Below, piece after piece: positions 1 through 64,000 of a DNA stretch of 64,000 nucleotides (position 1 is its first letter; each line of letters begins with the position of its first letter). Under the pieces are notes generated by a model. It did not search any database. It was given only the letters and a program-made list of their open reading frames with translations, and was not told the origin of the DNA. Origin of the DNA: Podarcis cretensis (taxonomy: Eukaryota); assembly GCA_951804945.1 (NCBI GenBank), contig OX638152.1:58466001-58530000 (forward strand). Reading direction: 5' to 3'. A program made the translations under genes and the position numbers.

Positions 1-2863
1 TATACTTTTAACAAGCCAGGAAAATAAAAAAGCTTAAAATAAATACCAGGAGCATTTTAACTTTATGGTGGATTGTGACCAAGAGAGGCAGCTAAAAATG
101 TAAGCAGCTATTTTAACATAAAAGTCTAATTCTGCTTATTAAATAAGATGATCTGGCAACTTCATGAAGCAGGCTTTATGCTTTAGTACTGGCACCACTT
201 AATTTACAGCCTGTCTCATCCTGCATATCTGTTCTCTTCCATCTGTTAATGTTCTGCAGCTTTCCTTATGATAAATACTTGCCTATTAACACCCGTTCCC
301 TCCTCCTAGCTTCCTTCAATTCTTTTCTGAGTGCCCTTTGCCCTACCTGCAATTTCCCCTCTTCCACAACCAAGCTGCTTCTCTGAAGAAAGCTGTCTAG
401 GTGTGAAGAGAAGGCCATGGGAAGGGACAAAGCTGGCATGAGTAAGAATAACTGGGCTGTAGCCAGAATCAAACTGCTTCAATAGCGTGGTTGCACAAAT
501 GGCAATTACATCACTAACAACAGTTGTACGAGTTGTTGTGCTACCGTGCACTCATAAACTTCATACAAGTTGCTATATGTGATCTATTTTTACATCTTAC
601 TTACTTTTGACATAAAGCTTGCTTCACATGGTAAAAATAGATAAAAAGTAGATGGGTGGCTCCAACAGAGTCTGCCTGTGCTGCAGTATGTATTGTTTGC
701 ACACACAAAGTGAGACTGGCATTATAAAATCAATTATTTAACAAGCTGGAGTTAACATGAAAACAATAGGATGGAGCAATTAGAGCTACATGTTGCCTGT
801 AAGAACTGAAGCAGGAACCATTAGTATCCACTTGCTCATTAAAGATCAGTTGTGTCGTAAATGCTGCTTAATAAGCAAAACAAAGTAGCCAAGAGTTGTA
901 TTCATAGCATTTTGAACAAGCCACATATATAAACAATTTCAAGAGCCTCTAAAAGTGAAATCCCTTGAGACCAGCATTCTGTGGCCTGATTTTCATATGT
1001 AAGATTCAGGTTCAAATCTCTGCTTATTCACTGAACTCACAGTCTGGGTCAAATTGTGTCGTGTCCCAGGGTTCTTCCAGATAAGTGCTTATTATGGGAT
1101 TGCTGCTCCTCATGCATGCAAATGTTTTGCTGCAGCCACATGACATGGTTGGCATCAAAATGCCAGCCTCTATTTCTCTTCCCCATTTATACTCTCAGGG
1201 GGAAATCCAGTAAACAGTAACTAAAAATGCCATCTACCTCTTTGTGATATCTCAACTACCCATTTACAAATTAAGGCCCTATCTGGAAGCACCCATGCCC
1301 TAACTTTCACGTCTTTAAACCCTGAGATTAGAATGGTATTTCTGTATTGACCAGAAAAGTGTGAGATTAACAGGAAGCATATTCACCACTGTTGTATGAC
1401 TGCATGGTTGATTCCAGTGTCTGAGCTTTCTCTGCAAGTTAGGAAAATGCACTGGAGCAGAGGAGTACAAGATAAAAACTAGCATCATATATTGGGATGT
1501 TGGGTAAAAAACAAACAACTATTGAAAAATAGCTGATACAATTTTTGGAAGACTTTCTGTAAAGAGGTATCATCTGTACAACTAATTAAAATTTTAAGAA
1601 GCAAAAATATAGCAGATTTGATAAGCCAAACACTTCAAGCAGTGGTAGACCTTGTGGTTTCAAATTTCAGTACAGTAGTGCCCTGTGCAACACCAAAAAT
1701 TGGTACTCCCCCCACCTCTTACACACTATTCTAAGTAATAGTTGTGGCACCCTCAATGTTCCACAACCAGTACAACCGAACCAGTCACGCTCCCCTAAAT
1801 CTGCCTCTGCTTCAAGCATTTTGCCTTGGGTAATAACAGAAATTGATCCCACAAAAGCAGACCAGAAGAGGGGCTCTGGATACATTACAAATAAAACATT
1901 ACATGGTTTTATGATACAGAGATCAGAGATGCTGCCAAACATGTATTCTAAATGGAAAGATGGGGAAACTTCACACAACATTAAACAGGCATTAAACAGA
2001 AGATAATTGTCTCCAAGCACAGTATACATGGGCCAGAAATACATAGCCAATCATGGCTGCCTAGAACATGTTCTCTAAAGCTTGGAGATGCATAGATCCC
2101 TTTCAAAGTTTGTGCATTTAACACAGAAAACAACACTGTAGTTGCAGCAAAGATGGTTGCTGCTCAATTGGATTAAGGGTTTGGCTCCTTTATCCTAGCT
2201 GCATTATACTGATGAATTGTTGTGTTTGATTGAGGTTTAGCATTAGAACTTTTAGGTCTCACACTGAAACCTGGTAATTATTTTCCTGGTAATTATTTTC
2301 CGTATGCAGTATATGCCTCTTAAGTTCAGAACATACTGTGTCTCTGTTTAACCTATAAACCTCACTTAAACAGTGTGTGTTTACAGTTATTTATAAACAC
2401 TGTATCATGTGAGCTGTCATAAAGCACAAACGCGTTCCTGAGCTGGGCCTCTTGCTGAATCAGGTCACTGACTTAATATTGAGTGTCGTCATCTCAAAGA
2501 GTAGAATCTGAACTCCTTTGACTAGTGTTGATCAGAATTCTTTCTCCAAATTCACATGCAACACCTGAAGAGAACAGCTAAACGTTGTTAGCCAAGGGCT
2601 ATCATTGCATGATGAAAGATCTGACTATATCCAAGACTAGTGATACCCCTGGCTTACCTGATCAAGATATGTAGTTCTAAATTGTCAGGTTTGTGCACTT
2701 TGCTTCAGAGATTAACAAATCCAAATAAAGCTGTACATGGTGCAGGTCTCCTTGCTTTAATGATGATCTTTTCAAACCATAGTCTGAAAATCAAGCTGGA
2801 GGGCCCTGTTGTTAGCAATCACCTTGGGCAGCAGAGTTCAGGTATCACGAAAGGACAGCAACT

Positions 2864-3166
2864 TGTGGTGTAGTGCTTAAGAGTGGTAGGCTCGTAATCT
2901 GGTGAACTGGGTTCGCTTCCCCGCTCCTCCACATGCAGCTGCTGGGTGACCTTGGGCTAGTCACACTTCTCTGAAGTCTCCCAGCCTCACTCACCTCACA
3001 GAGTGTTTGCTGTGGCGGAGGAAGGGAAAGGAGAATGTTAGCCGCTTTGAGACTCCTTCGAGTAGTGATAAAGCAGGATATCAAATCCAAACTCCTCCTC
3101 CTCCTCCTCCTCCTCCTCCTCCTCTTCTTCTTCTTCTTCTTCTTCTTCTTCTTCTTCTTCTTCTTC
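2864..3166 (+). mobile_element. tRNA-derived SINE (Squam3-like) with (CTC)n(TTC)n tail
   Basis: A-box-like TGGTGTAGTG.TTAAGAG and B-box-like GGGTTCG. Body is near-identical to the copies at 17283 and 39882 and ends in ATCAAATCCAAA plus a microsatellite tail. Confidence 0.85.
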
Positions 3167-3225
3167 ATGATCTAATTCATTACTGTTGTGTTTTTATTGC
3201 CAGAAACAGGTGCCTGTGGGGTTTA

Positions 3226-3411
3226 GGGAAGAAATGTAGCTCTGTGGCAGAGCATCTGTTTTGCATGCAGAAGATTTAGGCTCAGTCCCTGGCATCTCCA
3301 GGTAGGACTGAGCATGTCCTCTGTCTGAAACCTTGGTGAGCCACTGCCAGTCCGTGCAGATGGTACTGAGCAAAATGGTCTAACTCATTGTAAGGCAGCA
3401 TCCTGTGTTCC
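3226..3411 (+). mobile_element. Older tRNA(Ala)-like SINE with LINE-derived tail
   Basis: GTAGCTCTGTGGCAGAGCATCTGTTTTGCATGCAGAAG head and TAAGGCAGCATCCTGTGTTCC end. Partial relatives at ~31610-31700 (+) and ~63020-63080 (-). Confidence 0.7.
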
Positions 3412-6400
3412 GTCTCAGAAATAAAATAACTTGACCAGCCTTATACGTGTTGCATCATGGTCTGCGGACACTGCGGGTGGAATGCATTATTTGCTGCACC
3501 ACCTCAGGGAACAAAGTGTCTGGTGCTCACCCTTTTTAAAGAAAGGGGGAGAAGTGACAAGAAGGAACCACATAATGAACCAATCTGGGACATTTGAGTG
3601 CTTAACCTCCACCAGTGAATATGGGTAAGTAGGGAAAAACATTTAATCACACATCGGGGGTGGGGGAGACTCCATCCTAGTAAGTCCATGGGTTTTCATA
3701 GCACAAATTGGTTAATATTGTTTGCATTTAGCAGTCAGGAGAGTATGCCAACTTGGAATGAGCTGTCTCAGGGTGTCTGAATACAAGAATCCCATTAGGT
3801 TTTTTTTTAAAAAATTCTGATGTTCCTGTTATTTTAAAAAACAACAAATCAAAGTGGCATCTTTTTACAAGAAACTCAATACGTTGAAGAAATGCAGCAT
3901 CTCTGCTTCCAGACTCTCATCTGTATCTTGTGTGAAATGATCAATAGGGAACTTTAGCTTCAGGAAATTATTTCAAAAGGGGGAGGGGGAGAGACTGAAT
4001 GCTTATATTTAACAGCTTGCTTATTACCACAAAACCCCAAATGATTTTATTTATTTGTAGAAGATCTAGAATATGCTAGAGTCCCTATGACTAAGGGATT
4101 TTTCCTCCAGTGTAATTAAGACTTCCTTGCTCACTCGTAACCATAACCACAAGGTTAAACTGTCCCCTCTGTTCTTGAGAATTTCATCTTTGAAAAATGC
4201 ACTGAACTTCAGCCGCTGCCAAAATGCAGGGATGTGTCCTCCACAGGCATTTTCAGTCCAATGCAGAGCCACAGCCCAGGTATGTGACTAAGCCTTAGTC
4301 ATATAAACAGAAAGTGCTCATGTTATATTAGTAATTGTCATCCCTTCTCAAGCTGGCACTATATAGTTTCCTTTTTTAACGAGCTCCCACAGTGTTTCAT
4401 AGCTGGTACACAAACCCGCAGACTATGAGTGCTAAAGACTCAAAGTACAGAAGCTCTTGGGGCAGAAGCATGTGGTTCTGAAACCCACAAGACCCCAGGA
4501 AGGCATTATTGGAGAGGGGATACAAATTTCAGGGGGCAGGGAAATGCTAATTGTCCTTACAGAAATGTATCCTCAAGAAATATATCCTCTCAGCCATCTG
4601 AGAGTTTTATCTTAATTTCCACCAAGCAGTAATGGGTAATAGCATTGTGCGAAATTTGGAAACAGGTGAAAAAAGTGTAGGGGGGATTGTTTTGTGATTT
4701 CTATTTAATAATGGAAAAGCCTACTGCTTTTAAAAAAAATGTCATTTCTCACTGTCACTCAGCTGTATCTTATGAAGAAGTTTGCTGCCTACAAAAATAA
4801 GCTCACACTAGAGTAAACCCACTTCTGCTACAGGCTTACTATTTTCATTCTTCCAGAATTTGCTTCCAACAGATTCCATATATGTTTGTGTGTGTGTGTG
4901 TGTGTGTGGCCAACAATTATATCTGATGGGCCATTTGGAAGAGGGAGTGGGAAGCTGGCTAAAACCTAATTCCATCACACACCTGCACATTTTTCACAGT
5001 ACCCTAATGGAAAAATCCCACCACCCCCCCTCACCATCCCTGCATATTCCCCTCCTTATTCCATATAGTTTGGGATGCAGTAAGATAATGCGAAAGGCTG
5101 TTGCCCAGCAACAGTCCCACATTTCTGGAGTTCTACTTCTGTCCTTGCTTGCCAAAAATGGTAAAAGACGTGCAACATTTTAAGTGTGTTGGAAATGGTT
5201 TGAACACACATTCACCTACCTACTCATTTTGGCACTTTCTTCCCTCCTCCACCCTCCTCCCTCCTCCCTCACCCAGCCCATGGATATCTCTTAAGCACTT
5301 ACATTTTCCCAGCTGCTTCTTGAAACTAGAACTGAGATGTGGTGAACATCACTCCTCTTCTTGCCTATTTAAAGAATAATTTATATTAACCTGACTGGTA
5401 CGAGATCCAGCCGCACAGAACTAGTTCCCATGCTCCTCAGGTAATGTTAGAGGGTTACTTGAATTCAACATTGATAGGGCATATGACACCTGTCAAAGGG
5501 TCAAATATACCCAGGAAGTTATCAGCTGTGACTCATTGTGCTTACATGTAATGTAGATAGATGCTTGCTGTAAAAGAAAACTAGTTGAGTATTTTGTATA
5601 TGTGGAAACTGTTACATCTCAACCCTACCCTGAAGTGAGAAGCCCTGAATTTGAACAAACTCTACTACAAGGAGTGTATATTTTGGGTGAAAAGTGAGTA
5701 TAAAAGAAATGCCTGTTTCAGTTTGAAAGAAACCTAAAATGATAGGGTTCTCTTAGCAGAACCCAACATTTTTAGTTTACATTTCCTAGAAATTTGTAAG
5801 GAGAAACTTAGTAAAAGTCCTTATGAACTTGGAACATTCCAGTTCCGGCATTGAGAGAAGCTATTAACTAAGAGCATCACAGAAAAAGCTACTTCCAGTC
5901 TGATTTTCATATTAGCTAAGGCACATTTAACAGTAAGAAAGGGTCTCTTAATGCATTTCCTTTGCAGAATAGGCCAAAAGACTCTGGAATTAGACAGGGA
6001 GAAGTTATGTTCACTGCAGTGAGCTGCTTCTGTTAAAAGTATATTTTTTTGCCTCAAACGAAAAGAAAACAAACAAGTGTGTGTTTGGGTTTATGAAGCT
6101 GAGCTCATCACCAGAAAATACACTCCCTCCACCACATGATGGAGCAGAAGGAACATGTCTAGACATGAAGCCTGTGTAATACCTGGGGCAAGAGGTGTCT
6201 TTGCCAGAATTAACCAAGGTACTGAAGGAAGATGGCCAAGAAAGAGGAAAGGAAAGGTTTGGAATCCTTGACACTGAATCAAAACTAAATATTTTTGTGG
6301 GGAACAGACTGCCTCAGCATTGCACACATGTGCTTATAGTTGCCAGAAGCAAAATATTTAAGACTCTTTACATCAGTTACCTTCAATATTCTTAAGATCT

Positions 6401-6757
6401 GTCTAGTTGTAATCTCTGTCTCTCTCTCTCTCCTCCTCTCTCTCTACATTCACCCATCTACACTTCTCCGAATAGACTGACAGACATAAATCAAAGCCCA
6501 AGCAAAATGTCGCAGTCATATAATCTCCCCCCACCCCTGGCTGAGATGTGGAGAAATGAACAGTTTCCCAAGCCTCAACATGGTTGGTGCCAGCACATGA
6601 CAGGATCAGGCAGGTGCTTAGGGACCAGAATCGCCTCTTCTAACAGTGAACTCAAATGGTGAGTGCTGAAACAAAACAAAAAGAAAGAAAGAACACTTTT
6701 TTAAAAAATGAAAGAGGCAAAAAAAGTGGAGAATGGGGTGAAAACAGCCCACCAATG

Positions 6758-6893
6758 CAGTGGCGTAGCGTGGGGGGTGCAGGGGGGGCCGGCCGCACCG
6801 GGCGCAACATCTGGGGGTTAGGGAAATCCACTGGTTAGGGGGCGCAAATTACTTGCCTTGCCCCGGGTGCTGATAACCCACGCTACACCAGTG
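6758..6893. mobile_element. hAT-type MITE
   Basis: Imperfect terminal inverted repeats (TIRs) CAGTGGCGTAGCGTGGG / CCCACGCTACACCAGTG. Perfect 8-bp TSD CACCAATG at 6750-6757 and 6894-6901. Confidence 0.9.
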
Positions 6894-7629
6894 CACCAAT
6901 GCTTATGTATCCACCATGACGGTTCATTTATTTCTTGAAATTTATACACCACTTGATTGTAAAAAGAAAACCCTCAAAGCAGTTTTAAAAAAGATAAAAG
7001 AATAAGACTGAGAAAAAAATCGCAACCATACTTTAAAAACATACAAAAGTTAAATCTGCTCATAGGATAATGGCCGTCTGGATTCACACAATGGTCATAG
7101 ATTTTTGTATCCCTGTTTTCTATTGCATACGAAATTTATTTCCCTGGCAAATAAGTTAGAGCTGGGGTATAGCTTTCCTGAATCCTAAGAGAGCACAGAC
7201 TGAAAGATGAGAGTGGTCATTTTGGAGGAAAGCTTGAACAGATTCCCTCCCTCCATCATTTTCTATTATGGCTGCTAAGTAGTCAGACAATACCTGGCCT
7301 AACTTACTCTAGAGCTTTTAAAAGCTGGTTGATATGCAGAACTCCATGGGTGAAGCTTATCACGCCTAGCAATAATTGCTGCAGGACAAGTGGCTGTTAA
7401 AGGCACAGATGGAGGGCCCAATTCAACATTTATCAACCTTTTTTCATGTAAATTTATTTGAGGCCTTAAAGTAATTTTTCTTTTCTTTTTTGCCTTTAAG
7501 TAATTTTAAGATAAATTTGTCAGCTTGCATTTTCATCCTAATCAAAAAAGAAAATCTAATTCAGTAATTATTAGTAGCAGATTCTGACAAATAAATTAAA
7601 GCTGCACTGATCCCTATGTTTCGTTAATA

Positions 7630-7871
7630 CAGTGGTACCTCGGGTTAAGAACTTAATTCGTTCTGGAGGTCCGTTCTTAATCTGAAACTGTTCTTAACCT
7701 GAGGTACCACTTTAGGTAATGGGGCCTCCTGCTGCCACTGCACCGCCACTGTATGATTTCTGTTCTCACCCTGAAGCAAACTTCTTAACCCGAGGTATTA
7801 TTTCTGGGTTAGCGGAGTGTGTAACCTGAAGCATCTTTAACCTGAAGCGTCTGTAACCCAAGGTACCACTG
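7630..7871 (+). mobile_element. Tc1/mariner (Tigger/pogo-like) MITE, copy 1
   Basis: TIR CAGTGGTACCT...AGGTACCACTG with TA TSD and repeated internal TAACCTGA motifs. Confidence 0.92.
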
Positions 7872-8002
7872 TAGTCAATTTATGAACAAGACCTGCATTG
7901 AAAAAAAAAATTCTGGTTCATTTTAGCATGTATTTGCTATGGGCTCTTGGGTAAAGGGGGGGAATCAATATATTGTTGTGTGCTACCTCAGTCTCCCAGC
8001 AG

Positions 8003-8623
8003 TGTAAGGTTCTAGGGATTTCAGGCCCTTACTCAGGGTTCAGTTTTCTTGGAATGAGGGACAGCAGAGACTGTGGCGTCTTTAGGATACTGTATATGGT
8101 TTATTTACATGTACAACCTGAGCCTGCAGTGGAGGTGCTCACAGCATTAACACCCCAATAAGTTCTTGCTTCTCTCATGTCCACAGCCTTGGATTCCAGT
8201 AGAAATCAAGGATGGCTCTGTCTCTCAACTGCCCAGCCAGCTGCCTGCTTCTATCTCATACACACAACTCTGACCTTTGTGTTTTGTCCTTCACACTAAC
8301 AGTCCAGTGAGGAGAGGGACCTACCCATTTGTTTTTTGCCACATTACCACTTCCTTTGTTACCTTAATGACCATTAAGGGCCATTACCAAGAAACTTGCC
8401 TGGCTATACAAGCAACTGAATCCTTCTGGAATCCTGGAATTAGAAGAGACTCAGGCATACAGCCTACCCTCATAAACTCTAGTGTTTAGCAAGCCCTATG
8501 AGCTAGCAGGCCAATAAGGAAAACAAATCCAGCTTCCTATTTAAAAGGAGAAGAGACTAGCAGTATGTCTGTTGCTAAACCTTGTTTCCATAGTGATTGC
8601 TAATAGATCCAAATTGTGTAACA
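8003..8623 (-). mobile_element. Putative solo LTR
   Basis: Possible TG...CA ends, and AATAAA on the minus strand (TTTATT at ~8100) about 100 bp from the end. No clean TSD found and the boundaries are uncertain. Confidence 0.35.
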
Positions 8624-10201
8624 TGTTGCATTGTGTGAACTGTGTTGATGTTCAGTGTTCATGGTCACAAGCATTCTGATTTTGCTAAAAATGGGCATCT
8701 GAATCTGGTCCCAAGTTTTCCTTTCTGAAGCTGATACAGGATGAACCGGTTAAAGGTTAAAGAGGAGTAGAATCTGCAGTGCATCACAGAAATATGCTAC
8801 TACATCGCCTAAAAGGGATAATGTGAGCAACCCTGAGAAAGTGTTAAGACTGTGCCATTGTTTTTTCTTCTTCTTTCTTGCTCGTGTTTAGCTCTCTGAT
8901 AAAGTCTGATTCAGACAGTATAACCTGTCAGTTTAGGAAGAAACACTTGTTTCACAACAGTACACAGGTCAATGCATTTGTGAAGCATTGCCAGATCTTA
9001 TGCATGCAACAGAAACACCCAATTATTTTTCTGTTTTTCTGCAGTGTATGAGATCAGTAGTAGTCTGGTTGTGAGCTAACAAACTGAGACTTTACATGCC
9101 AAACTGCAGTCTTGTAACATCTACTCAGAAGTGGGGCGAGCTGAGCTCAATGGGGCTTACCCCAGGATGGTGGGTATATTAGATAGTATCCTTAGGCTGT
9201 TCCTATGGTAGCTGTTTAGCCCAGAATTACCATTCTTTGTTTGTTCACTTCTTATGGAACAGCCATACGACAGGTGCTTGCAGAAGTGTGTTTATTGTGG
9301 GATTGGTGTTCTCCATGCATGCAAGTCCCCCTCCCCAACCTACATATTTGGCATAAAAATGTGAACCCACATTCCCCACCTCAGTTTAATCTGGATTTAC
9401 CCTTTCTAGGGAAAACTGAATAAGTTAAAAAACAACAACACAACACAACCCACTGTCCGTGACCCATTTGCCATATCTCAAAGATCCATTTCCATATTAA
9501 ACCCCCATCTAGAGATTTATAGGCACCCCACATCAGCAAACTGGTTTGTTTGGTTCCCCCAACTTTTCCTGTGTTCTTTATTCCCTTTGGGGAGCTAATT
9601 TGATCTGACTCTTCTTTTGCTTTACACACTAGAAGAGCAGTACAATCCCATCAAGGTGTACCTGGAAGCTGACAGCAGCCAATGAAGCTTATTCTGAATC
9701 TTGTGTCTAATAAAAAGGTTCAATCTCCCATACGTGTGTTCTTCAGTTTGCATTTATGAGTGCAGCTAAAGGATGATGATATTTCAACACCTATGATTCA
9801 CAATGATGGCTGATAAAAATTAAAGGAGGAGTCCTTTTCATGAGACTGTTAGCTGCCTTAAATACAAATGAACTGCAGTTCAGCACAGGTCTTGGTGCAA
9901 TACTTTGATTTCAGGTGACAGTGAGATGCCATATTGTTTCTAGAGTAGTCTAATCATGCTCTAGGTGAGCTAACAGTTTACTATGAACTTTGTTTTACCA
10001 TCCTTTCTCCTTAAAGGAAACCATCTAATTCAGCTTTCCAAGGTACATAGAAGAACTGACTGAAAGTAACTGCTGTGGCTAATTATTAACCTCAGAGCCA
10101 CCACAACTATAGGACTAAGAGTGCTGCTGTGCCCCTTTGCCTTTTCTTTTTAAAGAAATCCTTCTTATTAGTTGGGTTCCAGGCAGTGACTGTGGTTTGG
10201 G

Positions 10202-10366
10202 TAGTGCTGCCATACATCCTGATTTTCCAGGACATGTCCTGGAACTTGCCTCCCTGGATTATTTTTTGGAAATTGGACAAATGTCCTGGAAAACCCTCAA
10301 CAACTGTGGGGTCTCAAGAACTTTCAGGGTGTCCTGGTTTTTATTTTTTGAAATATGGCAACCCTA
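10202..10366. mobile_element. Degenerate hAT-type MITE
   Basis: Ends TAGTGCTGCCATA / TATGGCAACCCTA. Flanks GGTTTGGG / GGTTTGGA match at 7 of 8 positions as a TSD. Confidence 0.75.
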
Positions 10367-11514
10367 GGTTTGGATACTGCTCAGAAGCTGTTTTGTAGTA
10401 TTGTGAACAGAAAATAAAAGCACTAAACTTTAAATTGCAAAAGGATGCAGATCCTCATTGAGGGAAACCTGAAAAATAATGTCCAAACTGTGCTTTGCAA
10501 TTGCATCTTTCTATCCTGCTTCTACTGGTGAGACTTTACAGCTGAACCAGTTCAGATGTTCTAAATCTATCTTGACGGTGATGGTTGCCAAGGACAATAC
10601 AGTTTTTATTTGCATTTTCCTGCCTTTTTATATTTAAATTGCTTGTACTGTATGTCTTACCTTTGTACTTACAGAGTCTCTAGTAGCATATTGATGATAA
10701 AAATTAGAATAATTTGACAGAGTGTTTGTGAACAATGAAGGTGATGAGGTGAAGTTAGAATGGTTCGTAGGGTCTAGGAGAATAAAGAGTTCCAGACCAT
10801 AATAGCGCCAGAGCAATTTCACATCAGTGATTCAGTAAAAACTTGTTTACATTTATGCTTCCTTCCAGAAGGATTAAAAGACAAAATCTTCAGAGAAGGG
10901 TATTTCATGATTTATGTGTATTTAAATCTCTAGCATGAAACACATAGAATATCTCTGTGTATTGGAGAAGTGGGAGTCCATTGCTACAGCAGTGAAAGAG
11001 TTAAAAAATTCTGCACACTTACACACACAAAAGCTACTTGAAATTCCCATATGATGTAAATGATTATTTCCCATATGGTTAGATATTTATCCCAAATACC
11101 TGATGTTCAGTAAATGGCATGGCAATTAACAAAGGAAAACGTGTCGCAAATAGCAAAATATGTCCATGCATTGCTGCTGTCGCAAATTACTATGGAACAC
11201 TTTGTATAATTTTCTTTTTTGCACTGCTGTCCCCTAATAAATATAATATTTCTGTAGAAAAATAACAGATGCTGGTCTCTCTCCTTAAAACGATCTCTCA
11301 TTTTTATAAATAATATACAGTAAGAAACTTACAACTCACCTATGTGCCTTCATTTTAAAAAAAAATGTATTTGAACCTTCATTCTGTTTCTAGAGACAAT
11401 CCGGTTCCATAAGGGATAAGAAACCTGAAACATTTTTTTCATCTATTTTGTACACTGCAACTGCTTTGGTAATTCAGTGACACAATAGTAATAAGCAAAA
11501 GGAATATATGCACT

Positions 11515-11755
11515 GAGAAGCAGTGTGGTGCAGTGGCTGGAGTGTCAGACTAGGCTTACATACACACATTTGCCTGGGAGTTAGTCCTACTGAACTCTGT
11601 TGGGCTTCTGATTAGACATATATAAGATTGCAGTCATGTTCAAATTCCACCCTTGCTTGGACTAATCACTATCCCTCAGCCTAATCTACCTCAAAAGGGT
11701 GTTGTAAAAATAAAACGGTGAACTGTGTGCATTAGCTTGAGCTTCCAGGAGGAAT
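11515..11755 (+). mobile_element. Old MIR/Squam3-related SINE interrupted by a small palindromic element
   Basis: CAGTGTGGTGCAGTGGCTGGAGTGTCAGACTAGG head and CTCAGCCTAATCTACCTCAAAAGGGTGTTGT core. An insert sits at ~11555-11635. Confidence 0.55.
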
Positions 11756-11972
11756 AACAACAACAACAATAATAATTTTATTATTTATACCTACCCCACC
11801 TGACTGGGTTTCTCCAGTCACACTGGGCAGCTTCCAGCACATATAAAAACATAATAAAACACCAAATATTTAAAAATTCCCGATACGTCTGCCTTCAGAT
11901 GTCTTCTAAAAGTTGTGTAGTTCTTTATCTCCTTGACATCCACAGGAAGGATGCCACTGCTGCGAAGGCCGC
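11756..11972 (-). mobile_element. L2-clade LINE 3' end
   Basis: (CAA)n/(TAA)n tail followed by TTATTTATACC..CCC.CCTGACTGGGTTTC. The same tail occurs at ~19761-19840 and ~22860-22890. Confidence 0.7.
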
Positions 11973-12039
11973 CTATAGGGTTAGTTGTAAATGAAATAAC
12001 TAAATGGTCACCAATGCCACTATTTTTAGCTCAGAAAAT

Positions 12040-12041
<2 letters not shown>

Positions 12042-12081
<40 letters not shown>

Positions 12082-12090
12082 CCCCCCCCC
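12042..12090. repeat. (TC)n microsatellite with poly-C
   Basis: Seen directly in the sequence. Confidence 0.95.
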
Positions 12091-12883
12091 TCCTCGGAGC
12101 TGACCAATGAGGCATTTATCCAATATACACACTTACTTTCCACCTCAAGAGGGCTTTAGGTAATTGTTGTTTGTCATTTAGCTCTGCGCCTGGTACTAAT
12201 TTTCAGCTTGTCATCCTTTGACTCACAGGAGCTCTTTCCTCTCTGAAAAGGATGTATCTCCCAGCTGACCATGGAAAAAATGTAACATGCAATTCATTCT
12301 TTTTCCTGATAGCTACCAAAGATGAGAAGCAAGTTAGAACAACTTGATGAGGAAGTCCTGTCATTTCCAAAAGGAAGTGTGATTCACTATGCAGGACATT
12401 TTTGGGAGCCTGAATCAGAGCTGTCGAGGAAGTGAGTTCTTGGACAGCTTAGCCTGAAACATCACATGGCTTAGGGTTAACTGTGACTTCTCCAGCAAGC
12501 ATTCATGACTTCCTTCTGTAACCAGCAGAAGATCAGATTACAAGGCAGGGTGAAGAATTGGAGGATGGGACAGAAATGCTTCAGACTAAGCAGTCCTAAC
12601 ATTAACTGTTGAAAAACAGTTTATCACTCATTTTTGCTATACAAATAGACCAGGGAAAAACATGTTCCATAAGTCTGAAACATAAAGTCAGGAGGTGAAT
12701 TAGAAAGGCTATTACTTTAAAATGATGTGATCCTGAAATAAATGCTAAGTAAATTGCTAAATAGCTCTACAGCAACAGACTCCAAAAGGCAATATACTAG
12801 ACCAGGGGTGGTCAACCTTTTTATACCTATCGCCCACTAATGCATCTTTTTTGATGGTTGATCATGCTTTCTTTTTGTATATA

Positions 12884-13098
12884 CAGTGGTACCTCGGGTT
12901 AAGTACTTAATTCGTTCCAGAGGTCCATTCTTAACCTGAAACTGTTCTTAACCTGAAGCATCACTTTAGCTAATGGGGCCTCCTGCTGCTGCCGCACGAT
13001 TCCTGTTCTCATCCTGAAGCAAAGTTCTTAACCTGAGGTACTATTTCTGGGTTAGCGGAGTCTGTAACCTGAAGCATCTGTAACCCGAGGTACCACTG
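12884..13098 (+). mobile_element. Tigger/pogo-like MITE, copy 2
   Basis: TIR CAGTGGTACCTCGGGTTA / TAACCCGAGGTACCACTG with TA TSD. Confidence 0.92.
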
Positions 13099-14119
13099 TA
13101 TTTTTTTCAAGGATAAACTATCAAGTCTTCTATACAGAGAGGGCACAAATAAGCAGGATATTGTCCTTTCAAATAGGCTAGCATGGAAGAACTTACTGGT
13201 GTGCTATGTCCAGAAAAAACTGTGAATGCCCAAGTATGAACTATATTCTCTGAGTTAAGGGTGTCTGCTAAGCTTTTTTTCAGATGCTGATTGGTATATA
13301 GCCACTGAGCTACAAACCTTGCATTTGATGAACGTGAACTTTCATGTTACATCGATTTACCTGACATTCAATAGTAAATATCCCAAGCTGTAATATGTCA
13401 ACAACTAGAGGTCTGATACCCACAAAAATAACTAAGGTCTTAAATGCTGGTAATAAGATTAATTTCTTTCAGGTTTTTTTTCTGGGTTTGATGCAGCATT
13501 TAACTTCAAGGTAGTCTGGGGGACAGGGGGATGATCATGACAAAATCTTTCTCAGACAATCTTTTTCTAAGTCCACCCATGATGCTGTCTAGCCAAAAGA
13601 TTGCATCTTAAAACCAACTTACTTAAATTCCTCTTAATATTTATACACCACCTTTTCCCATAAGAAACTGCATATAAGCTATGCTGCCCACCTGCCCCAG
13701 ATACCCCTGGTACTGAATTTAGACTAGTGTGACTACTAAGGGGAAAGCAAAGTCGTTTTCATTTATTTATGGTTTGAATAGCTCCAGCTCTCAGAGTTTA
13801 GCTGATGTGCTATCTAGCCCTGTAGAAGCTCAATTAACACTACATTATTAGTTTGCATATTTTACAGAGGATGGGCTAAATAAGGGTAGTTTAAGTTGCT
13901 GCCAAGGAAACTAAGGAGCATTTCAGACAAGATCTTCTCTCTCATTCATTGCTGCAGCCCAAGGGAGTTGCAGATAAAAAGGGGAAAGAGGCAAGTTGAG
14001 CTCAGGTTCAGATGCTTCAGACATGGCTGCTTATTTATTAGTAGGGACAAGGAGATATTCAATTCAATTTGTATTTAAATCTAAGAAATTGTCCCCTTCT
14101 GAAACAATATATGAACAGA

Positions 14120-14410
14120 AATACAGCTATCATTTGGAATTCGCATCAACCCAAATATTGTGATGCAGTTCTGCAACCAATATTTTCAAAAATGCAAGTT
14201 GGGCATGCAAATAAATATATTAGTGAAAACAGCATACAAACATGCACTATATTAGTGGAAATTGCTTGCATAAATGTGTACATTAGTAAGAAAAATGCAT
14301 ACAAAAATGCATTCACACTAAAATGCTGGTGAATTTTCATGATTTTTTTCGAATTGCAAATTGCTGTAGAAATGTGAAGAACTGAATTTAAGATTGGAAA
14401 AATTAAACTG
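14120..14410. repeat. AT-rich interspersed repeat with internal ~30-bp degenerate units (ATATTAGTGAAAA..GCATA.AAA)
   Basis: Three to four degenerate units are visible. A similar block occurs in opposite orientation at ~46640-46990. Confidence 0.5.
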
Positions 14411-14905
14411 GCAAGGCTAAAAGAAAAAGCTTTCTACAACTACACCCAGATTATGCCACTTTCCATTAGTTATAGAAAAACATTCCTGTTCTGGCAAGCT
14501 TTAGTTGTGTCAGGCAGAAAGATTTTACATGGTGAGCCCGGTATAGGACTATCTTTTAAAAATATTGTTCAGGTTTTATATTGTCGTTTTATTAGGGGTT
14601 GCAGTATTTTGATCGTTTATAAACCATGCTGATTAATATAAATGCACTAGAAGGATGGGATATAAAACTTTGAATAAATAAATATCTCCGTGGATATGGG
14701 AGTTCAAGCATTAAAAATCTGCTTTCAGCTCTGGTTCACATTCATTGCTATTATATTTTTTAAACACCAACTTTAAAAAAAAACGGGTTCTGTAGCTGGT
14801 TCAGCAACTTTGGTCTGTTTCAGATATTGTCAATTAATATTAATGTCATAAAATGTTACTAATGCAACTTAAGTCCTTTAAAATGAAGAGAAAGATGATT
14901 ATTTA

Positions 14906-15740
14906 ATAGAATTATAGAATCGTAGAATTGGAAGGGACCCCAAGGGTCACCCAGCCCCCTGCAATGCAGGAATCCTAGCTAAAGCATCCGTGACACATGG
15001 CCACCCAACCTCTGCTTAAAAGCATCCAAGGAAGGAGAGTCCACCACCTCCTGAGGGAGACCTGTTCCACTGTCAAGCAGCTCTTACTGTCAGAAAGTTT
15101 TCCCGTATGTTTAGTCTGAATCTCCTTTCTCGTAACCTGAAGCTATTGGTTTGAGTCCTGCCCTCCAGAGGAGGAGAAAACAAGCGTGCTCCTTTTTCCA
15201 TGTGATAGCCCTTGACATATTGGCTATCATTTCTTCTCTCTGTCTCCTCTTTTCCAGGCTAAACATACCCAGCTCCTTCATCATCTTGGTTGCTCTCCTC
15301 TGCACACGTTCTAGCTTGTCAACATCCTTCTTAAAATGTGGCACCCAGAATTGGACACAGTCTTCTAGTATGATCTGACCAAGGCAGAAAAGTGTGATAC
15401 TATTACTTCCCTTGATCTGGACACTATATGTCTGTTAATGCAGCCTGGAATAGCATTAGCTTTTTGTTGTTGCATCACACTGTTGACTCATGTTAAGTTT
15501 GTGGTCCACCAAGACCCCTAGATCCTTTTCACATGTAAGCCAGGCATCCCCTATTTTATATTTGTGCATCTGGTTTTTCCTGCCTAAGTGCGGAACCTTA
15601 TATTTGTCCCTACTGAAATTCATTTTGTTAGCTTGGGCCCAGTTCTCCAATTTATTAAGGTCATTTTGAATTCTGATTCTGCCTTCTGCAGCATTAGCTA
15701 CCCCTCCCAGTCTGCAAATGTGATGAGCACCCCCTCAATT
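14906..15740 (-). mobile_element. CR1 LINE 3' fragment (ORF2 C-terminus and 3' UTR), internally deleted
   Basis: Minus-strand peptides [20 protein letters not shown] and EKDLGVLVDHKLNMSQQCD. (ATTCTATG)-type octamer tail at 14906-14930. Confidence 0.95.
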
Positions 15741-17282
15741 GTCCTCCAGTACAAGCAATATTGGCCAGGTGAACATACTACTTTTTTGTGGAGGAAAAAA
15801 GGTTTTAAAACGAAATAACAAAATGAATGCAAGCGTAGGACAGGGCACTGTCTTGGCACTGCTTATTTTTGATAGCTGTGGAGCAGAGCATGTTCTTCTA
15901 GTCTTTCCTTTCAATCGACTTCATCAGGAGGGAGCCAAAATCCGTGGCCATTTGTGTGGGAAACTTGGCAGGACTGAAATGCAGAAGCCAAGCTATGGAA
16001 TGTGTTTTTCCAACAGCAGCATCTGGGCCCCTGGTTAACTTCCTGATTGATCTCTTGCCTGAGACAAGAAGCCAACCACAATAAATGCAGAAAGTAGTGG
16101 GAAAGAGGTTTGGACATAGCACATATCTTTAAAAATAGCAATGCAAATCCAAAGCATATTGCGAAATAGCATGCAACTTCAAAACTGTTCAGAAATGCAT
16201 CCTCCTGCAGATTGCCATGTGTAATATTCCCCGGTTCATTTCTGTATCAGCTCCAGCAATAAAGCCATAGTCTATAGCTTCATTCAAAGAAACAATCCAG
16301 CAACTTCAAAATATCATTTCAGATGCTTGGATTTTATGCAACTCAGTTTTTGTTGTCTCGTAGTAGTTGTTGGTGGCTGGGTTTGACTTCCAGGCTAATT
16401 TTCTGAAGCACCCATGTCATAAGCATTAGGATATTGAATAATCCATTTTTGGAGGGGAGTGTGTTTTCCCACCATATTATATTATTTCTTTGGAAGCCTT
16501 TTTGTACTGGATATCTACTGAAGCTTTTAAAGTAGAACATTCTGTATTAAATAGTTCCTGTAGCAACATTACAATGTCTACACTCTCTTTACAAATAAAA
16601 ACAAATTTGTCCTTCACTATCCTTTATGTTTCCTAACAAGTTATCTATATCTGTTAGTTCCACAAGGCCCCTAGTGTGCAACTATAGTTTGCTTTTTTTT
16701 TCTGTACTGGGGTCAAGATTTAATGAGGAATATGTGATTCCATGTGTATATATGGTCGTACCTGGCAACAGAAGGGAGTTGGTGTTGGAGTGGTAGATTA
16801 CTTGATCATTGCACAGAATAGATTTCCAATGGGAAGTGTTTATTACATCACATCCAGAACCAACTTTTAGCAAGGCTGAGACAGCCTCTTTTTAAGCCCT
16901 GTATAATAGCCACTCCACCACTTCTTGCGGAAAACATAGAATTCTGTTGACATTTTGCTGGTTGGTGTGAAGGAAAATATGGTGATATGGTTTGTTTGCT
17001 ACTGAAGCTGAGAACAGAAAGAGGAAGGGGATTGCCTGGCTACTCAAAATTGCTTTCTCTTCGATGTATGTCGGGGTGGGATCTTCACTCACAAAAAGAA
17101 AAAAACTGCTGTTTGAGCAGATAATTGACCAGAAGGAAGAGCATTAAGCAATCCCCCTGCCTTTCCTCCTGTCAGATAACCACCTTTGTGAAGGCTGCTT
17201 CTGGTGAAATCAACAACAAAAATGTGAAAGTAAATGGTGGAGGAAATAGTTTGGCCCTTGTTGGCCCTCTCACTCTTACTCC

Positions 17283-17528
17283 AGTCCAGTGTGGTGTAGT
17301 GGTTAAGAGCGATAGACTCGTAATCTGGGGAACCGGGTTCGGGTCTCCACTCCTCCACATGCAGCTGTTGGGTGACCTTGGGCTAGTTACACTTCTTTGA
17401 AGTCTCTCAGCCCCACTCACCTCACAGAGTGTTTGTTGTGGGGGAGGAAGGGAAAGGAGAATGTTAGCCACTTTGAGACTCCTTCGGGTAGCGATAAAGC
17501 AGGATATCAAATCCAAACTCTTCTTCTT
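17283..17528 (+). mobile_element. tRNA-derived SINE (Squam3-like), copy 2
   Basis: Near-identical to the 2864 and 39882 copies, with a short (TTC)n tail. Confidence 0.88.
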
Positions 17529-17535
17529 GTTTTGG

Positions 17536-17537
<2 letters not shown>

Positions 17538-17590
<53 letters not shown>
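17538..17590. repeat. (TG)n(AG)n compound microsatellite
   Basis: Seen directly in the sequence. Confidence 0.95.
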
Positions 17591-17596
<6 letters not shown>

Positions 17597-17647
17597 TGTG
17601 GCTTGGAGGTTGTCATAGGCAGAGGGAAGCATCTGGTAATTCTTCCT

Positions 17648-18547
17648 TTGCGTGGACAGGCGGAGTCCCCAGGTCCCGAGCGCCCCCCCCCCCCGTCATA
17701 TGGAATAACGACTCAAGACAACGTGCTATGGGATTAAATTGGCCACAACTTTATTAAATTTCAAATGTGGGTAGACCTTGGCTCAGGCATTGGGCGTTCT
17801 CCCTCCCCAGTCCCCAGCCGGGGACCTAGGGAGCATCAGGGTTATCCAGTGTGTGTGTGTGGGGGGGATGGGCCGGCTCTGGAGAACATATGTTCAAGCA
17901 GAGATAGCCGCCTCCGTTACGCCGCCGCCGCAGGGGAGAGCAATGACGACCTTTCGGCGTACGGTCAAAGCCTCCCTTCAGAAACCCCTTTAATGGGGAA
18001 CCCTGGTATCGCCGCTGCAAGAGGAAGATGGACAAAAGGATTCTGCCCAAGGCCTGATACCGCCAAAGTTGTGATGTTTTGCTACGGGAAAGGCGAAACC
18101 TGCCAATGCAGGGAAATTCCTTGCCGGCCCTTTGACAGCGACCTTAACGTAGCAGCGCCCGCATACCTGTAAGAAATGTTAACCTGCAAAACCTGTGAAG
18201 AAAAGTTAACCTGCAAAATAAGGCATTAACTGAGGGTGGGTAGGGTGGGAGAAGCTCTGGAGCCAAGTGAGGATTCCCAGGTAAGATCCTCCCTCTATTG
18301 TGTGGGCAGGTAATCCCTCCCCCACCTGGCCTGATCTCCTTGGCAACGCTTCCCCCAGGTGGGATTGGACAACTGACTGGGGTAGGCGGAGACCTCCAGG
18401 TATCCCACCTGAGGGAAGGCAACGCCAAGCCTATGCTGAATGGAGCTGCTCCAGATCCAGGGGCTGCGCGCGTCCACACAAAGGTCGCCCCCCGTTTTAT
18501 GCAGGGAGCGGTCATTCTAGACCCCCTTAGACACCTGCTGTGACAGG
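17648..18547 (-). mobile_element. Non-coding Ngaro/DIRS-related element (putative non-autonomous YR retroelement)
   Basis: GC/CpG-rich island. The minus strand has AATAAAGTTGTGGCC (15/15 identical to 53309-53323) and ends GCCTGTCCACGCAA, versus GCCTGGTCCTGCAA in the YR element. TTTGC direct repeat at 17647-17651 and 18548-18552. Confidence 0.7.
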
Positions 18548-18771
18548 TTTGCAGGGCACTTTGAGGGTAAAGTTGCTTGCATTTGAACCACTCTTGATAC
18601 AGTTCCTAGGGAGATGTCTTGTGTACCATCTGGCTAGAAACTGTTGGCCTAGTTTCAGCTTGGGCAAACTTGGTTGCAGACACCGTGCTTGAATCATGTT
18701 CCTTCCTCTTCACGGCTGATATAGTCTAGCTGGAAAGGGTTAACTGAGTGGGCCCAGCATACGGTAAATGA

Positions 18772-19020
18772 AGCTTTATTTATTTATTCATTCATTCCAT
18801 TCCAGTTATGAATCACTTCCCATAAAACATCACAAAGTGATTTAACAATAAAAACATCAACAATACAAAGTTACATCAGGTTCCTATGTAAAACAATTAA
18901 AACCATTTCATATATGAAATCAATTGCAGATCCAAGGCAGACACAGACTGGGATAAAAACCTCCACTTTGCTTGAGTGAGTGGAGACTGCCATCCTTAAA
19001 GAAGTGGTAGTGCACACTCG
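18772..19020 (-). mobile_element. L2-like LINE 3' end
   Basis: (TTTA)n/(TTCA)n tail followed by degenerate L2-type 3' UTR sequence. Confidence 0.5.
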
Positions 19021-19024
19021 TTCC

Positions 19025-19400
19025 TCAAGAAGTTGTCTCTGGACCCAGAGGTCTATGACAACTACCACCTGGTTGAAATATCCCCTTCTCGGGGAAGTGC
19101 TTGAGAGGAAAATATCCATTCAACTTCAGGTGCTCTTGGAGGATATAGATTATATTGACCCATTTCAGTCTGGATTCAGTCTGGGTTTCAGACTGAACCT
19201 TGGTTGCCCTCATGGATGACCTTTCTTGAGAGAGGAACAGAGGAGTGTGACCCTGTTGCTTCTCCTCGATCTATCAGTGGTATTTGATACTATCAACCAT
19301 GGTATCCTACTGAACCAACTCTGAGGAATGGGAGTCAGAGGCATGGTGATTCAGTTCTGCTCCTACTGGCAGGGTGATATTAGGGGACCGCTGCTCAGTT
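19025..19400 (+). mobile_element. L2-clade LINE reverse transcriptase fragment (decayed)
   Basis: Frameshifted peptides SLDP..DNY, VLER...QLQ..L...DYIDPFQSGF and VTLLLLLDLSVVFDTINHGILL, matching LINE RT domains 0-3. Confidence 0.88.
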
Positions 19401-19759
19401 CATTTTGTCCTCCATGCTGTAGAACATGGACAAAGAATTAGCTGCACGATCTTATACATGTCTACTGAGCAGTAAATTACTCCCAGGTGTGTGGGTGTCG
19501 GTTTGCTGCCTGTCTTGGAGGAACCTGTTTGGAACAAAAGTGGGTTTATTTTGGGGGTGGGGGGTGGGGAGGATGATTTCAGCTTGAACACCTATTAACT
19601 TAAGTGAGTCATGGGAAACTAGAAATTCCATGCTAACACTAATGTCATGCACTGCTCCACATTTTGCAGTCTGATTTCTGAGTTTCCTATATACATATCT
19701 TGTATTTTAAGAATTTAAGTATAATTCAATTGAAAAATGTTCATAATGCCCACTGAAAT

Positions 19760-19760
<1 letters not shown>

Positions 19761-19805
<45 letters not shown>

Positions 19806-19806
19806 C
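19761..19806. repeat. (CAA)n microsatellite (tail of a minus-strand L2 3' end)
   Basis: Seen directly, followed by TTATTATTTATACCCCACCCATCTGGCTG. Confidence 0.9.
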
Positions 19807-20319
19807 TTATTATTTATACCCCACCCATCTGGCTGAGTTCCATGGGAAGACTTCAGATGTTCACAAATGGATTATTGAAGCTGTACTGATTATTTTTCAC
19901 TCTTCCCTGAGAGGAGGACTAAATTTGTTCCTCTCTTCCCTTATACACTTTTCAGCATCAATGTATTCCTTAAAAAACCCAAAAGTATAGGAGAGATTTA
20001 GAGCCATTTGCTCCTAGTCTGACAACACAAAGACCAACAGTAAAAATGAAGGAAACACCTCCATAAAATCCCTTATTGTAGTGACTGCTGAAATGCAATA
20101 CCACCAGACAATTAGACATAGGTGTCTGTGATGTAAACAACACGACACAGAAACATTTTCCCATGGAGGGCAGTCTGGCTGAGGGTAAATAATAAAAAAA
20201 AAGCTGGGACTGTTGAGGAAAATTAAAGAGGGTATATAATAAGAGCAATCATATCAGGTCATGCCAAACTACACATGATATAACTGAGTTAACAGAACCC
20301 TAAAAGGGCACATTGCAAG

Positions 20320-21735
20320 GTCAAAGCACATAAAGCGTTTAAAAATCATATTGTCAGAAAAGCACTGTTTAACGTCTGGATAAGATATAAGGACTTGCTC
20401 GAAAATAAAACCCCAAGGTGGTTGTCACCAATGGAAGCGAAGGCTCAGAAAAAGCTCAATATGGAGGCCAAATGGCTAAAATATTGGGAAATTCTGGAAC
20501 AAGAGGGAGATAGATTAAAACTACAGACTTTTGAAAAACTAAAAGAGTGCGGGATTGGCTCCATTATTATCAAATAATGAAGGCATATAATCTAGACAAA
20601 AAAATTGGCTTCCAGGTGGAAAAATCAAAATTGGAAATAGAGCTGTTAGATCCTAAAAGTAAGAACTTGTCAAGAATGTATAACTTGCTGTTGAAATGGA
20701 ACACTCAGGATGAAATGGTGAAATCAGCTATGATTAAATGGGCACAAGATGTTGGACATAATATTATGATGGCTGACTGGGAACAGTTATGGATCACTGG
20801 TATGAAATTTACAGCATGTAATGCCTTAAGAGAGAATATAATGAAAATGATTTACAGGTGGTACATGGCACCAGTCAAGCTTGCAAAAATTTACCATTTG
20901 CCCGATAATAAATGTTGGAAATGTAAAGAGACTGAAGGCACATTCTTTCACCTTTGGTGGACATGCCCAAGGATTAAGACTTTCTGGGAAATGATCTACA
21001 ATGAAATGAAAAAGGTATTTAAATATACTTTCCTGAAGAAACCAGAGGCCTTTCTCCTGGGCATGGTCGGCCAATTGGTGCCAAAGAAGGATAGAACTTT
21101 CTTTATGTATGCTACAGCAGCAGCAAGAATACTTATTGCAAAGTACTGGAAGACACAAGATCTACCCACCCGGGAAGAATGGCAAATGAAGGTGATGGAC
21201 TTCATGGAACTGGCGGAAATGACTGGCAGAATCCGAGACCAGGGAGAAGAGTCGGTGGAAGAAGATTGGAAGAAATTTAAAGTTTATTTACAGAAACATT
21301 GTAAAATTAAGGAATGTTAGAAGGAGGCTGGAATGAAGTTATGTGGCTTTAGCAGAAATATTATAAAGGATTAAGTAAAAATAGATTGTTAATGGATGAA
21401 AGGAGGAAAGGTAAAGTTACATTATATTAAGATAAATTATAGGATAAAAATTGGGAAAGATGGAAAGGATTTGCTGAAATAGCTAACCGAACTAGAATAC
21501 AAAAAAGGGAGGTGCGAGGAGGTCAAGGAAACAAGTAAATGAAAGATAAGTTATGGGAAGGTTCGTTGTGTTTTTTAATTGTTTCTATTTTTCTGTTTTT
21601 CTGTTTTTTTATAATTCCCCCCCCCTATTCTCTTCTTTCTTTATTGTGATGAGTTATTAAGTTTTTGTTTAACTTGGAATTATCTCTTTTTCTTTTTGTA
21701 ACATTTGAAACTTTAATAAATATTATTTTTTTTAA
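20320..21735 (+). mobile_element. 5'-truncated L1-clade LINE (ORF2 C-terminus, CCHC zinc knuckle, 3' UTR), copy A
   Basis: ORFs 20395-20577 and 20547-21320 separated by one frameshift, with CWKC-x6-FFHLWWTC. AATAAA at ~21715. 18-bp TSD AAAAGGGCACATTGCAAG at 20302-20319 and 21736-21753. Confidence 0.95.
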
Positions 21736-24229
21736 AAAAGGGCACATTGCAAGTCATATGCAAGATCTTAGAAATTGGGTCCACTTCTGGGTGGGGCTGG
21801 GTTGCGGTTGGGCCACCTAGCCTCCTCCTGCCTGAGCATGGGGGCAGGATGGTGTCCCGTGTCCCGCTGGGAGAGACCCTGGCCACGTCAAGCTGCCCGG
21901 CGGCCAATCAGGTCGATTGGGGATGTGGCTGGGGCCAATTTACGCTGCGGCATGACTCTGAGGCTCCCCTTTCAGCCTCACACACAACAACTCAAAGAGT
22001 TTGGCATAACATGTTTGCAGATTTAGTTCTACTTTTTGCCTTATGTCTGGCATATGTGTTTCTGCAGTAAAGACTCATAATTGGCATGATCAGGAGAAAG
22101 AGTCTGGAAAGCTCAGTGTCTGCATAAGCTGGTATATTACAGAATCATGGTGGTTGTGCAGGCCAGGTGCTGAGATAACAAAAATTCTTTTCTTGACTCT
22201 TTGACCATAAAAATGCAAGGGCAATTTCTTCATCTTTCAGAGGATATCAAGATTCTATTTGGTCTCAAATCCTGGTTTTAAAAGGTAACTGAGGTTTGGC
22301 ACAGAAAAACCTCTATAAAAGCTTTATTGGAGGTAAGCAGGGTGTCAAGGACAGAAATATTGTTATAATTTCGCTGTGCAGGAGATGAGGCTTTCCTTAG
22401 TCAATTAAGCTTGTACTTAACTGTATGAATAAAAGCATTCTAACCAGAACTGCGAGCTTTATTTAGGTTAATTGCTAGAGTAATAAACCAATTTGCAGTT
22501 GATAAATTGGGGCAATTTTAATAGGTGCAGCTGAAACATAAAGGGCTGGCTTGTTTATTTTCTGTGTTGTTGTTTTTAAATTCTGTTGTTACTGGAATAG
22601 CAGATGAAAAAACCAACGATGGCTTTTCTCCCTAACACTGAGCCGCAGCATTTGTTTCCTGAATTATGACTTCTGACTTTTCCTTCAGCATCTGAGAAAG
22701 GCACCTGTCCTGTGGTAATATGCACCTGTGGTAACATGCAAATATATTTAATAAATCAATCATTTAGGTGAGATGCTTTAATAAACTAAATGCTCTTTTA
22801 AAAGTTTGAAAAATGTTTCAGGTGGAAACCTTGAAAGCTCAAGTTTTCAGTGTGCAGAATGATAATTTTATTATTTATACCCTGCCCATTCCCCAAAAGC
22901 AGAGTTGGTCAAAATTAATCAAACTTTTTGAGCTCTGCCCTGTTTCCTATTATTCCAGCTGTTTCACACCTTTTTGAGAACAGTAGCAAGGGAAGACTGT
23001 AGTTCTTCAGCATTTAAATCCCATGAGGATACCGTGTACCAGAAGTATGGCTGGCCTGACCCTTGTGCCTTTGAGCCATGATGGGCTCCTAAACTCGTCT
23101 TCTAGAAACTGTTGTGTCCATGCTGAAAGTGGATCAAGTGCTGGCACAATAAACTTTGTTCAGACTGCAAGCTGGGCAATCAGTAAAGTATTTCCAAAAG
23201 ACTCTGCCTGCACAGATCCACTCAAACCGTATTCTCAGCTTCCCTGTTTGTTCCTGTAAACTGTTCCAAAGTTAAATTCAGTTGAAAACGATACCTGTTC
23301 CCCACAGACACTGTGGGCTATGAGCACAAAGGCCTAAGTGCTGCCTGCAGTGTCATCCTAGAAGTCCCTGATGTCAGCTGTAATGGCTGGGGCCTTGGTG
23401 TCCAATTGCACCGGAGGTCTGGAAAAGTTTGGGGCAGCAAAGTAGAACAGCCTCTTGCCACAGAGCATTTCACATATTTTAGTAGGTGAAACAATTGCCT
23501 TTAAATCTTTGCAGAGGGAGGTGTGTCTGTCTGTCTCTCTGTCTCTGTGTGTGTGTGTGTGTTCTGGTATCCGAGTTCAAGACTTTCACAGTTCATGCAA
23601 GCCCTCTTTGGACATTCTTCTCTGGAGTTCAGTAAACATTTGAGAGGGTTGGATTCAGGTGGCAGTGGAGATGATAGTGCTTGTTCCACCTGCCTCACTA
23701 TTCCAGTTGCCCCGATCTGTTGAAGGGGAAACTTCTGAATTGGGAAAGACCTGTACTTGCAGGTGCTTCCTGCATGTTTTTTGGATTCAAGAAAATCAGG
23801 CTTAATTTGATTTAACTGCTAGATAAGTCAACTAAATTTGTAGTCTAAAATGCATGGGGAACTATTGAAGAAGGCTCTCAGATTCAGGTGTTCATTCTCC
23901 AGCTCATAGAGGGCAAATGGAACTGTGACAGGGCTATCATACTTGTTTCTGTTGCTCCCTTCCCCTGTGTTTACTTAACTTCAAAGAAGAATGCCCTTGT
24001 CTTGGATAAAAATCTGTTAGGTTGTTTTTTAAATTTGAATCAAAACCAATCACCTCCTCTCTATAGAAATTTGAACATATTCAATGAGTTTTATAAATAG
24101 TAGAACTTGTGAATGGCAAGACAGAAATCCCATATGCATTTAACCCATTTTTCAAAGACTTTTCAGAACATTTCCCTAACTTATGAGTCTACTTCCCCCT
24201 ATGGAAATCCATTTAAAAACTGAGCTTGT

Positions 24230-26292
24230 GACAAGATGGACTGTTTCAAGAAGTGGCAGAAAGATATTTCAAGGTTTGTCTGGCAGGGCAAGAAGTCCAG
24301 AATAAAATTCAAGATATTAACTGATGTAAAGGAAAGGGGTGGGTTTGCCCTGCCAGACTTTAAACTTTACTATGAATCAGCAGCATTCTGCTGGTTGAAA
24401 GATTGGCTGCTTCTTTCTTAATTTCTTCGAACTAGCTAAAATGACGCAGAGAATTAGAAACCAAAAGAATACAAAGTTAAATAACGACTGGATTAAATAT
24501 ATGAGATATATTGAAGGTAACTATAGTAACCTACCAAATATAGCAGGCTTGTTATGAAACTTTCGATGTATAGATAGATCAAATAATCCAACATCAGCTG
24601 TAAAAATGAAACTTTTAAAATTAAGAACCCGAAATCAGGAGGGAAGGAAGTCAGCAAGTATGTGTTATGTATCAGTTTATTTTTATTATTTTTTCTCATT
24701 GCTTTGGTGCTTTTTTTGTCACTTTTTTCTGTTATTTAATTTAATAAGTATTGGGCTTAATGCAAATCTTTTCTTTTTTGTATTAGTTGTTGTCTTAAAT
24801 GGTTTTGTCTTTTCTTTGTGTGTGTGTGATAAATGAAACTTAATAAAAAAGAATATCAAAAAAAAAAAGAAAGATTGGCTGCTTCTTGAGAACACTGACA
24901 TTTTGGATTTAGAAGGATTTAATAATGCTTTTGGGTGGCATGCATATTTGTGGTACGACAAGGTTAAAGTACATAAGGCATTTAAAAACCATATTGTCAG
25001 GAAAGCATTGTTTAATGTTTGGATAAGATATAAAGACTTATTGGAAAATAAAACCCCAAGGTGGTTGTCACCAATGGAAGCGAAAACTTTTAAAAAACTC
25101 AACATGGAGTCCAAATGGCCAAAATATTGGGAAATTTTAGAACAAGAGGGAGACAAATTGAAATTGCAGAGTTTTGAGAAATTAAAAAACAAAGTGCGAG
25201 ACTGGCTTCATTATTATCAGATAATGGAGGCTTACAAATTGGACAAGAAAATTGGATTCCAGGTGGAAAAATCGAAATTAGAAACAGAATTGTTAGAACC
25301 CAAAACTAAGGTTTTGTCAAAGATGTATAACTTGCTGCTGAAATGGAACACTCAGGATGAAACGGTGAAGTCTGCTATGATTAAATGGGCACAGGATGTT
25401 GGACATAATATTATGTTTGCTGACTGGGAACAGTTGTGGACCACCGGTATGAAATTTACGGCATGTAATGCCTTAAGAGAGAATATTATGAAAATGATTT
25501 ACAGGTGGTACATGACCCCAGTCAAGCTCGCAAAAATTTATCATATGCCCGATAATAAATGCTGGAAATGTAAAGAGATCGAAGGTACATTCTTTCACCT
25601 TTGGTGGACGTGCCCAAGGATTAAGGCTTTCTGGGAAATGATTTATAATGAAATGAAAAAGGTACTTAAATATACCTTCTTGAAGAAACCAGAGGCCTTT
25701 CTCCTGGGCATGGTTGGCCAATTGGTGCCAAAGAAGGATAGGATTTTTTTTATGTATGCGACAACAGCAGCAAGAATACTCATCGCAAAATATTGGAAGA
25801 CACAAGATCTACCCACTCTGGAAGAATGGCAGATGAAGATGATGGACTATATGGGATTGGTAGAAATGACCGGCAGAATCCGAGACCAGGGAAAAGAGTT
25901 GGCGGAAGAAGATTGGAAGAAGTTTAAAGACTATTTGCAGAAATATTGTAAAATTAATGAATGTTAGAATGATGTTGGACAGAAATCAAGTGGTTCCCAG
26001 CTGTAATGCTTTAAGAGATATGGAAAATAAGGTTTTGAAATAAGCAAAAACAAATGGAGAGGATTTGCTGAATTAATAATTTGAATTGGAATATAAGAAG
26101 GGGAGGTATGAGGAGGTCTGGAAAATAAGTTAGAAGAAAATAAGTAAAGGGAAATTTTATGTGTTTTTTCTTTTTCTTTTTCTTTAGTGGTTTTTGTACT
26201 CTTTTTGTATTTTTGTATTTTTGTGGTTTTTTTTGTTGTTTTACAATGTATTATTTTGGAAAGTTTCAATAAATATCTTATTAAAAAAAATT
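24230..26292 (+). mobile_element. 5'-truncated L1-clade LINE, copy B, interrupted by a nested L1
   Basis: ORF2 pieces FVWQGKKSRIK...GGFALPDFKLYY (24230-24415) and 24888-25967 join in frame. 14-bp TSD AAAACTGAGCTTGT at 24216-24229 and 26293-26306, at a TT/AAAA-type site. Confidence 0.96.
24416..24868 (+). mobile_element. Nested 453-bp 3' end of a different L1 family, with poly(A)
   Basis: Encodes LNFFELAKMTQRIRNQKNTKLNNDWIKYMRYIEG, homologous to the ORF2 end MDFMELAEMTGRIRDQ...DWKKF. Has AATAAA and poly(A). 19-bp TSD GAAAGATTGGCTGCTTCTT at 24397-24415 and 24869-24887. Confidence 0.93.
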
Positions 26293-26769
26293 AAAACTGA
26301 GCTTGTTTTGACTAGTTCAGTAATGATGGTTGTGTGAATTATCTCATCACATGCTGGTTGCACTGGCTGCCCAAATATAAGATCAAAACTTAGAAAAAAT
26401 AAGTCATTGTTTTCATACTGGCTAATAAAGTGTGGCTGGGTTGTTGTTGTTTTTCCTGTAAGTAGCTTTTTAAAGAAATGTAAATTTAGGGAAAAAGAAA
26501 CCGTGGTCTTAGTTTAGTCCCACAAAAATATTCGTAGTAACTTCTGTTCCCTTAACTTAAAATAGCTTCTGTCTCTGATTCTAACCACATAAAGGCAGAG
26601 TTCCGGGCACTCGTCTTCCTTTGCCTTCATGATAATGACAATAAGAACATTTCTGCCCACTGATGTGGCAACGAAGGGATGTGTGTTTCCTGCTGGCAGT
26701 TTTTCCATTAATATGAAATCTTTCTCTTTTTTTAGCTTTCCATTTTGTTTGTCCTAAATCTCTTGCTCT

Positions 26770-26911
26770 TAGAATCATAGAAACTGTGGAGTTGGAAGGG
26801 ACCACCAGGGTCATCTAGTCCATCCTCCTGCAATGCAGGAATATTTTTGCCCAATGTGGGACTCAAACCCACGAACCTGAAAGAGTCTCGTGCTCTACAG
26901 ACTGAGCTATC
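26770..26911 (-). mobile_element. tRNA(Lys)-like head plus CR1 3' tail SINE
   Basis: Minus strand reads GATAGCTCAGTCTGTAGAGCACGAGACTC...GTGGGTTTGAGTCCCACATTGGGC, then ATTCCTGCATTGCAGG..GGACTAGATGACC..GGTCCCTTCCAACTC..CTATGATTCT. The tail matches the CR1 end at ~60397-60470. Confidence 0.85.
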
Positions 26912-27303
26912 TGAAATTTTGCTAAGGTCTCTTCAACCATCTCAGTTCAAATGAAGTATCAATCATCTCACCTTGGTTCTAGGTGGAACATAATGTCAAC
27001 TGTATCAATGGCACTATGGATTATCCATAGCTTTGGTACCCTGTACTCTACTAGGAGCTGTTAGGGCTGGCACAGGGCACCTTCACACCTCTGTGTTGCT
27101 GCTGCACACAGGGAGCCTGTTCCCTGGACTGTGAGGTGTTCTTTGGTTCCAGGATGACTCCAACCATATAGGTGCTGCATTGGCTTACCTAACTGGCTTA
27201 GGAGGACTATAAAGATTTTCAGTCAATTTGGGACTTTGCTTTGACTCCATAGGCCAAATCTAAGTGACAATATTTCACACTTTGATAGTGTCTCCCCCTT
27301 AAT

Positions 27304-27433
27304 CAGGGTTTTTTTTTTCCAGCCAGAAGTTGCTGGAACTCTGTTCCGGCACCTCTCAGGCGAGTGCCATTGCCGTTATAAGAGAACAAGGGAGGTGTTC
27401 ATGGTAAGTTCCACCATCACTATTTTTTAGAAA
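27304..27433. mobile_element. Probable non-autonomous DNA element hosting or abutting the Sauria SINE
   Basis: CAGGGTTTTTTT..CAGCC start and internal GTTCCGGCACCTCT motif. The right end is obscured by the SINE and a microsatellite. Confidence 0.45.
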
Positions 27434-27436
27434 GAT

Positions 27437-27787
27437 AAGGTAAAGGTAAAGGTACCCCTGCCCGTACGGGCCAGTCTTGACAGACTCTGGGGTTGTGCGC
27501 CCATCTCACTTAAGAGGCCAGGGGCCAGCGCTGTCCGGAGACACTTCCGGGTCACGTGGCCAGCATGACATCGCTGCTCTGGCCAGAGCACACGGAAACG
27601 CCGTTTACCTTCCCGCTGGTAAGCGGTCCCTATTTATCTACTTGCACCCGGAGGTGCTTTCGAACTGCTAGGTTGGCAGGCGCTGGGACCGAGCAGCGGG
27701 AGCGTACCCCGCCGCAGGGATTCGAACCGCCGACCTTTCGATCGGCAAGCCCTAGGCGCTGAGGCTTTAACCTACAGCGCCACCTGC
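27437..27787 (-). mobile_element. Sauria SINE (Squam1)
   Basis: (AAGGTA)n is the reverse of the (ACCTTT)n tail. The body is the reverse complement of the 43420 copy. Confidence 0.93.
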
Positions 27788-27792
27788 CTTAA

Positions 27793-27794
<2 letters not shown>

Positions 27795-27831
<37 letters not shown>

Positions 27832-27849
27832 CGCGTGTGAGAGAGAGAG
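27795..27849. repeat. (GT)n(GC)n(GA)n compound microsatellite (Z-DNA prone)
   Basis: Seen directly in the sequence. Confidence 0.9.
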
Positions 27850-29237
27850 TGAGGGGGGGAGGTAACTAGAGCACCATGCTTTCTGCCATACAGCTGAAAA
27901 TCTACTCTTCAGTTGTTTGTGTCCTTCTGCCTCCACGTTCCCAATCCTTAAGCATTTCAATGTTTTTTTTCTTTTCTTTTATAAGGCATTGTGGTCACAC
28001 TAGTGTACACCTTTTTATTTTTAAAAAACTTGTACTTTTTGCTGACAAGATGTGAAATTGATAACAATGCTGACTTTGTATACAACACAATAGCTTTGCA
28101 CTGCTTGGGGCAGAAAAGCAGGTAATACAGAAAGGCAGACACAATATTTTAAGGGACTGCACCTGAGACTAGTTTGCAGAACACTATAAGCCAGCACCTG
28201 GCTCTAAGTAGCACAGTGCCCTTCTACATTATCTGGAGGGGTGTAAGGAATACGGTTTAAACCAGAAAAAGCATAACTTGTGAATGATTGTAATGTACAT
28301 TAATAGAAATAAAGAACATTCCCAAGTGATAATTAAAGTGATTTGAAATGTTCATGTGATTTCGGCTTAAATCAAGAAAATCTACCTCCAGCTCATGTTG
28401 GCATTCACCTGCTCCTCTTATCTTCTGAAGAATTCTAATGTATTCATATTAGGCCGCACCTGAGCACCTAGGTACATTATGACAGAGCTGCAGCTGAAAC
28501 AAGTCTCTTAGCAAAGAGACATAGAATTACTCCATAACCACCTTGTCAGAACAAGATAATTTCAACATTTTTGGTTTATTAAATTCAGTGCCAATGTAGA
28601 TTTGTAATATCTGTTTAAAATGAACTGTTTTTAAAGTCATTGCTTTGACACTGCTGGCTATTGTAGTCAGGTTTCTGAAAGGTCTAGGCTGTAAACCTGT
28701 TGAAAATGAGCAGATATGCCATGCTTCTCATTTACATTTTGCCTTGCTTCAGTTATGAGCCAGCGCATGTTGCCACTCAGTGCAGCAGGACAGAAATCAT
28801 TCCTTCCCTCAGTTTCCCCTGACACAGAGAGGAGGTTGTTTGAACATGATTCCAGATTAGTTTAGTTTAGTTTGGTAGAGGCAGAAGCCAAAAGTGGCTT
28901 ACTAACTGTGTGAGCTCAACAGGGTTTAAGGTTTAAGGCTGTATAAACATCAAGTAGCGAGCACAGTGAAGTGTTATGCAACTTGCCTTCAGGGGTAGTT
29001 ATGTGTCATGAAAAAAATTCTTGTCAGGAAAGGTAATTAATGCATGGGAGTCAGGATAGATTATAATAATGGAATGTGAAAACTGTATCTCCCATACATA
29101 GGGTGGGTGTGTGCACATGTGTGCTAGTTTGTAGTTGCCTTGGGCAAAGAATGAGGACAGGCCAGCAATCCAGTTGGGAGTAAAGCATGCTGTGATGGAT
29201 TTGGTCATTGCAATCTGCATTTTCTTCCTTAAAATAA

Positions 29238-29704
29238 TGTTAGGACTTGGATTGTGCTGCCTTGCGAGGTATGGTTACTCACCACTATGTTCCACTGCTC
29301 CCTAGAAGCCAAGGGGGGTGGCGGCGAGTTTTTGGGAGACTTGTGCCGCAAAAAGAACAGAGACCTGCATCTCCTGAATTAGTTGGTTTCCATATTTGTC
29401 CTTCTACTATCTTTAATATATTGTATTGGTGGCCACACGATACAGTTGTGGGTATTATTTGGACCCAGATTTTGCTGGGACAAGAAATTTCCAGAGGCTG
29501 TTGGCTGGCTTTGCAGATCTGGGGGGGGGGGTACCCTTCCTCACACTTAAATGGCATTCACACCCACACACCCACACACACACCGGAGAACTTCCTAAAG
29601 AGGTTTTGAAGGCAACATGGTTCCATGGCTTTGACTCTGAACAGAAGGTGGTAGTTGTCCTAGAAGAGGTGGAACTGAGACCTTCTTTCCCATAAACCCC
29701 ACAT

Positions 29705-29744
<40 letters not shown>

Positions 29745-30403
29745 AATAATAATAATAATAATAATAAATTTTATTTATATCCCGCCCTCCCCAGCCGAAA
29801 CCGGGCTCAGAGGCCTCCTTGGAGCCTTATATGCTGAGGTGGGGTATGGGGCACATCCCCAGGCCCAAGTTGGAGAATGGGCTTGCAGGGGGAAGAGCCC
29901 TCCCCACAAACTCACGGCGAAGTCCCTGGTCTCAAGTATGAGACTAATGGTCTGAAACCCATGATACCAAACCACTCCCAGAGACAGTTCTTCGTGAGAC
30001 TGACCTCTATGAGAAACCAAGTCCCACCACTCTGGACACTTTGCTTTCCAATTCCTGCTGTTCACTGGCACAGAGACCGCACCAGGTAAAGAAAAGAAAA
30101 GGTGAAAAGTTCTATGCTTCAGCCCTGAAGACTGTTCCTTTAAGGTTCTCCACATCCCAGACTGGGCCATGAAGGATATAAGACATATGGAGTTAGGACC
30201 TGTTAGAGAAAGTTCCTTGCACCTAGTGATCTGTCCATGGTCCTGCAAGCCTTGTATCCGAGCCACTTGTTTCTTGTAAACTCTGGACCTGTATCAACTT
30301 CCTGCCTCTGGACTGTCCTGCTGGTTGACCCTTATTCTTGTTATCACCCCAGACTACTTGTTAGCTAGCCTGCCTCCTGGACTATCTGTTCCACCTCAGG
30401 ACA
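29238..30403 (+). mobile_element. Possible decayed Gypsy-type LTR with an internal L2 tail/microsatellite insertion
   Basis: TGTTAGGAC start and CAGGACA end, TATA-like GATATAAG at ~30175, and a pyrimidine-rich GGACT-repeat 3' part. No clean TSD. Confidence 0.3.
29705..29766. repeat. (TGA)n(TAA)n microsatellite (tail of a short minus-strand L2-type end to ~29815)
   Basis: Seen directly, followed by TTTATTTATATCCCGCCCTCCCC. Confidence 0.9.
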
Positions 30404-30857
30404 AAACACATGGATCCCAGAATGAATTCTGGACCATTTGGGATGGCATCTCACTCCAAGAGGACTAGAATTAATGCTTTTCATCCAGTGTGATCTTATG
30501 TCACCACCTGCCAGTTCAAACTGTTGATGGGATTATAGGACATAACTACAGTACAAAAGGCTCTGCTGTTCTTTGCCCACCCAGATATTTTCTAATGTTT
30601 CAGGTAAAAAGGAGATTTGTGTATCTTTATTTTACTGTCCTTCGCTTCCAGTGGCTCATCATGGCTGCAAATATAAAATATATTGACACTACAGGGAAGC
30701 AGCAGCAGAGCAAGTTGCCATTGAATTTCATCAGAAATGAAACTTGAAGTGAATGTATAAATTCCTTGGGCATCTGAGGAATTTGAAGGGATTGGTAGAG
30801 TTTTGCTTTGGTAATTCTGCATGCCCATTGGGTGTCACAGCACTTGAGTATGTTGTT

Positions 30858-30897
<40 letters not shown>

Positions 30898-31879
30898 AAC
30901 CATTTGCAGGAAATGCAAAAATGAATTTAAGAGTTGCTTGTGAAAGTGGCTTCAGGTTGATGCCAAGCTCTGTTCTAAGTGCTTGCTAATGGCTTGATAG
31001 CATGCCTGTTCGATATACACTTGGTAGGAAGCAGCCATTAAATATAGCACTAGTGGCAGGTATATCATCATCAAAACATATTCCTAGTGAAGACAAGATC
31101 AATATTTATTTAGATCTTCATAACTGGGGATGCCAAATATTAAGTAACCTAATTGCTAAGGTTATTGAAATCTCATTGACATTGCAGGTCAGCTTGCATT
31201 CCTTGCAGCAGGTTTGCATCTGCAGGCTATGTTCACACATGCTGAGTTATTCTGTGGCAAACAGGGTGTCCCTAGGCAAACAAGGGTGTGGTTTGGTTTC
31301 CATTCTCCTAATAGATCCTTTAAAAATAGTTATGTGAAAGAATGGAATGGTTCCAAAATCTTTATGGAACTTTCGCTTCTTCATGCAGTATGTTACTTTG
31401 AAGCGCATTGTACTATTGTTGTATCTGCTTATTTATTTATTTTTTTAATAAGACATCCTTCCTATGACTATCAACCCTAACAGCAAGCCATATTACTGAA
31501 GCCACAGCATCTCTGTGTAGTGTTTTATCACTGGATGCTAACCTGATCCTGTAGGAATTAATAGGTCAGAAGCAGCACTTGGAATTATGCCTGGAAATTG
31601 GCATATCTTGTTAGGGCTGGGAGGGACCACTGCCTAAAACCCTGGAGGGCTACTGCTGAGCTAGATGGACCAATGATTTCATTTGGTATAAGGCAGCATC
31701 TTAAATTGATGGCTAGCCAGTGAATCTGGAACCGGAAATCACATGTTGAGGAGGCTCCTTGCCGTAGTCACTGTGAAGCCACAACATAGCAACCCAAACC
31801 AGCTACTCTTTCCATTGAGTTACTCTGTGAGAATGACACTGTGTAATCAAGCAGATGGAGCAACTACTCTATGAGGAAA

Positions 31880-32130
31880 GGCAAGAGAAGGTGAGTAAGA
31901 TTAGACATGCTAGAGGTGTTTAAAATTATGGATAGTGTGGAGGAAATGGATTGGGAGAACACCTCTCCTATAATACTATAACTGATATACATCCAATGGA
32001 ATGGAATGCTGGAAAATCCAGGACAGACAAAACAAAGGACATCTTCCCACAGAGCATAGCTCAACTATGGAGTTCAGTCCCACAAGGGGTAGTGATGGCC
32101 ACCAGCTTGGATGGCTTTAAAAGAGGACTA
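31880..32130 (+). mobile_element. Old CR1 ORF2 C-terminal fragment
   Basis: Peptide SRTDKTKDIFPQSIAQLWSSVPQGVVMATSLDGFKRGL. Confidence 0.8.
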
Positions 32131-33788
32131 GCTAGTCAACACTGGTGCAATGCACCCCACCTGTGTTTGCCATCAGTGAGCACCCCTTCAAATCACTCCT
32201 CACTATTCCTGCTTTTTGATTATATGACCAGTCAGTGGCCTGTTCCCATAAAACATCAACAGCCCCAAGAAAAAGTGCTGACATCGTTCCTCCTTCTCTG
32301 GTTCTTTTGCTGTTAAGTAAAACAGCTATTGTGAGTTTGTTGTCTGGTAACTGTGAATGGTTCTATCACTGTGCTGTTGCCATGATGATGCTTGACTAGA
32401 GTGTGGGATTTGACAAAATAATGTTTCTTAATGGATCTCCCTGTGAATGGACAATTAACCTGCAGGGATAGGACCTAGTCATGTGTTTGGCAGATTGGGT
32501 ATGAAAAACAACAGAGGGCCATTTGGAAGGAAGACAGAAAGCCAGAAATGGAGGGAAAGAAAGAAAGAGCAATGAATGACTTGAAGGTAAAGCTCCTTGG
32601 AGGGGATACCCAATTTTAGGGTTCATAGTTAATGAAGCTGTTCATGCTTGTTGTGGTAAGGAATTCTTGTTCCGGTTATCTAAGGATTACCTTAGTTCAC
32701 CTTCCCAGATGAAATGGAGATTTCTAGAGTCAAATAGCTGAGGCCAAGCCTCTAGGTAACTGCACCTGTGCTTGGAGGGGGGAAATCCCAGAATTTTATT
32801 GAACATTTTCCAGTTATAGCAATCTTGTTCAGAGCAGTATGCTTTTCTGGACTGTTGTTAGTATCTCATTGAATATTTACTCCCTACCTCATCTTTCCCC
32901 AAGGCACCTGTGTATGTTTGTTTTTAATTTGAAGGAATTCTGCAACTAGTTAGAACTGTATATCTTAAAACTTTTTTTTTTTTTTTTGGTTTGGATTAAA
33001 GATCCCTTTGCACAGAAATACATGACAGTTTCCTTCTTTTGTTTATGTAAGAGCCATACTTGGTGAAAGATTTCCCTGATTAATTATCTTACTTTATAAT
33101 CCTTGAATTGCCTTGCTCAAAATCACTTCTGTTTTGGAATGATCTGGCAGCTGTTCCCAATTCTAACAGCAAGTTCAGGCAGTGTTTCCACATAAACCTG
33201 CTCCCAGTGAGAAATAAACACAATGAAAAGTGACATAATTGAAACACAGGGCAATTCTACTTTGCACACTGCTGTTGTCAACTTGCAACAATACTGATGA
33301 CTAAATACAGTTACTTGCTCTACTAACAAGCTAGAGTCTTAGGAGGTAGCCTTAGATCAGACCTTTCATTGGTCCATTGGACCTCAAGAGGCTCACCAGG
33401 GTTTCAAAAAGGAGTCTGAAAAAGAAGAGGGAGCAGAGGTTTGGCTGGAAAATGTGGGTAATTGTTATATCATAGTTTTCATTTTGAGTTTCTTCATACC
33501 TGCTTTCTAATATGAAATGTCCAAAGTGTAAAGTGTATAAGCAATATTGATGGCTTGGATCCTAATTTAAGGAGGTTCATACAGTAGAAGGAAAGTTTCT
33601 CATCCACCCCTCCCTCTTGCAGCCCCCTGTGGCCACTGAACAGAATCTCCAGCAAGTCAAGAGATCTTCCTGAGGAATGTGAGTTGGGGCTCAGGGGGCT
33701 ATTGGAAGGGTGGATTACTGGCCCATATGAAACAGAATAAAAAAACACACCTTTCAGTAGCACCTTAGAGACCAACTAAGTTTGTTAC

Positions 33789-33826
33789 TGGTATGAGCTT
33801 TCATGTGCATGCACACTTCTTCAGAT
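33789..33826 (-). ncRNA. Minimal type I hammerhead ribozyme-like motif (Penelope-associated relic)
   Basis: Minus strand reads CUGAAGA-A-GUGUGC-AU-GCACAU-GAAA-GCUC-AUACCA. It has the CUGANGA and GAAA core boxes, stem II and a palindromic AGCU in place of stem III. The 5' strand of stem I is truncated by the inversion. Confidence 0.55.
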
Positions 33827-33882
33827 GCACATGAAAGCTCATACCAATAACAAACTTAGTTGGTCTCTAAGGTGCTACTGGA

Positions 33883-34254
33883 GATGGGACGCGGGTGGCG
33901 CTGTGGGTAAAACCTCAGTGCCTAGGGCTTGCCGATCGCATGGTCGGCGGTTCGAATCCCCGCGGCGGGGTGAGCTCCTGTCTTTCGATCCCAGCTCCTG
34001 CCCCCCTAGCAGTTCAAAAGCACCCCTAAGTGCAAGTACATAAATAGGTACCGCTTTATAGCGGGAAGGTAAACGGCGTTTCCGTGTGCTGCGTTGGTGC
34101 TGGCTCGCCAGAGCAGCTTCATCACGCAGGCCACGTGACCTGGAAGTGTCTGCGGACAGCGCTGGCCCCCGGCCTCTTAAGTGAGATGGGCGCACAACCC
34201 TAGAGTCGGACACGACTGGCCCGTACGGGCAGGGGTACCTTTACCTTTACCTTT
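33883..34254 (+). mobile_element. Sauria SINE (Squam1), full length
   Basis: GGGACGCGGGTGGCGCTGTGGGT head, GGTTCGAATCCC B box and (ACCTTT)n tail. 15-bp TSD TAAGGTGCTACTGGA at 33868-33882 and 34255-34269. Confidence 0.96.
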
Positions 34255-34905
34255 TAAGGTGCTACTGGAAGGATTTTTTTTTATTTTGTTTCAACTACGG
34301 CAGACCAACACAGCTACCTACCTGTAACTGACCCAAGTGAGAAAGGGATCTGTCCCTGATTTCCATCTTCCTCAGCAGCCTTCCATGCACTATCTATTGT
34401 ACATTGTTCAGGAGGGCCCACAAACCTCCAGAAAGGCTTTGGGAGCAGGGGGACAAAGGGATAGGAACCATTCTAACAATGCTGCGTGCAGCATCTAGCC
34501 TTCTCCATCTCCCCACCAATCTGTTTGCTTCCCACTTTCCAAGGATGCCCTATTCATATGCCATAACTCCTTCCAGATTCACACAGTGCACATTTTCTAG
34601 GCAATAAAGAATCAGCTTTGATATATACAGTAATAAGATGGCCAAGCTATCATGGGCTAAGCAATACAAATGTGATAGTGAACACTGTTCCAGGGACAGG
34701 GGGACCTATGGACCACCATACGCCATTATACTTCAATTCTCATCAGCCCCAGCCAGCATAGCCAAAGGCAAGCTGTAGCCCAATCTGGTGTGTGTGTGTG
34801 TGTGTGTGTGTGTGTCAGGTTAGCCAACAGTGTCCTAGTCTATTGTTCTCAAAAGTCACTAATAAAAGCTGCTATAGAGCTATATGGGAACATGCTAATG
34901 TATGA

Positions 34906-34948
<43 letters not shown>

Positions 34949-35328
34949 TCTAAATGGAAGCTGTGAAAGTGGTCTCATTTGAATATCTTCCCTACATTTT
35001 AACGAGCTATTTTTAAAAGTAATGTTCCTTAAGTGTGAGATTAGTTTTTCTTCTCCTTGAAAAAAACCCTTCAATTTACATGAAATTGTTAATGTAGGCA
35101 TTTAATTAATATGGACAAGAAAATGCTCCAAGTCATCTGGATCCTGCTCCTTCCAACATATATAACGCAGCTTCCAACATATATAAACACCATACCCTCC
35201 TTGGTTATTTTTTCCTTGCTGGAACATATCTCTGAACTCTAATAATGACTCTTGGTTGCTTGGATGGATGGATGACAGAGAAGGGTATGTGGATGTATAT
35301 TCAAGGATATGTGAGTGTGCATAGCTAC

Positions 35329-35625
35329 TGTTGTTGACATCCATCTGTCTCGGGAGATAATGGAGGAGTGAGGCTTTGGGGGTCAAAGTTAAACTGCTGG
35401 AAGGTTAGAGTGCTTGTTGTGGCTGTATTAAACTCAGTACATAACAAGACTGATATGGGAGAGCCATGTTTTGTTGCAGGTAAGGCAGATGAAAATGTCT
35501 GGTGGTGCTGCTGCAGGTACACCATGGCATTTCTTCTCTCTGGGCTCCTCCCAGAAGTCATTCCTCTTCTGGTCTCTTCTCTATCAGTCTGTTGCTCCTT
35601 TTCACCATCACTGTGTAACAGATTT
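35329..35625 (-). mobile_element. RTE-clade LINE 3' end
   Basis: Minus-strand peptide PPDIFICLTCNKTWLSHISL (decayed C2H2 finger), then CCATTATCTCCCGAGACAGATGGATGTC and a (CAA)n tail. Confidence 0.75.
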
Positions 35626-38625
35626 CTCCTTCTTTTGCCATCCTCAGATTTAATTGTTCTTTCCCCCCAATTCCTTCCTGCTTTGAAGTAATTATTTTCC
35701 CCTTATTGCCCCACCATGGAATTAACTGCTCTTTTCCCTTGATGCAGCCCGCTCCCCATAAATTGCTTTCCCTCCAACCCCAAAAGGAACCCACTGGCCT
35801 TCTTCTCCCTTCGCCTGCCCCCCAATTCAAAAGGCATTGTAATGCCATGTAAATGCATTGTGTCTTACACAAACAAGTTTTATTAATAAAACAGTAACTC
35901 AAGTCGGTTGGACTCCAGACAATCAAAGTGCCACACTGTGATTCAATTAAAAAGAGTTCTGCTCTGCACAACTACCTGCATGCTGCTGTGATGAGTCACT
36001 GAGGGAGGGACTGCCCCTCCCTCAGATGACTCAGAGCTGCAGTATGCAGGAGGTTCATGCAATTCCCTGCTAGAACCACTAACAGCAAATATATATATAT
36101 ATCATGCAGCTTTACCAATCTGGTGTTCTCCAGATGTTTTGGAGTACAGCTCTTGCCAGTCCCAGCCAGAACAGCCATGTCCAAAATGTTTGGAAGACAC
36201 CAGAACAGGGAAGGATAGTCGAATGCTCCACCACAGACTGAAGTTATACCAGAGGGAGCCATTTTGCCAGGCTGCAACACCACAAATTTATTCCTATTTT
36301 TTTCTGAATAGGGCAATATGAACTCATGGTTGATGCACATTGCCTGGAATAGGAGGGAAATGCACATGCCCAATTATTTCTAAATGTAAACAGGCAGCAG
36401 CTTCTCCTTGGAAAGCCAATTTCTATTTGCACTTGAGCTCTATTACTAAGGAAGGAATTGTGGCAGTACTTCAGATTCAAAAGGAAGCATAACATATAGG
36501 AATTGTATTAATTCAGTGTTATTACAGCATGCAGCATTAATGTAGTTCTGCTGCAGAACCAGGTTCTGTGGTTAATGAATAACTTTGCAGTGCTGGAAGG
36601 AACCAAGCCTATCTCATTTCCAGAGCTTCAAAGGTGCACCCAACCCTGATGGAGGCAGGTACTGACTAAGGTATGGAGACTCAGAAGAGCCCAGACAGTT
36701 AACTAGGTTTTTTCCAAAGAGCTTGTGTTGACTGATGAAGCCTTTCCCTTTTTAAAACATACATACTGGTGGGTTGAGTTCAGACAGTTATTACAGTATC
36801 CTCTGCCGCCAGTGTAAAATGTGATCTTATTCATTATTTGGGAGAGAGATTGGAATGAAATGTCAAAAACAAAAAACAAAAAAATGTTTTTCTTCACTTG
36901 GCACAAAGAGTTCATAATCCGTTTGCATACACTCTGCAACAGCATGGAAATTGTCTCCCCCTGAGCAATAATTATGGATTAGGTGATGTCAATATTTCTC
37001 AAAGAGATAAAGCAGGAGTGGCCATCTCCCAGTCGGTGGACCACATTCAGGGCCCCAATAATCTGACTACAGTACAGTGTCAGCAGTTCATTACTTTTTT
37101 TGGGTAGCTGATGCTGTTGAGCCCCACTGGAGCTTGTTATTCTATACATCTCCCCTTCCCCATATCCTTTGACCCCAACTCCAAAACATTGCTTGCCATG
37201 GGATACTGTTATTACAAGAGCATTGGCTGAAAACTGTGAAAAGTAAGGAAGAACAGAACTTCCTGTATTGTGGAGCAGTGGAATCAGTTCAAAAACAGTC
37301 CTATATCTAGCCATGATGTATCATTGGCTGTGAATTCATCTATATTTCATTTTACTGTTCACTAGTATTACATGTAAAACTGAACATGTTATGACTACAG
37401 AAACCTGGGTCTCCTCCCTTTCCCCATCAAAAAGACTGCTGTTTACAATACTCTTTGAAATGCCTATTGACTTTATTAGCTGTGCATTACTTCTCATAGT
37501 CCAGCATTTGGGGTGTCCCTCTGCCCCTGGGCTAATATGATTCCCCCATTCATTGGGACAACGCTGGCTTTTTAAAAGAAAGAAAAAATACCTGATGTAT
37601 TGCACAGAAATTTTTGGAAATTTGTATTACTGTCTTGCTCCAAGGGCTCAGTTTATCATTTTTAGGAGCATGCCAAATTGCACATGGTGGTTTGGGACAG
37701 TACCTTTTTTTAATTGCAGATAATTACATGGCAGACTCTAATGAGTCAGTGGAAGGTTTTTCCCCTCCCTGCATTCCAATGAATTCATATGGGTGTGGAA
37801 GGGAAAGGAAGACTTGAGAAATAGTGTATTGGCAGAAAGACACAGATGTTGATTCTGAAGTATTACTATATAAGGCTTTTACTGACAATGGTACTTTCTT
37901 CCATGCTGAATTTGTAAGGGAGCCAATCACATTTCACCCAAAACTAGCCCTCAGCAGAACAATGGGACATGTGCTTTCAAACTAGCTGACTTGAACATAT
38001 CCTCTACAAAGAATCCTACACTTGCATCTCTTTTTATTCCTTTAAACTTATGGAACAAATATACAGCCAAACTCATTAAAAGGCAGATCCTATAAAATGC
38101 CATGGAAAAGTGGATGTTGCACAGAGGGTGCAACACTTTAAAAATGCACTGTGAGTGGTGTTCTATTTATGTCTGCTGATACTTTTCTCAGCTTGTTTTT
38201 CCAATACAAAGCCATGTCCCACCTTGGCAGAGTATTTTGCAAAAGGTAACCAGCTCTCATTCACTGTAAGAAAATCAACCAATAAAAGCAGTTGCCTCCA
38301 GGCAAATTTCTTGTCTTCATTATCAGAAATAGAAGCACATATGCTTGTTTCTAAATAAACAGCATGCTCTCTGCATTTCTCAAATAGTAGACCTCGTTTC
38401 AGTCTACAACGATACAAGCCATTTTTCACTCTTTGACACAGCATATTCCACTTACTACATAAACCAGGTGTAAGCAACATGGTGTCCTCCAGACATAGTT
38501 GGACTTCTACTCCCTTACTAATGTTAAAAATAAACTTTTTAGAAAGTACAAAATTAAGCTGTCACATTGAAAAAAACAAAGATGTTAGATTTTTAGCTTC
38601 TTTGTATTGATAGATTTTATATGTA

Positions 38626-38867
38626 CAGTAGTACCTCGGGTTACATAAACTTCAGGTTACATACGCTTCAGGTTACAGACTCCACTAACCTAGAAATAGT
38701 ACCTCGGGTTAAGTACTTTGCTTCCGGATGAGAACAGAAATCGTGCTCCGGCGGTGCAGCGGCAGCAGGAGGCCCCATTAGCTAAAGTGGTGCTTCAGGT
38801 TAAGAACAGTTTCAGGTTAAGAATGGACCTCTGGAACGAATTAAGTACGTAACCCGATGTACTACTG
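38626..38867 (-). mobile_element. Tigger/pogo-like MITE, copy 3
   Basis: TIR CAGTAGTAC...GTACTACTG with TA TSD. Reverse orientation relative to copies 1 and 2. Confidence 0.92.
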
Positions 38868-39881
38868 TACATAGCTTAAATCAACAAAAGCCATATTTGG
38901 TCATATACCAAATGATGGAAGAACATTACTGTATCAGTTAGACATTGGGACTACTATCTGAATAGTTCCGTTGGAAATGGCTAGGGACCAAAGAATTTTG
39001 TTGGGATTTTTCTTTCTAAAGTTGGAGACTGTGGATGATAGTCAATATTAGTCAGACAGTAAACTCATTGAAATCATTGGGTCTCCCATGACACAACTTG
39101 GTTGGCTATCACTGAAGAAATTGAAATTTATTGAATATTTGATGCCGATTCCTATAAGCTAATGGCATAGTTGTGACTAAAAGCAACCCCCAATTTGCAC
39201 AGGGGTTGCATTCCTGGGTCACACGCATGTCAGTGGAGTGTACATAAGCCCACCCCACCCATATTACGCCTTGTTATGCCCCCTGTTCTGCCCTCTTCTG
39301 GGTCCAAACAACCCATGCACCGGCTGTCGACCATCAATTAAACATGTGCAAAATGGTCTCTGTCTGTATTTTTAAAAATCTATAAATAAAGATTTTGTAA
39401 AAGATACAAAAATGTTCTATATATTTGGAGAGAGGAGTCTTTTGGTGACACTACAGATTGGTGACACCACAGATTGCAGCAATCAGGACCATCCAGAGCC
39501 AATTGCTGATGCAAACTTGCAAAGCCCTCTTTCCTGTGGTGTTTACCCCAGAAGATGAATGGCATGTTTGCACTGAATGCAATGAGAGAGATTTCATATT
39601 GGCCTCGCTGCTCTGGAAGTGTTACATCTGATTTCACTGCCAGATTTCAGTATCAAGTTATCGCCAGTTTAAAACTTGCACAGCTTACCTTGCAGACTTT
39701 TTAGGAGCTCAGATTCCTGCTAAGTCAGGCAAGTGCATACCACAGAAATGTCAGCTAGACGTTGAAATGCAGAATAGAATGAGAGGAGTGGAATCTGTGC
39801 CAGGAGACGGTCACAGGAGTATAAGATGGTCACCAGGGGCCCACAAACTGTGGCTGAGTTTAGTAGCCAACCATTCTTTTT

Positions 39882-40149
39882 GAGAGCCAGTGTGGTGTAG
39901 TGGTTAAGAGCGGTAGTCTCGTAATCTGGGGAACCGGGTTCGCGTCTCCGCTCCTCCACATGCAGCTGCTGGGTGACCTTGGGCCAGTCACACTTCTTTG
40001 AAGTCTCTCAGCCCCACTCACCTCACAGAGTGTTTGTTGTGGGGGAGGAAGGGAAAGGAGAATGTTAGCCGCTTTGAGACTCCTGAAGGGGAGTGAAAGG
40101 CGGGATATCAAATCCAAACTCCTCCTCCTCCTCTTCTTCTTCTTCTTCT

Positions 40150-40201
<52 letters not shown>

Positions 40202-40204
40202 TTC
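39882..40204 (+). mobile_element. tRNA-derived SINE (Squam3-like), copy 3, with (CTC)/(TTC)n tail
   Basis: Full head GAGAGCCAGTGTGGTGTAGTGGTTAAGAGC. Possible TSD TAGTAGCCA at 39861-39869 and 40205-40213. Confidence 0.9.
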
Positions 40205-40307
40205 TAGTAGCCAGTTGTTAGTTAAGTCTAATCTTATTGCAATAATGCCTGCAACACTAAGATAATTTCTAGACTTATAATCAGAACTAAAGCAGTGAAA
40301 GGAATGC

Positions 40308-40352
<45 letters not shown>

Positions 40353-40372
40353 GATAGATATAGATAGATAGA
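40308..40372. repeat. (GATA)n microsatellite
   Basis: Seen directly in the sequence. Confidence 0.95.
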
Positions 40373-42450
40373 GGCTACAGTACTAGCGTATGTGCTGCAA
40401 GCATTTCCATTTTCAGGGTCCCTTGCCAGCTCCTCCTCCTGTTGCCATGCTGACAGCCCAATCCTGAGCAGAGCAGAGGTTTTCAGCCTGACAACACATG
40501 GTCATTTGGCTCCTCTATCACTCTGCAGGATGAAAAATGTAAGTACTGTCGATGAGCTGGCAAGTGCATTTGTGGATCACTGATGTAATCTCTCAAATTA
40601 ATACTAGCAGGGGAGACAGTTAAGAGTATCCCTTGGGAAATCAGGGCCTACCAAATTCAACCCTGTACTGGCCATAACAATAAATGATCTATCTGAATGT
40701 CTTGTCTCTGTCAAGACTTTCAGTAGATGTTGGGTTCTTGGGTGGGGGTGTTCCCCTATAGTTGAACTCATAAATTATAGTACATGCAGTCAGTGCTGGA
40801 GATAGCCTTGTGATATCTTGTTAAACATTGTGCCTTACGTTCCATACTATGCTGAAACAAGGTACGTGCTGTTTTGTCCCAGCTATGTACAGCAAAGGCA
40901 TAGAATGCTAACCATCTATTACTTGTAACTGTACTATTAGGGTTTTAAGATAATATTATTTTCACAAAGTTTCTTAACATTTACAGGCAAACTAAATATT
41001 TACTATCAAAGTCCTTTGTACCAGGACTCCCTTCACACGTCAGCTACGGACAATAAGCCCAAATCACACACCACAGCCTGAGAGATAAGCATGGGAATAA
41101 GAATATTTGCATTGGTGTAGGGCATAGTCACAGAAACCAGGGATGCTGGAGGTGAGCGTGTGAGGCATTCCACTGAGGCTCTGGTGAGTGATTCCAACTT
41201 CAGTTTTGGAGTGAGAGTGCAAGATGACATGTTTGCTGAGCAGTCCACAAGACCAGAAATCTTTTCTCTATCATCACTATCTCTCTCTCTTTTTTTTAGT
41301 AGAGATAAAACCCATCCATTCTAAGAATGGCAAAACAGAGGGCTTTAGACTTAAAGATGTTTATCTACCAGCAAAACACTGTTTGAACGCTGAATAAAAC
41401 ACAATCTGAGGCATGTGGGAATAAGATGGCTATGCATTCATCTGGTGCACTATTCTATCTCTAACCCAACAATGAGAGAAAATATTAACAGACTTTTGAT
41501 GCCCGTTGCAAAATTAGTATTGCAAGCTGAAAATGGCCATGAAGGGCAATTTTTTTAAAAAAAAACCTATTATACTATTTGAACGTTCTACAGGCACCAT
41601 ATTTAGGCTTAAGAGAATGGGGGGGGGGAGAGTCATCTAAAGGAGGCACTAAAAATATGCAGCAATGGAATTTTATATGGCAATTTTATATCCCACAATC
41701 CCTCTTATGTGGCCTTCCTGCCATCCTGCTCTGTATCCTGACTCCTGAGCACCCAACCAACACAATACTCACCTAACCACTCCCCATTTACACATTCAGC
41801 CACACTATTCAGACCCCACCATGCAACAAATTCCCTACATCCACATGCCCTGACAACCCACCCTTACTCCACACACCACTGGCTCTGAAATACTGTACCA
41901 CTGACCTCCTATAATACTTTAATCACTCATTAGAAAACAGCTTCACCAACAGGAAGATAATATTCCTCACAAAATGCCAGGCACCAAAAGAATCTCTCCA
42001 TCCAAACAATCTTATTCTCTCCTCCCACCCTTCTAATATGTGACATCCAACTCTCTCTAACTACCCATCACAATCTCACCCTAGCCTGCTGCTCTCACCT
42101 GATACCAGATACTATCAGCTCTTCTGCAGAAATATAAACCAAGCCAAACCTTTCTGGGTGCTCCTAGTGAGAGGGAACTCACACAAATGTTGCATAGATG
42201 GCACTACAGACTGGATGACTGTATAGCAGGAATGCCAGTGGACTTTTAAGCAAAGCAGAAATTTTATCTCTCTTTTCAGAGGCAGGTGTTGTTGGTAAGA
42301 GAAATGACTAAAGTAACAGGTAAAAAACATATGCAAGTATCCTAAATTACTGATGTATTTTTGTAGGTGACAGTGTTTTAAAAATTATTAACATTTGTGG
42401 CTGTGGTGGCATATTTGATGGTATCACAATACTGGAAAAAACCAAGCTGG

Positions 42451-42497
<47 letters not shown>

Positions 42498-43419
42498 TAG
42501 TGGCAGAAAAATTCACCCACCAGCTTCTCTTAATCTCTGGAAAAACAAAACAGGACTCCTTTAATGCAACATGGTCAGCTTTTATTTCTTATACAAATAT
42601 CAGAGGCAGTGCAAGACCTCTTCCAGACAAGTACAGAAAAATTTGGATCGATAGTTAATGTGTCTAACATTCCATCAGTTAAATCATTCGAGTGAATAGT
42701 GAATGCTTTTAGGTGTGTACGACAGAATAAAAGTTTAATAGAGATACATCCTGCAACAAGAGCAAGTGCAGACCCCATGACTGCTGGTCATTTTTGTAAT
42801 GCTGTTAATTCTGTTTTTAAAAACAATAGCCAAAAATAAAGAGGGCATCTTTTCTGTTTCTTTGCTCAGTTTCTCTCCCCCCACCACCCTTTTAGGCACT
42901 TTCTATATATAAATTGGACAATTGGGACCTGCACCCAAATGTTGTGGTGTGGAGTTTACACACTACATTTGACACCCATTTAAAAAGCATGGCTTTCTCT
43001 GATAACCCTGGAAACTTTAACCAATCACAGAGCTATAATTCCCAGAACCAACTGCAGTTTCCAGGATCCTTTGGGTGTAAATATGCTTTAAATGTATGGA
43101 ATGTACACATAGATTTCTGGAGATTCCTGGTGCAAAATTTGGATATTTTTAGCACATAATACATATAATCGTGGCAGAAAGGAACAATTGTTTTTTTAAA
43201 AAATCGAAAGATATGTTTTAACTGAAAGTGGAATTCTGAGTCAGCTCCAATGACCTGGAGACACAGATGGACAGAGCATGCTCAAAGTTAATAATTTGCA
43301 AATTCTTCTGAAGCTATGTTGGACTGATCATGGATTTCATTGCATTGGTACTTCCTAGCATTTGCCACCTGTCTACTAAGCTTCAATTTCTCTTATTGAC
43401 TGCTAATAATGATAGCTAA

Positions 43420-43783
43420 GCGGGACGCAGGTGGCGCTGTGGGTTAAAGCCTCAGCGCCTAGGGCTTGCCGATCGAAAGGTCGGCGGTTCGAATCCCTGT
43501 GGCGGGGTGCGCTCCCGCTGCTCGGTCCCAGCGCCTGCGAACCTAGCAGTTCGAAAGCACCTCCGGGTGCAAGTAGATAAATAGGGACCGCTTACCAGCG
43601 GGAAGGTAAACGGCGTTTCCGTGTGCGGCTCTGGCTCGCCAGAGCAGCGATGTCACGCTGGCCACGTGACCCGGAAGTGTCTCCGGACAGCGCTGGCCCC
43701 TGGCCTCTTAAGTGAGATGGGCGCACAACCCCAGAGTCTGTCAAGACTGGCCCGTACAGGCAGGGGTACCTTTACCTTTACCT
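43420..43783 (+). mobile_element. Sauria SINE (Squam1), full length
   Basis: Head, B box and (ACCTTT)n tail present. 13-bp TSD TAATGATAGCTAA at 43407-43419 and 43784-43796. Confidence 0.96.
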
Positions 43784-44844
43784 TAATGATAGCTAAAATG
43801 GAAGCTTCATGGGCTAAGGATTTGGGGCTTTGGATCCTGTACATACTGTCTTGCATAGTATGTAAAGTGTAAATTTAAAATATTTAAAATTCCTAACATG
43901 TATAGTTTCATTAAACAAATGAGTGCTATTTTGAGAGAACAATCCTTTTTTTTGTTTGTTTGTTCTGTCATGAATTTCATTTTGGCTATCAAATTCATGA
44001 TCGTAAATCCTAGAAGTGGAGGTTGTGCTTGGTAGTGTCTTTTCTTAAGCAAGCAAACTGCCTTTTTCTTGCTTCAAAGTCAAACCAGCACATAAGTGAG
44101 AGAAAAAAGGTGCTGGAAACTCATTTATCTCCTCCGTGGTCAAATGTTTCCATTGTCAGTGTAAAGCAAGCAGTCCTGAACTCTCCCCCTCAACCCCCAG
44201 CCCTGTGGTATTAAAGCTGGAGGTGGAAAAGTTGGCATTTTTGCTCCCATATGCAAAAGTGTTTTGAGTTGTACACGGAAATCGTTTGATCAAATGTGTT
44301 CAGGAGTATTTCATATGCTGTGTTGACTTGCATTGACATGGCACATTTCCCCACTGGGCTTCTTCTGAGGAAGTGTCATAAACCTATTTACATAGCACTT
44401 TGTAGTGCTGAGTAACTCTTGCAGCAAGTCCCGACAGACAAAATCTATCTGATGCTTCGGTTGAGACCAGTCCATGGGAACATTTTGTAGTGAAAGAGTC
44501 ATCAGGTTAGTGACTTTTCTCTCCGATATTCATGGGATCAAGTGGGCTTGTGAAAGGGCCCTTTCAGCTATAAAAAGAAGCAAGTTATCCTAGCCTGGAG
44601 AAAGTACCCTAGTAAACAAGATTCAAATGTTACTTGTCCAAATATTTGCCATTATCTGATAGCGTGAGTAAAAGCTTGTGCAGCATAGCAATTACTGCTG
44701 GCACGTAAAACAGGACTGGAAACTCCAAGCTAGTGGAATATATACACCTCTGTAAAAGCTGTGCAGAAAGGGGATTGGGAGGATAATTTTTGCTCTTGCT
44801 AATTATTAAAGAAACATTTACATGCTCAAACACTAGAGCATAAA

Positions 44845-45036
44845 AACACAAGAAGAACTTGCTGGATCAGGCCAATGGCCCATCTAGTCCAGCAACCTGT
44901 TCTCATAGTTGCCAACCAGATGCCCGTGGGAATCCTGCAAACCATTCCCAGCAACTGGTATTCAAAGGCATACTGGCTCTGATGGTGGAGGTAGAACATA
45001 GCCATTGTAGTCTTTAGCTGCTGATAGACTTATCCT
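44845..45036 (-). mobile_element. CR1-type 3' UTR fragment (older family)
   Basis: AGAAGAACTTGCTGGATCAGGCCAATGGCCCATCTAGTCCAGCA pattern, typical of sauropsid CR1 3' ends. Confidence 0.6.
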
Positions 45037-47794
45037 GCTTGGCAGTTGTTAGCAGTGGAAATAACATCTGAAGGGAACCGAACCCTGGCTTCACCATCAA
45101 AACTATTATACAATACAAAATCATCTTTAGTAGCATTCAGTTTACAGCTTCTTGTCTCTCACAGCTTTCACTTAGATCTATTTTCAGATCTATTATTTGC
45201 TGAAGTAGGGAAACTGTAGCCTTCCAGATGTTGCTGGTAATGGGCACCAGAGTCTGGTCAACATTTGGAGGGCATTTTACCAACATATAGCTTAAGTCAT
45301 AATGCCAGTGAGATTTGCTCCTTTGTATTGCATTGCAGCTGAATGTCATGGACGCAGTTCCGTTTTACATTACAACACATTTTTTTACACCACGTGTTCA
45401 CAGCTGCTTTGGTTTGTTTTCTGTGACATTTGAATTTTGGTTGCAAATTGTTGTTATTTGGAAGATAACAAAAATACTAACAAAAACATTATTACCTTCT
45501 GTGATCTTATCAAGTACCTTGGATCTTATTTTCTTTGTGGAAAGTGATTTTTTTCATATTGGGGAAAAATTGACTTTTGTTGGCACCCCAAACCACAGCA
45601 GGGACCTTCTAACTTCTTTGGGGCATTTTGGAGATTTGGATTTTAAATAAAATGCAGGAAGTGCAAAAATTGAAACATTTCTCCACAAGCTTGTCATACA
45701 TGAAAAATGCTAAAATGTGGAAACAGATACTTTTTTGCAGATTAATCTCCTAGAGGCAACTGTATGCTATTTTCATAATAAAATTGTTGCCTAGAAGACC
45801 AAAGGGAGAGAGATAAATCCCCCAAATAAATCTTAAAGGTTGCCTAGCTCCAAAATCCTTGAAGTTATCTTTCTGTAAATTGGCAGGATTCATCCAATCA
45901 GAAAGTGCTATCGTTGCTGCATATTACATCCAATTCTAACATTTTAAAAAAGTTACAGATTGTGTTTTCATTTTGGAGGATTTTTTTTAAAGGTGCCCAG
46001 CACATAGACATAGACACAGAGACACACACAAAACCCCTAAAACTATTTGTAATTTGGCAGTCTTCCACTTTTGAGAGGGTACTATGTCTGCACCTTTCAT
46101 CAAATTCTTCCAAAAAGAAAAACTACTTTGTATTTTTAAATATCCCAATAATAGTGAATGGGGGAAGAACTGTGATTTGGATTCGGCACTTGAGTCAAAT
46201 CAGACAGCTTCTGAGGTGCTTTGGAACAAATATTTCACTTTTCAAAAGTGCTAAAGGGAGCTCCAAACATATTAGTATGTTTGGAACGCTTCCTTCATTA
46301 TAAATGTAACATATATGGCTTTCTGTTTTCTGAACGATATCTGTGTTTTGTAATTGTATTTGTTACCTGCTCTTTTGTGCCTTAGGCTCTGCTTGGGATG
46401 AAGGGTGGTTTTGAAAGATATGTATAAAAGAATAAAACTGTATTTTATTTCCTTCCCCTTTTTTGCATTTATATCTTCTTATCGCTATGCAACTGGATGA
46501 GAGTCTGTGTAGCCACATTCCATATACAAAAACAACTGAAACAATTTTGTGTGACTTTTTGTCAACAGATCCCTCTTCCTAACTCACCTTTCAAATGCAC
46601 ATAAACAAAGCAATAACTCCATTAGCATCTAGTATCCTCTACCAGAGATGGATAGAACTCTTTCTGGTTCATGCAAATTTCACGTGATCTCTCCCCTGTC
46701 CACATTACTCTGCTTTTTTATAATAATAAAAATCTGCATAAAAATTTGTATTTAAATGCATCTTTAAAGACTTGTTTTTTAAAATATTATGATTATAATA
46801 TATTTATCTCAAATGTCACATTTCTAAATGTATTTTAGCCTAAAGCTAAACATATTTTTCATGCATTTTGCTATATTTTAAAGTCAAGAACTGTATCACA
46901 ACATGTGGATGACCGCAAAATCCAAAGGATGATTATACTTTGTTCTGCCTATTAGGAAGTTGTGGATCAGGTTAGTTTTTATTAGAATTTACAGAAATCC
47001 CTAAATAACACAACAAAATAGCTGAAAAAGAGCAAACATTGGTGAAGACTGCATTAAAAATGTAATTGTTTATTTTCACAAAAACTTATCCTTACTCAAC
47101 AGGGAAAGACAACTGTTGGGCCAGGGAAAGGCCAGGTGGTTCCTGGACTCTAATAGGCCCAACAGGTTAAAGTAAAATTAATTTAATATTAGATGCAGGG
47201 GATATTCCACTTTCAAATTTTCACAGTGTTTTTAGTTATGCTAAAGGTGAACTAAATTGTGTGTCTGAAGCTAACTGAATTCACACATCTTGGAGTAATC
47301 TATGACGTTTGGTTTGTGTCACAAAGAAGATCCTATACAGAAAAGATGAACATATATCCAGGGTAGTTTATAGAAGAGCAAAGAAGTTATCTTGGGTTCA
47401 CCTTCCATAGCTAGAAAACCATCTTTTTTCTGCAGCCTCCACCGTGGTACTGAAGCATGGCAAATAAAAACATCATGCAGTGATATAAAACTTAATATGA
47501 TCAGGCAACAGAAACAAATGTTTACAGAGCAAATTTGTTCTGTGCAAATGTAAAAAACAATGCCTCTCATAAGAATTCGAAAAGATATGATACCGCTTTA
47601 GACATTTTCATTTTTGGCAAAGTGTGATTGGCATTGCCTTTGATGTTGTTATGTATCCAGGAGGAATTTGGAACCGAGTAGGGTTTATAGGGGGTTGTTT
47701 ATTTTGAAGATTTCTATTTTTAAATTATCCTAATAAAGCTTCTGGCACAAAAGGGGGGGGCGCTTAAAACTACAGTTCTGCTAATAATAATATT

Positions 47795-48043
47795 GGGCTG
47801 GATCCAGTCTCACCAAGTTAAACTAAGGCCCCATTGAAATCAATCTGAAAAGTAAGATCCAATAATTTCTATTGGGACTAAGTGCACTAGCTCAGTCTTG
47901 CCTCAACCCACTGCAGTTTTCTTTGAGTGTTATTCAACTATGCTTTACTCAGCATAGACCCATTGAAATCAATGAACATGATTAAGTTAGATCCACTGAA
48001 TTCAGGGGGTCAGCTGTGAGTAAAACTTAGTTTAATGCCATCC
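47795..48043. repeat. Two adjacent ~120-bp imperfect palindromic elements (CCCATTGAAATCAAT core)
   Basis: CCCATTGAAATCAAT at ~47830 and ~47960, each with a downstream degenerate inverse. Relatives at ~9105-9190 and ~39030-39110. Confidence 0.6.
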
Positions 48044-51000
48044 TTTATAACATTCCACCAGAGGCAATGTGTTTGGATATTAAGATTTCTGTAACCAGCT
48101 GTTAAGTGCTTAGACTGGTGGCGCATACCAACATGTACACAAGCTCAGCATCCCAAGTCAAAAATGTTCCCTCCGTACTGAATAGATGCTATCACAATGT
48201 CACAGGGTAACACTGAGATAAATGCATGGAACTTGGGTGCCAAATCACATTACAGTAATAGAGCACAGCTGAATCCTGAGTACAATTGCTCAAAAGTGGT
48301 GCTGAAACTGGGAGCAGTAATTTGAATGAATTAATCAGTGGGACATATTTAAAATAGGGCTTCCCCCCTTGATCAGATTGTCCAGTAGCTTGCTCAGGTA
48401 AAGGCTGTGTTACTGTAATAAGGAATGAAAATAAAATATTGAAGATGGCTCTGTACCTTGCCAAGCACTCCCTTGTGATTAAATAAATCTGTAATAGTGA
48501 TTATGTGTGATTCTGCTGGTGAGGCTACCAGATAACAGCTTCAGAAAGTGGTGGTTCTTGACACCCAGATAACAACTATTGTTGTATTTAATGTAATACC
48601 ACTGCCACCGCTTGAGGTACTGTAATCAGTTATGCACAGCACCCGCAATATCCACAGGTAACAGCTGCAATCCTAAACACTGCTGCTGGGGAGTATATTG
48701 ATATAGTGATTTTACCCCTGATAGAACTACGCTACGAATTGAATTAAAAATACACATTTTATAACAGTTACAAACTACGAAGGTTTAAAATCTTTCCGTG
48801 TAACAAGCCAATGAAACACAAAGAAAACTGCAGGCTTCTAGCCTATTGCAACTGAACTTTACCAAGGCTTTTTATATTAATCCAGAAATTATTAATCTCA
48901 AACTGCTGCATTTGGCTTCTGTTCCAATTTGACAGATGATCGTTTATTAAGTGTGCTCTCCATTCTCTCTTGAGCATAGGGATGTTGCAAGTATTTTGAA
49001 TGCTCATGAGCAGGTTCAAAAATGAGCTGGCCTTTATGACATTGGAATCTTTTTCATTTAAAAAAATTGAATGAATATCTCACTTTAACTTAACAACTTC
49101 TATCCTATCTATTCTATACCAGGTGTCTACATCTGCTTATATTTCCCAAATTATAACAAATCATGCTTATCTATTGGCCCTTACCACATTCCAAGTGTTC
49201 TTCTTTCTTCAAATGCTTTGATATTTGTTATGTAGAGCACAAATAGAAATAAGCATATATGCTACGTTTCATGGAGTGGAGATGTTCTGGAATGGGAGGC
49301 AATCCTTGGATTGAAAATAATAAGCTATTTGATGGAGTCAGTATCTCTCAAACTGGAAAGTGCACAGTCTCTGAAGGCATCTACAAGCAGAGCATCCTTG
49401 CTGAAGCTAAGCAGATCTGGTTGCTGTCTGGATGGTAGAGCTGCAGGAACCACATGGATTTTCCTGAGCTTCCCAGAAAGAAAGCAGAGGATAAATGTAA
49501 CATACAACCTTTCAGAAAATCTAAGGAAAAAATTATCAGTAAACACCAAATGCATCAAACGGGCTGGCAGCATGGATGTCCACCTCTCCTTTGCAGTCGA
49601 GTACAAGCTTGGATTTGCAAACGGCATGTGAGTCATGAAGCTCACTTGTAAAGGAGGAGGACCATCTGCTAGTCATGAGCAGATGACAAATCTGATGCCT
49701 CAACACTGCTGCTTTTTCCAGATCTGTAAGTAAACACATTTTGTAACCTTGCTGATAACACTCTTCAAGCTTTCACTAATGGAAAAGTTTGAATTTATGC
49801 AAAGCATTGAAAAACATCTTATTTGAAATGCAGTTTTAAAAGCACCATCTCGGTTTTGATAGCAGAGATTGCGAACGTCAGCCTCCTAAGTGGAACCTGT
49901 TTTATTCAATCCATGAAAAAGTTATTCTGACTGTGACAAAGTAACGCACACTCTATGGAGACTTCTGATTTTGGAAGGAGCTAGGTGTGCTCCCTTCAGG
50001 GCACTCCTTCTCTAAAAGTCAATACATTCTCTTTTCAATGGTATGTTCTGTAGTGCAGCTCTGACCTCTGCTGGCCACAGACTTTAAAGACAACCCCAAA
50101 GGGAATAAGGCTGACTTCTTTTGTGGTTTAAAGAAAACAAGCTATATTTGTATGAAACCACAGAATTCTAGTACTAGGACATCCAGTCCAATTCTCTGCA
50201 CTAAGGCAGAATCCTTTGCACCCAGACTTATTAGCCCACATCCACCAATTACTTTATCCCACATCCTTGGATTATTGCAGATTATTCCACAAGCAGAGTG
50301 CACAACCAATCAAGAGGCTCGGTGCCAGTAAAAAAAAAAGGGGGGGGGGAGAGGAGAGAACATGTGTACTCAATCAAATCCAGATGGCTCCAGCAAAGGA
50401 ATGGTGCCATATGGCAACATGCCACAGGGAAAGGCGGACATACGCCCCCATGTCGGGTCACCTGCCAATTTAAAGAGGAAGAAACTAATACTACTTAATA
50501 TTTACACATGTACATGTGCTTCATGCACACTGTCAGAGTAATCCGTGCAAACAGCTAGCCATTATTATTCTACTATTATGGGAGATGGAAACAGAAATGG
50601 AGATACAGCAGTTGACGGCCACCCAGTTGTAGCAGGAGGAAAAGCTGACTTACTCTATGGCAAGGAGTTTATTTGGGGCTGGAGCATTGGAAGGTGTGCA
50701 CAAGGAGAGGGGAGAGCAGAAGACGCCAAGGACAGCCACGACAGCATTGACTTTGTTCCTGGACTCTGCCATAATAGGGCTTCTATAAGAACATCATGGC
50801 TTCCACCAGCAGAAAGCTTCGTCGAAATGCACTGCGTAAGAAAAGTGGCCCCACATTCAAAGGAATTCTTCCATTTGCTCAAGCTCTTGTGTAAAATTGT
50901 ATACAAGTTCTTTTGCAGACCTCTTCAGGACCCATTAGAGTTTATATGCTACAGCCTTCTTCCTTTGCACATTGTTTCTCACACTATGTTTCAGCATTGC

Positions 51001-51269
51001 ACTGTGAGAAGGCTTTTGCTTGTTTTCAGAACTTCACACAACAGCCTTAATACAGTTTCCCCTCCCACTGAAGGTTTCTTTAAGGTTAAGGAATCCAAGC
51101 TCTTGTACCAACTTTGGGCTTATCCACGCTTCTGCTTGTGCCGTACCTTGTGGTTTTCCCCTTGACCCACACCTTTCCAAGGGAAGCAATGTCAATCCAG
51201 AGAAAACCCGAATTGCTATTTATTCTGATTGAGCACTAAAGAGTGGTTTCCCCCAGGGAAAAGCAGTAG

Positions 51270-52420
51270 GACAACTACTACTTCATCTGCTTTTCTATCT
51301 TATAAAAAGGCATGGGAGGAATTTGAAACCTTCACTTCCAGCCTCACACCCTCTGCTTCAAACAAGGGTCCTGTGCTACAGTTTGGCACCATGTGTGCCA
51401 GGTCCACCCCCTCAGCACCAATGGAAGGGCAGGTTCTGCAATACCTTGCCCATCGTAGGTCCATGGGCAACGCAGCCAAGACCTTAACTGTCCAAGCGAC
51501 TGGTATTACTTTCTTTTCCAAATGCTTATTCTCCATTGACCCTTGCTTGGGATTCTTAGTTAAGAAGGCAATGGAAGGATGGCATAGATTGACTCCCCCC
51601 AGCTCCATATAAGCGCAGACCCATAACCTTCGACATATTAAAGCAAATTTGGAGATTATTGCCATCGATTTGCTGGTCCCGCTTTGAGTACAGTGATACC
51701 TCGGGTTACATACGCTTCAAGTTACAGACTCCGCTAACCCAGAAATAGTACCTCAGGTTAAAAACTTTGCTTCAGGATGAGAACAGAAATTGTGCAGCAG
51801 CGGTGCAGCAGCAGCGGGAGGCCCCATTAGCTAAAGTGGTGCTTCAGGTTAAGAACAGTTTCAGGTTAAGTACAGACCTTCAGAACGAATTAAGTACTTA
51901 ACACGAGGTACCACTGTATAGGCTCTTCAGAGCAGCATATTCTGTGGCCTTCTTTGGGGCACTTAGAATAGGTGAATGTGTGCCTGTGCAGAATAGAACA
52001 AGTGGGGCTGGTTGGGGGTGAGGCTTCTCATTAGCGATATCTCTCTTTCCCCATCCTCTGTTTACATCAATATCCGGGCTTCAAAAACGGAGCAACTGTC
52101 CAAAGGTGCTTCAGTTCACCTTCCCACATTTGGGGGTGTGGGCCCATGCCCAGTGAAGGATGTTAGGCATTTTCTTCAGTTGTACCCCAATGTTGATGGC
52201 CCCCTCTTCATTCACGAGGATGGGTCCCCCCCCTGGCCAGGAATCAATTCTCTAGGGCCATGTAAGGCAATTACCAGGTGTGGCCTGCAAGCCCAGCAGT
52301 ATGCCACACATTCATTCAGAATTGGGGCAGCCACCACAGCTTGAAGCTGAGGTGCTTCTGTCAAGGATATAAAGGCCATGGGCAGGTGGTGGTCAGAGAC
52401 CTACAGGAAGTATATACACG
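51270..52420 (+). pseudogene. Tyrosine recombinase of a DIRS/Ngaro retrotransposon (frameshifts, stops, MITE insertion)
   Basis: SYKKAWEEF; KRRPITFDILK; after MITE removal ICWSRFEYRLFRAAYSVAFFGALRIGE (catalytic Arg at 51965-51967); SKTEQ; CPV; PLFIHEDGSP; HSFRIGAAT (HxxR); MGRWWSETYRKYI. Confidence 0.95.
51691..51916 (-). mobile_element. Tigger/pogo-like MITE, copy 4, inserted in the YR gene
   Basis: TA TSD at 51689-51690 and 51917-51918. Excision restores the YR frame. Confidence 0.94.
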
Positions 52421-52467
52421 GCCACCATCAAAAACTCACAACCTAGTTTATCACAATTTTTTTGCAG

Positions 52468-52997
52468 GTTCTTCTAACAAGCATATCTGGATTAGGGGTC
52501 ACAGTATTGTGCATTGGGCTCGGATGCACGCCATCACCACCGGCCTTGGAGCTGCGCTTGGGCTCCCATCTAACATCTTGATTCACTAGTTTGGTTGCCA
52601 GGGCATGAAGTGGCCTGCATTTATGCCCTTAATCCTGCCAATGGGGGAAAACAGTTTGGGCCAACAAAAGAGCATTGATCATATGTGGGCCATAATTGAG
52701 GACTTGCAGATGTTGCACAACTTGTACCCCTCCATAAGCCTGGGGTGGTCCAAGATGCTTGAGACATGACAATGGCACAACCCAGACCCAGTGGGTATTA
52801 ACCAAGCTTGGAAAAAGGCTAATCATGCAGTGAGGCGGAGCATACTCCAGTGAGGTGGTTGGGTAGTTTTCCACCACAAGATCACATTCTCAAATGAGGC
52901 ATTGTTTCAGCCCAATGGCATGCATCTTTCCTAAGCAGGAAACCATATTTGGTTGAGAGATATGATTGAAGGCAATAGGGCATGGATGCAGATATGA
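52468..52997 (+). pseudogene. SGNH/GDSL-type hydrolase ORF of the Ngaro element (4 in-frame stops)
   Basis: One frame carries block I IWIRGHSIVHWA, block II GCQGMKW, block III GENSL and block V LFQPNGMHLS*AG..IWL. Confidence 0.85.
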
Positions 52998-54181
52998 GTG
53001 GTTTGGCGGTGAGCATTTGCTCGGTGGGCGGTTGGGCATTGGGGCAATCCTTTGTTTTGGATGGAGGGGAGGTTGTAGTCTCCGCCTGCCCCTCCAAACG
53101 CTGGGGTATTTTGTTAAAGGGATCCGGGGGGAGTGGCCTGGGCCAGGGCCAAAGGCACTCCCCCAGACAGTGGTCCCTGTGGGGGTTGCCCTACTGGATG
53201 TAAGTCTTAGGAACCTCTGCCTGGATTGACCACGCGTCACTTCCGACGGGCGGGCTGGAAGTATTTAGATTGCCCCATGCCGAAGCCAAGCCTCTTTCAT
53301 CTGTATTCAATAAAGTTGTGGCCTGTTTTGACCCCAAACCAGTCTCTGTGGTCTCTCATTATACAGGGGTATGGGAAGTCCGATGCCTGGTCCTGCAAGA
53401 AGAATTGTGGATAAGCTGTAAGTCTTTACATAATACTTGGATATAAGTATGGCAGTGCAAATTATAGTTGCAATTCTTGTTACACAATAGGAGCATCCAA
53501 CATGTTCTATGGCAACCCGGAAATGGGGGAAAGAAAGGTGTGTATTATCAGGTTTAATAGAAATCTTAACGTAAGAATTGAACTCAGTCACAAGATTTCC
53601 CCAATGTGCCTCAAACTTGGCAAGTAGATTGGAAGATATCCAGACTATCTGAGTGCCCAGATCTTGTGGCACAGCCAAGCAGCCTGGAGGCCCACCTTTT
53701 ATATCTGTAGCAAAAACCTTCCCTTGCATACACTTGTACTAGCTTACACAACAATCCAGTCATTCCTCAAGTATTTCTTTTATAACACGTTAATGAGTGT
53801 GCATCTAATAGCGTGAGATTAAGAGTGTTCTGCTTTGTATACAAGTAGTCAGCACCTGTAATGGCAGGTCAAAGGGAAAAAAGGGAGGAAGTGCTTTTTG
53901 AAAGACATGGAAGACTCCAGCTGGCATTCCTGCCCTCTGTCATGTGCCCTGCAGTGCTCCAACAGAACAGGAAGAAACAGGAAAGGGGCAGAGTTGTGGG
54001 AACCAGGGTTGGGGGGTGTGCAATGTCCCATTTCCACCCTAACTTCAGTCACTTTGCAAAGGGGAACAGGAATGCTGTCAGTCCCCTCTGACTTTCCTGT
54101 AGAACAGGAAGCCTCAGTGGAGGCTGGCAGGACTTTAATCAACTGAAGTGGCAGCGACTGAATAGAGGCATTAGGTTGCAG

Positions 54182-54767
54182 TGTTGTCACCTAGGACCAG
54201 CTACAGTGGTACCTCTGGTTACAAACTTAATTCGTTCCGGAGGTCCGTTCTTAACCCGAAACTGTTCTTAACCTGAGGCGCGCTTTCACTAAAGGGGCCT
54301 CCCGCTGCCGCTGCCACACCACTGACCCACGACTTCTGCTCGCATCCCAGGGCAAAGTTTGCTACCAGGAGCACCTACTTCTGTGTTAGTGGAACTCATT
54401 ACTGGAAGCATTTGTAAGGAGGATGGTACGTAACCCGAAGTTCCACTGTAATGCCTTTGCAGATGGGAACAGACCTATATGCCTTGACAGAGCCTGTGCT
54501 TATATTCCAGGTATTCTCACAAGGCAAGAGAGCCTTATAAGTAGTGCCTCATCTATAAAAGCTTGGTGGAATGGCTGAGAAACCTGTTGGGACATCTTTG
54601 TCACTTCCGTTCAGTTCTGAATTTCTTGCCCTGCTCCTGAATAATGACTCCTGAGCACTGCATCTGCTGTGGAGCCTGTGCCATTACTTGCCTGAATAAA
54701 GATCTCTTCCTTCCTTCCAAGTGATATTCTCTGCCTGTATATGTTGCGGGGGAGCCAGGACATCACA
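54182..54767 (+). mobile_element. Putative solo LTR interrupted by a MITE
   Basis: TGTTGTC start and GACATCACA end. TATA box CTATAAAAGC at ~54553 and AATAAA at ~54695, in LTR order. No clean TSD. Confidence 0.5.
54204..54448 (+). mobile_element. Tigger/pogo-like MITE, diverged subfamily, copy 5
   Basis: CAGTGGTACCTC...TTCCACTG with TA TSD. The left half matches copies 1 and 2, while the right half is diverged. Confidence 0.88.
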
Positions 54768-55041
54768 AACCTTTGTTAATAAATGGGGGGGGGGGGGGTT
54801 GGTTAGTGAGATGTGTGACCTGAGTCTAAGTAAGTATACCTAGGTTTTTCAAACGTGCCTTCTATACATCTCTGGCACACTTATAATAGGACAACTAAGA
54901 ACATCAGTGCTTTAAAATGTTTGCATAATAATTCCACTGTGCCTTTCCTCCTCTGTCTCCTGGCCTAATGACTATAAAAACCATCTAGGTCTGCCTTCCC
55001 TATTTTCCTTTCCATCACCTCTGAAAAAAACGTGCTCAAGC

Positions 55042-55179
55042 CAGGAATGGGGAACCTGTGGCCCTCTAGGTGTTGTTGCATTCCAACTTCCATCTTCCAT
55101 GACCATTGGATCATGCTGACTGGGGCTGATGGGGGTTGAAGTTCAAAACATCTGTAGGGCACCAGGGTGGAGAAGGCTG
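55042..55179. mobile_element. Short old hAT-like MITE (one of several)
   Basis: CAGGAATGGGGAACCTGTGGCCCTC...GGGCACCAGGGTGGAGAAGGCTG with an internal palindrome. Relatives at ~34690, 36105, 45200, 57830 and 61790. Confidence 0.65.
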
Positions 55180-56966
55180 GTTTAGTGTATAGCACATTGT
55201 CTTCTCTCCATGTGTCTTCAGGTACGATAGCAGAACTGTTGTTATCTTGGGAACCACCCTGACACCTGCGGATATAGGGCAGTATACAAATTTAATAAAT
55301 AAAAATATAAAAATATACAGTTACTGTTTCACACTTGTGTGCATGAAAAAGTTAACCTGAGCCCTGAACTCAAATTACCAGAGTGAGTGTGGCTTGGCAG
55401 GTTTGCAGTGGCTTCTCCTCCCCCCTTTCTCTGTTTCTCTTCCTGCTTTCCTTGACAAAGGAGCCATGCATCTTGGCTCCCAACTCAGCACATGCTGCAA
55501 GTGAACTGAATCTCCCCAGAAGGGGGATTTTAAAGCCTGCATCTTTGCTAACCCAAGGATTGTGTGATTGTTTTTGTAAGGAAACCAAGTACTTTTCTTT
55601 TTAAGTTGTTTGGGACCTTTTCTCATCTTCACTTTTCTGCCAGCATATAGAGACTTGCTTGCTGTAGCTTCTGGAAACTCTCTGAGTAAAACATACACTT
55701 CTTTGCAAAGTTAAGTGTCTGTGATTTATTCTAATCTAAGTATTTTCACTTGTTTAAAGACAAATGAGGGCAAATGTGCTCAGAGCAATCACCATTGTGC
55801 TTAACTCTGCTACTGGAGAGTAAAAATCTCCCTTCCAAACCTCTCTTCCCAACAAGAACATCAAAAATTTATACTCTGTGTTGAAAGAAAACCCAAGCTT
55901 TCATTGTTATTCACTGGATAAGATGGTAAAAATTGGTCCCAAATAACTTTTAAATGGAAAGACAATTAAAATTATGTCTAAGAAATGACAATGAAAGAAG
56001 GAATTAGAAGGGGAAATGGTTGATGGGTATAAACAGTTCCTAAAAACATTTGTGAGGAAAATACCAATCTCAAGAAAGACCAATAACACAAATACTTATG
56101 GGGTTTCTAAAAATATAAACAAATGAGCAGAGTTGTACATAAAGGGTTAAAAGTCACATTAGCATTGAAGTAAAGGGTAACTCTAGTTTTGAACAGGGCT
56201 ATCCAAGTACAGTTCTTCAGAAATTAACAGGTTTTTTTATTGCAGCTATTATAAAACTGAAATTTGTCTGCACCAAAATGTTTCCTTTACTTTGTATCAG
56301 TCTGATAAGCGATTTGTTCCACGGAGGGAAAGCCTTTTATCACCATAGTCCAGATGTATATTCTTGGCAAGGTCCACCAACTTAGAAGACTTTTTTCAGC
56401 TGAGAGTTTGTCTGTGTGTGTGTGTGTGTGTGTGTGTTTAACATAGGCAGCTCAAAAACGTGTTTTCAAAAAATCTGCTTTGTTGCTTCCCCTTCCCATT
56501 CTTTCTTCCATCTTCCTCTGCTTCCCCCCACCCCTCCCCCTCTTATGGCTTCGCCTATAAAGAAGCCACTAAGGGAAGCATTTAAAATATTTCTGTACCC
56601 ACTCATCTCCCCTGCTGTATTGAATAGATTCTTGCAATAACATTTCATGAACATCCTGAACATCCAAGGGGGTGTATTCTAGGATGTGCAGGGAGTGAGC
56701 TGCATCTGGGCCCTAGCACCTAACAGCCCAATCCTTCGCATGTCTGCACAAATGTAGACACCAAATGTCCTCAGAAGTCCTATTGAGTTTGCTGGGAATA
56801 ATTCCCAGGAAACTCTGCTTAAGTCTGCAGCCTCATCTCTTTGGCTGTCAGTTTCCAGAAAATGAAATCTGAGATTACCTGTGATCTTCTGAAGTATTTT
56901 TGGTAAAGAATAAAGACAGAATATGGACTTCATTCAGGGAAAGAGCTCCGAACCAAGGTACTAGAT

Positions 56967-57215
56967 CAGGGGTAGGCAAACTAAGGACTGGGGGCTGGAT
57001 GCAGCCCAATCGCCTTCTCAATCCTGCCCGCGGACGGTCTGGGAATCAGCGGGTTTTTACATGAGTAGAATGTGTCCTTTTATTTAAAATGCATCTCTGG
57101 GTTATTTGTAGGCATAGGAATTTGTTCATTATTTTTTTCAAAATATAGTCCAGCCCACCACATGGTCTGAGGGACAGTGGACCGGCCCACGGCTGAAAAA
57201 GGTTGCTGACCCCTG
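56967..57215. mobile_element. hAT-Charlie (OC1/nhAT-like) non-autonomous element
   Basis: TIR CAGGGGTAGGCAAAC / GGTTGCTGACCCCTG. Perfect 8-bp TSD TACTAGAT at 56959-56966 and 57216-57223. Confidence 0.9.
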
Positions 57216-57362
57216 TACTAGATGTTTGGTTTTATTTCATTTGTTTTAACAAGCATTATACAAACCCTTTTCTTCCCCCAGCCCAATATATTGGAGCACC
57301 CACTTTCCAGCTACATTTTCCAGTGTTAAAAAGTAAAACTGATGCAGAACTAATTCCAGTGA

Positions 57363-57706
57363 GAAATGGCAAAAATGACCAGAAGAATCAAAACTCAGGA
57401 AGACCAAATTTTTAATAAAAAATGGGGAAAATTTATAATTTATCTTAAAAACCATTGTAAACAGTTAAAATTGTTAGTAGGATTGGAATAACACTTGTAG
57501 TTTATTGGTGACTTTTGGATATAATGGAGATGTAAAAGATTAGGATTATTATAAAAGATGCAGGAGGAAATGATTAACAATAGGACCCACAAAGGGAAGG
57601 AGGGAAGTCCAGGAGATTCTATGGAATCTTGTCTTGATGTAGTATGTTGGATATGTGATTGTAAAACTGTGATTTGAAAAACCAAATAATTTTTTTAAAA
57701 AAAAAA
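57363..57706 (+). mobile_element. Short L1-clade 3' end (fourth L1 insertion, a further family)
   Basis: Peptide EMAKMTRRIKTQEDQIFNKKWGKFIIYLKNHCKQ followed by an A tail. TSD core TCCAGTGA at 57355-57362 and 57707-57714. Confidence 0.85.
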
Positions 57707-59945
57707 TCCAGTGACAAACATTGTTCTCTAGCATTCTCCACACTGACAATACTGGTTCATATATGAATTTTCTACACAGGTTGACCGCAGCATCAAGGGG
57801 TGACGTGTTTGTAAATGGGACATGGCTAGTCAGTGCAGTCCTCTCCAGAAGGGCTATAACTCCCAACATTCTGGCTGGGGCTGATGGGTGTTGGAGTGCA
57901 ACAATATCTGGAGGGCACAATGTTGACTACCCCTGGTTGCAGATCAAACAGTACCAACCAGAATTTTCATATCACCTTATGTTACTCCAAAAACGTATGT
58001 TCCTCAATAGACTCTATCTGTAGAACTATCTGTAGTTCATTAGATGTTGGTTGTGCCTTCTGTGTGAATCAGACTGATAACTTTGTAGATATAATGCCTT
58101 TATCTATGAATCAAAATGTCTGCTTGTTCAGCAACTAGGTGTAGGTATATACAACCTCTAGAAACTAGAGAAGAATACATATCTGTTATCTGTTATCTCT
58201 TTGCCTGCTTTCCTATCAGTTTCAATGGGCACCAGGCACCACTGGATGGAAGTGGCTTCATGGTATCACAGGGAGCAAGCCATTCAGTGCTAGACACAGC
58301 TAGATTTGGCAGTAAACAGGTAGACTGGGTTTCCTTTCACTTTATCTATAGTAGGAGATTGTGTGCATGAAGAACGTGCACTTCTACAGGAGTCTCAATG
58401 CTCATTTTATGTACATCTGGGCATAAACAGAGCTATGGAAACACAAACACACATGACCCTCCTGCTGCCTGCCTGAGATAGCAGTGCAGTGAAACTGATG
58501 GAATGGCATTGGCAGGCTCCGGCCACCATAGCATTTCTGCACTGTCAGGCCTCCTGTGTCTTTTTGTTTTCTCACGGTGAGAAGCAAGAATTCCCCACTT
58601 CTGTGACTTCAGCTCCTAAGCAACTGCTTCAGAGGAAGAAGGGGGCTTGGGCATTCCTCAAGTACACTGTGGTGTTCCCAGGCATTCAGTGTTCCACAGG
58701 CCCAATATTCCTTGGCATGTTTCCAGCACCTCAAAATGGAGGGTTCTGAGCATACTTGACTCAAATACCTTTGTTGAGTAAACCAGAACACAGGAATCAA
58801 TGCTTTCTGATTCCTCCTGCCTCAACCTATTCATCTAAGAGGAATTAACTATAGGTCCCAGGATGTGTCACAGTAATAGAGCTCTTGGAGTCTGTTTTGT
58901 CACCCCACCCCCTTCTCCCTATCTTCCGCTTTGGCCAGCGCACACAGAAGGGTTGTGGAAGTGGTGGCGGCAGCAATGCTGCTCCATTAAACCCCACCAC
59001 TGTGTGCCTAAGTCATCTAAATGGAAAATAAATACATAAAGGGTAGGGATGTTGTGTGATGGCAAGACTGAAAGAGAGGAAAGGCTGCAGCAGAGTCCAC
59101 CAGCAGCAGCATAAAGTTCAAGATCTGGTGGTTCACTTGTGACTCACTAAGAAGAGCATCACCTACTGAATCACAAGCCCTCTTCCTTCTCCTTCCACCT
59201 ATGTTTTCCTTGGCAATCTCCCACCTAGTAATGAATCAGGCTGACCCTACTCTAGGAAGCAACAACCAACAGCTTGAGGTGTTGTGGCCACAAGCTATAC
59301 TGTCTGGTTCTCAGGAAGCTTCCAGAGTTCCAGGATTCACTATAACCCTCTGTGCAGCCCTCACTGGGTCACAGTGTGACAAGAAGTTCTGCAATGTTTC
59401 CAGCCCCACCTATCTGGAATATTTTCCTGCAGAGGCAGTGAGTCACTTCCTTGTTAGAAATCTCACACCAAATTCTTCCTTTTCACATGTGCTTACAAGA
59501 TATTATTAATATTCTCTCTCTCTCTCTCTCTCCCCCCGTATACAGACTTTTTAATCATCATATATGTCCACACTATCAACCACTGTGATAGACTTCAGTC
59601 CACATTAGATTACAAATCTTTCCACTAGCTGTATTTGATACATCAGATTTTCTCTGGGATGTATCAACTTCTATCAGTAATTTAAAATCCCAGCTGTGCC
59701 TAAGTAACATCAACTTGTGTACAAAGGATTGTGTACAAAGGTTATCAATTAACTACGTGCTGCCAACACTGTCAAGTGCCTAGAGCTCAGGTGTTCACAA
59801 GCTGTACATGAATAAGTGTACCAGATTGCATGGACTGAATATGGACTATGCATGTACAGTTTGTACACACTTAGGTTCTGCACAAGTTTTGCTAAATATG
59901 TGAAGGTCAAGGGCAGGGCCAGCAGGCATTATATACATTTTGCTA

Positions 59946-60470
59946 ATGCAGTGATCAAGGGAAGTAATAGTACCACTCTATTCTGATTTGGTCACATCAC
60001 ATCTGAAGTACTGTATCCAGTTCTGGGTGCGACAATTTAAGGAGGATGTTGACAAGCTGGAATGTGTGTAGAGGAGGGCAACCAAGTTGATCAAGGGTCT
60101 GGAAACCAAGCCTTATGAGGAACGGTTCGGTATGTTTAGCCTGGAAAAGAGGAGACTGAAATATAGTATCTATATAGAAGATGGAGAAAACTTGTTTTCT
60201 TCTGCTCCAGAGGGTAGGACCCAAACCAATGGATTCAAGTAACAAGAAAGGAGATTCCAACTCAACATCAGGAAGAACTTTCTGACAGTAAGAGCTGTTT
60301 GACAGTAGAATGGACTCCCTCGGGAGGTGGTCGACTCTCCTTGGTGGTTTCTAAGCAGAGGTTGGTTGGCCATCTGTCAGGGATTCTTTAGCTGAGATTC
60401 CTGCATTGCAGGGGGCTGGTCTAGATGATCCTTGGGGTCCCTTCCCACTCTACAATTCTGTGATTCTATG
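59946..60470 (+). mobile_element. CR1 LINE 3' fragment
   Basis: Peptide [34 protein letters not shown], ending GGTCCCTTCCCACTCTACAATTCTGTGATTCTATG. Confidence 0.95.
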
Positions 60471-62169
60471 AACTCCTATGCAGCTACTAGACGGCTCCAC
60501 TAGGTGGAGCTAATAGATTAACCCCAATACAAGGCATAGGTTTATTACAAATCCATGAAAAGTAGGCACTGCATTTTCTCAATTTGTGTTGGTTGAGACT
60601 TTATGGGTAGAAAGAGGCAGAGGGAGGGGGAATCAAAACAGCTTTGCATGCCAGCTCTGTTGGCCTCCCCATCTTTGATAGTGTCAGCTTTACTCCCCCC
60701 CCCCACCTGATATCCATGTGAATCAAGCCTAAAATACTTCACTTAGTTGCACCTACCTAGGGGATGGGATCAGAAAGAAAGAAGAATCGGTGGGGCAAGA
60801 GGAGAGTAGGGAGAACCTGGCAGTTCTTACACATCTTACTGCTGCTAATCTCCTTTCAAAAGAGTCAAATATAAAGTCATGTTCTTTCTTGTGAAAACAT
60901 TACTAGCCTGTGGGTGTCAACACAACCTTCATTTCCAAGAAATCTGTTGCAGCCCACAGTGAGTCTAGAGAAATTACATTTTGATGACAGCGAAGACAGA
61001 CTGCGAGCAAAACATTGCACACTTAAGCTGTGTAACAGCAACAATCTTGTTGGCTTTTTTTTAAAAAAAGACCATTATCTCCTGTTCTATAAAGAACTAC
61101 AGCAAAAAAAGGACCAAAGGTGCATGTTTTCAATTTTTGCTTAGACCTTGACAGATACCCTTCTCTTTCTTCAGTTGCTATTCATTGAAAGGAAAAACCT
61201 TTCCTTCTCGCTTGGATGAAGAACAGCAAATACCATTGCTCAGCTGCTCAGTTTCCTTTTACATGCTATGTATTATGTAATCAACTTACACAATCATCTC
61301 AGGTATAGCAAGTTAGGAGATAGCAATTCACCAAAACAACTATACAAATACTTTGAATGGAATGAAGCTTTGCCACAATAAACTAAACTTGTGAAGAAGT
61401 ATTGGTGGACACACTCAATTTCATGCATGAAGTTCAACAGTTCACAATTTCAGCTGCCAGGGATTACACACACACCCTAACCCTGCTGAAGTGAAAAAGG
61501 ATTTTTACTCTGTGTGCATGTGTGTATCTATTATCTGTCTACGTATTTATCTAGCCAGCCTTCCCTTGTAATATGCAGCTAGCAACCCACTATCTTGAAT
61601 AAATGGCTGATTATAGGACACATAACTGAGTATCTAATATGCATGGCTCAATATCTACTCTGGCATAGTGCTACTCATGGTGAACTTTATATTCTTATTT
61701 TGGCATACTGCGGTCTAGATTACTTAGGTTAATCTGTAAAGGACTCATCAGTCCATGATCCCACTAGAGAACATATGGAGAACATATGGTCAAGGGCAGC
61801 TTTCACCAAATTAGTGCCCTCCATAAATTTTGGACTACAACTCCCATCAGTCTCCACCTCTGGAGAAGACTGGCCTAGGACACCCATCCCCATGTTAAGA
61901 AAATTCATTTAGTCATGATACTCTTTCCTTTTTCCCCTATAGGAAACAGCATTGTGATAACATTGCAAATTAACTGTAATAAAAGCAATATCAATCACTA
62001 AACTATACTACATTTTAGTAGGGTTTTATTTATTTATTTTGCCTCTAATGATATGCCAGAGGTGGTACTTTAAAGTCCTATTTGACTCCAACATTTACAT
62101 GTTTTTCTCCATTTAACCCGTGTGTGTAACATACACACACACACGACAACAGATGATCATACTTCAATG

Positions 62170-62300
62170 CTGCTGACAAACTGAGCTCTCACCAAAAAAA
62201 AGCTTATGCCATAATGAAATTGGTTAGTCTTTAAAGTACCACAAAACTCTTTGATTTGTTTTGGTGCCTGCAACAAACTAACATAGCTAACCCTCTGAAA
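62170..62300 (+). mobile_element. Decayed Penelope-like terminal repeat
   Basis: AAAGCTTATGCCATAAT...TTGGTTAGTCTTTAAAGTACCAC...CAAACTAACATAGCTAACCCTCTG, homologous to the 33.8-34.3 kb repeat. Confidence 0.7.
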
Positions 62301-64000
62301 ATTTAACCTCATTGCAGCATTACAGATTCATCGTGCAACACACAATGGCCCCGTTCAAGTGTTTGCGTTGTGTGTGAACTCTGCACATGAAGTGGGAGTG
62401 TGAAGATGAAGGCATGAGCTCCTCCTCCTAACTCCTGGACTCCTGGACTCCTCTTTGCAGATAGTCATGCTTCTGGATGGCAACAGGAGCAAGGATGGAG
62501 GAGTGGAGCCAACACACTCAGCCCCCCGCATGTGGAGCTCAAACACAATACAAATATTAATAGGGCTGATATCACCAACTAACACTTAACCCATTTTAAA
62601 TGAATCCCAAGAGCAGTATTTAAAAAAGCCAAAAAAGAGAGTAATAATTGAAAATACCAGTAAATTATTTTAAACCACAGTGCAGTTTATAGGCAGAAAT
62701 GCATAAAGCACAGTAGCCATGGCCATACAGCGTACACTAATACCCAGAGCTTCACCCACCCCATTCTTCTCCTCTCACTCTAGCCGAGGTGGATTCCATC
62801 AATGCATATCACAAAGCCTAGGATGCTCAGAACCCATCTTTAACCCAAACATGCATTTGGGGACCATTTCTTAGTTGATTTTACCATATACTGTATGGAG
62901 GTAGCACTGTTGTTGTGATTCACCTTAGATCAGGTTGCAACCTAGTAATGGGTCCCAACCCATCAGTGATGGGTAGTGGCTTTCCAAGGCTTTCAGACCA
63001 GAATCTTCCTTAGCTGCACACAGAGATGCCAGAAATTGAACCCAGGGCCTTCTGCATGCCACTGAGCTACAGTCTTGTCCTCCCTTCCTGGCTCTCTCAT
63101 GCACAACACAAATGCATGATTTTCAACAAGCAGTGCAGTGCCTATAGGAATATGCCCACAAAGAGCAATGAGGAAACTCAGGGGCTATGTAGTATTATTC
63201 TCCTTTTGATTTTGCAGACACTTCTTGTGAATTTTATCCTGTGGGAAGATACAACAATCTGCTACACTGAAAGTGTCAGCCAAGAATATATATTTATATA
63301 AAAGAATAGCGCTTCTTGCAGGACACAAATAATGCTTTAGAAAACAAGATTCCTGACAAAGATTTCTCAGCCAACACCACTAATGTTCACTGTGTCTGAC
63401 AACAGAATATTGAAGAAAGCAGATAAACACTTTCCAGACATTATTTTAAACTGGAAAGCAAATAGTTATCAAGAGGCAAGAAATACAAGGACAATAGGGA
63501 TGGTTACAAAACATCTTCCACAGAAAAACAAAATTGTTCAGCTTCTGAAGTTCAGATTGACTGATGGCATCAGTAGCACCCTCGTGACTTTGCCTATGTG
63601 TGGATCTGCATAGGCACCAATTCATTGTTTTAAAATACTTTTCTTAAAAAGAGATTATTATTTTTGGAAAGAGAGAAAATGGCCAGGAGCTGAAGGAGCA
63701 TCAAATGTGTCCAGGACAGCCAATCAAAACTATGTTTCTCTAAAATGAAGCAGAAGGGGAGGAGCAACCAGAATGTGGAGAACAAACACCGATAGATCTA
63801 AAAGAGAGTGTTGGTTGCATCCTCCACCTAGTACCAATATCAGGAACAGAGGAGAAAAACTGCCAGTCCGGTTATCCCTTTAGAGATGTGGCTTTGGCTC
63901 TCTAGGGAGTTCAATCAGGTCTATCCATCTGGAGATGCAAAATCAGTTCCAAGATGCTGAGTTTCCACATACTGCTGTCTTAACCATCTATTTCTGATGG

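Follow-up and report, generated by a model that had tools for sequence, protein, structure and literature searches.

The CpG-rich, non-coding piece on the minus strand of the window (the whole 64,000-nucleotide stretch of Podarcis cretensis DNA that was analysed) is almost certainly a stand-alone 3' unit (A2-C-B2) of a ~8-kb Ngaro-like tyrosine recombinase (YR) retrotransposon family. The initial annotation had offered two readings of it, an internally deleted miniature of TRIM or MITE type and a Ngaro-like YR retroelement reduced to a solo terminal repeat, and the second is the one upheld, the piece being equal to the 3' A2-C-B2 tail of the parent. Internal deletion does not describe a copy that holds no internal sequence and is identical in layout to the tail of the full parent. 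Nor does the unit show the paired terminal repeats, short interior and target-site duplication (TSD) of a TRIM or MITE, as it has one A, one B and no TSD. The parts of the unit, and a YR fragment elsewhere in the window, are as follows.

17648..18516, minus strand: whole solo unit A-C-B (869 bp), most of which is covered by 39 of 39 other scored copies at 93-96% identity
18248..18516, minus strand: repeat A (unit 1-269), which full elements carry as A1 at their 5' end, from A1 matches and junction counts
18495..18502, minus strand: TATA-like GCATAAAA (CTTAAAA in young copies), a putative promoter motif recognized from its sequence
18066..18247, minus strand: spacer C (unit 270-451, 182 bp), found only between A2 and B2 and in solos
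18182..18218, minus strand: tandemly duplicated acceptor-like block in C (TTTTGCAG followed by GT), single-copy in several family members
18070..18160, minus strand: predicted motif of nested stems (P1, P2 TGCTACG/CGTAGCA, a side hairpin, P3 and an inner hairpin) at the 3' end of C
17648..18065, minus strand: repeat B (unit 452-869), which full elements carry as B1 after the hydrolase ORF, from alignment to parents
17750..17755, minus strand: AATAAA in B, a likely poly(A) signal (predicted use) ~100 bp from the end
51298..53398, plus strand: YR fragment with broken YR and SGNH ORFs and a single B repeat, for comparison only and not a partner

Of the ~900-bp range first reported (17648-18547), the 869 bp above, which include the AA at both ends, are element, while the last 31 bases (18517-18547) are flank and were matched only at the window's own locus among the fetched loci. 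The description of a CpG-rich island in AT-rich DNA holds (56% G+C and a CpG observed/expected ratio of 0.57 in the piece, versus 41% and 0.22 in the whole window), as do the motifs named at that stage, all of which were found in the sequence, including the TATA-like motif near the 5' end and the terminus, where the piece ends in GCCTGTCCACGCAA. The acceptor-like motif TTTTGCAGGT is likewise present, in two places (18209-18218 and 18182-18191), but it belongs to spacer C and is not derived from the hydrolase acceptor. As to the young age proposed from the retained CpGs, the window copy is not one of the youngest members of the family: its closest copies are 96.6% identical to it, versus 98-99.8% among young family members.

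A tail-to-head pattern, in which a unit end is joined to a unit start, occurs at 30 loci (0 for the control pattern), and at 27 of the 30 part of B1 is followed by an entire A2-C-B2 unit; those excluded are L083, a chance junction match at an old solo, and the degenerate L084 and L092. The parent layout is A1-ORFs(RT, YR, SGNH)-B1-A2-C-B2, and A1 in L067, L068, L072, L076, L081, L085 and L088 corresponds to unit 1-269, after which internal sequence begins. The full element L068 spans 8020 bp, with matches above the cut-offs to RVT_1 (E 4e-11) and Phage_integrase (E 1e-6) and one to Lipase_GDSL_2 slightly below its cut-off (E 5e-7, 31 bits against 32.9). The parent's match to RT_RNaseH is weak (E 0.16), a 519-aa ORF of it that bears a Cys/His cluster matched nothing in Pfam, and its ORFs gave no DDE integrase (rve) match at E<=1, nor any methyltransferase family at E<=1 in the four scanned. 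Among the characters of Ngaro elements, the parent shows split direct repeats (A1...B1 A2 B2, plus C), RT followed by a tyrosine recombinase, and SGNH after the YR, and it would be classed from its sequence as a Ngaro layout with an added spacer C. Chlamydomonas TOC1 has a similar unique spacer. Within one element, B1 and B2 differ by 0-23 mismatches and A1 and A2 by 0-5. Permuted integration (A2-C-B2-A1-ORFs-B1), expected if a two-junction circle were opened at random, was found in 0 of 27 loci. The real candidates for a TRIM-like element are short copies (1.3-2.8 kb; among L063-L091, L096-L112 and L201-L226) that retain A1, B1, A2, C and B2; the breakpoint differs in each, and multiplication was seen for none of them. 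A 112-117-bp stretch of the SGNH ORF (position 6249-6365 of the L068 element) is tandemly repeated two to four times in many young copies (L065, L066, L067, L070, L072, L074 and L081), together with a deletion of 6451-6594, which indicates that hydrolase-broken lineages went on spreading.

The YR element 35 kb away, with which the initial annotation had paired the piece, is not its partner and belongs to another, distant sister Ngaro-like family with its own solos (L033, L036, L037, L041 and L042), a broken YR and relatives at 77-84% identity. In tblastn searches with the L068 proteins, the fragment matches YR in pieces (33-65%) and SGNH (40%), with no RT match at E<=1; it has no A, no tail and one B repeat only. 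The claimed minus-strand likeness to its 3' region is real for the B repeats, which align above chance (238 identities in 454 columns, or 52%; score 134, versus 78+-11 and a maximum of 102.5 in 200 shuffles), but not for the piece as a whole, for which BLASTN gave one 19-bp match (E 0.053) and whole-length local alignment a score of 324 (100 shuffles, 278+-14, maximum 333). The reported distances of TTTGGCGGT from the end (420 bp, and 397 bp in the fragment) are right, but the fragment's copy at 53002 lies upstream of that family's B, which begins at ~53030. The identical AATAAAGTTGTGGCC occurs in both, at 17741-17755 and 53309-53323. Derivation of the window piece from the fragment is ruled out by the weak alignment, the separate set of solos and the B identity of only 52%. 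The YR ORF of the fragment is broken up by a ~230-bp repeat (51689-51918), other copies of which lie at 7620-7873, 12873-13100, 38623-38869 and 54193-54450, and a weak SGNH-like tblastn match at 58639-58926 (E 0.21) is possibly another decayed YR element.

High copy number, uniform length and common ends, which had been proposed as a check, are all found in the organism's own genome (1.5 Gb), where the search gave 2346 first-look candidates and where 38 of the 39 scored copies reach to within ~10 bp of the unit's 3' end. Exact junctions across the whole genome number 947 for C/B, 1002 for A/C, 52 for internal/B1, 36 for A/internal and 30 for B1/A2, all of them lower bounds, with internal-junction patterns that may miss old subfamilies; solo units come to ~1000 copies, a ~30-fold excess over ORF-bearing copies. 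All 86 C/B matches listed for contig C1 were taken, of which three are tails of longer elements and 83 fall in 82 loci. These loci comprise 71 complete units (856+-12 bp) and 11 partial or interrupted ones, and internal sequence was found in 0 of the 82. The unit ends read AA/TGACC...CCACGC/AA; 66 of the 71 complete solos start with AAT, 70 end with CAA, and the next base is T or A in 66. By analogy with DIRS-type circle junctions (PMC7192593), these ends would fit insertion by a recombinase at an AA core. One old solo (L083) lies behind flank resembling the element's own 3' end (TGTCCATACAA), a target perhaps chosen by its likeness to the junction, and at C13:33336632-33342181 three C/B junctions are spaced by exactly 2763 bp, probably through local tandem duplication.

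Read as AA/TGACC...CACGCA/A, the ends resemble the TG...CA of an LTR, and a 15-mer is common to the unit and the YR fragment; units of this kind can be mis-annotated as solo LTRs. That the piece is in fact an ordinary solo LTR, or a deletion derivative of the YR fragment, is nevertheless scarcely credible: a 4-8 bp duplication is missing from 63 of the 65 solos tested, the parent encodes a YR, has no rve match and bears split repeats, and the B repeats of the two families are too unlike. The structure of the parent, its encoded YR and the missing TSDs refute this reading.

As to how the solos arise, the evidence leans slightly toward many of them having originated at the reverse-transcription stage, with the parent's recombinase likely inserting them afterwards at the AA core; a mixture of birth at reverse transcription and chromosomal recombination is likely. 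The parent transcript would lack the outer ends of A and B, and the B1/A2 junction would serve to rebuild them, a role modelled by analogy on the DIRS-1 ICR. Reverse transcription would proceed from B2 towards A1, often stopping or switching template, such that a microhomology switch onto the A end would give rare deleted copies, and a B2-to-B1 switch the tail-less ones, while the seamless A-C-B unit would come from either homologous switching between A2 and A1 or stops within A2, with later chromosomal recombination probably contributing further solos. Possibly, with a chance approaching but not reaching even, solos are the usual product, reverse transcription from B2 mostly ending or switching at A and the A/C capture point being set by the C stem.

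Four observations (an A-end deletion hotspot, jumps into C, equal ages and a flat tail-less share) point to the reverse-transcription step. The ORF-side copies examined number 61, 28 with a tail and 33 tail-less, and A1 is present in 46 and missing from the stretch in 15. Among the 46, deletions classed by eye include a large one beginning <=556 bp from the 5' end in 32 copies (a count that leaves out ~6 private deletions further inside), and 25 of these 32 begin at A 220-261, about the last 43 bp of A. The right ends of these 25 are all different (1185-6887) and crowd toward the 3' end, 15 of them within 1 kb of A2, and the overlaps at the joints are 0-9 bp. Of five solos with a deletion in the A-end/C region, four jump from A 238-250 into C, one of them being L267, with 99% identity to L068; two more solos, with starts at A 191 and ~A 218, came from a second deletion search, so that strictly 4 of 7 lie in the zone. 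Private changes give young solos no greater age than young copies with a tail (2.66, n=32, versus 2.91, n=23; p 0.97). The tail-less share, computed on the 52 internal/B1 loci with five lacking A1 excluded, does not fall in short copies (13/19 short versus 15/28 long; Fisher p 0.37). For retroviruses, PMC3187697 describes efficient deletion of direct repeats in the course of reverse transcription, at a frequency that grows with distance, and a preference of at least 1000-fold for homologous over non-homologous switches. Given that preference, the 29 visible microhomology jumps would imply many invisible homologous switches, the product of which would be a perfect solo.

Three of these observations may have another source. 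Recombination soon after insertion would leave the same equal ages in solos and tails, selection against long copies could account for the flat tail-less share, and tails that first acquired the jumps into C could have collapsed afterwards. The ~350 young solos against roughly 25-30 tail-less copies come near the 15:1 ratio of repeat-pair distances (our own arithmetic), and break-induced chromosomal deletion would give the same. Moreover, the solo:tail ratio climbs with age, from ~15:1 in young to ~100:1 in old copies (C1 solos: 32 young and 39 old, corresponding to 352 and 429 after scaling; tails: 23 young and 4 old), which means that tails are still lost after insertion and counts against birth at reverse transcription. 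Alternatively, most solos might be post-insertion products of chromosomal recombination or single-strand annealing of A1 with A2, like solo LTRs, formed early on from a still hemizygous insertion with identical repeats. This is a strong rival, if less likely than not: a crossover between A1 and A2, which differ so little, would leave exactly the observed product, the ratio grows with age, and solos stand beside tails in every young subfamily. It is also the reading given for the Cafeteria solos in the available text of PMC8547959, and for HERV-K the rate of recombination is described as declining with age (PMC4335370, available text). However, recombination leaves the A-end hotspot unexplained and sits poorly with tails that are no younger than solos. 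It also fails to predict that young short copies are tail-less in 7 of 13 cases, where a rough competing-rate model expects 18% (p 0.004, the model being crude).

A further possibility, the main idea of the initial annotation, is that A-C-B is a non-autonomous element in its own right, transcribed from A, borrowing the parent's RT, YR and junction template and founding further solos. The ~30-fold excess, the uniform length (856+-12 bp) and the retention of the TATA-like box, the C stem motif and AATAAA would all suit such an element, as would the window copy's own subclade of nine copies, which has no tail-bearing member in the sample. The tree (71 solos of contig C1, 27 tails, and the window copy with six copies close to it) nonetheless makes this quite unlikely, since solos and tails interleave within every young subclade, such that solos follow the lineages of the parent, with no sign of a young solo family of independent descent. 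The nearest solo (99.09%) and the nearest tail (99.01%) of young copies are about equally close, and a solo-only young lineage was found nowhere among 32 young solos and 23 tails; in old subclades the tails are too poorly sampled to judge. A solo transcript would, in addition, be missing the B/A junction. The RNA data come from four runs of an organism possibly of another species, with 6-12% of each run read. In two bulk runs the YR-SGNH region is covered almost solely on one strand, whereas A, C and B are covered thinly on both, and the low signal on both strands speaks against a transcribed solo. The four runs, which are uninformative for the germ line, showed no pile-up of RNA starts or ends over the element, and no cDNA, circle or dedicated solo transcript was observed. 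Spliced copies were not found either, neither among the 71 solos nor among the four matches of the second deletion search, 0/4 of which join donor to acceptor. At L068:6935, RNA reads (4 and 8) join upstream sequence to the base just after the TTTCAG before the hydrolase ORF, which suggests that this acceptor is used.

Spacer C carries a motif that extends well beyond this family. A loose pattern for its 3' part matches 3825 places in the genome (control, 3), and the first 30 pattern loci form several groups of roughly 800-bp units. One of them, L233, forms the tail of a further YR-SGNH element, whose B1 and B2 are identical, and the junction in L233 reads GCAA/AGCC rather than GCAA/TGAC; L233-L262 include several further ~800-bp A-C-B families with the C motif and a CCACGCAA-like end. 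A four-helix structure fitted to 26 sequences from several families pairs 94.9% of 567 cells, versus 31-55% for slid controls, the structure having been chosen after inspection of the sequences and the core of helix 4 being contained in the search pattern. Changes on both sides occur in 6 of 22 pairs, and the covariation score was reached by 0 of 500 shuffles; these sequences are related and provide few independent change events. Folded over its full length, C does not outdo shuffles (z +0.84), while its 3' core alone does (mean z -2.0 in 27 copies, with 5' arms picked for best pairing), and Rfam gave no gathering-level match in the unit or in five loci. A role of the motif in priming or in fixing the A-end capture point is a guess.

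Solo units of this type are already known, as Cafeteria solo AB repeats and as the SIRE of VIPER. The available text on the Cafeteria burkhardae Ngaros (Hackl et al. 2021, PMC8547959) describes isolated A+B units genome-wide beside an A1-[ORFs]-B1A2B2 parent encoding a YR, as here, and suggests recombination as their source. The present units differ in the 182-bp spacer between A and B, in their ~30-fold excess over ORF-bearing copies and in deletion scars that point to a reverse-transcription step. SIRE of Trypanosoma cruzi, as far as described in Ribeiro et al. 2019 (PMC6681497), consists of A2, a ~30-bp exclusive region and B2 of VIPER, the same three-part anatomy in another superfamily and host; the unit described here is about twice as long, with a longer spacer that carries a paired motif. 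Whether SIRE is mobile with VIPER's help or a mere remnant is left open by the authors in the available text (PMC6681497; PMC12278014). The Xenopus Ngaro-like DIRS-53_XT shares the split direct repeats, the gag-like, RT-RH and YR ORFs and the SGNH hydrolase after the YR, with an A of 236 bp and a B of 152 bp; the available text of that paper yielded no mention of a spacer and does not contain the word 'solo' (PMC9210276). DIRS-1, as described by Malicki et al. 2020 (PMC7192593), needs an internally placed copy of its end-to-end junction to rebuild the termini, and its integration leaves a short core on either side, as proposed here; its repeats are inverted, unlike those of the present family, in which the equivalent role of B1/A2 is inferred.

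The A-end deletion zone and the solos that jump from it into C are new here. In the literature searched, no solo Ngaro units in squamates, breakpoint zone or spacer motif were found, and an earlier description is possible. Were solos indeed mostly born at reverse transcription, SIRE-type elements would be the main product of replication and not products of decay. On the rebuilding of the ends, the literature consulted offers experiments for DIRS-1, and none for the split-repeat YR retrotransposons (Ngaro, PAT, VIPER). Both the SIRE question and a split-repeat replication model become testable in this genome, given ~1000 units from a single family, dozens of parents with deletions that begin in a sharp zone, and several sister families that share the spacer motif.

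Elsewhere in the window, 20316-21320 and 24837-25967 hold two related copies (86-87%) of one reading frame, which we take to resemble the 3' end of a LINE ORF2.
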